From Macrostomum lignano (lineage: Eukaryota), in contig NIVC01000042.1 in NCBI GenBank assembly GCA_002269645.1, positions 310,001 to 374,000 of the forward strand: a DNA stretch of 64,000 bases, written 5' to 3'. Position numbers and translations under genes: made by a program. Of this stretch, positions 1 through 64,000 are shown in pieces. The notes beneath the pieces were generated by a model. That model saw nothing but the letters and a program-made list of their open reading frames with translations, was not told where the DNA came from and made no database searches. How positions within the stretch are numbered: the first letter of the stretch is position 1; the number at the start of each line of letters is the position of its first letter.

Positions 1-559
1 GTCACATCTTATAAAAAACAGATTGAAAGGAATGGAGTTTTGGTTTGTGTTTGGGTTGGAGTGGGTTTAATGTGTTTTGATGAGTGTGTTTAAGGACGAG
101 TTTAAATAATTCTCTAGTAGAAATTGCCTACTGAACAAACCATATTTGACTGTCAGCTTCAAATACTAATTGAAGCGAAAAGAAACCGTAAAGACGGTCT
201 CTAACTATTAGGACTCAATTTATTGCATGTCTATTTAAACGCTGAGCGTTTAAATAGCGCCGCCGCCTCCTGGTGCCGCCGCCAAGCATGCTAGCTGTGC
301 GTTGTAAGGCCTCCACGCTGCGGCTGCGGCTGCCAAGAGCGGCACACCATCCACTCGGCGGGGCCGCCGAAGTGAGCGTCGATGCAAAGAACGGCGCCGT
401 GAGCGAAATCGGCGTGGTCGAATTCGGGGACGCGGGCGACGAGCTGCAGGCAGCCGGCCCCTGCCAACTGGTGGTGCGGATCCGCTGGGTGGCGCCAGGG
501 ACCGTGAGGTTCAAAATCACCGGACTCCAGCCTACCCAAAATGCGCACAGCAACAGCTT

Positions 560-3130
560 AGAATTGCTACCTGGAACTGCCAAACTTTGCGAGCAAAGTG
601 GAGGCAACACCTTTTGGCCCAGCTTGCAGGCGACCTACAACTTGATATAATTATGCTGCAGGAGCTCTCCATCACGGCCGAGCCTGGGCTTCACCAGGAG
701 AACATAGGCGGCGACTGGCTCCTGCAATACACATCAGCAGACTCGAAAGGGCGGGAAGGAATTGGCGTTCTAACCGGGCCGAGGCTTCAGCAAAGTACAC
801 ACTGTGAGAGCCTCTCGCCGCGGCTTCTGCGCGTCGACATTCGACTCCGCAGGCGTAACATGCGGCTCTTCTGTGCCTATGCGCCCACGGCTGCGCGCCC
901 TGAGGAGCACCGGCAGTTTCTGGAGTTCCTGTCAGCGCAGCTGGAGAAGACCGCTCAACGCGACACTGTACTGGTACTCGGAGACCTCAACGTTGTCATG
1001 CGAAGGTATGAGCGCGCTCGCTTTGTAACACCACGTGAAAACAACAACACTAATGCCCTAGTGGATTTCATGGACCGCCACAAACTGGTCTCAGCAAACG
1101 CGCTGTTCAGGAAGCCGCTTCACAGATTAGCAACATTTGCTGGCTGTAAACGGTCACGTTGGAAAGCGTCTGGAAAATTTGCTAGGAAGAGACTCGCACA
1201 GCTGGACCACGTGCTGCTTCGCCAGCGAGAACGACGACGAGTAACTAATGCGATACGGTGGCTCCGTTGGCAGTGCGGTCAGACCATAGGCTGCTCTACT
1301 GCGACCTGCGCCTGAGGGACCCGCTATATCGGCCACCGAAAAAAAAACAGCCAAAGCGCTACTTCCGCGCCCTACGCGACCCGGTTACAAGTGGCCGCTT
1401 CTGTCTGGCATTTGCCGAGGCGCTGGAAGAACGGCCGGATACAACAACCCCAGCCGAGTACTCGGACATCAGTGCCGCCATCCAAGCCGCCGCCAGCAAA
1501 ACTCTGCCGCTGGTGAAGCCAGCAGAAAGGAGTCGGCCAGTGTGGCAGAACGACGAAGTGCTGCGGCAGGCCCGGCTGACAGTGGAGAGACTGCGGAGGA
1601 GCGGACAGCCCGCGGAGAAGGAAGAGGAGACTCTAGCAGAGACATTTAAAGCCCGGTAGAGACCGCTATTCAGGAGATCACGGACGCCGGTCCCGACAAG
1701 AAACGCGTGCCGTCTGTTCGGTCGTCAACCAGCTGACAGGCCGCGAGAGACGCAACGCTCTGAAACTGGCGGCTGACACGCCCGAAGAGAGGCGAAACGA
1801 GCTGCGGACCTTCTTCTCTGGTATCGTCAACGCGCCCCCTTCGCCGCAAAGGGACATGTCATTGCCCACGGAGGTTGAGCTGCCAGATGAGAGCTCCATC
1901 ACCATCGACGAGGTGCTCCAACTTGCAAAGAAGACACCAGGCAACAAGGCTACTGGACCCGACGACGTGCCTGTCGAGGTGCTGCGCCTCCCTCAGGTCG
2001 CGCTGGAAGTCACGCGAGTGATGAACTGCGTGCTAGCTGGGGGCACCGCCCCAGCTGAGTGGCGGACTACTTCGGGACATCTTCGGGATCCCAAAGAAAC
2101 CAGGTTCCATCAAGGTCAAAAAACATCACGGATTTCGCTAATGTCCTGCACAGCTAAGCTGTTTAACAGAGTTCCGCCATCGCGGCTGCAGCCAGTGCTG
2201 GACCCGTTCCTTCGGCGCGAGCAAAACGGATTCCGGCCAGGCAGAGGCACCGTGACCCAAATTCTCGCTCTGCCTCGAATTTTAGAAGAGGCCCGCATCC
2301 ACCAGTCGGCCATCATCTGCATCTTCTTAGACTTCCTGAAGGCCTTTGACTCGGTGTCGAGGCAGTTCATTGCGAACATCCTGCGCGCGTATCGCGTACC
2401 CGAGCAGCTGGTGACGGCTGTGTTAGCTCTGTACCAGGAGAGTAGGGCGGCAGTTGGGACACCGGATGGCCTTTCTGACTTTTTCGACGTCTTCCGGCGT
2501 TCTCCAAGGGAACAACTTGGCTCCATTTCTGTTCGTCCTGATCCTGGACTGGGTACTGCGCACTGGCCTCCCTAACGACTCAAAAAGATTCTTGCTCTGC
2601 TGCAGAACAAGCACGCGGCACCCCGAATAGCGACTCTCCCACCTAGTCTACCTCGGTGGTCTGGTGCCAAGCATCACGGAGGACATGGCACGGCGCAGGG
2701 CGCTTGCCTGGGGCGCATTCCGCACCGTGTAGCCTGTTCTGCAGAGCCCCACGCTGCCGGATCGGCTGAGAGGGCGGCTGTTCCAGGCTGTCATTGAAAC
2801 CGTCCTCCTTTACAACGCTGAAACGTGGACAGACCGGCCCGCAGGAGCGGCAACTCGGACGCCGCTCACGCTGGACTCCTGAGAGCCGCCTTCAGTGTCC
2901 ACTACTCGCCGACCGCCTCCTCCAACACCAGCAATGACGAGCTTTACCGACAGGCCCAGCTCTCCCGACCCAGCCAGCTGCTGCGCATCCGGCGCCTACA
3001 GCTGGTCGGCCACGTTATTCGGGGAGAGCAGAACTGCCCTGAGCCGCTTCACGACGTGCTGCTGCTATCCCTTCAAGGGCCGCGGCGGCTTGATCAGGCG
3101 AGAAGTTTGCGTTTGGTCGACCTGCTTTTA
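560..3130 (+). mobile_element. Degenerate RTE-clade non-LTR retrotransposon (APE endonuclease + reverse transcriptase), frameshifted
   Basis: APE motifs RIATWNCQTL, DIIMLQE, VLGDLN, QLDHVL and RSDHRLL (560-1320). RT motifs KATGPDD, ISLMSCTAKLF, QNGFRPGRGT and FLDFLKAFDSV (1856-2575). RTE-type C-terminus RLFQAVIETVLLYNAETW (~2780-2830). Several frameshifts/stops; 3' end approximate. Confidence 0.9.
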
Positions 3131-3361
3131 AGAGACGCTGAAATCTCTGACTCCCGCGGACTCGTTTTCTGCGCAAATCTGCGCTTGCGCGCGCCTTTTG
3201 ACAGCAACCCAACTTGGCTTGCCCAGGGTTGCTGTAGTTTGTTTTTGTTGTTGATATTGTTGAAGCGAAAAATTTTCAACGATCGAGACACTGATTGTCA
3301 GAAAACAGGATTATACTGGGGTCCAATGCCCATTCGGGTAATTGCGGAAAGTAACTGAGGT

Positions 3362-4075
3362 TACTAGGTGTGCCTCCGACAGGTGCATCCGCCAACTGCG
3401 CCTCAACCAGGTGCCTCCGCCAAGTGCCCCTGCCAGGTGTGCCTCTACCAGGTGCCTTTGTTTGCCGAAATCTGCTAGCCGAAATTTGATAGCCGAAGTT
3501 TGTGTAGATATGTTAAAACTTAACTTAAAACTTAACTTAAAACTTAAAACTTAACATATCTGAACTACCTGCCTTCAAATTTTATGATTGTAGTGTTGGG
3601 CACGCCTGTAATTTTTTACCAATCGGCCTTTTCCTAAAAAACCATAAAAATAGGTTTATCTTGACCAAAGTAGCCAAATTTTAAAGTGTGAGCGAGCATA
3701 GAATTAACAAAAACATTTTGTATGTGAAGTACAATCAGATTCTTGTCATACGAGTACCACAAAGAAATTTCTGATTGGGTAATTTTCAATTGCATTACAT
3801 GTATATTACAAAACAATGCAGGACCCAATTACATGTATATACTCGTACTGTAATTTGCGCCACTGCTAATCAACACAACAAATAAGAGTCAATAGAGCGA
3901 TTATTAAGTGCAAATTTAATATTGTCTTGATAAGTCCTGATAAGTTTCTCGCGAAATTGGACAAACAAAATTGTCTCAGCAAATTACAACTTCGTGAGTT
4001 CGGCCAGCCAAATTGCTGCTCACCGGTTTTTGTCGGATTCTCGCTAGCAGATTTCGGCTAGCAAACTTCACATTT
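3362..4075. mobile_element. Possible MITE/foldback remnant
   Basis: GCCGAAATCTGCTAGC at ~3465 is the inverted copy of GCTAGCAGATTTCGGC at ~4043. The left arm has short CAGGTGCC subrepeats and resembles the arms of the 59.6-61.0 kb foldback. Confidence 0.4.
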
Positions 4076-4083
4076 GCTTATCA

Positions 4084-4618
4084 ACCTGTGCTCACAGTGT
4101 ATTCCAGTATGCTGTACTCTGCACATTGATTGCCAACCTGTGCTCACAGTGTATCCCAGTATGCTGTACTCTGCACATTGATTGCCAACGTGTGCTCACA
4201 GTGTATCCCAGTATGCTGTACTCTGCACATTGATTGCCAACCTGTGCTCACAGTGTATCCCAGTATGCTGTACTCTGCACATTGATTGCCAACCTGTGCT
4301 CACAGTGTATCCCAGTATGCTGTACTCTGCACATTGATTGCCAACCTGTGCTCACAGTGTATCCCAGTATGCTGTACTCTGCACATTGATTGCCAACCTG
4401 TGCTCACAGTGTATTCCAGTATGCTGTACTCTGCACATTGATTGCCAACCTGTGCTCACAGTGTATCCCAGTATGCTGTACTCTGCACATTGATTGCCAA
4501 CCTGTGCTCACAGTGTATCCCAGTATGCTGTACTCTGCACATTGATTGCCAACCTGTGCTCACAGTGTATCCCAGTGTGCTGTACTCTGCACATTTGTTT
4601 ATCAATCTGTGCTCACAG
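4084..4618. repeat. 52-bp minisatellite, ~10 copies
   Basis: Unit ACCTGTGCTCACAGTGTATCCCAGTATGCTGTACTCTGCACATTGATTGCCA; successive starts at 4084 and 4136. Confidence 0.95.
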
Positions 4619-5409
4619 TAAACTTCGATTATCGTTATGAGAGCCAAATAACTGAGGCGGCGGATTCAACTAACTTTTCCTGATGATGCAATCACGAGAT
4701 ATTAACATACAAAACGATGTATTTGATGTTTTCACCATCGCAGTGATGTTATCTTACAAAGAATAAAGTATGAAGGGAGATGTTCTAAATAAGAAGCCCT
4801 GCTGTAGGAAGGGGGTTGGATATCCTTTAAGGTTCAATGGATCAATTAATTAAATCTAGGTCGTTCGGTTAGATTTGTGGACAATCTATTCGAGTCAGGA
4901 TAAGCGAGGAATGAAGCAAGCAAAGTTCGGGCAGAATTTCAATCGTTCGTACTCGTATCTCATTGGTGTAGTTTTTCTGCCCCAGAGTTTACACTACTGC
5001 CACAATAGCTTACTGGTCTAGACTACTGTTTAAATTTATTTAGTCTTTATTAATTAGTTGATTACGTATCATGCTGTTGTGTCCCGAGAATAACAAGCCG
5101 GCTTTGTCCCGCCCACTCTATACAATTGGGAGGCTCAGAAGAACCCAGTCCTGCTGCACCTAACGCGCAGGCAGTAGGCTGGCAACCATGCAGGGTCGCA
5201 GCAAACGCACAGGCCCTGGTGACAATGTCCTAATTGCACTGAACCTCAAAGGAAGAAGGCAGGATGACGCTTACGGTGGTGATTCTTCGCGCTGGCGCTC
5301 TACCGGGTAGGCGTCTCAGAGGCTGTGTTTTGGCAGGAGCAGTTGGGGAGCAGGAAGAGAAGCGAAGCGAAAAGGCAGCCGGAGACAGGAGGGCGTGGTG
5401 CGGTAGCGC

Positions 5410-5770
5410 GACAACTGCCTGCGGTGACAACTGCCTGCGGTGACAACTGCCTGCGGTGACAACTGCCTGCGGTGGCAACTGCCTGCGGTGACAACTGCCT
5501 GCGGTGACAACTGCCTGCGGTGACAACTGCCTGCGGTGACAACTGCCTGCGGTGACAACTGCCTGCGGTGACAACTGCCTGCGGTGACAACTGCCTGCGG
5601 TGACAACTGCCTGCGGTGACAACTGCCTGCGGTGACAACTGCCTGCGGTGACAACTGCCTGCGGTGACAACTGCCTGCGGTGACAACTGCCTGCGGTGAC
5701 AACTGCCTGCGGTGACAACTGCCTGCGGTGACAACTGCCTGCGGTGACAACTGCCTGCGGTGACAACTGC
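5410..5770. repeat. 16-bp minisatellite, ~22 copies
   Basis: Unit GACAACTGCCTGCGGT, near-perfect copies. Confidence 0.95.
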
Positions 5771-6508
5771 TTGGCCGGGGGGGGTAGAAAACAAGGGTGA
5801 CAGACGACAGGGAGACTGAGCCAATGGGAGGTCACGGAGAGAGAGTAATAGCAATAATTAGTGGTGAGAAATCGCAGAAACTGGCTGAGTAATAAATAAC
5901 CGTCAAAAAATTATTTAATGCATCAAATAGGTCCAGTGCAGTGGCACCAAAATACAGTAAAGTACATTATACTAAATAAAATATAGCTAACAATAAGTTA
6001 CGAGTATGGAAGGGATGGGGAGGGTTCACAGAGCCAGAGAGAGGGAGAGAGAGGGAGAGACAGAGATAACGTACAGTGCGGGCCAATACATCAATGAACC
6101 ACAACAATATACAACCAGCTTACGGGTGTGATTCGGTTGTTTTTGCTACACCGAGTTCCTGATGTTCCTTTTTATTAATATTAGTGCGAGCGTATGAGAA
6201 ATTAATAATTAAAACAGAAATCCAAAGAGAGTTATGTTGAGCGAAGGATACTATCAAACTTTTGAAGTTGTACAAAAAGTTAGTTAAACACCTTATATAG
6301 ACTCCCCTTTATTCCTCATGTGCATGAGAGTGACTCCCAATCCTAAGTTAATGCCGATCTAATTTTTGTTTAGTCTGAGCTATGGGATTCTAATGGGAAC
6401 TATCTAACCGATATTCCCTACGCAAAAACTACTGATAGTAGTGAAAGAGCAAAGAGAATTTTTATCCCAAAATGAGCATTACTACACTACAGATGATTGT
6501 CATGTCAT

Positions 6509-6946
6509 CTATTGCTCGGCCGAATCAATTCGCGCATTAGCCATCTTCTTGTACCGCGCAACTTCTTCATGAAGTTGACTAATTTCTTTTCTTTTGTCAT
6601 TCAATTCGTTTTCTTTGCTGTTGATGTCTCTCAACAGATCGCCGCACTTCTGACGGTGAAACTCCGCCTCCGATTCCTGATGGCGAGCCATCTCGCTCGG
6701 ATCGATGGTCTCGAAGGTGCACCCCAGTGCAGCCAGCGGGCACTCCAGCATCTGACTGCTGATTCCGGGTGTTCTGAAGTTCAGTTTTTTGAGTTCAATA
6801 GCGATTGAGTTGCAATTGCTTTGTTGAATATCTTGCTAAGCCATAAAACTTCATTTCTTTGAACGTCTTCACAGACTGCATACAAACTTCGGTGAAATGA
6901 CCCCAGAAAGAATTTTAGGATGTCCTGCTAAGATGTCAATGCTCAT
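6509..6946 (-). pseudogene. Truncated TRAF-like gene remnant (partial RING, TRAF-type zinc finger, coiled coil)
   Basis: From ATG 6946: MSIDILAGHPKILSGVISPKFVCSL then stop/frameshift, resembling the entry into a TRAF RING. Downstream frame: LECPLAALGCTFETIDPSEMARHQESEAEFH (last TRAF zinc finger pattern CP-x4-GC...H...H) followed by a coiled-coil-like LRDINSKENELNDKRKEISQLHEEV. No MATH domain seen. Confidence 0.5.
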
Positions 6947-7316
6947 GGGCGATTGCGGAGATGCCAAGAATCAATTGGAAGCTTTTGGTGGGCCAAGCAG
7001 GGTTAGGGTTAAGCCATGGCTTAAAGCAAGGCTTTGCTACCAAAGTTGCTCACAGAGGATGCTGATATCTTAGGCTAGATAGCTGGCTTTCAGGGCGGAA
7101 GCTTTTTGCTTTAAACATCATTTTCTTGGGACACTAACAATACCTATCATTCCTATCATTTATTTCCTCTGCAACGGGGGGCCATGATTGCTAGTCTTTG
7201 TGCTGAAAATAAAAAGTTCTTATCTTTCACACAAAGCCAGACTTTAAAAGATTTTGAAGAAACAGCGTTTCTCCTCTACTAAAGGCATTTCAATTCTTTT
7301 ATACTAAAATACTAGA

Positions 7317-9205
7317 TTACCTGTTTGGAGCCGGGACAGTTTTCACCAAGTAGAACTTCTTAGTGGTCAAAACATTCCAGTCTGGCAGTTGCTGTCGAGT
7401 TGATACCGGCAGGTAAGTTTTCGGATTTGTCTTACTTTGTACGTAACTAGTCATCTGCTTGTTGACCCTGCTGATCATTGAGAGCACGTCCTTATTCCCA
7501 GCGTACTGGTGGAAGACCCAGCACAAGGCGCAGATAAACCTGGAGCCGCTGATCGCCAGACCGCGGCTCTCCTCACCTGGCAGGGTTGAGTAGCCCACGA
7601 TTAGTCCCGCTCTGTTGGGAGAATGGTCTGTGTAAGTCGCGGGACATCCGGCCAAAAAGTGGTCAGCAAACTTAGAGCTTTGAATCACAGTAGGACCGTC
7701 GGATCCTTCGGGTCCCGTCAGGTCCTGGCTGGGCGGAACAGTGATCCGGCAGGCATTGATGATGAGCAGCCTGGGCTTTCGGGCCAGGTGTGGAGCATCA
7801 GAAAGCTTTTGAATGACATATTCAACCGTGATCCAATTCGGGAATTCTCCAATGGCAGCCTCAACTCCGTACAGGCGATGCTGCGAACCGTGCTGCGATC
7901 CGTGCGTGAGAATAACCAAAATTGCACAGCTTGCGGCTTCATTTTTTTCCATTTGGCAAAACTCGTCTACAGCCTTCGTCATATCGGGCGATTTCAAGTC
8001 ATGGCGTACGTCAACAGACATTCCGAGGCTAGTAAACAGGTGCCTGAGGTTCTCGCAGTCAATTTTAGTGCCTCTTCTTCGATTTAGCGCATCAAAATGC
8101 TCATTGCCAATAATGAGAACCTGTCCATCTCCATTGTTCTCGTAGTAGTCACCCAGAAAATCTGGTGCTTCAAGTGGAGAAAAGTTTGATTTTCCCTTCA
8201 GATCAGGATGATTTTTCAACAGGCGATCTTTTGGGTTTAAAAGCCTCGATTCTTAATTCTGGCTTGTTTTCGATTCCTTTGATGTAAAATTTGTGTCTCG
8301 TATTGCGCTGCTCCAACTGTCTCAGCACCTCATGCATGGCGGCACAGCTGCTCAGATTTTCGGGATCATTCGAGTCCTCGATATTGTCCTTCAAGTCAGC
8401 CAAAAAGCACAGTACATTGTTCTCATCGCCGCGCTTATAAATCAGAGAGATATTCGATTCGTCCGGCCATGTCTGATTCAAGAAGTCTTCATCTTCACGA
8501 ACATCCGGAGAGTTCGGATTCTCCCCGTCTTTCAGCCTGCAGAACACAAGCAGTATTGGCAAGGACGAATCGAAGTTTTGTTGAAGTTCCGACACGACCG
8601 TCGCTAACGATGTCGAAAATCGCTGGTTTGAATCTAAAGAGCCAACTAGATAGAAAAATATGTGGATTCGACGCTGCGCCTCTGGGCTCTGAACAGCGGT
8701 TGGTCTTGATGCTGGAGCGGATGTTTGGTTTGTCAGCAATCCGATAGTGTCAAACAAGCCCTTGTACTGGTCCAATAAATCCTTAAGGTGTTTTTCAATC
8801 GCTTCGCCCTGCAGATCAGTGTAGATGTCAGCCTTTCCTCGGACTTGGTCCCACTCTAGCGGAAATAGTAAAATAAGAAATTAGTCACGCACAAGGGGAT
8901 TTGGACGATTGAGAGGGATTAAAACTGACCATTACAGGTTTATACCTACCCGAGTTCGGTAAATCATTCTGCAATAGAATACCGTCGGCAGATGCCACGT
9001 ATGGAGTCGAACTTTCTGAAAAATATATCGACATACAGTGAATATTGCATTAGAATACTGCATATTCATTAATAAATTTCTCACATATTATCAATAAAAT
9101 TGGAAAATCATTAGAAAACATTGTTGAAAGCAAATGATATTCTGAGCATGCGCAATACTCACTGTTCTCACTCGGATCCGTTGTTGGTAGCACCTGTTCG
9201 CTCAT
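7317..9205 (-). CDS. Caspase-family (C14) protease A with ~230-aa unrecognised N-terminal domain; one frameshift near 8228
   Basis: Predicted exons: 9205-9163 (MSEQVLPTTDPSEN, donor GTGAGT, phase 1) and 8855-7317 (acceptor after GACTAA and a pyrimidine tract, ...GCTAG). Caspase motifs LIIGNEHF, RRRGTKIDCENL, ILTHGS (His), KPRLLIINACR (Cys), GYSTLPGEES, GSRFICAL, TTKKFYL. ORFs 8203-8775 and 7317-8219 join if one A is removed from CCCAAAAG. Confidence 0.8.
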
Positions 9206-9954
9206 CGTGAGCTGTCCGTCTAAAGAAAAATACGGTACTTACATGTAAATCCAGAGAATGGGAGATCAATGACTCAATTGAAAAATGTCAGTTGAGTACC
9301 ACTCTAAAACAACGGATTGCTAGTTAATGATTAAGGATTAGATTGCACACTGTTACGAGCTTATATTAACCTAGCTTGCTGATACAATAGAAAGGGAAAT
9401 TGAGCAAAACTGTACGCACATGTGATAGCGAAGGCTTGTACATTACTCACAGTCTGACCATAGGTTTGCTTGCTTGTACGGACTTGTACCTTCGTCCTTC
9501 GCTCCGGGGAAGGGAGGGTTTGAAAAATGGCGCAAAGCAAAGCCAACTCAAACAGAGGCGGGCTTCGGTGCATTTTACAGTGCTGGATTGAGATAGTGCG
9601 CTGGGCGAGTCGTGTGCTGCCCAATCAAATTCAACTCACACTACAGTATCTCGACTGCGAAAAAAGAATTACCTAAATTACCTAAAAAGAGAATTAATAA
9701 AGAATTACAGCAAGTACCTTATAGGCTGAGGTTTTAGAGGCTTGACTGAAATTGTAATTTTTTATTTATAAATTTTGTTTTCAAAATTTTTGTTTCTTTT
9801 TAGTCACACCTCGTATTGTCGAGGCAGGGGATTGCCTGGTCGCTCTGATCGCTCCTTTTAGTCTTGAAAGCCACGCGCCCCAAAGAAACGGCAAGCAATA
9901 AAAGAAACATAAAAAGGGAAGTAGCTAAATATCTTTCCAACGAAGAAATTCAGT

Positions 9955-10445
9955 GACAATGGGGAATTCAGTGACAGTGGGGAATTCAGTGACAGTGGGG
10001 AATTCAGTGACAGTGGGGAATTCAGTGACAGTGGGGGAATTCAGTGACATTGGGGAATTCAGTGACATTGGGGGAATTCAGTGACAGTGGAGAATTCAGT
10101 GACATTGGGGGACTCAGTGACAGTGGAGAATTCAGTGACATTGGGAAATTCAGTGACATTGGGAAATTCAGTGACATTGGGGAATTCAGTGACAGTGGGG
10201 GAATTCAGTGACAGTGGGGAATTCAGTGACAAAGGGGAATTCAGTGACATTGGGAAATTCAGTGACATTGGGGGATTCAGTGACAGTGGGGGAATTCAGT
10301 GACAGTGGGGAATTCAGTGACATTGGGAAATTCAGTGACAGTGGGGAATTCAGTGACAGTGGGGAATTCAGTGACAGTGGGGAATTCAGTGACAGTGGGG
10401 AATTCAGTGACAGTGGGGAATTCAGTGACAGTGGGGAATTCAGTG
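9955..10445. repeat. 18-19-bp minisatellite, ~26 copies
   Basis: Unit GGGGAATTCAGTGACAGT. Confidence 0.95.
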
Positions 10446-11869
10446 GCTTTAAATTAATGGGGCAGGCAAAGGATAAGAAGAAAAGATTGAAGAGAGGGAA
10501 GGAAAACAGTAATAGCAAAGAGAAGGAGAAGAAAATGCTGTTACTATTGGCAGTAGTAATTTAAGTACCATACATGGAATGAGCTCATGTGCCGTCACAT
10601 CAGCAGTCCGTCCTCATCAGTTGTACACGTGCATACCGGCTGAGAACTCCTGAGATCTCTATTCTTTTCTCTCTCTTTGTCTCTCTGTCTATCTGTCTCT
10701 CTCGTATTTCCCTTGTTGATTTAGCTACCCTCATTCAACATACGAGTATGAGCTTCTACGAATTTGAGCTTCTCTTCACGCCCCAGCCGCCTTGACAGGA
10801 CTCATACTGTATTGCAACAGGCGTCTTCACAAGCGTATAGAAAAATGAAACGAGCAGAAGCATAGGCGAATCTTTCCACGAAGTTCCGCAGATTTACCGC
10901 TGCCACCATTTTGATGTAACCGCCCTTGACGCCCGTCAGCTCCACTCGGAGGCGAACGTATGACCATAGGGGGTAATGACCGTAGGCAGCCTATGACCGG
11001 GCAATGACCTGACGGAGCTCCAGCACCAGACTGTCCCGCCCACATGATTGATAGCTTTGATAGCGCTTTCGTGACCAGAGGGCCAAGGACCCACATGGAC
11101 CCCGACCGTAGCCAAGGTGCAATAGTTGGTCACTCGGTCATAGCATGACCGAGTGGCTGCCACCACTCTATGAGACCTGGCGCACCTGGATCTTTCTACC
11201 AGACCTCTCGAGGCTAGAGCCCCGCCTGGATTGGTTACCAGGGGATTTAGGCTAACAGGGGAGACGCATGCAGCCAAGCACAGGGACTCTGCTTGAGGCA
11301 TGATAGGGAACTCTGGGCTCAATCTGGAGGATTTCTCAGCAGGGGATCGTTTGTGGCTGTGAACGAGGCCGACTTACGGTTTCAATTACTAAGAGTAGTG
11401 TGAGGCGAACATTTACTAGCTATAGTTTAGATTGCTCAGAGCGAAGGGACGCGTAAGCATGGGGTTGCAACCTTCCTGCTGCCATTCTGTGCCAAGACCC
11501 GCTACTTCCCTCTACTGCACGCACACACGAACCCGCAGCACGCACACACAGGCGGGCTTTGCACGGGGAGAGGCCATAAGCTTACCCAAACTTCCTTATG
11601 CTTTGCCACCCAGGGAGAAAGGCTTAGCAAGCCATGAATGAAATGATGGTGAAAGTGTGAATAATGAGGAGTTTAGTAATGGTTAATAATTAGGCCCTTA
11701 GGCAAAATAAACAGGCAATTAGGCGGCTTCACTATTGAGTAAAATACCGCAAAGATACGGTAACACAATTGGCTCAGCTCTCTAATCAAGCAATGGGAAA
11801 TAAGCAAACCCCGGATAAGCAAAGGCAATTAGAGCACAAATCAGTACAGGACCTTACCGGCAGCTGCAC

Positions 11870-11870
<1 letters not shown>

Positions 11871-11904
<34 letters not shown>

Positions 11905-11928
11905 GGGAGAGAGAGAGAGAGAGGAGAG
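11871..11928. repeat. (GA)n microsatellite
   Basis: Direct reading; similar tracts at ~12587-12624 and ~18915-18966. Confidence 0.9.
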
Positions 11929-11993
11929 CGCCTCCAATCTCAGGCACGGACGCGGTACATGTAAAAAGGACAAACAAGTCAAGATGATTTAAG

Positions 11994-12034
11994 TTGCCGA
12001 TATTTCGAATTAGGTAAATTCTTCGTCAGGGCAA
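11994..12034 (-). ncRNA. Minimal type I hammerhead ribozyme (Penelope-associated), copy 2
   Basis: Minus strand: UUGCC-CUGACGA-A-GAAUU-UACCU-AAUUC-GAAA-UAUC^GGCAA. 5-bp stem I, 5-bp stem II, palindromic AUAU helix III, predicted cleavage between 11999 and 11998. Confidence 0.75.
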
Positions 12035-12659
12035 ATGAAAAGTAGCGACAAGTGGTGTTGTAAAAGTTATTAAATAGGCGGGTTAGAGGGGAGAGAGAGT
12101 AGACAGGTAGATAGAGAGCGTACGGTATGTACACTTGGTGTGAGTCGATAAAACACTATTAGAGTTGAAAATGCAAAATAAAAAACAGTGCACAAATAAA
12201 GTGAACCGCACGTGGGCTGCAGCGATCCTACACACGAAATAAATAATGGAATAGTGCGACTGCCCCGGTGTCTAAAAAGGGGAAAGAGTGACTCTAAGCA
12301 CTTTACAAAATTGACCTCAATAAATAAAAAAGGTGAAAAGGCCCTCAAAAACTAAAAAGAGCAATTGTACGATAAGCAAAAAAGTAAAAGTAAAAAGTGT
12401 AATAAAAAGTACAGGGTGTCAAGAAACAATAGAAATGTTGATGCAGAATAAATGCTGAGAATATACAAAAGCTGTGCTTGGGCTAGCGATGAGAATAAAA
12501 AATTTCTAAGAAAGGAGCAATAAAAGGCTTGGTAGGTACCGGCACGGTCTGACAAAGGTAAGTAGTAGGGAAAGTGAAAGTGAGACAGAGAGAGAGAGAG
12601 GTAGAGAGAGAGAGAGAGAAGAGAGGTCACGGCGTTTTTAAAAAATAATTAATTAAATC

Positions 12660-14126
12660 TGGGCTACCGGTTTCGAGCCTCTGGGCTCTTCGTCAGGCCA
12701 AAAAATCTGTGTGTCATGCAATTCAAGTTGGTCTTTTAAGTATTATTTTTCTTAGTCTGATAGAATTGATGAGTAGTTGTACATATGAGGGATGTACATT
12801 TAAAACCCTGTTTTGCCTAGCTCTAACTTGTCCCAGAGGCTTTCCACCATTAATTTTAAACGACAGTATATTTGTTATAAAAAATTGTTATTTCGAAGTA
12901 CTATACGATATGCGATACTATACGATTAGATGAAATGCCGGTATTGGGGGTAGGAGCATAAAAATCAATATTGAGCGTACAATTAAGCAGTTTGAATAAA
13001 ATAAAATAAATGACACGTGAATAAATATTGTACTTCAATAGGGTAAAAATAGCGCATTGGTTAAAATGATTCAATGTTTTCTGGCTGAGACTTGAACTTA
13101 TTGGGAGCCAGGAGGCTCTGAAGTTACGTTGCCGTGTAAAAGCGGGCAGTATGCGGGAGCCTGGTTTATTTTGTAGCTTATCAAAGTTTTTAGCAATCTC
13201 GTTGGCAAGCCAGACCGTAGATGGGTGAAAAGGAAGGACCATTGGGATGGGTCGGAGATGATTGTCAGCCCTGATGTTCGTACCTGGCGGTTTGTCAGTC
13301 CCCAGTTTTTTTTAATCCAGATTTCTTTCCTTAGTTCGATTTTGTTGTTATTAAGAACTTGTTCGATAGCAATGGAGACAAAGTTTGCAATCGAGTGATT
13401 GGGGGTGAGAAAGTGCTCTGACCCCGAAGTCACGACCCTCCGGTTAATATTTGACCTGTGCTGGTTCATTCTATCTCTCATTGTTCTTCTAGTCATACCT
13501 ACATAGAAGATTTTCCCAGGGTGGCACTGGTTGCAGGAGATGCCAAAGATGATGTTCTTGGAGCCACAGGACAGGCTCTGAGAGATTAAAAAACCAGAAG
13601 CCGGTTTCAGTCCCTGGGCGGAGAGAGCAGGCGGTGAGTGGGTGCAGCATTTGCAGCGGGATGACCCACAGGGATGGAACCCTTTGGGAAGCAGACCCAG
13701 ATTGGTCGTTGGTCCTGCAGTCCAGTTCATAAGTATGAGGACATCCTTTTTGCAGTTTCTAAGAAAAATCTTCGAGTAGCCTAATTGCTTGAGTTCCGAT
13801 TTTAAAGAATTGAAAGCACCGTTGAAAGACTTGTAGTCATCACAGATACGAGCGTACCGAAGGATTTGGGATTTTACTACCCCCTTGAAGGTGTGTGACG
13901 GATGGAAGGACTGTCGGTGCAACAATCTATGAGTGTCTGTTTCTTTTGAAAACAGTTGTGTTGTGAAGCGGTTTTCAGCTTTCCTGATGGTCATGTCAAG
14001 GAAACTGACCTCAGTTAATGAGGAGCTGACGGTGAGTTTGATGTTGGGGTTGATTGAATTTAGGTGTACAACAAATTCTGTCAGAGCTTCAGCCGGGTGG
14101 TCCCAGTGAATGAAGATATCATCTAT
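12660..14126 (-). mobile_element. Penelope-like element, 3' half (RT C-terminus + GIY-YIG endonuclease)
   Basis: IDDIFIHW, NPNIKLT, VSFLDMTI, SFHPSHTFKGVVKSQILRYARIC, PCGSSRCKCC linker and IIFGISCNQC...FYVGMTRRTMRDRMNQH. Frameshift in an A-run near 13310, continuing as WIKKLGTDKPPGTN...PAFTRQRNFR. Confidence 0.9.
12661..12700 (-). ncRNA. Minimal type I hammerhead ribozyme (Penelope-associated), copy 1
   Basis: Minus strand: GGC-CUGACGA-A-GAGCC-CAGA-GGCUC-GAAA-CCGGUA^GCC. 5-bp stem II, palindromic ACCGGU helix III, GUA cleavage triplet. Confidence 0.8.
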
Positions 14127-14297
14127 TAAACCGCGGGGAAAGGAACGAGGCAAGACAAGGGATGGCGCGAAACGGAACCTCCAAACCCAAACCGGAGAAC
14201 GGACAGAAACGGAGACAGGAGTAAAAGAAAAGACACCGGGAAACTAAAAGAGCGGAGAAGCTAACGCCGGCACAGACACAGTTAGACAGCTAAACAG

Positions 14298-15362
14298 TTA
14301 GAACGCAGCCTGCACCGCTGCCCCGATGCGACGAACAGCCCGGCTGGCCACCTGCGGCTGCTGGCCCGCATAGAGATGCACCGCATCGCTCTTCCAGTCG
14401 CCAATGGCTTTGATATCCTCGATCGCGATGCCTGAACGCCTGGCGAAGGTGGCGCCGCCTCGGCGCAGGCTGTGCATTGAAAAGCGGTTTCTCGGAAGGC
14501 CAGCCTGGTGAAAAAGCTGGGACAACTCGCGCCGGACATGCGCTGCAGTTAAGCTCATCCAGCTTCCTGCTGACTGCAGGGTCGAGAACAGAGGCTGCGA
14601 AGGAGGTGCAATGTCTAGTGAGTTCCGGCTGAAATGATGATGGAGCGCACAAAGCGGACACAGCGGAGCAGTCGCACTCTTGCAGATGCAGGGCAGAAGA
14701 ACGACATGACGGCGCTCGCCGAATTGATTCGTCTTGGACAGGCGAACAGAAATCCGAGCCTCCTTGACGCCCAGGCGAAGATCGCTGATCAGCACCGCCG
14801 TGCCGACGTTTGCCCGGCTGACAGAGCAAAGATTGGCCGCCCGCAGCATGGCCCACCAGCCGGCTAAGATGAGACTCCACAGAGCAGCTCCCAGGCCGGT
14901 CTGCAGCTGTAGGCAGCGCCGCAGTCGCAGAAGATGACTCGGCCCCAGCGCAGCCTTGCGGCGAACGGGCGTTGCGGCCAGCAGCCGCTTCGCACCTCGA
15001 AGAGCCAAGCGCACGAGTCCAGAGTCTGTCGTAACCGGAGAGTCGCTGAGTCGCAACAGAGTGGCGATCGAGCTGATGTATGCCTGCAGGCTCGATTGTC
15101 GCGACAGGCGATGGTGCATGAGGAAGTTGATGAATTGGCAAATCTGAGTTGGAGTCGGCTTCAGAGCTTTGATCTTTGCCTCGCTGCAGAAAGCGAGCCA
15201 CGTCCTCCATTTGCTTTCCAGCGACCGCAGCGTCGCCGGTGCGAAGGCGGCGCGAACTAGAGGGAGCAGCTCGGTTGGCAGCCCAAAGGAGGCGGCACCT
15301 GAAAAACAGGGTGGAGGCGGAAGCAGGACCCAGCGCATGGGAAGCAAATTCAGAGGGATCAA
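14298..15362 (-). CDS. Tyrosine recombinase of the YR retroelement
   Basis: Catalytic set intact: WAMLRAANL (R), SKTNQ (K), HSLRRGG (HxxR), GDWKS (W), VHLY (Y). Uninterrupted 354-aa ORF overlapping the pol frame. Confidence 0.9.
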   Translation of the reverse strand: MIPLNLLPMRWVLLPPPPCFSGAASFGLPTELLPLVRAAFAPATLRSLESKWRTWLAFCSEAKIKALKPTPTQICQFINFLMHHRLSRQSSLQAYISSIATLLRLSDSPVTTDSGLVRLALRGAKRLLAATPVRRKAALGPSHLLRLRRCLQLQTGLGAALWSLILAGWWAMLRAANLCSVSRANVGTAVLISDLRLGVKEARISVRLSKTNQFGERRHVVLLPCICKSATAPLCPLCALHHHFSRNSLDIAPPSQPLFSTLQSAGSWMSLTAAHVRRELSQLFHQAGLPRNRFSMHSLRRGGATFARRSGIAIEDIKAIGDWKSDAVHLYAGQQPQVASRAVRRIGAAVQAAF

Positions 15363-16964
15363 TCAACAAATGACCGTAGAAACGAGAGGCAAAATCAATC
15401 AGAGCAGCGCCGCCCGTCAGGAGACGAGAGGCGGGGTCAGCGAGGAACTGGCGGCAACCGGGCATGTAAAAGACCTTAAAAGTGATCTGCTGCTGCATGC
15501 AGACTAGCCCAGCCTGCATCAGAAGGTCATTCACGATGGGACACTTAGCAGAGCCACGGTTGAGCATGCCGACAGCTGCTTGGTTGTCGCTGTAGAAGAC
15601 CACCTGGGCCTGATGAAGCTGGTCACGAAACCGCAGCAGAGTGAGAGGAGCGATAGCCGCCTCCTTGTAATTGATGTGCAGATCGGCCAAACGGCCGTCC
15701 AAGTCCGAGGAAAAATCTACGAAAAACCTATCGCGGAAGCAGCAACTGCTGAGAATAGCGGCGCCGCCACTGATGCAGGTGTCATTTTCCACGGCCAAGG
15801 CGTCGGAGAAGATGGGCCAGATGAGACGATCGTGGTAACACCTGACGGCCGATTCCCACCATTGAAGAAGATGCCGCAAACTCTCGCAAATGCGCACTCG
15901 ACGATTTTCACGACTAAGACTCTCGGTAAACTCGATGATGGGGCGAAGGAACATGCGAATTTGTCTTTGCACCTGGCAAAACCAGCTCAACTTTCCGGTG
16001 AGGCGACGCAAGAAGGAAGCAGAGACTTGTCTAGCGGCAAGACAGTCAGTGAGCAACTGACGCAGCTCATGCAGCTTTTCCGGAGGCAGAGACATGACTC
16101 CGATGTCTGTCTGGATACGAACACCGAGGAAGACCATGTCCTGACAAGGCGGGGTGCACTTTTTGCGGTTGACCTCGAAGCCAAGATGCTCCAGAAGACT
16201 TAGCAGGTGATCATAGGCCTTGAAGCAATCTCTGTAGGTAGCGGCAGTGACAGCAAAGTCATCCAGATAGTTCACAACAGCGGTATAGCCGTCCTTGACC
16301 ATGAAGCGATGAATGGCTTGAGAGACACGGTGAAAGCTAGGAACAGAGCCGGCAGCACCCATGGGAAGGCGTCGGTCTTCCATGTAAGTAACGTGATCGT
16401 CGCCGGAAAACTTTAACTTCAGACCAAGAAGAGGCCAGCAGCTGGGGTGGCAGGCAATGGACCAATACGCCGAGGAAATATCAACTTTGGCCATGAAGTG
16501 ACCTGGCCGAAGAAGACGCACGAAATCCTCGACAGACGCAAAACGCAGCTTGCGGTCGGCGGTGAAACAGTCGTTGAGAGACGCATTATGCGGGACGGAG
16601 CAGTCGTGAATGAGTCTGACGCCACCAGAAGATTTGCGAATAGCCCCAAGCGGGCTCACCAAGCTTGGCGGATCTGGCACAACCACGACTCTACCCCTGC
16701 GAATTTCTTCAAGCAGCAGGCATTCGACCTCCTGCCTGAACTCCTCCACCGACGGGTAGTTATCAGACTCAAAGGCGGCACTTGAGAACCGTCGTCGATT
16801 AAAGAAAAACCAGCACGAAGACTGTCGACAAGGAAAGTCTCATCCGGATCTCCACGAAGACGCTCCTCCCAGACAGCCACGACGAGGTCGCCGCACCGAC
16901 GGGGATCGACCGGAGGACAGCCGTTAGCTAGCCGGTAGGCAGGGTCGATGACGGAGGCCGACAA
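15300..16964 (-). CDS. Reverse transcriptase/RNase H of the YR retroelement (one frameshift near 16775)
   Basis: SPLGAIRKSSGGVRLIHDCS, AKVDISSAY, LPMGAAGSV, YLDDF, VFLGV. RNase H acidic residues in NDTC, HINYKE, SDNQAAV, ADPASR. N-terminal FLVDSLRAGF (ORF 16656-16964) joins FESDNYPSVEEF by a single-base shift. The frame stays open to 14290 through the YR gene. Confidence 0.88.
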
Positions 16965-17390
16965 GCAGGCAGGTTTGGTAGCGTCGGAGCCAGACAGGCA
17001 GGCAGGTTGAGCGACGTCGGAGGCAGGCAGGCAGGCAGGTTGAGCGACGTCGGAGGCAGGCAGGCAGGCAGGTTGAGCGACGTCGGAGGCAGGCAGGCAG
17101 GCAGGTTGAGCGACGTCGGAGGCAGGCAGGCAGGCAGGTTGAGCGACGTCGGAGGCAGGCAGGCAGGCAGGTTGAGCGACGTCGGAGGCAGGCAGGCAGG
17201 CAGGTTGAGCGACGTCGGAGGCAGGCAGGCAGGCAGGTTGAACGACGTCGGAGGCAGGCAGGCAGGCAGGTTGAGCGACGTCGGAGGCAGGCAGGCAGGC
17301 AGGTTGAGCGACGTCAGAGACAGGCAGGCAGGCAGGTTGAACGACGTCGGAAGCAGGCAGGCAGGCAGGTTGGGCGATGTCGCGGGCAGG
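16960..17390. repeat. 33-bp tandem array (~13 copies) inside the YR element
   Basis: Unit AGCGACGTCGGAGGCAGGCAGGCAGGCAGGTTG; reads LNLPACLPPTS on the element strand. Confidence 0.9.
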
Positions 17391-17446
17391 CAGGAAGTTA
17401 AAAGAGAAGGCGTCGCAGGCGATGGAATCTGCATGCGACGCTTCTC

Positions 17447-18048
17447 TCAGTTTTTTTGCTTGATTTCGCTCTTGAGATTCTGCTTAGCTGTCTCACCCTG
17501 CGCAAGAAGCTCGTCAGCCTGGCCAGGGGCATCGATGAAGTCGCAAATACGGAGCAGCCGCCCGGATGTAACTCTAGCGTTGCTTGGAGCAAAAATAGCA
17601 GCATCAAGTTCACCATCATTGGACCACCTATCAGACTCAGCGCAAGCAGACTGGCTCAAAAATTCTGGTAGCTTACCGCGATTATCTGGTGCCTTATTCA
17701 CCGACCGTCGCAGCTCCGCCTCTTCTTTCTGCAGCCTTAGCAGTTCAATGCGCCGTCGGGTGAGCTCGATCTCCGCATCCAGAGCCGCGCCACCCAAAGA
17801 GGTGCCACCCCCTTGGACCGCCGGCTGCTCCCTCCATCGGACGAGCCGTCAGAATCCCTCGGTGGCTCCCTGTGGGAAGTCCTGTTCGCGGCGTCAGCAG
17901 CTAGACTCTCGTTGAGAATCGCGTCGCACAGACGAGTACGTAGGGCAGCCTTGCTACCTTTTGTTGGCAATTTGCGCGCTTGCAATGCCGTCTTTAGTTG
18001 AGGCACGCTCAGATCGGTGACTGATTGCAGCTGACTAGAGGTGGCCAT
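17447..18048 (-). CDS. Gag-like ORF1 of the YR element with N-terminal SAP domain (frameshifted)
   Basis: ATG 18048; LSVPQLKTALQARKLPTKGSKAALRTRL fits the SAP consensus. After a shift it continues as the coiled coil AEIELTRRRIELLRLQKEEAEL. Confidence 0.7.
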
Positions 18049-18257
18049 ATTGATTGTGGCTGAGAAAAAAAATCTGAGCAAACACGAACGCACGGCGAAC
18101 AAGCGGAGGACCGGACTAAATAGGAAATCAAGCTAGCACCCCCGCGACCCCCCGCCCCCCGCAGCACACGCAACCCCGCACGCACCCGCCCCAGCCAAGC
18201 GAGCCCCTCCCCCCGCAGTTTAAACGCCCTTACCACCAACACAGTGGCAAGGGTAAC

Positions 18258-18911
18258 ATGTACCTAAAATAGATGTTCGGCTTATAAAGAGCAGTTCTCA
18301 GGGCAGTTTCCTCCCAGAGGCTCATGAAGAGACAGGCATAGCTGGGCGCAAATATGCGCCCCATGGCTGTACCTCTAAGTTGTAGGAAAATCGTTTTGTC
18401 AAATTCAAAGTCATTCCTGTACAAATACAATTCCAGTAGCTTTATTATTTCAGCATCCGGTCTAATGGGATCCGGGTATCGGTTAAAGAATTCCTGGATC
18501 GCTGCAATGCCCTGATCTATTGGGATCATGGAGTACAGACTCTGGACATCACAGGTTGCCAGAGTCGAACCTTCCGTGCAGCTTTTATCCATAAGATGTG
18601 CCTTGGAGTCATAGGAGTCCTTAATGAAAGTGGGTTGCGCTTGGGCAATCGGTTTTAGAAAGAAGTCTATGTACTTTTCTGCCCCAATTGCTTCAGAACT
18701 ACATCCGCTAACAATAGGTCTGCCTGCTGGGACCCGAAAGGGGATCAGCCAGGTGGCCGGGTCCTTGTGAATTTTTGGGAGCAGGTAGAAATGCAGGGGA
18801 CGGAAGTTCTCTCCGGGACAAAGAAATGCACACTGTTTCTTAGATATGAACTTTCTGATACATAAATTGAGGAAGATCCCCCTAATAAGTTCCGCACTCA
18901 CGGGTTGCAAT

Positions 18912-18914
<3 letters not shown>
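18258..18914 (-). mobile_element. Penelope-like element, 5' RT half (5'-truncated at a (CT)n tract)
   Basis: FYLLPKIHK, GRPIVSGC, FIKDS, LATCDVQSLY, QLRGTAMGRIFAPSYACLFM and YFRY, which continues as IDD at 14126. Confidence 0.9.
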
Positions 18915-18959
<45 letters not shown>

Positions 18960-20184
18960 GAGAGAGCGATGGAGTGACCGAGGACGGCTGTTGACTGCGG
19001 ACAGGCAGGACGTGAAGCGGCGATGCGCTGAGGCGACGAGGCGCTGACGTAGCTCAGGCGATGCTGAGGATGCTGGGCGGTAACAGACCGCGGACAGGCA
19101 GGTATTCGTCCTATAGACGAATGGGTCAGATCAACGCTGACAGTAAGTCCAAAGATAGGACGAGGAGAAGCAAGGTTTAGAAAGGTTTAGAAAACCGTTC
19201 TCATGCAGAAAACCGCTTCCTTAAATAGGCCTCACAGTCGCCGCTCCAAGGTCGTTTCCATGACTCCCTCTCTCTGATTGGCTGCCGTAGAAATGACGTC
19301 AGAATGAGTCATGATGAGAAGCATGAGAACGCCATAGCAACATGAGAAATGGGAAAATTGCGCAATCCGGAGTTGGGGTGGGTGCATAATGAGCACAGCG
19401 GGGGGTCGAGAAAGTGTTGCGCAAGCAAACATTGAGAACAATGGGGCTCGGGTCGAGAACAAAGGAAATGGAAATCGGGGATAATTGGGGAGAACCGAGA
19501 ACAATAGAAAAGTAAACATTGAAGAAAAGGTGCTAATTCGGTGCGAAAAGGAGAACAATAGAACGAGAAAATCTGGGAAAATGTGATAATTAGGTACGAA
19601 AACGACAACAAAAGAATCAAAAGCGAAAGCAATAGAAGCGGAGGTGGGGTGGGTGTCGCATGAGAAATCTTGAGAAGAGAACAATAGCATGAGAAAAGGT
19701 TGCGCAAGAGAGGGGGTGATGAGTCATCGAGGTGCGGGAGGGGGTCAGAAGGCTTGCGTCATCGTTTGGGATTCTAGAAGGAGATGGGGCGACGGTGAGT
19801 ACAAGAAGTACTGTAAGTAACCACGGGATGAGGAGGGGACAGCGCAAGAAAAACGAGCTAAAACGTGACAAAAAGATGGGAAGCAGGAGAAGTACATGAT
19901 AGATGGGGTTGGTCGCATGGGAAACGGGAGACGGGTGAGGTGTGGCTGAGTGGGAGACGGAGCCGAGACAGCAGGGGGATGCAACAGAGCGGGAGTCAGC
20001 TGGCCTGGTCAGGGACCCGGCCCAGTCTCGACAGCTCTGCCCAGTAGGTGCACGGAGGCCGGAGGTACTTTTGAAAAATTTCCCTCACCAGATCCCGCGA
20101 TCAGAGCGTGGTTACATCAAAAAATTTATTTGTAGAGTATAATGCAAACTGACTCCAATTTACTACTAAATTCTTGCTTTTCAG

Positions 20185-21665
20185 AATCAGGCTATCGTAC
20201 CGGTATTGGAAAGGCATGTTTTGACTGACAGGAAAATCTGTTTCCGCGAAGACGCCTTCGAATGTCTTTTGAACTTCTTCAATTTGTTTCAGCAAATTGG
20301 CTTCAAAACGGCTGGAAACATTGGACAGAATCCAACTCTGCCCATACTCTCTAAAAGAGTTGAAAAATTGCCAAGTCACTTAGATGCTTATCTCATCTGG
20401 GCAAGTAGCGGAATTCTGCAGCCCGCAACTAAATTAAAGCAGATTCTGCAACGTGTGAATGGCTCGAATTCGAACTGCAGGAAGTTAATAATATTCTTAA
20501 GAGAGCTCGAGGAGAGTTGCCTGTATGAGAGCGATGAAGTTGACGAGTTCGGTCGCCTTCCGAAATCAGCGGATGAATGGAAAGAGATGTATCCTAGCGT
20601 TTCATTAATATATAGCAAAGGAGACGAGAAAAGTTTAGTAAATTTTTTGAGCATCATCCAAAACACATTGAGCAATTGTTCCATTGAAAAGTGTGTCACC
20701 ATAGAGAACATTGCTCATTGCCTGCAAAGGAATAACCAAAAATTTATCATGATGGGTAGCACTGATGTTCAGTTAAAAGCTTTTGATTTCGAAGCTCGAC
20801 TCCTGAAGAATCATAAAGACTTTAAGGATGTACAAAACTTTAAGCCTTTAAAAGTGCATGATATACAAGCTTGTTACGCAAACAAAGGCGACGGAAGCCT
20901 CCTTATTATTAGCAATGAAAATTTCAAAACTTACGCGAAAAGAAGCGGCACAAGAATTGACTGCGAAAATCTTAAGTTCGTGTTTCAAAGTTAGGTTTCA
21001 AAAGCAGCAACATTCACATCCGGCACGACTTGACCTCAGCTCAGATGACGACTGAGATAGAAGAATTCGCCGCTACGGCTTGCGGCAGCTGTGCAGTTGT
21101 GGTAATTCTCACGCACGGATGCAAAGGCCGACTTTACGGTGTAGACGATGACTATATTTCCGATAGGGATGTGAAGCAATTACTCCGTTTAGCTCCAGGT
21201 CTGCTCAACAAGCCAAAGCTTTTGATACTCAACAAATGTTGCACAATTCTTGAAGGCTCGAAACGGGAAAATGAGTCATACTTATCTGACGGAATATTAA
21301 CGGAAGGTGCTGACGATTCAAAGTTAAAATGTACCAAACACTACTTGGCTAACCAAGAAGCAACCATCACTGATCACTCCAGTTCTGATCTGATCATAGC
21401 TTACTCCGCTCTGTCAGGTCAGGAGAGCTATGGATTGCCGTACAGTGGCTCGAGGTTCATCCATAGCTTGTGCTGGGTCTATCTACGCTTTGCTGGACAA
21501 GAGGACGTCTATAGCATGAGTAATAGGATAAATGATCACCTCATTTGCTGCAATCAGACTGTTAAAGATGGAAAAAATTTTGAGACTAAAAAACAACAAT
21601 CAAGTTGGAAGTTTGAGACTCGAAAGAAATTCTACTTAGTGCCAACTGTTCCAGCTGCCGAATAG
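20185..21665 (+). CDS. Caspase-family protease B, paralog of caspase A; one frameshift near 20992; upstream exon not found
   Basis: Acceptor TTCTTGCTTTTCAG at 20184. Motifs LLIISNENF, KRSGTRIDCENL, VILTHGC, KPKLLILNKCC, AYSALSGQES, GSRFIHSL, TRKKFYLVPTVPA. Inserting one T in AGTTAGG restores FQSLGFKS. N-terminal region aligns with caspase A (LF..IG..T; SLIY..GDE). Confidence 0.78.
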
Positions 21666-22598
21666 CTTTAGGTAAGATAAATGTCAAGCAGATATCGGTA
21701 AGTCCAGAAATGCGTATGTGCTTTTCAGAGTAAACAAGTATACTCAACAGCACTGACAACCACCACCTTAGAGTACTGGCAGACCGATTGACTTCGCAGC
21801 TCACTACACTGCAAATGATGGAAGGTATTTCAACTACGCTCAGGCGCAATGAGTCTAGGATGGCGGTTTTCAGTGTTGCTGAGTGACTTTGTTCTATAAA
21901 TTATAAGTGTTGGTTTACCTGCTTATGCTTTTAGACTCTTCTCCTGTAAATGGACATCAGTTTGAAGGCAAAAAAGGTTGTTCGCTCACGTGATTCTGTC
22001 TTCACTAACTGGTCATTGTCAACGATATGACTAAATGTTTTGAATCTTCTGATGACCTGACAATTTACAAATCGGCAAATTTGTAAATTGAACTTTCATT
22101 TTCAAATGTTTGAAAATGGGGTAAGCCATCATCTTGTGTCTTAAAGTAATTAGAAGGGATTTGGAATCTTAAAAGTCTTTAATTAAATCAGCCTATTAAA
22201 TTTTCGTTCCTTGCATCATATTATTGTCTATCTACAGTTCAACCTTCTGGATGGCCTTTGGAGGCAAAGCCCAGTTCTGAAAAGTTCAAGCCTACCCCCA
22301 GGCCAACACCTAGCGGATGTGGAGGAGTTTCTCATTAACGCATGGATGCGACGTCTATGGATGCGAGTCTATAAAAGTTTTGTAGACTTTTTCGAACTTT
22401 TGATTTTGACCCTCACCGCTCGACTCTAGATATACGAGCTAGAATCAACTTTGGAGAAGGCTGATTAAGCGCGCATAGAACAGGTGTTTAGTAAAAAATT
22501 GCACTGGGTTAAGCGCGAATCGTTGTTGTATTTCATACACATGTAGCTTATATTGTTTATTTCTCATTTCATAAGCCCATAGTTGTATAGGCAAAATA

Positions 22599-22803
22599 TT
22601 AGGTTGGTAAGAAAGTTCTCGCCGTTTCTAGAAAACTCCAGAAACTTTTTTTCCAGAATGTTCTGGAACTTTCTTTCCAGAATTACTGAATTACTGAATA
22701 ACTTTGTTTGAATCACTTCGTTGAATAACTTTGTTGTTATACTCGTGAAATCTCGGTTTGTTGAAATGAAGAAAAAACGGCGAGAACTTCCTTACCAACC
22801 GGA
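22599..22803. mobile_element. Mariner-type MITE, 205 bp
   Basis: ~28-bp TIRs TTAGGTTGGTAAGAAAGTTCTCGCCGTT / AACGGCGAGAACTTCCTTACCAACCGGA, TA on both sides. TIR start resembles Hsmar1/MADE1 (TTAGGTTGGT). Confidence 0.8.
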
Positions 22804-23689
22804 TATTTAATAAAAATACGACCTCTTATAATTGATCAAAAAAAGAACAAAACAAAAGTTCAGCTTGTCACTTGTGAGTATTTACAACTGTGGGCTTATG
22901 TGCTCTCACATCATTGAGAATGTGAGTTTGTGGGCTTAAAAACATCCGTGTTTTTTCTGCATATTTGCTTACCAATCTGTGCACAGTGTATCCCAGTGTT
23001 TTCTGCTAATCAATCCGGTTTGCTCATCTTCACAGTATGTCTTGTTACTTTTTGTACCGGCCTATAATCTTTTCTAATGTAAAGTAAGTTAAGTATAAAC
23101 TCGGCTCCTATCAGTTCTAAACAATTAAGACAACACATTTTCAACACTGTTGAGTTTTAATAAGTTCAAGGCGAGAAGAGAAAAAACTGGCTTGGTGAAA
23201 ATGTTTACTTTAAATTTTTAATGTCGTCTAACGTCTTACGAGCACCTGTAGACAATAGGCGTGATATAGGCAGCTCAAAAACTGAGATTAAAAAAGTTCT
23301 GACAAACATTCTGGTTAAAATTGGGCTAACAACAGGATGGGAAATGGAAAATTTACTAAGAAAACTACATAAAAACACGCAGACATAATTGCTATAGCAA
23401 ACATCATGCAATACTGATTCGACTAGTTTAGAAAGAGCACACAGGGTAGATACAAGGCCATGCAGGTGTGTTAGGGAAACATGCGATACTAAATGACAAT
23501 ATAGCACAACAAACTATACAAGTAATATAACTATGCATAAATATGCTCCGTGATTTGTCAAATTAGTTGAATAAAAGAGTTAAAAATTTCGTTGAGGGAT
23601 GAAATTAGCTGAATATTAATTTTAAATGGCAGAGGTGAAGCAAAATTATTAATTACTCGTATATTAGCATGCAAAAAACAGACTACTCA

Positions 23690-24378
23690 TCGGTGCTTAT
23701 CAATAATCAATCGGTGCTTATCAATATCCAATCGATGCTTATCAATAATCAATCGGTGCTAATCAATATCCAATCGGTGCTTATCAATAATCAATCGGTG
23801 CTTATCAATATCCAATCGATGCTTATCAATAATCAATCGGTGCTTATCAATATCCAATCGGTGCTTATCAATAATCAATCGGTGCTTATCAATATCCAAT
23901 CGGTGCTTATCAATAATCAATCGGGCTTATCAATATCTAATCGATGCTTATCAATAATCAATCGAGGCTTATCAATAGTCAATCGATGCTTATCAATAGC
24001 CAATCGATGCTTATCAATAGTCAATCAAGGCTTATCAATAGTCAATCGATGCTTATCAATAATCAATCGAAACTTATTAATAATCAATCGAGACTTATTA
24101 ATAATCAATCGATGCTTATCAATAGTCAATCGAAACTTATTAATAATCAATCGAGACTTATTAATAATCAATCGAGACTTATTAATAATCAATCGATGCT
24201 TATCAATAGTCAATCGAAACTTATCAATAGTCAATCGAAACTTATCAATAGTCAATCGATGCTTATCAATAATCAATCGATGCTTATCAATTGCCAATCG
24301 ATGCTTATCAATAATCAATCAATTCTCATCAATAATCAATCGATGCTTATCAATAATCAATCAATGCAAATAAATAAA
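23690..24378. repeat. 21-bp minisatellite, ~33 copies
   Basis: Unit ATCAATAATCAATCGATGCTT with variants; directly 3' of unc-45. Confidence 0.95.
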
Positions 24379-24418
24379 TAGTCAATCAACTTCCGACAAA
24401 GCGCAGCGGCACGCTCAA

Positions 24419-27400
24419 TCAGGGAGCCACTGAGCGAATGAACCCCGCCTTGGCCAGGCAGTCCAGAGTCTCCTTGGCCAGGTCGCGGGCCGCCTTAAAC
24501 GCCGGCTCATTGTCCAGCCTGCTGACGGCCATCAGCACTTCAAGCAGCGGGGAGGCGGCCACCCGGGCGGCCAGCTCCGAGTCGGTGCAGGCGCACGCAT
24601 TCCGCAGGATGTACAGGCCGCGATGAGCAATTAGGGGATTAGGATGCGAGGCCAGGTAAGACATCGAGTCTGGCCAGACAGGATACGAGAGCATCCGGCC
24701 GACCACTTCCACTCTGGTGGTCAGGTGGGCCAAGGCGCCTGAGGCGGCCAGGACGAGGCGCTCGCGATCGGCCGGCGTCTCCGGCGGCTCCTCTGGCGCG
24801 GCAGGGGCAGCTGGGGCAGCTGTAGTAGCCTCGTTATCTTCTGGCTTAACCAAGGGTTCGAGTTTGTCCTCGCCGTCGCCTCCCTCGTTAATTGGGGCCA
24901 GCTTCTCTTTTTTGTCGTCGGCGGCTTCGGCCGTTGATTCGTCCGCGTCGCGCGGCGGAGCGCAGAACAGCAGCAACAGTTTGACGTCCTCGGAGGTGCC
25001 GGCAGCGGCGGCGGCAGCTATGGAATCGCCGACCTTGTCCAGCAGGCAGAGGTTGCACAGGCACTCGGTGGCGGCTATACGGAGCTGCCTATGATCGTCG
25101 TACATGTAGTGACGGATGCGGCCGAGACCGATCTCGGACAGCAGGCGGGAGCGGAGGCTGTCGCCGGCGCTGGCCAGGTTGGTCAGGGCTAGCAGGGCCT
25201 CGTACACCTGGGGTGTGTTCAGGAGTGATTCTTAATGGAGTGAGGGTGATTCTCAGTGGGGTGAAAGTAATTCTCGATGGGGTGAGAGTGATTTTCAATG
25301 GGGTGAGAGTGATTCTCAGTGGAGTGAGAGTGATTCTCAGTGGAGTGAGAGTAATTCTCAATGGAGTGAGTGATTCTCAATGGAGTGAGAGTGATTCTCA
25401 ATGGAGTGAGAGTGATTGTCAGTGGAGTGAGAGTGATTCTCAATGGGGTGAGAGTGATTCTCAATGGGGTGAGAGTGACTCTCAGGGGCTGGAGAATGAC
25501 TCTTAGTAAGACAGAGTGATTGTCATCAGCTAGGCCAGAAAGCAGAACTAAAAGTAGCCCCAAGGTGCTCAATAATCACCTGCAGCGAGTTGGCCTCCGC
25601 GTGCAGCAGCTGATTGAGCGGCCGGACCAGCTCGGCTGCCCGCTGTCCGGGGAAGGCGGTCTCCGGGTTGAGGCTGACGGCCAGCCTGGCCAGAGCTTGG
25701 GCAGCCAGCACCTGGCCACCGTCCGTGTTTCGACTGTTGGCCAGGGACAGCAGCGCCTTGGCCGCGCCGGCTGCCACGGCCGGGCCGCGGTGCTCCGGCA
25801 TGGTGAGGGTGGCCAGAAAGACTCGGCTGAGCAGTTCGCGACAGGTGTTGGTGACCTGCAGATTGATTGCAAAATAGGGATTGGAGGGATTGGACAACCG
25901 ATGTGTCACATATTTAGAAAATTATTATTTTTAGTAGAAGTAAATTATAAAGATTTACTTTTTATCATTTGACGTATTTTCCTATATTTCTACTGTACTT
26001 AAGTAGAGTACTTAAAACTCGATTCTTTTGCTCGGGCAAAAAATCGATTCTTTTTTTGCTCGGCCAAAAACTGGCGGGATTCTTTTGGTCGGACAAAAAC
26101 TGGATTCTTTTGCTCGGACAAAAACCGGATTCTTTTGGTCGGACAAAAATTCGATTCTTTTGCTCGGACAAAAACTGGATTATTTTGCTCGGCCAAAAAC
26201 TGGATTATTTTGCTCGGCCAAAAACTGGATTCCTTTGCTCGGACAAAAACTCGATTCTTTTGCTCGGACAAAAACTCGATTCTTTTGCTCGGACAAAAAT
26301 TCGATTATTTTGCTCGGACAAAAATTCGATTCTTTGGCTCGGACAAAAATTCGATTCTTTTGCTCGGACAAAAATTCGATTATTTTGCTCGGACAATAAC
26401 TGGATTCTTTTGCTCGGCCAAAAACTGGATTCTTTTGCTCGGCCAAAAACTGGATTCTTTTGCTCGGACAAAAATTCGATCCTTTTGCTTGGACAAAAAT
26501 TCGATTATTTTGCTCGGACAATAACTGGATTCTTTTGCTCGGCCAAAAACTGGATTCTTTTGCTCGGACAAAAATTCGATCCTTTTGCTTGGAAAAAAAC
26601 AGGATTTTTTCGGCCAAAAGTGGAATTTTTGCTCGGCCAAAATACTAGTACTACTGCACCGTAAAAAAACTGATGGGGCTTGTCTTAGATATCCTATATT
26701 TGGCAACTCACCTGCATTGCCTTATCCGACACGGAGGCGAGCTGCACCAGAGCTGGCAGCATACCAGCCTTCACTAGCCGATTAATCCGACCTTCAACCC
26801 AGGCGTGCCCGTCCTTCTCGTGCTCCTCGGGCACGTGGTGCTTAGCGAATTTGGCTAGTTCAACCATCTCTGGCATGATGTCCTGCTTATCGTAGCTGTT
26901 AGTGAGGTTCACTAGCACAGCGGCGCACGGATAAACAATGGCGGGATCGCGCGAGCGCAGAGCCAGATCCGATAGGGCCTGCAGAGCTTCAGTGTGCTCG
27001 CATAGGTCCTCTTTCACCTGTTTTCAATTTTAATTTAATTAATAGAGAAACGCATTTGAAAGTGATCGATACTATATAACACATTAGCGAAATCATTAGT
27101 GACACATTAGAGACATTCTTAGTGACACATTAGCGACACCCTTAATGACACATTAGCGACATCCTTAGTGACACATTAGCGACACCCTTAATGACACATT
27201 AGCGACACCCTTAGTGACACATTAGAGACATCATTAGTGACATTATTAGTAACACATTAGCGACATCATTGGTGACACATTAGCGACACCCTTAGTGACA
27301 CATTAGCGACACCCTTAGTGACACATTAGCGACACCCTTAGTGACACATTAGCGACACCCTTAGTGACACATTAGCGACACCCTTAGTGACACATTAGCG

Positions 27401-30400
27401 ACATCCTTAGCGACACATTAGCGACACCCTTAGTGACACATTAGCGACATTCTTAGTGACACATTAGCGACATTCTTAGTGACACATTAGCGACATCCTT
27501 AGTGACACATTAGCGACATTCTTAGTGACACATTAGCGATATTCTTAGTGACACATTAGCGACATCCTTAGTGACACATTAGCGACATTCTTAGTGACAC
27601 ATTAGCGATATTCTTAGTGACACATTAGCGACATCCTTAGTGACACATTAGCGACACCCTTAGTGACACAGTAGCGACATCCTTAGTGACACATTAGCGA
27701 CATCCTTAGTGACACATTAGCGACATTCTTAGTGACACATTAGCGACATTCTTAGTGACACATTAGCGACACTCTTAGTGACACATTAGCGATATTCTTA
27801 GTTCCCAGGGACTAAGAAACCAGTGGGAAAAGCTAATCTCACCTCAGCGTCCAAGCACAGAAAGGCAAGCCCCTCAACAGCCCACCGACGCAGGTCCAAG
27901 TCTTTGTCCGGATTAGCCAGGAATCGTCGACAAGACTTGGCCAGCACTACATTGGATCCGTCGGCCAGGCCGCGACAGGAGCTGTCCGAGCCGCTAGCGG
28001 TGCCCAGTTTGCACAGGCCGACTAGAGCCCGGACTTTAATAGAATCTTTGCCGCTAGTGTACAGCTGCTGGAGTACAGGCATAGCTGAGCGCAGCACCGA
28101 GTCGGCTTTGGCTTTCTTGCTGATTGCCAGCACTAAAGTCTCCAGGGCGAGGCGCTGGTGCAGTTCTATGCCGCTCTGAGCTAGAAGTAGGACGCCTGCG
28201 AACGATGAAGAGGTTGAGTAACCGTTTTATCAATAGAGACAGACACAAAGTCCGATGAATGCACCAATGCATTTTAAAGCCTGTAATCGCTTTAAAACGT
28301 GGTAGATCGAAATAATTCAATCCAGTTGAATGAGGCGATTCTCAATGGGAGTCAGAGCTGTTAAGGGATAAGAGCTAGACAGAATTAGCATCTAGCCCAG
28401 AAGTCGGTAACTTAACTTATGGACCAGACAGAATTTAGCGTTCGAATGCGGTTTAGAGAGAAGAGAAAATAAAGAGAAAAGAGGAGAGATAAGAGACGAG
28501 AGCTGAAAAGAGAGGAGTGAGGAGAGCCCAGAGGGAGAGGAGAGGGGAGAGGAGGGGGAGGGGAGGAGAGGGGAGAGAGGAGAACGGAGAGGAGAGAGGG
28601 AGACAAGAGACGAGAGCTGAAAAGAGAGGAGTGAGGAGAGCCCAGAGGGAGAGGAGAGGGGAGGAGGGGGAGGGGAGGAGAGGGGAGAGAGGAGAGGGGA
28701 GAGAGGAGAACGGAGAGGAGAGAGGGAGATAAGAGACGGTAGAGGAAGCGGAGACGGGGAGAGAGGAGGGAGAGGAGGGGAGGAGAGAGAGAGCCGAGAA
28801 GAGACACAAACCTTGAGCAGGCCAGATAGTGACACATTAGCGTTTCAAAGGACCCGAGGAACGGATAGAGGCTTCGCGGGTTCGGATTATCCGACCCCTG
28901 ATCTAGCTAATACAAGCACTCACCCTCCAGAATGCCCTCGCTGCCAATAATAGACTGCGCAATCTCGTGCGGCCCCTCCAGCAGGGCGCCAAGCGCATTC
29001 AAGGCTTCAATTTTAGAATCGAAGAATTTATCGGTGAGCAGGTCCATTACAAAAGTACAGGCGGCCTCTCGGAAAGTCTGACGCATCTGATCCGAAGTCA
29101 AATCATCGTAGACCCTGGCCAATAGTAGAGAAGCGTGACGCCTAGTGTCCTCAGTCACTCGCAGATGCTCGTGCGAGCCTTTGTGAAAAGCGCAAGTAAC
29201 GTTGAGTATAGTCTCAATTCCGCCGCAGTCTAGGAACTGTTTGTACCAGGCTAGGGATTCCTTCTTATTGATTAGCATCACCTGTAGAAGGGATAGATTA
29301 ATTAGTATTGATTATTAAGACTTAAAATCAGCATAAAAGTACGATGGTCACATTTTTTGTGACCGTCAAGAATGTGACACTGTCTGTCACACTTGTGACC
29401 GTCAAATGTGACCGTAATGGAACGGTCACTAGGTTTATGTGAGGGTGACATCAGAAGGTCAGTATGGAGTGTTACATGCGATACCGGTGTTTGAGGGTCA
29501 CAGAACGGTCACATAGGCAACATGTGACCGTTCCACTCTTATAGGGGTTACATATATATTTAGCCTACATCAACACAACTATTAATAAAATTACCAGCAG
29601 CTCCAGCACGGAATCTCTAGTAAAAGCCTGCAGCCGGTTGCTATGCGAAGCCTGCAGCAATTCTCGCAGTAGGGCGTCAATACGCTGAGCAATTTCGTCG
29701 CTAAGCAACAGCTGAGGCAGCGGCTTAGCAACCATGCCCATGGCTAGGGATTTGCGCCGATCTTCTTCCGCTTTGCTGCGTCGCTTCCTGTTTAAAAATA
29801 AAAGAATGCATTTAAACTCATTACATTATATTAGTATAGATTGAACTAATAGACTGTTTGATACAGGGCTTGCGCGATCAGATCCGAATCTCGTCAGTTT
29901 GTTTTACTGTCAGTAGTATCTATTGTTTATCAATAAGCATCATTTGTGTGCACAGCTGCATTTGTTAATGATACGAATGTAAATTGGACATGTCCAATGG
30001 CGCCACACACAGACACACTATTCAATGTCACAATGCCACACCACACACAGACACACTATTCAATGTCACAATGCCACACCACACACAGACACACTATTCA
30101 ATGTCACACGGCGCCACACCACACACAGACACACTATTCAATGTCACAATGCCACACCACACACAGACACACTATTCAATGTCACAATGCCACACCACAC
30201 ACAGACACACTATTCAATGTCACAATGCCACACCACACACAGACACACTATTCAATGTCACAATGCCACACCACACACAAACACACTATTCAATGTCACA
30301 ATGCCACACCACACACAGACACACTATTCAATGTCACAATGCCACACCACACACAGACACTATTCAATGTCACAATGCCACACCACACACAGACACACTA

Positions 30401-33400
30401 TTCAATGTCACAATGCCACACCACACACAGACACACTATTCAATGTCACAATGCCACACCACACACAGACACACTATTCAATGTCACACGGCGCCACACC
30501 ACACACAGACACACTATTCAATGTCACACGGCGCCACACCACACACAGACACACTATTCAATGTCACACGGCGCCACACCACACAGACACACTATTCAAT
30601 GTCACACGGCGCCACACCACACACAGACACACTATTCAATGTCACGATGCCACACCACACACAGACACACTATTCAATGTGACATGGCGCCACACACAGA
30701 CACACTATTCAATGTCACACGGCGCCACACCACACACAGACACACTATTCAATGTCACACGGCACCACACCACACACAGACACACTATTCAATGTCACAC
30801 GGCGCCACACCACACACAGACACACTATTCAATGTCACGATGCCACACCACACACAGACACACTATTCAATGTCACAATGCCACACCACACACAGACACA
30901 CTATTCAATGTCACACGGCGCCACCCCACACACACACACTATTCAATGTCACACGGCGCCACCCCACACAGACACACTATTCAATGTCACACGGCGCCAC
31001 ACCACACACAGACACACTATTCAATGTCACACGGCGCCACCCCACACAGACACACTATTCAATGTCACGATGCCACACCACACACAGACACACTATTCAA
31101 TGTGACATGGCGCCACACACAGACACACTATTAAATTTCACACGGCGCCACCCCACACACATACACACTATTCAATGTCACACGGCGCCACCCCACACAG
31201 ACACACTATTCAATGTCACAATGCCACACCACACATACACACTATTCAATGTCACACGGCGCCACACCACACACAGACACACTATTCAATGTCACACGGC
31301 GCCACACCACACACAGACACACTATTCAATGTCACGATGCCACACCACACACAGACACACTATTCAATGTGACATGGCGCCACACACAGACACACTATTC
31401 AATGTCACACGGCGCCACCCCACACACATACACACTATTCAATGTCACGATGCCACACCACACACAGACACACTATTCAATGTCACAATGCCACACCACA
31501 CACAGACACACTATTCAATGTCACACGGCGCCACACCACACACAGACACACTATTCAATGTCACACGGCGCCACACCACACACAGACACACTATTCAATG
31601 TCACACGGCGCCACACCACACACAGACACACTATTCAATGTCACGATGCCACACCACACACAGACACACTATTCAATGTGACATGGCGCCACACACAGAC
31701 ACACTATTCAATGTCACACGGCGCCACCCCACACACATACACACTATTCAATGTCACACGGCGCCACCCCACACAGACACACTATTCAATGTCACATGGC
31801 GCCACACCACACATAGACACACTATTCAATGTCACAATGCCACACCACACATACACACTATTCAATGTCACATGGCGGCACACCACACACAGACACACTA
31901 TTCAATGTCACATGGCGGCACACACACAGACACACTATTCAATGTCACGATGCCACACCACACACAGACACACTATTCAATGTGACATGGCGCCACACAC
32001 AGACACACTATTCAATGTCACACGGCGCCACCCCACACACATACACACTATTCAATGTCACACGGCGCCACCCCACACAGACACACTATTCAATGTCACA
32101 CGGCGCCACACCACACACAGACACACTATTAAATTTCACATGGCGCCATACCCAGACACCAATAATCAGATTTCTCACCTATACTCTTCAATACCAGCCA
32201 TCTCCCACACCAGAGATTTGAGCAGCATCAGCAGGGAACGGGAAATAGTGTCAGACTCGGACAGCACCAGCAGCCGGTGCACGCCCTGCACAGAGATGGT
32301 GTCCAACAGTAGGCGACTCCGCTCAGCCGAGTCCTTAGTGAGATTAGACAGCAGACGGGCGGCGGCTTCAAAGGTATTAGGCGACGAGTTGACAGATTTA
32401 GTAGCCAGTTGCAGCACTCTGGGCACCAGACCGGGCGAATCCCACAGAGCTAGCCGGCAGGCAGGCTGGCGGCACAGGGCGGTCATATTATTGAGGCACT
32501 GGACTCGTTTCTCTTCGTCAGTTTCAATTTCGTCGCTGCAAATTAGCGATAGCATTGATCGAGTCTTGGCCTCGGTGGTGCCGACTTCTTCGCGGCGTTT
32601 CTCCAAGGCGACCTGACGTTCCAGTTGGGAATTTATAGTTGAAACTGTGAGAAATCGGGAACTATCCAGGCTAGTTTATTATTATAAGTAGTTCAATATA
32701 CCATCCGCGCAGCTCAGCGTTGGTGGAGTATGCATATCAATTATGCTAATGAATACATTTCAAATAGCCTGTTAATTAGGATATCATCATTATATTTTGC
32801 GGATTCGAGAGTAAAGGAAAACGTGTTAGAACAGGACTGGCTTGAATTGCAGATAGAATGGGAGGGCGGCGGCTGGTGGCCCAGCAACTGAGGATCTGGG
32901 AGGCTGGCCCAGCAACTGAGGATCTGGGAGGCTGGCCCAGCAACTGAGGATCTGGGAGGCTGTGGCCCAGCAACTGAGGATCTGGGAGGCTGTGGCCCAG
33001 CAACTGAGGATCTGGGAGGCTGTGGCCTAGCAACTGAGGATCTGGGAGGCTAGCCCAACATCTGAGGATCTGGGAGGCTGGCCCAACATCTGAGGATCTG
33101 GAAGGCTGGTCCAACATCTGAGGATCTGAAAGGCTGGCCCAACATTTGAGGATCTGGAAGGCTGGCCCAACATCTGGGGATCTGGAAGGCTGGCCCAGCA
33201 ACTGGGGATCAGAAACTGGATAGTTGTACAACAAATGAAAGAAGTTATTAATAAGGAGCACTGAAGCAGTCACAGGAAGAAGATAGCCGAGATCAAAGCA
33301 CTCACCTGCAGCCTAGCCAGCAGGGGTTGCACAGCCTTGTTGCCGGGGTCCTGCTTAAACAGCTGACTGGCATCCTTATAAGCGTCGGCCAATTTGTCTG

Positions 33401-33698
33401 TAGCTTCATAAGCCAACGCCCGTCTAAACAACGCTTTGGGGTCGTTCGGCCGGCGCTCCAGCACAGCGGAACAGTCGGTCAGGGCCGATTCGGGCTGGCC
33501 AAGCTTCAACGCGCACTGAGCCCGGTTGCTAAGCAGCGCAATTGACAGGTCGGCTGGCAAATCGCTGCCCGATTCCAATGCCCGACTATAGATATCCAGA
33601 GCCGATTGAAAATTGCCCCGCTGGAATTCCTCATTACCGGCGGCTTTTAGGCCGGCTGGCGATTCGTCTCGGAGATCGGCGTCGCTAGGGCTGACCAT
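24419..33698 (-). CDS. unc-45: UNC-45 myosin chaperone (TPR + central ARM + UCS domain), 8 coding exons
   Basis: Exons 33698-33306, 32612-32179, 29787-29595, 29281-28924, 28195-27843, 27017-26712, 25855-25580, 25207-24419; all GT-AG with consistent phases. [12 protein letters not shown]...SNRAQC...KALFRRA; [12 protein letters not shown]; [16 protein letters not shown]; [16 protein letters not shown]; [10 protein letters not shown]; [12 protein letters not shown]. Confidence 0.95.
25225..25500. repeat. 21-bp intronic minisatellite, ~13 copies
   Basis: Unit TCTCAATGGAGTGAGAGTGAT. Confidence 0.9.
26010..26640. repeat. 25-bp intronic minisatellite, ~25 copies
   Basis: Unit TTTTGCTCGGACAAAAACTGGATTC. 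Confidence 0.92.
27090..27800. repeat. 23-bp intronic minisatellite, ~31 copies
   Basis: Unit CCTTAGTGACACATTAGCGACAC; a stray partial unit at ~28828. Confidence 0.92.
28445..28810. repeat. GA-rich low-complexity tract with an internal direct duplication
   Basis: AAGAGACGAGAGCTGAAAAGAGAGGAGTGAGGAGAGCCCAGAGGGAGAGG occurs at ~28490 and ~28605. Confidence 0.8.
29878..29943 (-). ncRNA. Candidate C/D-box sno/scaRNA, family 1 (U2-antisense), copy A, unc-45 intron
   Basis: ATGATGC(C)...AACAATAGATACTA-CTGA(D')...TGACGA(C')-GATTCGGAT-CTGA(D); sense to the host gene. Confidence 0.6.
30001..32150. repeat. 38-39-bp intronic minisatellite, ~56 copies
   Basis: Unit CACACAGACACACTATTCAATGTCAC(AATGC/ACGGCGC)CACAC. 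Confidence 0.95.
32714..32790 (-). ncRNA. Candidate C/D-box snoRNA, family 2 (18S G1328/yeast G1271 guide; SNORD32/snR40-like), unc-45 intron
   Basis: ATGATGA...AACAGGCTAT-TTGA...TGATAT...CTCCACCAACG-CTGA. The guide is complementary to 18S AGUUGGUGGAG. Confidence 0.7.
32875..33210. repeat. 28-30-bp intronic minisatellite, ~12 copies
   Basis: Unit GGCCCAGCAACTGAGGATCTGGGAGGCT. Confidence 0.92.
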
Positions 33699-33816
33699 GG
33701 CTCGGCTGGCTGCCAAATGAGATGCCCGCTTTGGAACCTGAGATAATTAGAAAAATTGATTTAGTACACTATGACATTATTTGTGCATTTTTTAGAATAG
33801 ATTTTAAACAGATTTT

Positions 33817-34070
33817 GCTACCCTCTCCCTGATCCTTTGGGGTGGGGGGGCGCGACCCTCTCCCTGATCCTTTGGAGGGGGGGGAGGCGCTACCCTCTCC
33901 CTGATCCTTTGGGGGGGGGCGCGACCCTCTCCCTGATCCTTTGGGGGGGGGGAGGCGCTACCCTCTCCCTGATCCTTTGGGGGGGGGGGGAAAGGCGCTA
34001 CCCTCTCCCTGATCCTTGGGGGGGGGGGAAGGCGCTACCCTCTCCTGATCCTTAAAGGGGGGGGGGCTAG
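33817..34070. repeat. ~33-39-bp repeat with variable poly-G, ~7 copies
   Basis: Unit (T/G)ACCCTCTCCCTGATCCTTT(G)n-GCGC. Confidence 0.85.
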
Positions 34071-34118
34071 ACCCAGTCAAAGCGACACAGTTCGTATATA
34101 ATCAGCTAAAAAGCTTAC

Positions 34119-34163
34119 CTGAAAGTTAAAAATAGCCTGCCGCCTAACAGCTGTTGTTGACTA
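34119..34163 (-). other. Probable 5' UTR exon of unc-45
   Basis: Acceptor TTTTTTTCAG at 34164 and donor GTAAGC at 34118; a further donor GTAAGC at 34637. Confidence 0.5.
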
Positions 34164-34259
34164 CTGAAAAAAAAACAAAATTTAAAGACTATATTAGTGC
34201 ATGATTATTTCAATTGACAAGTAATAAAAACAATACTCTAATTGTTATAAACAAAAAAA

Positions 34260-34334
34260 TCAGAATCCGAATCGCATCAGACTACTTTTATGGAAATCAG
34301 CAGTATCTATTGTTTTTTTTATAAAAAGCATCAT
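34260..34334 (-). ncRNA. Candidate C/D-box sno/scaRNA, family 1, copy B
   Basis: ATGATGC...AACAATAGATACTG-CTGA...TGATGC-GATTCGGATT-CTGA; inside a GT-AG intron at 34637-34164. Confidence 0.6.
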
Positions 34335-34516
34335 TTTAGTTATTCTTTCAATATTTAATACATTTTGATTGCTTATATGTTTACCTCTTAATAACGAGAG
34401 CGGACAAGGCCTGGTGTCTGAAAAGAAAAATAAGTTTGAAACCAGCTTTAGCAAATTTGCCACAACGATGCAGAAACGAATTTCAGTAGTATAAAAATAT
34501 ATTAAAAGTCGTTACA

Positions 34517-34576
34517 TCAGAATCCGAGTTACATCAACTAATATCAGTAGTATCTACTGTATTCAATAAGCATCAC
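34517..34576 (-). ncRNA. Candidate C/D-box sno/scaRNA, family 1, copy C
   Basis: GTGATGC...TACAGTAGATACTA-CTGA...TGATGT-AACTCGGATT-CTGA; same intron as copy B. Confidence 0.6.
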
Positions 34577-34860
34577 GATCACGGAGAAGCTTCAACAATC
34601 TAGCAAAAAAAACGAAACAAAAAGCAATTTAGCTTACCTAGAATTTATTTGTTTAATGGCGTTTTTTTATATTTTATTCAAAATTTTTTTCACAACACTA
34701 GAACGGTGCGTGTTTTATTTTTTAATTAGCTGAAAAGTGAGTAGAAAATGTGGACAATTAATTCATCAATGTTTATGGTACAGTTAATGCGATGAAATAT
34801 ACCTTTAAAACCTATATATACGAGTACTAACACGAAAAATAAGTAACGCGATCTTTTATG

Positions 34861-35050
34861 ATTTACTACTACCTAGTAGTATCTTAACTACTAAGATATA
34901 CTAAGATACTACCACGACTACAATTACTACTACTACTGCTACTACTACTACTAGTACTACTACTACTGATACTACTACTACTGCTACTACTACTACTGAT
35001 ACTGATACTACTGATACTGATACTACTACTATTACTACTACTACTACTCG
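34861..35050. repeat. (CTA/ACT)n microsatellite
   Basis: Direct reading. Confidence 0.9.
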
Positions 35051-35854
35051 TAAAGCCGATAGTAATGTTTATAATTAGAAAATCAACAGTATGATACAAA
35101 TTATCAAGGCTAATTAATATTAAAGCTAAAATTATTTTATAATATTGATTATCAACAAATGTCTAATACAAAAACTGAAATAAATCAGACCGGTCACAGG
35201 AGAATTAACTGACAAATGCGGTTTATCAGCGCCAATTAACTAGAATTATTAATGATATATTGTCTTTAATATTTTATAACTGCCAGATATTTACAAAATT
35301 ATACATGAAGTAATCGTAACATAATAGACAGTAAAGTACAAAGAATTTATATGTACCCATCTATTACAAATAAATTAATTACAACTTTAATTGATAATAT
35401 TAAAGTGGCAAAACAGATCAAGTTCACTGTTACCAAGCGGAATTGAAATTGTTAACAAACTTTACACAAGGATTGATATCCAGATAGTAATGTTTCAATA
35501 CATACATTATTCAATGCACCTTGCCTAAATTACCCAAGAGTACACCCCTAAAATTTTATATATAATAACTCTTCCCCCTATTAAAATAGTGTATTGTATA
35601 CTCATATGCGACTAATCGTATAAATTAATGTATAATCATTATTAAATACATCAAATGCATTGTAGCATAGTAGGAAAAACTATTTGAAAATTAAAAAATA
35701 TAAGCAGGACAAGTTCTTACCAATTTTAACTAGGTATCAACCAAATTAATCAGCGATCATCTAGCATCATAAATAGCATTTTTCAATTAAGTTGCATCGT
35801 ATGAGCGCGTTATAGCTGAAAAAGTCACGCTTGAGGACTATGCTAGTCGATGGT

Positions 35855-36500
35855 AGATGATGGTCTATGGTTAGTCTATGGTCGATATCCTATAGTAGAT
35901 TGTTTAGTCTATGGTCTATGTTTAGTCTACGGTAGATATCCTATAGGAGATTGTTTAGTCTATGGTCTATGTTAAGTCTATGGTCGATATTCTATGTTTA
36001 GTCGATGGTCGATATTCTATGTTTAGTCGATGGTCGATAGTATAAGTTTAGTCCATGGTCGATAGTCTATGGTTAGTCTATGGTCGATAGTCTATGGTTA
36101 GTCTATGGTCGATAGTCTATGGTTAGTCTATGGTCGATATCATATAGTAGTTTATGGTTTATTTTTAGTCTATGGTCGATGGTCTAAGTTTAGTCTATGG
36201 TCGATGGTTTAAGTTTAGTCTATGGTCGATGGTCTAAGTTTAGTCTATGATCGATGGTCTAAGTTTAGTCTATGGTCGATGGTCTAAGTTTAGTCTATGG
36301 TCGATAGTCTATGGTTAGTCTATGGTCGATATCCTATAGTAGATAGTTTAGTCTATGGTCTATGTTTAGTGTATGGTCGCTATTCTATGTTTAGTCTATG
36401 GTCGCTATTCTATGGTTAGTCTATGGTCTATGTTTAGTCTATGGTAGCTATTCTATGTTTAGTTCTATGGTAAGTCTATGGTTGATACTCAATGTTTAAC
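35855..36500. repeat. ~25-bp AT-rich minisatellite (11+14-bp subunits)
   Basis: Unit GTCTATGGTCGATAGTCTATGGTTA. Confidence 0.9.
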
Positions 36501-36881
36501 CTATGGTCAAATGAGCAGGAATTTGAATATAGAGAAACCATATACTAAATTTAGTACTAGCCAATAAATTAAAATAGTAACCTAGGATAAACCAAGGAGT
36601 TAATAGATCTAGAACCAAGGAGTCTTATATAAAGGTTAAAGAGGTCATTGAGTATTGCTAGAATAAATTTTTAGTATATAGGATGATGATTTTTATAGGT
36701 AGAGATGAACTTAAGCGGAAAATGCTATATATTATACCATTTTTGCATTCCATTTGTATAGGCAGTATATTCGGCCAGACACAAGTGAACACAATTCAGA
36801 CGGCCTAACTTGATAGAATGCAAAAAAAGGTATTACAAAACAAATAGATAAATAATATAGAAAACAAACACAATCAATATT

Positions 36882-39473
36882 TCAAGCTGTTCCGCTTAGC
36901 GAAGCCAGCAAGAATCGGCGCACAGACAGGTCGACCCGGGCGCTGAGGGCGCCGCCTCCGTGCGGCCCGGCGCAGCCAAGCAGCGGCGCCTCCCTGGCGC
37001 GCAGGCGGGCAAGCTGAGATCGGTGCGCGGCAGGCCGATCGCTGAGCAGGCCGGGATGGGGCAGCCGGCAGGACACGAGCCGGTAGAGCTGATCGCCAGC
37101 CAGCCGTTTGGAAACGCCAAGCCGGCAGAGGACAGGGCCGGGCAGGAGGTCGGCAGGTCGCTGATAGTAGTACTGATGCTGATGGTGCTGATGCTCCAGC
37201 TGGTGCTGCTGCTGATGTCCAGCGGCGGCCGCCCCGGCAGACCGGAGGACGTTCCAGTCGACGCCGAGGCTTTCAACGATGCCGCGATGAGGCGCCGGCG
37301 GCGGGCCGAGCAGGGAGGCCAGGCGGCACTCCTCCTCGGGCAGGGTGAGCTCCGTGTCGGATACGTCCTCAACATCGTCAAGATCCTGCAGTACCTCAGT
37401 CAGGATGCACGGCTCGGCTAGGCGGGCAGCTTCCGCTGCGGCGGCGGCTTTAGCGGCAGCGGCGGCGGCGGCGCCGACAGCTGCGGGACTCTCGTCGTCA
37501 TTGAGACGCCGCCGGCCGGGCGGAGCGAATGGCATGTTGGCGTACTTGTAGCGGTGGCCGCGCGACTGCGACGGCAGATCGTCCTCCAGGCCGAGTACGA
37601 TGTTAGTGCCGGGCGGTGGCAGCGGCCCGTTGGCTGAGGCAGCCGCAGCCGCTTCAGCTAGTTGAGCTTTCCGCTTGGCACGACGCTCCTTGATTGCCGA
37701 CGGCTGCGGCAGGTTGGCCAGCTTCCGTCTGTACAGTTCGCGGGCCAGTTCGACCTGGTCGACGGCCTGATTAGATTGCTGCTGCGGTTGCTTCTGCTTG
37801 AAGGCCTGCAATTAATCATATTGTGGCCACGCTTTTGCAGGGCTTGTCGTAGTAGGATTCCCATCTATGAGGGCCAGTCCCCAAAGCGGAGAGTCTACAT
37901 GCGTGAAGATGAGACAGTCAGGGCAGCGGTACACCCGGTGTGAGCGTGTGCCCGCGTACGTATCCGCGTGTGCATTGGGAAGGGGATGCATTGGGAAGGG
38001 GATGCATTGGAAAGGGGATGCATTGGGAAGTGGGTGCATTGGGAAGGGGGTGCATTGGAAAGTGGGTGCATTGGGAAGGGGGTGCATTGGAAAGTGGGTG
38101 CATTGGGAAGTGGGTGCATTGGGAAGGGGGTGCATTGGAAAGTGGGTGCATTGGGAAGTGGGTGCATTGGGAAGGGGGTGCATTGGAAAGTGGGTGCATT
38201 GGGAAGGGGGTGCATTGGAAAGTGGGTGCATTGGAAAGTGGGTGCATTGGGAAGGGGTGCATTGGAAAGTGGGTGCATTGGGAAGTGGGTGCATTGGGAA
38301 GGGGGTGCATTGGAAAGTGGGTGCATTGGGAAGGGGGTGCATTGGAAAGTGGGTGCATTGGGAAGGGGGTGCATTGGAAAGTGGGTGCATTGGGAAGGGG
38401 TGCATTGGGAAGTGGGTGCATTGGGAAGGGGGTGCATTGGGAAGTGGGTGCATTGGGAAGGGGGTGCATTGGAAAGTGGGTGCATTGGGAAGGGGGTGCA
38501 TTGGGAAGTGGGTGCATTGGGAAGGGGGTGCATTGGGAAGTGGGTGCATTGGGAAGGGGGTGCATTGGGAAGGGGGTGCATTGGGAAGGGGGTGCATTGG
38601 GAAGGGGGTGCATTGGGAAGGGGATACATTGAGAAGGGATGCATTGGAAGCCATTAACATATCCAATAATTGTAGACCTTTTAGCACACCATAACATAGG
38701 ATGCAAACAATTTGGATTTTCTACTAAGAAGAACTTGTACTTAGATTTGTAGTATGTACACCTATAAATTATACACATGAACTGACCTGCTGGCTAGCAA
38801 CCGGGGATTTCGATCTGGACTTAGCCGATGCCGAGCCAGACGCTGAGGAGGCTGAAGCCGACGATGAAGAGGACCGAGACCGAGCAGAAGAATGCTTGCT
38901 AGCCCGATCCGATTGGGACCGACTGCGCCGCTTATTAAGGCCAACGCTAGCGGCGGCGGCGGCAGAGCCGCGATTCCCGGAGTTACGCTTATCCCGCCGG
39001 CCAATAGAAGACTGTTGCTGCTGCTGCCGTTTAGCAGCCGGCTGCACGCGCTGGCTGGTATTCAAGGCTGTGAATTTCCTGACCCGCTGTTGGGGCTTTT
39101 CCGAACTCCCCTGGTCAACAACATTGTCGGTTGAAGCGTCAATAGACAAAGATCGACGCTGTTGTTTCTTGTCGTCTCTGTCGTTCTCCTTGTCCTTTGG
39201 CTTGTCGCTTGTTGCTTCTTTATCCTCAGAAGCGGCGTCTCTATCCAACTCTTGTTTGGGTCGTTTAGCACTGGTAGGCCCGCCATTATCAGCTGACCGA
39301 GAGCCTAGCCGATCGAATACGCTTGGCCGGCCGTCTTTACTAGCGTCTTTGTTGCCATGTGCCTTCTCCGAGTCTTTGTGCTTGTCAGCTTTCTGCCGAT
39401 CCACTAGCTGGTCCCGATCTTTGTCCCGGCGAGCTGAGGGACTCAACTTGTCCCGTTTCCGATTCTTGTCAGA
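36882..39473 (-). CDS. ZC3H13: ZC3H13/Flacc-like m6A writer-complex subunit (start exon unresolved)
   Basis: Exons 39473-38787 and 37805-36882 (phase 0, GT-AG). GRPSVFDRLG matches the N-terminal RRPSVFERLG motif. C-terminal VDWNVL...LLPGPVLCRLGVSKRLAGDQLYRLV...LLGCAGPHGGGALSARVDLSVRRFL parallels DWSGL...FTPGAVMLRVGISKKLAGSELFAKV...LGPCCKALCFRRDSAIRKQL (human sequence recalled from memory). Confidence 0.75.
37975..38650. repeat. 16-17-bp intronic minisatellite, ~42 copies
   Basis: Unit GTGCATTGG(G/A)AAG(G/T)GGG. Confidence 0.95.
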
Positions 39474-39567
39474 CTGGAATGCATTTGTTAATTCATAAGC
39501 GTTTTAATTTGAAACTGCTCACTTAGGAAGCGTGTCACCCACAATGTCACTCGGACAAAGTTACCTG

Positions 39568-40220
39568 AATGTCACTTGGGAGGAATCTGTTACCCTCAAT
39601 GTCACCCGGGGGAATTCGTCACCCTCAATGTCACCCGGGGGAATCTGTCACCCTCAATGTCACACGGGGGAATCTGTCACCCTCAATGTCACACGGGGGA
39701 ATCTGTAAACCTGGGGAATCTGTCGCCCTCAATGTCACCCGGGGATCTGTAAACCGGGGGAATCTGTCACCCTCTTATGGAATCTGTCACCCTCAATGTC
39801 ACCCAGGGATCTGTAAACCGGGGTAATCTGTCACCCTCAACGTCACCCGGGGGGAATCTATCACCCGCAATGTCACACGGGGGAATCTGTCACCCTCAAC
39901 GTCACTCGGGGTGGAATCTATCACCCACAATTTCACACGGGGGAATCTGTCACCCACAATTTCACACGGGGGAATCTGTCACCCACAATGTCACACGGGG
40001 GAATCTGTCACCCACAATGTCACACGGGGGAATCTGTCACCCACAATGTCACCCGGGGAAATCTGTCACCCACAATGTCACACGGGGGAATCTGTCACCC
40101 ACGATTTCACACGGGGGAATCTGTCACCCACAATGTCACACGGGGGAATCTGTCACCCACAATGTCACACGGAGGAATCTGTCACCCACAATGTCACCCG
40201 GGGAAATCTGTCACCCTCAG
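39568..40220. repeat. 29-bp minisatellite, ~22 copies
   Basis: Unit ATCTGTCACCCACAATGTCACACGGGGGA. Confidence 0.92.
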
Positions 40221-40305
40221 GGTATCCTGGGTATCTGTATAACCGCAAAACATTATAATCTACACTAAATGATATCAACCAGCAAGCTATAAAAGACCGA
40301 CAATC

Positions 40306-40410
40306 TCAGAGTTGGTGGAGTTTGTGTATCATCAGGCGGCAACGCAATGCCTGAAAAGCATTAACAAAATTGCCAAAAATCAACTAGCCTGACAACTAAT
40401 TTGTCATCAT
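40306..40410 (-). ncRNA. Candidate C/D-box snoRNA, family 2, between SPF45 and ZC3H13
   Basis: ATGATGA...GTCAGGCTAG-TTGA...TGATGA...AAACTCCACCAACT-CTGA. Confidence 0.7.
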
Positions 40411-40813
40411 CTCTCGGTCTTATTCTACAAAAACTGTTAGCAAAGAAAAAATAACAAAAAGTACATCAGCGACACGTAAATGACTCATAATTGGAACACA
40501 AATTACTGACACAATTTATTAAACAAATAATAAATGTGGTATAACTTTACATTTGTAATAATATTAACAACAACAATTATTAGAATGGGCTGCATAAATA
40601 GAAGGATAAGAAGCTGAAAAGTTATGAATTTGTTAAGACTTTCTTATTTTAATTTGTCTAAATTTGAAGGCCGGTAGTTCAAAATAGTTGATTCTTGCTA
40701 CCGATGGTAATAAACTAGAGACGAATTTACAAAGCCTTCAAAAAGTATCTGTACACAAACATACGCTAGCAATAGCATTAGTGATGAATAAGCAATCTGA
40801 AAGGCTGATTTAA

Positions 40814-43623
40814 TCACTCGTTCAGTTCAAGCGGCATAGGCTGGCCTTCCAGCTCCAAATCGCGGAATTTTTCCGTATCGTAGAATCTGCAGGTAACTGT
40901 CCGGCCGCCAAAGAATCTACCATTGAGCTCGTTCATAGCTTTAATTGCCGAGTCCATGCGTTCGAATTCGACAAATATTCGTACAGCCTCCTCTGGTGGA
41001 ATATTCGGTCGCTGAAATTCAAATATGGTGACTAAGACTACGGGGCCATACTTCTGGCATTCGTCTTTGATTTCGTCCTCTAGTTCGTCGTCGACTTCGC
41101 CAGGCCCGACCATGTTAGTGAGCATGATCACCTGTGCGAGGGTTAATTGGGGCAGGTGGGGGGGGGGCGCTGCTTCATTTGTGATATTATCAACAGAAAC
41201 GTGTACTTTTAAGTCACAGTAAGTAGACAGATAAGCGATCAGAGTTGGTGGAAAGCATATCAATGAACCGGCTTAAAAATATTGCCCGGATTCAAATAGC
41301 CTGTTAAATGTGTTCCATCATGTCATGTGAGAGGACAAGTTTTACGGGACTTGACACCGGATTAGAAGGAGCAATTAAGAGATTAGCTAGAGAGCGGATT
41401 AGAAGTGGCAATTAGAGAGATTAACTAGAGAGATTAGCGGATTAGAAGTGACAATTAGATAGATTAAGTAGATTAGCGGATTAGAAGTGACAATTAGAGA
41501 GATTATTAACTAGAGAGCGGATTAGAAGTGGCAATTAGAGAGATTAACTACAGAGCGGATTAGAAGTGGCAATTAGAGATTATTAACTAGAGAGCGGATT
41601 AGAAGTGGCAATTAGAGAGATTATTAACTAGAGAGCGGATTAGAAGTGGCAATTAGAGAGAATAACTAGACAGCAAATTAGAATTATTAAAATAGGCAAA
41701 GTTTCTGTGCAAAGTCTCAATGCGCTGCTTCAGCTTTATGATGGAGGAACTCGGGAGAGCAATAGATTAGGACAATAAAATCCAGCAGGCAGTCACTCAC
41801 CAATGAGGGATTCTTATACCGATCCAATTCGCTAACAATTTTGCCGCCCCGTTTGCTAGTTTTCTCAACGGACAGAGCCGAGGCCATGCCCTGGCCTTCG
41901 CGACCGAGACCCTGGCCGTGTCTATAGCCCATTTTGGCCATCATTTTGGCCGCCGCGCTGCTGACATTGTGCTTCTCGGCTAAGCTCTGCTTTCCAAATG
42001 GCGGATACTGGGCAGATGAGGAGGATTGATCAACTGGAGGCAGCTTTGAGTCCTGCTCAACTAGCGAACTTGGCGGCGCTATGTAGGCTCCTCGACCCAT
42101 TTGGCGCTTTTTGTCTTCCTCTTCGTCAGTGTCCGAGCCGGACCGATCAAAACTGCCGTCCGAATCGTGACCAGACTGTCTCTGTGGCTGCTGCTGTTGT
42201 TGTTGTTGCTGCTGCTTTTGCTGCTGCTTTTGCTGCTTCTGCTTGATCTGTTTCTCATTGTCAGCCAATTCTTGCATCTTTCTTTTAGCCCGAATCATGC
42301 CAATAACTTCGTCGTATTCGTTCGGATAAAATGGATTATAATTGTCGTCTGGGCCGAGCGACAGAGTGGGATCGTTGGCTATTGATTTGGCTACGCCGGC
42401 AACCGGTTCGGCTCGTTCCATTCGGCCAGTGCGCTGGTTGAATCTGGGACCAATGCGGTTGCGTGTGTGTGGCCGGGTGCGTTGTACACAAGTGTGTCTT
42501 TGTTTGCGCTTTAGCTCTTTGTGCGAGACTATCTGCTCCATATAACTAGCATTCACTACTAGAAAACTAGGGGCAGCTATTTGAGAACTGGGCGGCTATT
42601 TGAGGACTGGGAACTGCTTTCTGAGGACTGGGCGGCTATTTGAGGACTGGGAACTGCTTTCTGAGGACTGGGCGGCTATTTGAGGACTGGGAACTGCTTT
42701 CTGAGGACTGGGCGGCTATTTGAGGACTGGGGCGGCTATTTGAGGACTAGTGGCGGCTATTTGAGGATTGGAAACTGCTTTCTGAGGACTGGGTGGCTAT
42801 TTGAGGACTGGGGCGGCTATTTGAGGACTGGGAACTGCTTTCTGAGGACTGGGTGGCTATTTGAGGACTGGGTAGCTATTTGAGGACTGGGAACTGCTTT
42901 CTGAGGACTGGGTAGCTATTTGAAGACTGGGAACTGCTTTCTGAGGACTGGGTAGCTATTTGAAGACTGGGCGGCTATTTGAGGACTGGGTGGCTATTTG
43001 AGGACTGGGTGGCTATTTGAGGACTGGGCGGCTATTTGAGGACTGGGTGGCTATTTGAGGACTGGGTGGCTATTTGAGGACTGGGTGGCTATTTGAAGAC
43101 TGGGAACTGCTTTTTGAGGACTGGGTGGCTATTTGAAGACTGGGAACTGCTTTTTGAGGACTGGGTGGCTATTTGAGGACTTGGAACTGCTTTTTGAGGA
43201 CTGGGTGGCTATTTGAAGACTGGGAACTGCTTTTTGAGGACTGGGTGGCTATTTGAGGACTGGGTGGCTATTCGAAGACTGGGAACTGCTTTTTGAGGAC
43301 TTTCTACAATCCCGCAAACATGCCATCCCGAACCTGTACTCTCCGCCGCCAACGCCGGAGCCCAGATTGCCAACAATGACACCATGGCGGGAGTCCCGCT
43401 GCTTGCCGCGCAGATTCAGCACCGGCGCCAGAGTCGGGCCAGATGATGCTGAGCCGCTGCCACCCGACGCAGCCTGCTGTTGTTGCTGCTGTTGTAAACG
43501 TTTCTGCTGTTGCAAAAGCAAAGTCTTCTGCATAGGAAGACTCCAACCGGATGCAGCGCTGCCACCCCCGACGCCGCCGGAATTGGCTCCGGGTGTGACA
43601 TCGAGATCGTCGTATAGCGACAT
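40814..43623 (-). CDS. RBM17: Splicing factor SPF45/RBM17 (G-patch + UHM)
   Basis: Exons 43623-43334, 42443-41801, 41131-40814 with consistent phases. MSLYDDL N-terminus; DNYNPFYPNEY; IAPP; G-patch AAKMMAKMGYRHGQGLGREGQG; UHM VIMLTNMVGPGEVDDELEDE...VRIFVEF...LNGRFFGGR. Confidence 0.95.
41239..41321 (-). ncRNA. Candidate C/D-box snoRNA, family 2, SPF45 intron 2
   Basis: ATGATGG...AACAGGCTAT-TTGA...TGATAT-GCTTTCCACCAACT-CTGA. Confidence 0.68.
41385..41670. repeat. ~38-41-bp intronic minisatellite, ~7 copies
   Basis: Unit GCGGATTAGAAGTGGCAATTAGAGAGATT(ATT)AACTAGAGA. Confidence 0.88.
42578..43300. repeat. 19/21-bp mixed intronic minisatellite
   Basis: Units ATTTGAGGACTGGG(C/T)GGCT and GAGGACTGGGAACTGCTTTCT. 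Confidence 0.92.
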
Positions 43624-43789
43624 TCAGTAGCGAAATCTGCTGAGCAGGAATGTGCGCACGCGTGTTATTAATTTCACTGCCTGATTTTAATGTAAAATTT
43701 CTTATTAGAAATCTGAGATGCTACAAGCGGTAAGAGATGTTGTTTTAACTGTTGTAAGAGGCGCTGTTATGGCGCAATGTCGTGGCAAT

Positions 43790-44600
43790 TAACAGTTATA
43801 ACACTGTTATGGAGCAATGTCGTGGCAATTAACAGTTATAACACTGTTATGGAGCACTGTCATGGAGCACTTATGTGACACTGTTATGGGGCTTTGTTAT
43901 GGGACACTGTTGTGCGACACTGTTATGGGACACTGTTGTGCGACACTGTTATGGGACACTGTTGTGCGACACTGTTATGGGACACTGTTGTGCGACACTG
44001 TTATGGGACACTGTTGTGCGACACTGTTATGGGACACTGTTGTGCGACACTGTTATGGGACACTGTTGTGCGACACTGTTATGGGACACTGTTGTGCGAC
44101 ACTGTTATGGGACACTGTTGTGCGACACTGTTATGGGACACTGTTGTGCGACACTGTTATGGGACACTGTTGTGCGACACTGTTATGGGACACTGTTGTG
44201 CGACACTGTTATGGGACACTGATATGGGACACTGTTATGGGGCTTTGTTATGTGACACTGTTATGGGGCTTTGTTATGTGACACTGTTATGGGACACTGT
44301 TGTGCGACACTGTTATGGGACACTGTTGTGCGACACTTATGTGACACTGTTATGGGACACTGTTGTGCGACACTGTTATGGGACACTGTTATGGGACACT
44401 GTTATGGGGCTTTGTTATGTGACACTGTTATGGGGCACTGTTGTGCGACACTGTTATGGGACACTGTTGTGCGACACTGTTATGGGACACTGTTATGCGA
44501 CACTTATGTGACAGTTATGGGACACTGTTATGGGACACTGTTTGTTTTGGGACACTGTTATGCGACACTGTTATGGGACACTGTTATGGGACACTGTTAA
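43790..44600. repeat. 26-bp (2x13) minisatellite, ~30 copies
   Basis: Unit GGGACACTGTTGTGCGACACTGTTAT. Confidence 0.93.
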
Positions 44601-44991
44601 GGGGCACTTTTATATGGGATGCTATTTGCTATATGTTACGGGACGCTACTTTAATACTGTAAATAGGTATAGTAACTATCTCTATGTGTTAAATTGAGGG
44701 CCTATTATGGTGCAGTTTCAGAGGATAAATTCAGAGGATAAAAATGCGTACGCATAAAAATGAAAGAAAGAAGACAAGAATACAATAACAATAATTATCC
44801 AAGATCGACGAAACGCACACTTTAAGCTAAATTTGTTTTGATTTATTTTTTTCAATTTCAAAACAAATTTAACCAAATCGATCTACTGCTGCTGCTGCTG
44901 CAATTTTCAGTCCTTCAATTTTTATTATTACTCATTTTAACCCTATTTAACCCTATTTATTTATGAAGCGGCCACAGAGTTAGTCAAGCCT

Positions 44992-45324
44992 TTAGTTCAA
45001 TTCGCGGATGATGTCGGAATCTCCGGGATCCAGAATGGCCATAGTGCAGATCTTGAAGTGCTTACCGCAGGCCGTGCCCAATTCAATGTTGGAGCCAGTA
45101 TAGTGATGGACACCGGCCTTGGCCAGCATGGAGTAGTACTCAATAAGGCTCTTACGCAGCGCTGGGGTGTTATTGGCCAAGATTACCAGCTTAGCCTTGC
45201 CCTGGCGCAGGCATTTGATGGTCTGATTGAGACCGAGCACAACTTTGCCGCTCTTCATCACCAAAGCCAATCGGGCGTTGATGTTCTCCTGCGCCTTCTT
45301 GCTGGCTCTTTTGGCTGCGCTCAT
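44992..45324 (-). CDS. RPL30: 60S ribosomal protein eL30
   Basis: [17 protein letters not shown]...[27 protein letters not shown]...[16 protein letters not shown]...[10 protein letters not shown]; single coding exon, 110 aa. Confidence 0.98.
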
Positions 45325-45624
45325 TTTATTTTAGAGGGTGCTTGCGATTCGCATGCATTTAACAATTAATTACTGTGCGTATAAGCCAACTGTGCTACTA
45401 GCAGTAGACTACTGAAGCTTTTTACAAACATTTTTAAAGAAACTGTTAAAAGTTACTTTTACTTAGTAGAGTTACAATAAGGTATAAAACTATTTAACCA
45501 GATATATAAAACTTTTTACTATTTAATTGGGAGCTTCAGGATAAATAGTAGTAGTAGTAGTAAAATAGTAGTAGCATTACCTTAATAATTTCTATTCACC
45601 ATAATAATAGAAATTATAATAATT

Positions 45625-45932
45625 GACTACACCTGCCCCGATTGCACCAGATGTGCAAGCAGTGCAACCCACAGCTCAGCCGCAGCTATTGCGCGAAGGC
45701 TGCGTACGGCTGTTCAGTCCAAGGACTGGGGGGGGGGGGTCGCCACACACCCTCAATTATCCTAGCTAATGCTGGCACCCATTTTACAGCTGGGTGAACT
45801 GAAGCAATGCAGAGTTAAGTGATTTACTCAAGTGACTTGCTTAAGGACACAAGTTGTTCCAGTGGGATCGGGAATCGAACCCGCGACCTTCTACTCGCGA
45901 TTCTGATGCTCTAACCACTAGGCTACAACCCC
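45625..45932 (-). mobile_element. tRNA-derived CORE-SINE
   Basis: Head GGGGTTGTAGCCTAGTGGTTAGAGC (A box)...GGGTTCGATTCCC (B box), then TGTGTCCTTAAGCAAGTCACTT...CTTCAGTTCACCCAGCTGTAAAATGGG matching the CORE domain; AT-rich tail. Confidence 0.85.
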
Positions 45933-46595
45933 AAGTACTAGGCTACAACCCCAAGTACTAGGCTACAACCCCAAGTACTAGGCTACAACCCCAAGTACTA
46001 GGCTACAACCCCAAGTACTAGGCTACAACCCCAAGTACTAGGCTACAACCCCAAGTACTAGGCTACAACCCCAAGTACTAGGCTACAACCCCAAGTACTA
46101 GGCTACAACCCCAAGTACTAGGCTACAACCTTTAGTACTAGGCTACAATCCCAAGTACTAGGCTACAATCCCAAGTACTAGGCTACAACCCCAAGTACTA
46201 GGCTACAACCCCAAGTACTAGGCTACAATCCCAAGTACTAGGCTACAACCCCAAGTACTAGGCTACAACCCCAAGTACTAGGCTACAACCCCAAGTACTA
46301 GGCTACAACCCCAAGTACTAGGCTACAACCCCAAGTACTAGGCTACAACCCCAAGTACTAGGCTACCACCCCAAGTACTAGGCTACAACCCCAAGTACTA
46401 GGCTACAACCCCAAGTACTAGGCTACAATCCCAAGTACTAGGCTACAATCCCAAGTACTAGGCTACAACCCCAAGTACTAGGCTACAACCCCAAGTACTA
46501 GGCTACCACCCCAAGTACTAGGCTACAACCCCAAGTACTAGGCTACAACCCCAAGTACTAGGCTACAACCTTTATTACTAGGCTACAACCCCTAC
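45917..46595. repeat. 20-bp minisatellite, ~33 copies, continuous with the SINE 5' end
   Basis: Unit TACTAGGCTACAACCCCAAG. Confidence 0.95.
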
Positions 46596-48356
46596 AATCA
46601 CTATATAAGTTTTTTTCCTTCAAGAATTGAACTACATACTTACATGTCTATAAAAGCATAGGAAAGAAAATTAAGTCCAAGTCAATGCCCCTATTAGAAA
46701 GGAAAAGTGTATAGTTATAAGAGCGGTAATTTTGCCGGGCACAGTGTAGTTCTCATAATGCGCACGCATACAAAACAAGTGGCTTTAACCGAACAACATT
46801 ACGGCAGGCGAGTGTGTCGCATTCTGATAAACATACATTCATATCAGATATAATAGTACGCAGCTAATTATAAATAGTGAACAGGGTCAAACAGATCTCA
46901 ACATTTGCTATTACATATTATTAAATAAAGAAGTAAATAATTAAGTAATATGCAACTGACAGAAGGCGGCGGAAGGGAAGAGAGGAGTGGACACGGGTGG
47001 CATTTCAGCTAACACAAACGCAATTCTAAAGCTGCTGAGGGCGGCGGCGGGGGTTGACAAAGCAATAACGGGCACACCAAGACGAACCCGGAGAGGCTTG
47101 GCAATCGATTTTTTCAAATTTACTTTAGAGAAGCAGACAAAAGAAATGGTGTTATTTAATTTTAAAGACAATCCGCAGATTAGGAGCCAGTTAAATATTC
47201 TATAAAAAAGACCAACTGAAACTAGCATGCACACACGGTTCAGAAACTGAGAAAAAAGACAAACAAATTAAAACAAATTGGAGTCTCAATAACTATTCAA
47301 CAGCGAAGTAGAGACCCGAGCGTAAAGCAGAGTATACTACTCACAACTTATTAGTGCCCCAGTAGTAGTAGCAGTAGTACATGATAAACGAAAAACAGTT
47401 GGCAAAAATTAATCGAAAATAGCGTGTAGGGAGGAGTCAGTATTGAAATTGGAACCAGCACAGCAACGATTTTGAGTAAATTCTCAGCGTGCTCACGATA
47501 ATTATTATCAATATGCTGAACCATAGTTCAACTACAGGGAGAATAGTTAAGAAGCGGTATAGTTTAAAACGAAAAAATACCAATGGCAAAGAATTCCCCA
47601 CATAGCAAATCAAACAGGGCCGAACATGGAATTCATCATAATCCAATTACATATTTTTATCATTAATTTAAGCTAAAAAAGCAACAAAGAAGACAGATGA
47701 AAACAATTAAGATTTGCTGTCATACTACTGACGGGCAATAGATACTACTGAGCTACAACTGAACAGATAAGGGGGATAATTCTACAAAAGCGATAAGGTA
47801 ATATAATAGTGACACGCGCAAAAAAGCCCCACTCGCAAGCGGTTAGAGAGTAATTTAACTTGATTGAAAGCGGATTGAACTGGATAATGAATGACGGCGT
47901 AGAGATAAAAAGGATCGGAGTGAGTGAACGCCTATTTCTTTTTAAATTAGTTGGAAATGTTTTCTGATGACAGATATTTTGCAGTTCCGTTAATTAGGAT
48001 GCATCTAAGGTAAGAATAACGCAACAGTTTTGAAGGTAGATTTTAATCAGCTATATAAATTGATTAGCAGGATGTTTTAAAAGTTATACTGAATGCTTCA
48101 TCGTGTTCCTTATGTAATAAATATATTTAATCTATACTACTGTTGTGGGTGAAAATGATAAGTAGGCAAATAGAATTTCTTAGAAAAGTCAGGATTTGAA
48201 ATATTTTTAGTTAAAAAATTATTAACAAAATTCATCACTTGCCTACTTAGATCACCGAAAAAGTAGGCTATATCGAAGATATTTTAATTTAGACGAACTT
48301 AAAAAAATCACCATTCTTTTCTAGCTCAAAGTTGCACTGCTCATTATCGTGCGTCA

Positions 48357-51300
48357 TTACTCGTCGCCATTGTTACTAGTCTCGCCGTTTAGAACTTGCG
48401 GTTGAATTTTGACAACGGCAGCGGCGGCCGCTGCGGCATCAGTTGGAGAGAAGAATTCCCTAGCATAGGGGAATAAATCGTGCAATTGCGTGCGCAGCCG
48501 ATTCAAATTGTCGGCATCTACTGTGCCAAATAGATCGCCAGACCGGAGCTCAATGTAGGCATTGGAGCAGGCTTCCAGTTGGCGCTCAATACCGGCTGCT
48601 GAGCCGGCGGACAGGGCGGCGGTCAGGGCTGCTAAGCAGGCCGACTGGCTGGTGGAGCCTTCCAGCTCGTATTTTAGACGGAGGCCTGGCGTTGAAAATA
48701 GAAATTTGAATTTTTACAAAAGTACTTAATGCACGATTTATCCTACGCGGCGCTCTGATGTGCCAGCGGCCCAGGCTCGATTCCTAGTGCAGTTACATTA
48801 ATTTAGGGCTGAATTGGAATCTTGGCTTCGCTCTGCTCTAAAGTTAGGGCAGATGTACACTCCTGAGTATGTGCCTGTGCGTATGATTGCATAGGTATTA
48901 GGGGAGCCTGCTCACGGAAGTCGGCGGAAGGGGCCGAAATGCTTCTAAACGGTTGTGTGACAATGTCGCTTAAAGTGCGCCAGGGTTTTGAGGATTTTGG
49001 GAAATGATCCAATTCTAAATCTGTTATTTTATTAGTTACTTTGTTCCCTATCCATACCAAAAGCCGCTCATGCATTTAGGCTTACCCCAGCAGGTGTTCA
49101 CAAAATTGCCGGCACTCTTAGCTAGAAAGGCGTCATTAAAAGCTTTTGGCGCAACGCTGGCGCTGCCAAACAGACTGGGCAGGTGTTGCACAATCAGAGC
49201 TCGAACTGGCGGCTCCATAGCGGCCATGGCGCCCTGCTGATCGGCTGTCATAGCCAGGAAGCGAACTAAACAAGCGTGCAGCCAAGGATGGCTAGCATCG
49301 ATTGACTTGGCTTTCAATAGGCAGCGCAGCATCAGCAGCGGACGTTGCCTCGCCCGATAGACATCGAAGCCGAGGCATTGAGCTTCCACACTGTCCGGGC
49401 ACAGATTGAGCAGCGGGCGAAGAAAGGTCACGGCCTGATCTAACGGCTTATCAGTGCGGGCCAGCTTCTCAGGGTCGAGAGCCTCCTCTTTGAATGCGTT
49501 TGCGTCCGAATCGGCGTCGTGCTCTTTGTTATGCGCCTTTCTAGCCGCTAGACGGGCCGCTTGCTCTTGTTCGGCTTTTTGGCGCTCCTGGCCAAATTAT
49601 GGAATAGTTCTTATTTCTTAGGCGTTTCATTATGATATTTAATATATGAATAAATCTTTAAGCTAGTGCATTTAGTTTAATAATAAAGTGCATGTGACTA
49701 CTCTTAGACAGTAGTAGAATTTGCATATGTAAAGATAAAGTTTTTAATACTTTACTATTTATATCTGTTCTTGAGTAGTACACTAGTGAATTTTTCAAGT
49801 GAGCAACCTTAAATATTTAAAAACTCGGTAATACCAATTATGTAATTGTTCATACCTGTTCGGCCCTTCTCTGAGCCTTTCTCTGTTTGCTTCTCAGCTT
49901 TTTGGCTTCTCCAGCAGACAGGCCGTCATTTTTTCCAACAGAGTCGTCAGCCAGAGCGTCCAAAGGCCGCCTATGCAGCATGAGATAGGTGTCAATAGCT
50001 AATCGGGCCGCAGTAAAATAATACGGATGCGCTTTGAGCTTGTCCTCTAGCCTCAGCATGGACACGTACGCTCTTAGTGTCATCTTGCGCAAGCAATATG
50101 AATGGAAATCGAATTGGTCCTCGACCATTTCGTTGAAATGGCGTTCAACTTCGTGGCACTTTTTTAGGGCCTGGCCGTACTGGCCCAGGCGTTTGTAGGA
50201 AGCGGCGCATTCGGTCAGGTACCACATGCACTGCATGTCGGCCAGGTGCTCACCGGCGATTGTGCCCTCCTACAAAAAAACAAAACGTACACAATGTAAT
50301 TTTATGCTTTAGAAAGTTTTCGACGATACATATCGGCTACGCAAATTTAAAACATGGCTTTAGTTTATATTTTCACTCGTATTATTGAGTACTGTGCGTT
50401 AAAAATATTCAGAACACTGAAAAAATTGCGCTACCAAAATCGCAAAAACTCGGGGCCAAGCCGGGATTCGAACCCGGGACCTCTCGCACCCGAAGCGAGA
50501 ATCATACCCCTAGACCACTTGGCCGGCTGATCCGAAGGTGGCGAGACTGGCAACATAAACTGAGAGGCAGATTCGCAGGTTAAGCTGTGATAAACTTATT
50601 GTTAACGTGACCTAAGCTAACCTGTAACCAGCTTACGTAGGTAACCGATTGCATAAATTAAAAACATATTTAGAATACAAGTTAAATGCACAACTTAGCT
50701 TTTGAAAAGAACCGTATATTGGCGTAAGCATAGACATCTAAGACAGCAAAACAATAAATCTGTTGTTATTTGCATATGAATCAAATCATTATCTTAAATT
50801 TGTATTGAATAATAATCACAATTTACTTGAAAACTACTGAAAGTAGCATTATTATTCAAAAAGTAAATTTCACTACAAAAGTCACTATTGGTTATTATAG
50901 AGATAGATAGATAGATAGTCAGATAGATTAAGATTATTACTTACCCGAGTGAACCGACCAAGAAACTGTTCAGCCTCCTCCATCCTGCCAGCCTGTATCA
51001 GGTAGCGAGCGCAGACAGAATTGACGTATCGATCGGCCGTGTCTAAACTTTGCGCCTCTTTTAAATATTCGCAAGCTGACACGATATCGCCGGCGTCTTT
51101 GTAGATTTGGCCTTTGAGCGAGTAGAGCTCGGTGAGGGTTGGGGTGTGCTCAATAGCCAGATCGATCACGCGCAGGGCCTCGGCCGGCCGGCCCAGCTTG
51201 CTATAGTGCTGGGCCAAGTAGTACCAGACCCACACCAAGGTGGAAGGCGGCTCGGCGCTAGAGGCCGGATCCGATTCGCCGAATCTGCCGCAGTCAGCTA

Positions 51301-52494
51301 GACTGGACCGATAGCCTTCAACCAATCGGAGCGCGACATCGGCTTTGCCAGGCTGGTCGTACAGGCCTTCAACCAATCGGAACAGTTGCGGCACGCCTTT
51401 GTGAAACGCCTGCCTAAGATAGTTGTCAAGCTCTTTAACGAATTCGTCGCCGGTTAGAAAATCCAATGGCAACCGTCTGGGCATGGCGGCGCGCGGATGC
51501 GTCTTGCGCAGGTCAGCGTAGATAGCCATCCGTTCGACTGGTCCGCTTGGCTTGAGCAGCTCCTCTAGCTGAGCATAGTAGGCTCGATTCTCCGGATTAA
51601 CGCTAATTAATTCTCTCATGACGGTCTCAGACTCGGACAGGCGGCCGAGCTCCGAGCAGAGGCGGGCGCGCACCTCTTTGGTGTAGGTTCGATCCATTAT
51701 GTTAGCGTCGTGCTCGTTAAGAAAGTCGAGCGCAGCTTGCTGTTGGCCAGCTTCCAGCATCACGGATACCATGTACAGTAGCAGCTCAGAGTGCTCATAA
51801 TCGTACTGGCTAGATGGTTTCTGAGTCTTGCAATATTCCTTCAGTATAGCCAAAGTGCCATCGTAGTCGCCTAGCAAATGAAAGCTCATTGCGTATCCAA
51901 TCCAAGATGCTTTCTGTTGCGGTCTCAGCAGCAACAGTTGATAGCGGGTATCCCTATAGCCATCTAGAATGCGCATTTGCACCTGCAGCAGAGACAAATC
52001 GCGCAATATTTGCATATTGTCCGATTCAAATCGTAGAGCGCATTTGTAAGCTTTCATAGCTTCGTCGTATTTGCGTTCGGCTCGTTGCAACAAGCCAAAT
52101 ACGTGCCAACCTGATTGATAAGCAAATAAGAATGGAGCATTTAAGCTACTGTTAGTAGCACGCTTGGAATAAATTTAATAAAAATAAAATCGAACATAAA
52201 TTTTTCAGTACTTACAAATACAACTCTTTAGATTGTTTTTTAGGCCGCGCTTGACCAGTTCCCATGCCTCATCTTTCTTACCCATGTAGCTGAGTATGAG
52301 GCCTTTCATTGCCAAAGTTTCTGCAGGTTAAATAATTATAATTGACAATTAAATACACAATTGCATATTGCCAATAATTCCATATTTCTCATTGTAAAAC
52401 AAAACTTACCACCATGTTCACTAAATTTTGGATTGGACAGGATCTGTTTGGCAAATTTGAGTCCATTTTTGTATTGCTTCTGTTCGTAGCATTT
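48357..52494 (-). CDS. NAA15: N-alpha-acetyltransferase 15/16, NatA auxiliary subunit (first short coding exon not located)
   Basis: Exons 52494-52410, 52320-52216, 52110-50945, 50269-49856, 49587-49086, 48685-48357; GT-AG with consistent phases. [81 protein letters not shown]. Confidence 0.96.
50453..50524 (-). tRNA. tRNA-Pro (CGG), intronic in NAA15
   Basis: 72 nt GGCCAAGTGGTCTAGGGGTATGATTCTCGCTTCGGGTGCGAGAGGTCCCGGGTTCGAATCCCGGCTTGGCCC; perfect 7-bp acceptor stem, anticodon CGG, TTTTT terminator a few nt downstream. Confidence 0.97.
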
Positions 52495-55400
52495 CTACAA
52501 TGAAGGAATTAAGATGAAGTGTTATTATAGTAAGGTTGTTTAAACTGTTTTTGCTTAAGATAGATTCTTATATTGGTGTTATATTTAGGTATTCACTTTG
52601 TATCGAATTTCTTGACTAATAAGCCATTCTTATCTCAGCTGATATTGTTGTTAATAACTATAATATGCTATTCACAAAAAATTAAATGTATGCTAAACAT
52701 TGTTTCAAATAATTTGATAAATGAAACATACTATTTGTTTTAAAAATGCTATATATGAGCTAATATATATCAATTGTTAATGAATCAAGTGTATGCAATA
52801 TTTGTTTACCTACTAGAATGTGTATTTGTACTTTTCTGTGCCTTTCCTGCATATTTTATCTGTCCTTGCTGATTAGACTTGCACTGCTAAAGGACAAAAC
52901 TATTAAGTTTGGCTTTATCAAGGTCCATATGATAAATATAGAACAATATGCAATCTACAATCTATTATTCTTTGTGGTGCTATTGAAAGCCACAAAAAAG
53001 CATATTTGTTGCATGCTATGCCTTTTTTGAGTTATTCAAGTGTTTTCAAGCTGTGGAATTATAGTACCATTTGAAAACAGGATTATACTAATGCAATTTG
53101 AAACCTATGCAATTTTCCAAATGTTTTTGAGAGATAGTAATAATCTTTTTTCAATCATGGTTTTGATGCTTTTCAATCATTTTGCTTTATACCTACTTTG
53201 ACCACCCTGTCCCTTGGGCTAGATCAGCTAAATGTTGCACCAATATAACTAGGATGCTAGATAGCAATAGTAAAAAATTCAAAAATAAATGAAATACAAA
53301 TATTTCTATTCAACTTTTATCACTTATATTTCTAAGCCTTTTGACCCATAGAAAGTGCAAATCTTTAAAATACCAATAATTATACAACTATAAATTATTA
53401 AACCTACAAAATTTAAACTACTACATTCTAACCCTTAGAACTATTTTTGCACATATATATTCCTAAATCTGAAGTCATACTAAAACAAATACCTATTAAT
53501 AGTTAGGATAGAAGCAAATAGAAATATAAGGGTAAATTAGTGTCAAACCAAGATTTGAAAAAGCATTGATCTCATTAGCTGGGATGCCATGCTATATAGA
53601 TTGAGAGGTGATGTCTGTCTGATGTCTGAGATACAAAGAAAAACTCTAGCCTTTGCCACTTTCTATCTGGTCTATGGAACTTTTCTTCTCTTTTTGTCTT
53701 TTTTCTTCTTACTCTTATCTCATTTCTTTTTTTTTTCTATTAAAAATATTTCATTGAAAAAATAGACACTTAAGTTAAAGGCTAAGTTTAGATCAAAAGT
53801 TAAGAAATAAGAAAATAAAAAAAATTAGCAAAAAATTATAGCAAAAATTTTATAATAAATATATTATATTTAACAGGGTTCCATTTGCATATGCTGTTTG
53901 CTTTAGACTTTATATAATTTTTAGACTTTTAGGCTTTATTCAACTGTTAACTTTGTATAATATTCAAAAAATGCTATTGTTCTATATTGTACTAATAACA
54001 TACTGGCATTATTTTGATTTATCTTACCATTTTTTAACCAAAAATATGTTTACCAAAACATATATATTGCCTATAAACATATCTGTTTATTAGTAATAAG
54101 TTATTGTTTATTTCTCAATCAGGCATGGCACTCAGCATGAACCAGACTATGGTCTAATATATGTCATGTTATCTTTTGTGAGTCTATCTTATTCTTTATC
54201 TTGCCCACATTTCCCAACAATGGAATGATCTGGAAACCATACGAACACAGCTTAATATACTCTCATAATCTCAATATACTAATTCTGATGTATAATTCAA
54301 TATATCTTTACCTACACCTATAAAAATGAAAACAGTATGTACAAAATTACTTTGCTATAGACTTCCAAACTGCTCAATCAAATTATACCAAATTTTGCAC
54401 CTACCCTAAATTTACTATAGAAATTGTCATAGGCTACCTATTCATGCCCTATTCATAGGCTACCGGTTTAAAATTTCTATGCAAAATTTTCATGGTTGTA
54501 ACTGATTTCCTTTTCAATAAAATGATGCACTACTCATATTAAGGAGGTGCAATGCTTTCTCTTTCAAAAATTCCTGTTTGCAGATTTTAAAGTGAACTGT
54601 GTCTATTGCTAGATATAGAATAATATACACACTGCAAAATCTATATAGAGAGCATTAAGTGAAATGCACTTTGAAACTGCTTTTTTGACCCTAGATTTGT
54701 CTAAGCCTTTGTACTTTGTCTAAGTATAAAATGCTCCTTTCTTGGCTAAAAAAGGCTTTGCATAGGGGCGCATTAAGATTCTAGCTATGGTCTATAGTTA
54801 GCCCAGCTGACCATGTCAGCAAGAATGAAGCTTTTGTATTTGTAGCTCTAGCACAAAAAGGTTAAATTGTAGAAAACATATAGTTACATAAGTATAAGTA
54901 TATATAAGTATTTACAACTACATATAAGTACATATAATTATATATATATAAGTTATTAAGTTTTAGGCAAAGTTAGGCTTGGGCTGATCAGATTTTTAGC
55001 ACTAACCTTTTTTAAAATCCAGTAGTTCAAACATGTGGAACTTTAAAACTTTTTTATATAGTATAGCTATATTCATTTTTAGTCTTGTTGTGAGAGTTGT
55101 CTAGATATAAAATATCAAATGACATTTATGCTCCAGAAGTTTTAAAGCATTGCTAATAAAAGCATTACCTTTAACTATACATTGCATTTCATTGTTTGGA
55201 TCTTCACTTCAGTATCATTGACATTGTTAACAGATACCTAATTGTCAATTGCTAGTCTGACTTTGTCTTTCCATTCTTTGTATAAGACACTTTCAAAAAG
55301 ATGTCAAAGAGACAAGCTTCACCTGCCATAGCCACACCTGGCCCTAGCCTTGCCACATCTGCTATACCAAAGTGCTTAAGACCAAAACAAGGTATAGTAA

Positions 55401-55699
55401 TGTGTACAGTTAAGACTATAATTGACTGCGAAATGTAGATGAAAAAAGAGTCCTGCTTAAGACATCATAGGGCTGACACAGTTCTGGAGCTGCTTGGTCA
55501 TCACAAGATTGATGATCAGCAGAAATAGAAGTTGTTGAGGCATACTGTAGCTCTGCAGCAGACAGAAAATTCTTTGTACAAATCACATAATTGGGAAATG
55601 CAGACAAGTGGCGAATCTTGGTATGACTTAGGCCTGTCTGATCAGCATTTTTTAACTCCCTAATTGCAACCTCCTGCTTTGCCATCAGTAGATAAGTAG

Positions 55700-56190
55700 C
55701 ATGGTATTGAGGCTGCCTTGCAAGAGGAAATCTATTTACTGAGACAGGAACAGATCAAGTTCTATCTATAGATTTCATCTCACAATGAATGCATCTGCTG
55801 TTTTCATCTAAAGCTGCAGCAATGACCGCAAACAAAGCATATCAACCAGCAACTCAATTGGCAGGAGCACTTGCAAGACTGGCAATTCAAAGTGAAGATG
55901 CAAGTTGCAACCATCCAAAAGCTTTAGTTGGAAGCAAAAGATAAGAGCTGGCAACGCTGCATTAACAAGAAGGCCAAGAAAGCCACTTTTGACCTAAAAT
56001 GCAAAATTTGAGTTCTGAAAGGCCAGTAAGACGATGCTTACAAGTGGATAATTAGAGACTTTGTGTTTGAGATGATGACAATGGAAGCCAAGCCAAAGGG
56101 AGCATTGCAGTACTCAAGCCAAATAATGTTTTATATGCATCATTGGTTCTGGACTACCATGTATAGCTGCAGCATGTCTAGACTTGTATT
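55700..56190 (+). pseudogene. Fossil coiled-coil-like coding sequence of unknown origin
   Basis: One frame reads protein-like for ~160 codons (GIEAALQEEIYLLRQEQIKF...DDAYKWIIRDFVFEMM) with five isolated stops, each one C-to-T change from CAG/CGA/CAA. Confidence 0.35.
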
Positions 56191-59100
56191 TGCAAAGTGC
56201 TGCAATGTATTGGCAGATTCAAGCACACTGACAAACTGCATCTGCCTGCTGCTGCAATTATTAGTGCCACTGAATACAGCATGAATAGTTGTTTAGCTAA
56301 GGCTAGTGTCATGGACACCTTGCTTGAAGCTGCCCAAGGCAACACTCTATTGACCTTAATGACAAATGCAACTAAAAAGGGCCAGAACTACTCCAAGATT
56401 TAGGTATGTTGACACTACTTGTATATGTACATTATTGTTGATCCATTGTTGATGATTGTATGCTAGTGGATAAGTTACATATTTGATAAAACACATTATG
56501 AGAGTACAATTTCTAACATAGTGTGCATTTTTCATAGATCAACACCAGAGACTTTTGCCAAGTAGGCCTGTTGCTTTGAGGTCAAGGATGGAACTGCTAC
56601 AGTCTATATGGAAGATATAGATGCTGCACTCAATGAGCTTGTCAATTCATACAGCATATTAGTGATAGCTAATTCTAGTGCTAAGGATTGCCAGAAACTG
56701 AAAATGAGCCTTTTTGTGCATTAATTTTTTGATGACTAATTGCCATGTCATTAACAGATCATTGCTGGTATATAGATTGACTATTATACTAAACATTGCA
56801 TATAATGAAGGCAAGTTTGGAATAAGTTTCTAACCAGTTTCTCCTCTAACCCCTCCCCCACCCAGGTGCTTCTCAATAATATGCGCATGTAGCTAGCAGC
56901 CCAGCAGGGACTCGAACCCCTAGAGAGTATATTAGCACTTTTCTATGGGATATACCTAATCGTGAACTTGGCGTCAGCTACTGAGAATGGACTTTGCAAG
57001 TTTGAGAAGTGTGTCTCCCCATATTTGCTAGGGGTCGCTTCTCTATCTGATTTTTGGCCTTTGCAGATAGAATCAAGGATGCAGCAAACTATTTGCACTG
57101 TCTGCAAAGCTAAAGTTCCAATATGAGGATAGCGCCTATTGGGAACATGGAGAGATCCTCTGTCTATTCTCACTGTTGGACGAAGCAAAGATATCCTTGA
57201 TCAGTGCTTTATTATTGCCTTAGATGACTACCTAGACAAGGAATACAAGTATAATCTCTACGTTGATTACATGAAGAAAGACTATTATGTCCTATTAATA
57301 CTTGCAAAGGATTCTAGAAGCATAGATGAGGATAAAGATGAAGAGAATGATTATTTTAAAGATTTTTATATACTTTTTTAGTGCTACAGCTGAGATTCTA
57401 GGGGCATTTTAGTGCCACAAGGGGTGTATCTATTGTGCTCCTATGTAGTAAAGCAGAAAATTGGGATCTCAATGTAGAGTAGCCAAATTTGGTATGTTTG
57501 TATTATAGACTAGCTGAATAGCTAGATAAGTGGAACAGCTAGGCTGCCAAATAGCTAGCTAGTAATGAGCTAGTAAGTAGGATAGCAGAACATTATATAA
57601 CCACTGGAGTATTAGAGCATTGAGAATCTCCTATTTCCCATTTGAATACACTACTGTACCAGAGAATAGTTACTTTTTTGTTAGTTACTTTAATTATTAA
57701 TTGTTACCTACTCATTTAAATTAAAAATAGTTTTTAAAGCCTTAAATTTTTCTATCTTTGCCTTCAATTCTAAATTATACAATTGATTATAGGACAAGGC
57801 ATTTCATACAATAAATATAATACATTGTTATTTCTGCCTTATACCTATAGTGTTTAACTAATTTAAGCCTAAATTTCATTAAGAGTGACAAAATCTTAAA
57901 TTTTGAGACCTTTTCTATTTGCTTTGTCTTGCCATTTAATATAGAAAAATAGCTTCAAAAAGCTTTCATATTTTGGATTAAAAAAAATTTGATTTTTCAT
58001 ATTTTTAATAACAAAACCAATACATTGAGATAGAACTAAGAACTTCATGAGCAACAGAGATTTCTTCCTAAAATTTGTGCTCTATATATGTAGTTTTGCA
58101 TACAGAACACAAATTTGAAATTGTTTTGTCTTTCTCTCTATTAGAAATTGTAAAAAAAGATTTTAAGTACATAAAAGTATGATGTAGAAAATTTTCTTCA
58201 CTAAAAACATCAAATATTATAGTATTTTTATCTACCTTTATGTTTATACAAAGATAATTTGTTTAAAACATTGTTTTCAATGAAAACTTTTGACTTTATG
58301 ATTGTATTTTCTTCTGTAAAAAAGGTTGCAAGTTTTTTGCAGCAAAAGTGTGGTCCTAGTCATTTTATCAATTGGCATTTTGTCAAGTGGCCATTTTGTC
58401 AACTTGGTTTTATCACTGGTCATTTTTTCAACTAGCCAATGAAGCAATCTCAAACCTTGGTCACTTTGTCAACTGGCCAATAGGGAGTTTCCCAACATTG
58501 GTCACTTTGTCAACTGCCAATAAACTATCCCCCACCACTACAAAAAAAGTAAAATTGAACCCAGAAATGACTAAGGCAATAGGCTAATTTAATACCCTTC
58601 TAAAACATCTTCTGGCTTTTGATTGATGCATCTCTGTTATATGCTTGTACATGTACTAACAAAATATAATGCGCTTATATGTTTGAAATGTGTGCAGCAC
58701 GATGGGCTGAAATCCTATGTTCCACATTTGTATATGTTAAATTTTGAATGCAGAAGTTAATTAAGAAGTACATGTAGTTGAGGAGTACACGGACCGAAGA
58801 TAATACTTGAAGTGGCCGGGTCTTCTATTCACAAAATATACATAGCAATAGGTCTTGACATTGTATAGCAAGATGGTCTCAATCACTGCCTTGCCTGGAA
58901 CAATGCTGCCTTCTAGTGGTCAACTATATATTAAGCTGGCCTTGGACTGCAAGACTCCCTAGACTATATGTAACTATACTGTAGCTCAAGCCAGTAGTGT
59001 TGGAACATATTTCATGGTAGGGGGGCTATTGATAGGAGGGCACATTGCACATAATTTCTTCTAATCTAAGGGCACTTAAACTCCTGCTGTTATATCAGTT

Positions 59101-59481
59101 TGTGGCATTATGACACAACTAGGCCAATATTCAATTCTGTGTTAGAGTAGCCAAAAGTCTGAAAATGCTCAAATTTTCAATGAATTTAAACATTTTATAA
59201 CTGTACTGCATTCATTTCAAGGACTATGCTTAAAGTGACTTTAGTGGTTCTTGACTAATTTATTTAGTACACAGTCATATAGATATTTCAAATGAATGAA
59301 AATTGCAAGGGCAAGAACAGTAATTTTTTGGATCTCTTGGCATTGTCTCTATTCTATACGCTAACAGCATTTTAGTGATTTTTGTTACAGCGCCCATAGT
59401 GGTTTAAGTTTTAAGATTGCGGCAGACTTGAAATTTTGATCAGAGGTGCCAAAGGAGAAGGAGAAAGGCTAAAAACTAAAA

Positions 59482-59550
59482 CAGGGGTCATCAAACTCTA
59501 GTTCACGGGCCATATGTGGCCCGCAAAGCCTTTCCATCTGGCCCTCCATA
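59482..59550 (+). mobile_element. hAT (Charlie-like) terminal fragment
   Basis: CAGGGGTCATCAAACTC...CGGGCCATATGTGGCCCGC is typical of Charlie-type MITE ends; partner end not found. Confidence 0.5.
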
Positions 59551-59625
59551 GGAATGAAACTGTTTGGGACTTGTTATTGACATTGTCAATTTTTGCAACT
59601 TAGTATTTTGCCACAACTTAGAATT

Positions 59626-61018
59626 GGGATAGCAACGTTTGCCTGCCAGACGTTTGCCAGCCAACGTTTGCTTATGGGACCTTTGCCAGCCGACATTTGC
59701 CAGTGGAACATTTGCCAGCCGAAGTTTGCCTGCCAGACGTTTGCCTGTGGGACGTTTGCCAGCCAACATTTGCCAGCCGACATTTGCCAGCCAACGTTTG
59801 CCAGCAGGACGTTTTCTAGCTAAAGTTTGCCTGCCGGACGTTTGCCAGCCAATGTTTGCCTGCCGGAAGTTTGCCAGCCAAAATTTGCTAGCCAAATTAA
59901 AGCAAGTCAGTGAAAAATTTGATACTCAAATATTCGCAGTTTAGCAGTTTGACAAAAACCGTTTTTATTCCAACTTTTTGACAGTTATTTGCATGTATAC
60001 AAGTTTGAAAGCAAAATATATAAATAATGCAGTTTATCAGTCTAATGTCTAATATCTAGTTTAACAATGATTTTGGCACAACATATCAAAAGATGAACAT
60101 TGGGTTTGCCTTGTATGAAAGCAATAACAATTGTTGTGCTGAAAAGATGAAAACTTCCTATCTCCTTATGGCCTTCAAAACATTTTTCATAGATTTTGAG
60201 TGCTGCGTACTTCTACTTTAGTAGTCCTTGGCGTGACTAAGCTTTGCATACATAGTGTCTAGTGCTTGCTATCCTACTAGCTTGCTACTGGTGGCTTGTC
60301 TGGCTATTCAGCTATATAGCTTACTATAAAAACGTACCGCATTCGACTTGTCTACACATGTACATTGAGATTGCATTTTCCTGGCTTACTTGAGTAGTAA
60401 TACAACAGAATTGGAATCAATTTGCTTACTTTTGGATCTCCCAATAAACTGAGAAATATATGAGCCAAAATTACCGCTCAGCAGCTCTTTTTGTTTGCCT
60501 CATAACCTAATTGCTGGAGATTCCCGTTGTAATCTGCGCGTCTTCTTTTGCACATCAAAAATCAAACATCTCAAACTGGGAAAAAGGATACACAATTGTC
60601 AAAAGTAAACAATATTTTCACATTCAAAGTGAAATCCTATCTATCTATCTAATATTTTCACATTCAAACTTGTATACATGCAAATAACTGTCAAAAAAAT
60701 GGAGTAAAAATAGTTTTTGTCAAACCGCTAAACTGCAAATGTTTCAGTATCAAATTTTTCACTGACTGGCTTTATATTGGCTAGCAAATTTTGGCTGGCA
60801 AACTTCTGGCAGGCAAACGTCAGCTGGCAAATGTCCGGCAGGCAAACGTCCAACTGGCAAATGTCCCGCTGGCAAACATCTGGCAGGCAAACTTCGGCTG
60901 GCAAACGTCCTGCTGGCAAACGTCGGCTGGCAAACGTTGGCTGGCAAATGTTGGCTGGCAAACGTCCCGCAGGCAAATGTCAGCTGGCAAACATCCTGCA
61001 GGCAAACGTCGTAGACCC
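59626..61018. mobile_element. Foldback/Mutator-like non-autonomous element with ~390-bp TIRs
   Basis: Arms 59626-~60020 and ~60650-61018 are inverted copies built of TTTGCCAGC/TTTGCCTGC subrepeats. Flanks CTTAGAATT / CTTAGATTC suggest a decayed 9-bp TSD. Confidence 0.75.
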
Positions 61019-61114
61019 CTTAGATTCCTATGGCACTTTTATTACACTTGCAAAATCATTTTCTGAAAGTGGCAACTGGCACAAGGAAATGAAGTTGCCA
61101 GATGGGCCTTTGAT

Positions 61115-62358
61115 TAGTGATGGATTGAAATTATTTTTCAAATTGAAATCAAAATTTTCGGTTCCTTAGAATCGAAATCAAAATTGAAATTGAAATCGAA
61201 ATTTTTGAGCTTAACAAATTTTTACTTTTTTGCTAATCATCCCTATAGGAAAAAGTTGTAAAACTGCAGACGGTGTCCGGCGCACTTTTGAAATTTTTCT
61301 AAAGTGCAGCGCGCGCACAGGCACATTGCCTGCGTGCGCGCTGCCCTTTCTTACTGGCTGCTGCTCTAGCAAATACATATACATTGAAATGGGTATAATA
61401 CCTCTGTTGAAAAAATTTCAATTTCAAAAAAAATTTAGAAGTGAAAATTTTGGTAGTGTCTAAAAAGTCGCTAAAAAACAAACTACTTTCTACTACATAT
61501 ACATATATTACTTTTTGCTTAAGCAGTAAATTGAAAGTAAAAAAGTGAGTGTTGATCATACTAAACTTTGTTTTTCTGAATTATGATTTTGGGAAATTTC
61601 AATTTTGATTTTGGAAAGTTAGCGAATTTTGATTTCAACGAAACTGCAGATCTTTTGGAACATCTCTAATAATCCTAAAGCGGGGTAAAATAGTTTGACT
61701 CTTTTTTAAAGCGCGCGTCCGCAGGTTTTTAACATTTATTCCAATAGGGCTAATCATGCAAAAAGGTTAACACCTTGCCTCTGCATGTATGAGCTTATAT
61801 GTTTTATAAAAAGTATCTTTGATATGTTTAAACCAGAATACTTAGGATTTAACTTACTTTAAAAATACAAAATAGAAAATGCTAGTGTATTATGTATTAT
61901 ACACTCGTACATAGAAATATAGTAGAAGTTGTATTATACTTCACCGCTGTTTAAGCTGAAGATCTAGATACGAATAGCCTATATCCATTTTATTAAGGCT
62001 TTAAGTCTAGCCAATTAAAATCCACGCTGATGAGATCAGCCAGTGGGCTTGTAGAGGTTGAGGTGGGTGCAGCACAAGGCCTGGAACAGTGTGTGCCCCG
62101 CACAATCTTTCTTGTAGAAAAGGTGATTCTCACCTCCCCACTGAGTCTTTGAACCGCATTTCCTTTCACTTCCTATAGATTTTCTTTATTGTGTAGCATG
62201 ATCATCAATGTCTAAATTGTTAAAATATAACCAAAATTTTGAAATGATTTTTGATGAATGGTGTCAAAATTTGAAATTGAAATCAAAATTATTTTGATGC
62301 AAAATTAGTTTTGAAATTCGGAATATCGATATCGAAATCAAATTTTGATCCATCACTA
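61115..62358. mobile_element. hAT-family MITE, 1244 bp
   Basis: TIRs TAGTGATGGAT / ATCCATCACTA; perfect 8-bp TSD CCTTTGAT at 61107-61114 and 62359-62366; subterminal GAAATC/GAAATT repeats. Confidence 0.88.
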
Positions 62359-63221
62359 CCTTTGATGCCAAAAATCCAGTTGCTAATGAGATTTTCAAGG
62401 GCCAAAAAAACCCATATGGCCCAAAAAATAAACCTAGCTCCTTTTTTCTATGAGTATGCCAGCTCATATTTCTTTTTTCTATTCCTTATCCTCTCCCTCT
62501 TTTGGCTTGCAATCATCAGGGACTCCTAGGCACATTTTGCTTAGGCCCTGCGAAGCAGACCTAGAAGGGCAATCATTGTGCTAGGTTCTCAATTTGGCCT
62601 TTGAGGTAAAAATTTTGCTGACTTTACATGTAAAAGCACTAGGCTTAGACACATGGCCAAGTATTGTATAGCTACTTAAGCAGGAATACACAAATCAAGA
62701 CTCAAGCACACTGTGGTAGTACTGCATATAGTATAGTATTGCTATGGTATTGCTCAGTTTGCATGTCTGCCTATGCTTTTTTATAATGCATTGTACATTT
62801 TAGTGTTAAGCATAGCAAGGCATGAAATGCCTTATACATATATGGCATGATCAATCAATGAGTGTGCATGAATTGTACATAATTATATACTCTGATCAAG
62901 AGCATTACCAGATATCAAGATTCACTGTGGGGCTTTGATTGACCATGCACAATGAGGTAAAGGGGTGGAAATTAATGCATGCAGCCTACCAATTTTTACA
63001 ACTCTATGGGGGACTTTATAGCAGTCCTTAATGCATTTTGATAAAAGAAATACCCATGTTACATAGTCGCATGTATGGTCACATAGACATAACATACAAA
63101 TACTCAAGATTCAATAATGCCTGGACAATGCCTGAACATAACCTAGTGCATATAGGTGATGCATTTGCATAGAATATTTGCATTGAAACAAACATTTAAC
63201 CTATGGACATATAGTCTAGTA

Positions 63222-63320
63222 TAGTGATGGACCAAATGTGGATTTTTGCAAGTTTCCGAAACCGAATCCGAATGTACAAAAAAAATCCGAATCCGAATCC
63301 AAATGTTTCCGAATGTAAGC
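63222..63320 (+). mobile_element. hAT-like MITE 5' fragment
   Basis: TAGTGATGG terminus followed by CCGAAT subterminal repeats. Confidence 0.5.
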
Positions 63321-63331
63321 AAAAAGTGTAA

Positions 63332-63895
63332 GGTAAACGGCGGGAGTAACTATGACTCTTTTAATTTACGAAAATGTCTCGTCATCTAATTAGTGCGCAC
63401 ATAAATTGACTGACAAGATTCCATCTCTCCTGGGATTATATTCGTACTCGTACTTTTATCTTAGGGGTCGGATGTGATCACAATCGTGAATTCAAGACCA
63501 TTTTTTCACAATAGTGATTTTGTTGAAACCTGTTCCATCAGTTGTGAATTTCTGCTTACGTTTTTATTAGAAATATAACTTTTCTACTTGATTTACCAAA
63601 AAACGTTGAACACAATGTATAAAGAATTAACAAATTTTAAATTTGTTGACTTGATAGCATTACGGCCGAGTAGCTATTATCAATATACGAGTATGATTTC
63701 TTTTCTTGTTTGTTATTTTCAACACTTGTAACTTACAAGCTCAATATACATGTATGCTAATATAAATTCACAATCACGATCACGCCTGCCTTTGAAAAAT
63801 TCACGCATGACCAAAATCTTCTACTTGTCCGACCTCTACTGATATCTATCGCGAAACCAAATTTAAAGAGACGGACTTAGATAGGAAATTCAGTT
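63332..63895 (+). pseudogene. Degenerate 28S rDNA fragment (R2/I-PpoI target region) in two pieces
   Basis: GGTAAACGGCGGGAGTAACTATGACTCT...TCGTCATCTAATTAGTG...AGATTCC (63332-63422) matches 28S. A weaker continuation (TATCTATCGCGAAACC...ACGGACTT) occurs at ~63822-63895, after ~400 bp of unrelated sequence. Confidence 0.7.
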
Positions 63896-64000
63896 CTACT
63901 TCTACTGTGTTACATGAACATCTAATTCTAGTACTACTGACTATAGCTAATGAGTGACATATATACAGTGCAATTATGATAATTTTACTGTACGTACGTA

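Follow-up and report, generated by a model that had tools for sequence, protein, structure and literature searches.

The unc-45 locus of the flatworm Macrostomum lignano raises the question of whether three short sequences, which a preliminary description had taken for intronic box C/D RNAs antisense to the part of U2 that recognises the branch site, are indeed guide RNAs, and which nucleotide of which RNA they would modify. The window referred to below is the whole stretch of 64,000 nucleotides that was analysed.

Placement of the elements in the host gene

The coding part of the unc-45 homolog B gene (BOX15_Mlig009547g2) occupies positions 24422-33698 on the minus strand. A tblastn exon map resolves it into eight coding exons, with exons 1-4 at 33698-33300, 32615-32178, 29787-29595 and 29287-28922, and exons 5-8 at 28196-27837, 27020-26706, 25861-25577 and 25240-24422; the protein, a 100% match to P0002, carries the Pfam TPR, UNC45-central and Arm domains. 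Almost every unc-45 intron contains a minisatellite, and the M. lignano genome is extremely repeat-rich.

The exon map and the protein match place all three elements on the strand of the host gene, in agreement with the earlier claim that they are sense to unc-45. They had also been called intronic throughout, and this stands for copy 1 (c1, 29878-29943), which lies inside the annotated coding intron 2 (32177-29788). For copy 2 (c2, 34260-34334) and copy 3 (c3, 34517-34576), it depends on predicted mini-exons of the 5'-UTR with conserved splice signals: c3 falls inside predicted 5'-UTR intron 1 (34637-34418) and c2 inside predicted 5'-UTR intron 2 (34384-34164), both introns being about 220 nt long, upstream of the annotated CDS and occupied by one RNA each. 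The non-coding mini-exon predicted from the sequence between the introns of c3 and c2 has 33 nt (34385-34417, minus strand); its acceptor (TTTTCTTTTCAG up to the junction) and donor (GAG/GTAAA) are kept in the window and at the two homeologous loci described below, L123 and L124, and its body shows one substitution across the three. A second predicted non-coding mini-exon, of 45 nt (34119-34163, minus strand), lies downstream of c2 with a conserved acceptor (TTTTTTTCAG up to the junction) and the donor CAG/GTAAGC in the window and L123; in L124 the sequence is CAA/ATAAGC, and the third UTR donor is lost there.

The distance from the end of the RNA to the 3' splice site downstream is 90 nt in c1, 96 nt in c2 and 99 nt in c3, and a branch-point-like CTAAT motif is found 44 nt past the RNA end in c1. 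Hirose and Steitz are said to have described, in 2001, a splicing-coupled assembly of C/D snoRNPs for which a spacing of 90-99 nt is the expected one.

Architecture of the three box C/D elements

On re-reading the minus strand, the positions, orientation and motifs of the elements were as first described. The 66-nt c1 reads ATGATGC-12nt-AATAGATACTA-CTGA-13nt-TGACGA-GATTCGGAT-CTGA, with the C box at 29943-29937, the D' guide at 29924-29914, the D' box at 29913-29910, the C' box at 29896-29891, the D guide at 29890-29882 and the D box at 29881-29878. The layout of c2 (75 nt) is ATGATGC-16nt-AATAGATACTG-CTGA-17nt-TGATGC-GATTCGGATT-CTGA, and the same parts are located at 34334-34328, 34311-34301, 34300-34297, 34279-34274, 34273-34264 and 34263-34260, respectively. 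For c3 (60 nt), the layout is GTGATGC-11nt-AGTAGATACTA-CTGA-7nt-TGATGT-AACTCGGATT-CTGA, with the parts at 34576-34570, 34558-34548, 34547-34544, 34536-34531, 34530-34521 and 34520-34517. Boxes and guides are kept among the copies, and the spacers differ in length (12, 16 and 11 nt for the first; 13, 17 and 7 nt for the second).

A generic C..D'..C'..D regular expression found exactly three sites on both strands of the window (128 kb), which were c1-c3, and none in 200 dinucleotide shuffles; with an nhmmer profile, the same three were the sole full copies in the window (E 1e-19 to 1e-21). Identity among the paralogues is 0.68-0.74 in the RNA bodies and 0.37-0.53 in the flanks, the latter being noise (null 0.51 +/- 0.04). 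The search result, together with the retention at two homeologous loci, bears out the idea of paralogous box C/D RNAs.

The C box, RTGATGC, matches RUGAUGA at six of seven positions (position 7 is C) and is invariant in the nine copies formed by three elements at three loci, as is the CTGA of the D box at the 3' end; the C at position 7 does not pair with the base on the 5' side of the D box. Of the internal boxes, CTGA is D' and TGAYGN is C'; both are invariant inside each orthologue set and of a form capable of making a K-loop. Between the base 5' of D' and the last base of the C' box (C' position 7) there is a G:C pair in c2, an A:U pair in c3 and an unpaired A.A in c1, and the covariation between c2 and c3 fits such a K-loop. 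Terminal stems are weak or external: UGUGC/GCGCA at 6 nt outside the boxes in c1, AAAA/UUUU in c2 and about 2 bp in c3.

One further nhmmer match, of 16 nt on the plus strand (47736-47751), equals the guide plus D' box of c1 (CAATAGATACTACTGA). It has neither a C box nor a C'/D module, is intergenic between RpL30 and NAA15, and is probably a relic outside any functional RNA. No Rfam family was assigned to c1-c3 at gathering thresholds in the whole window or at E<=10 in the 28.5-36.5 kb interval, and a weak snR69-like match at 29244-29338 was discarded as a splice acceptor plus exon. When metagenomes were scanned for the combination of C box, guide, D' and C', at least 120 loci came up, all attributed to chance, the best of them (L007) lying within a bacterial ORF of 303 aa.

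Constraint at two homeologous loci

We compared the window with two homeologous unc-45 loci of the same assembly, L123 and L124. Cluster members P0009 and P0010 gave contigs, and no contig is recorded for the UniRef-only homeologues P0003, P0004 and P0005; an unc-45 fragment (P0001/L121), the sole result of a search with exon 1 by itself, was set aside as foreign, with other introns and no C/D element. Both loci contain all three copies in the order of the window, with strand and intron position retained. The orthologues of c1 (L123 8185-8250, L124 9326-9391) show one substitution in 66 nt, those of c2 (L123 2915-2987, L124 3216-3289) differ in spacers and at a single base of the D guide but nowhere else, and those of c3 are found at L123 2672-2731 and L124 2972-3031, where the D guide is disrupted in L123 (CG to GC).

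Changed alignment columns amount to 10 of 202 (5%) in the RNAs against 232 of 1544 (15%) in the flanks (OR 0.29, p=3e-5). No change falls in the 63 box columns, and only one in the 33 columns of the D' guide, an A-to-G change that faces a U in U2. The structural reading is now stronger because boxes and U2 guide are near-invariant at two homeologous loci while the flanking intron diverges. As far as the sequence can tell, the three RNAs are real and under selection, and they make up a three-member paralogous family, one per unc-45 intron, triplicated again through recent genome duplication.

Predicted pairing of the D' guide with U2

As the reference we used nucleotides 1-48 of D. melanogaster U2, rebuilt from the oligos in PMC13228274, in place of the M. 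lignano U2; in the data published with PMC6312358 and PMC2770079, no flatworm U2 sequence was found. Each D' guide makes 11 contiguous pairs with fly U2 nt 35-45, one or two of them G.U, and position 5 of the guide is opposite A39 of the fly (A38 in human), the last A of GUAGUA; the complementarity of 11 nt and the nucleotide at D+5 that had been claimed earlier were thus reproduced. With fly U2 as the stable RNA, the D' guide offers a complementary stretch of 10 nt or more that runs up to the D' box. Among 518 CTGA-anchored 14-mers in the window, such an 11-bp match occurs only in c1-c3 and in the fragment at 47736-47751, and our rough estimate of the chance of one in a U2 of 190 nt is <1e-3. 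A longer pairing particular to c1 (UUGAUAA with U2 46-52) was dropped, being absent from c2 and c3.

Just two positions of the D' guide vary, both A/G opposite U, so that the differences among copies are G-U compatible as had been proposed; for the base adjacent to D', however, its covariation with the last C'-box base makes a K-loop stem a better explanation of A/G than G-U pairing with U2, and the usable duplex becomes about 10 bp. It is a short duplex, with 10 bp when position 1 is given to the K-loop, and position 9 forms a U.G. None of the nine copies departs from CA at guide positions 12-13, despite the mismatch of position 12 with U2 C45, a hint of a target reading ...AUUGU.

The D guide has a conserved block, TCGGAT(T), and our search agreed with the earlier statement that no target can be assigned, as none was found in fly U2 nt 1-48 or in the window. 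What we take to be the sequences of human U2 75-81 and of U4 offer just 7 bp each (AUCCGAG). This short guide may serve a second target or act as an accessory pairing element.

Proposed mode of action and alternative explanations

We propose that each RNA would be expressed by release from the spliced intron and trimming to the C/D core, and that Snu13, Nop56, Nop58 and fibrillarin would assemble on the K-turn of the terminal C/D boxes and on the K-loop of the internal C'/D' boxes. Positions 2-11 of the D' guide, counted upstream from D' (AATAGATACT), would then pair with 5'-AGUAUCUGUU-3' in the segment of U2 that recognises the branch point, and fibrillarin would be placed on the nucleotide facing guide position 5, the final A of GUAGUA (human A38, fly A39). 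That c1-c3 are true box C/D guide RNAs encoded in introns, with a D' guide that pairs with the branch-point region of U2 for the methylation of A38, appears to us the probable explanation, held with some reserve. Against it counts that a 2'-O-methyl at this adenosine is unreported in human or fly U2, in line with the earlier remark that A38 is not a known vertebrate site; the Nm sites of fly U2 are C28, C41 and U48, plus G25 and A31, and a literature search returned no paper pairing U2 snRNA with Am37, Am38 or Am39. The full proposition, a flatworm U2 with a 2'-O-methyl on A38 put there by a family of mini box C/D RNAs that is dedicated to the task, has several copies and is hosted in unc-45, is advanced tentatively, as a possibility on which we would not insist.

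The elements could also be ordinary box C/D snoRNAs that in reality act on rRNA or some other stable RNA of M. lignano and match U2 by coincidence or secondarily, which we regard as unlikely. The majority of short intronic C/D RNAs serve as guides for rRNA, and c1-c3 are short RNAs that have no obvious Cajal-body element; moreover, positions 12-13 are invariant yet do not lengthen the U2 duplex, and a target 5'-UAGUAUCUAUUGU-3' would pair over 13 perfect positions against 10-11 with wobble for U2. However, an 11-bp match exactly on a segment that ranks among the most heavily modified in snRNAs is unlikely to arise by chance, and the sole guide variants are wobble-compatible with U2; to our knowledge, the conserved rRNA cores contain no match above 6 bp to the guide, which is a weak check. 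If U2 is accepted as the substrate, the RNAs might instead install the conserved Cm40 (fly Cm41) as the flatworm counterpart of scaRNA:MeU2-C41. Cm40/41 is the only 2'-O-methyl known in this U2 segment from fission yeast to human (PMC5733568), near-stoichiometric in flies (94%), and a C/D guide for the region where the branch point is recognised has been identified in Drosophila only (PMC5733568). Nevertheless, C40 faces guide position 7 and not 5, the CTGA is invariant and the sequence two bases upstream (TACT/TGCT) offers no other D' box, and the D+5 spacing rule is strict (PMC8522698), so that we consider the installation of Cm40 quite improbable.

A non-methylating role, in which the GATACTAC(TGAY) block would be a super-consensus branch-site mimic that binds the U2 snRNP and regulates unc-45 splicing or chaperones U2, seems to us very improbable. 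The guide is by construction perfectly branch-site-like (UACUAC and then CUGAY) and the elements lie in introns of one gene, but such a role leaves the second guide block and the invariance of the C, C' and D boxes unexplained, the gap of 90-99 nt to the 3' splice site is typical of snoRNA processing and not of branch points, and normal branch-point-like motifs are present downstream. We give the least credence to decaying pseudo-snoRNAs or repeat-derived sequence devoid of function. The repeat content of the genome and of the unc-45 introns, the stray fragment at 47736-47751 and GATACTACTGA-like strings in a nearby microsatellite would suit such an origin; against it stand the unchanged box columns beside 15% of changed flank columns, the fact that the paralogues have nothing but functional blocks in common, and the order, strand and intron position kept at three loci.

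If the methylation of A38 is real, it would be a new mark within the U2-branch-site helix, at a site with no known case in yeast or in any animal, flies and vertebrates included; it would lie only 2 nt away from the conserved Cm40, beside the pseudouridines that shape branch-site recognition, and it would indicate a lineage-specific rewiring of spliceosome modification; should the target be rRNA, these would simply be three new snoRNAs. The RNAs are concrete, testable candidates in M. lignano, a regeneration model capable of transgenesis. Flatworm guide RNAs are almost unannotated: in Schistosoma, U3 alone had a recognisable homologue in a screening that covered rRNA targets only (PMC2770079).

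Comparison with known guide RNAs

In form, c1-c3 resemble the canonical intronic double-guide C/D snoRNAs such as SNORD24/U24, which have 60-90 nt, the order C/D'/C'/D with guides directly upstream of D' and D, one RNA per intron, with some 70-100 nt between it and the 3' splice site downstream, and, commonly, paralogues in successive introns of one host. Those, however, are nucleolar rRNA guides, whereas the sole assignable target of the flatworm RNAs is an snRNA. With the vertebrate U2 C/D scaRNAs (SCARNA9/mgU2-19/30, SCARNA2/mgU2-25/61), they share a predicted role in guiding 2'-O-methylation of U2, which in vertebrates takes place in Cajal bodies and depends on Nopp140 (PMC8336889). The vertebrate RNAs are of far greater length, in many cases have tandem domains or are transcribed on their own, and act on the 5' region of U2 and on C61 rather than on the GUAGUA box; they carry GU/UG wobble-stem localisation elements (PMC4041459). 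Neither a CAB box nor a GU/UG wobble stem, the signals for Cajal-body localisation, was found in c1-c3, which at 60-75 nt have no room for a GU/UG repeat stem, the sequence outside boxes and guides being A/U-rich spacer. The H/ACA scaRNAs SCARNA4, SCARNA8 and SCARNA15 have the same U2 segment as substrate but differ in class and in chemistry, which is pseudouridylation; modifications in this segment influence each other (PMC5733568).

The nearest relative in predicted function is Drosophila scaRNA:MeU2-C41 (FBgn0261453), a box C/D RNA antisense to the U2 branch-point recognition region, abundant in S2 cells and experimentally verified to install Cm41, for which its authors knew of no orthologue in any other species (PMC5733568). 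It is a single-copy RNA of 123-131 nt located at 3R:7,921,951 near lds and dsx and not in unc-45, whereas the flatworm RNAs have 60-75 nt and three copies; its target C41 is two bases 3' of the predicted flatworm site, and the phyla are very distant. Compared by description, c1-c3 were rejected as its orthologues, as size and architecture differ and C41 faces guide position 7. The M. lignano family was previously unannotated, and since a C/D guide for the U2 branch region exists in Drosophila (PMC5733568), it is of a kind that is already known.

Results

The three candidate box C/D RNAs lie on the minus strand of the window, in the unc-45 gene. Reading from the C box to the D box, copy 1 (c1; 29943 to 29878, 66 nt) consists of ATGATGC, TTATTGATAAAC, AATAGATACTA, CTGA, CAGTAAAACAAAC, TGACGA, GATTCGGAT and CTGA; copy 2 (c2; 34334 to 34260, 75 nt) of ATGATGC, 16 nt, AATAGATACTG, CTGA, 17 nt, TGATGC, GATTCGGATT and CTGA; and copy 3 (c3; 34576 to 34517, 60 nt) of GTGATGC, 11 nt, AGTAGATACTA, CTGA, 7 nt, TGATGT, AACTCGGATT and CTGA. 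A generic regular expression for this four-box architecture matched only these three elements on both strands of the window and nothing in 200 dinucleotide-preserving shuffles, which bears out the preliminary description of three box C/D RNAs. The RNA bodies are 0.68-0.74 identical in pairwise comparison, whereas the 80-85 nt on either side reach 0.37-0.53, the level of unrelated intron pieces (0.51 +/- 0.04), and the spacers are of unequal length; the paralogues therefore have in common only the boxes and the two guide blocks, as had been described.

An nhmmer profile of the three copies found no fourth full copy in the window, and its sole extra match was a 16-nt guide-plus-D' fragment at 47736-47751 (+), without a C box. 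This intergenic fragment, identical to the c1 guide and D' box (CAATAGATACTACTGA) and preceded by a partial duplicate (TCATACTACTGA), has no C'/D module and could be what is left of a fourth copy. It is flanked by RpL30, with a complete single-exon coding sequence of 110 aa at 44992-45324 (-), and by NAA15 (NatA auxiliary subunit), among whose exon-like ORFs a tRNA-Pro(CGG) gene was found at 50452-50524 (-); lying between ORFs of its own strand, the tRNA gene is probably intronic. Elsewhere in the window we observed retroelement reverse-transcriptase ORFs (RVT_1) at 1856-2575 (+) and 14290-16749 (-), and an exon with a caspase domain at 7317-8219 (-).

The concatenated exons of the window match at 100% the protein that it encodes, P0002 (hypothetical protein BOX15_Mlig009547g2 [Macrostomum lignano]; UniRef name "Protein unc-45 homolog B"), with TPR, UNC45-central and Arm domains (Pfam), and tblastn distributes this protein over eight exons from 33698 to 24422. 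c1 is inside the annotated intron 32177-29788. Its 3' end and the downstream acceptor are 90 nt apart, separated by a stretch that includes a branch-like CTAAT motif; just upstream of c1, a minisatellite (38-nt x 56) stops about 60 nt short of it. c3 and c2 are located upstream of the ATG, in predicted 5'-UTR introns: a donor TAG/GTAAGC opens a 220-nt intron with c3, followed by a 33-nt mini-exon (34417-34385), a donor GAG/GTAAAC, a 221-nt intron with c2, a 45-nt mini-exon (34163-34119) and a donor CAG/GTAAGC. The ends of c3 and c2 are 99 and 96 nt from their acceptors. Short introns that each hold a single snoRNA at such a spacing from the 3' splice site are the textbook layout for splicing-coupled assembly of box C/D snoRNPs. 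The intronic placement first proposed for all three copies thus rests on an annotated intron for c1, but for c2 and c3 on introns bounded by predicted UTR exons.

Nearly every unc-45 intron has its own minisatellite (30003-32140, 33817-34066, 27079-27802, 26014-26600, 25223-25484 and 32877-33210, with periods of 38, 36, 23, 25, 21 and 28 nt), several of them giving rise to long spurious ORFs. Close to the predicted first exon, on its upstream side, a (TAC/TAG)n-type microsatellite occupies 34900-35050; its GATACTACTGA-like strings partly imitate the motif of guide and D' box, which explains a weak pattern match at 35002-35014.

M. lignano is a neopolyploid, and among the members of the 90% cluster to which P0002 belongs are two more unc-45 proteins, encoded on other contigs of this assembly (loci L123 and L124). 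Each locus carries c3, c2 and c1, in the order and sense orientation of the window, with no extra copies. In three-way alignments of these loci with 250-nt flanks, changes affect 10/202 columns of the RNAs (5%), 145/776 of the upstream flanks (18.7%) and 87/768 of the downstream flanks (11.3%), the latter being partly exonic (RNA versus both flanks, OR 0.29, p=3e-5, Fisher's test). Within the RNAs, the boxes are unchanged (0/63); the D' guide changed in 1/33 columns (A to G in c3 of the window, facing a U of U2), the D guide in 3/29 (a G to A and, in c3 of L123, an inversion of CG to GC) and the spacers in 6/77, indels among them. As judged from these alignments, the pattern matches the prediction for a box C/D RNA under purifying selection, and it argues strongly against chance, relics and repeats. 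The inversion (L123 2721-2724, TCGGATT to TGCGATT), present in one homeologue only, is the sole disruptive change in any guide and for that reason suggests a weaker constraint on the D guide of c3. All three loci keep the splice signals of the UTR and the mini-exons, except for the third donor, CAG/GT in the window and L123 and CAA/AT in L124 (around 3420-3430, aligned to window 34119-34117); either splicing differs in this homeologue or the model of the mini-exons is incomplete.

The D' guides were compared with nt 1-48 of D. melanogaster U2, rebuilt from primers and Nm-VAQ oligos (PMC13228274). Each forms 11 contiguous pairs, 1-2 of them G.U, from the D'-adjacent base, a length that among the 518 CTGA-anchored 14-mers of the window is reached only by c1-c3 and the 47.7-kb fragment. 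Guide position 5 faces A39 of the fly, which is A38 in human and the final base of GUAGUA; A38 had been correctly derived as the site under the canonical rule, C40 falling at position 7. The 11-nt, G-U-tolerant pairing proposed at the outset was recovered on fly U2, but its first pair is in doubt: position 1 (A/G) covaries with the final C'-box base (G:C in c2, A:U in c3, A.A in c1), and these are the two bases expected to pair in a K-loop's stem II. Probably, then, position 1 is not available to U2, which leaves an effective duplex of 10 bp that spans positions 2-11 and has a U.G at position 9.

The D guide takes up the whole C'-D spacer (9-10 nt). Its variants at the 5' end, GAT, AAT and AAC, all fit one target, 5'-(A)AUCCGAGUU-3', which was found neither in fly U2 nt 1-48 nor in the window, in agreement with the lack of an assignable target noted earlier; a candidate D-guide target is 5'-AAUCCGAGUU-3'.

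Discussion

We consider it highly probable that c1-c3 are genuine box C/D guide RNAs, encoded in introns and maintained by selection. For the D' guide, the best-supported reading, which we moderately favor, is that it acts on the region of U2 that recognizes the branch point. It is also possible that its substrate is instead an rRNA of M. lignano: guide positions 12-13 (CA) are invariant in the nine copies of the three loci though position 12 mismatches fly U2 C45, and a target ending in ...AUUGU would pair better with the guide than U2 does. If U2 is the substrate, methylation of A38 in particular is a tentative prediction, which overall we hold to be rather doubtful. The U2 of S. cerevisiae, which has the same GUAGUAUCUGUU segment, carries no Nm.

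A metagenome locus obtained by scanning for the box and guide pattern (L007, 1311-1370) was rejected as a U2-guide RNA, the pattern falling by chance in a bacterial coding sequence. All of C box, U2 guide, D', C' and D were matched there, and the "guide" extended the U2 pairing to 13 bp; pattern matches in very large databases call for context checks.

No Rfam family matches c1-c3, and in the literature searched we found no publication on Macrostomum snoRNAs and no mention of a U2 with Am37, Am38 or Am39. Annotation of flatworm snoRNAs is rudimentary (PMC2770079). Near the predicted site, human U2 carries Cm40 (PMC8336889), and fly U2 has Cm28, Cm41 and Um48, plus G25 and A31 (PMC13228274). 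In Drosophila, scaRNA:MeU2-C41 is a verified guide for Cm41; according to its authors, orthologues are not known from any other species (PMC5733568). That RNA is of 123-131 nt, single-copy, at 3R:7,921,951 near lds and dsx, and targets the C two bases downstream of the site predicted here, whereas the flatworm RNAs are of 60-75 nt, in three copies, in unc-45; their size and copy number, like their host and predicted site, place them outside its gene family. They resemble it in the U2 segment addressed. A guide for this segment is already known from Drosophila; the modification site is potentially novel.
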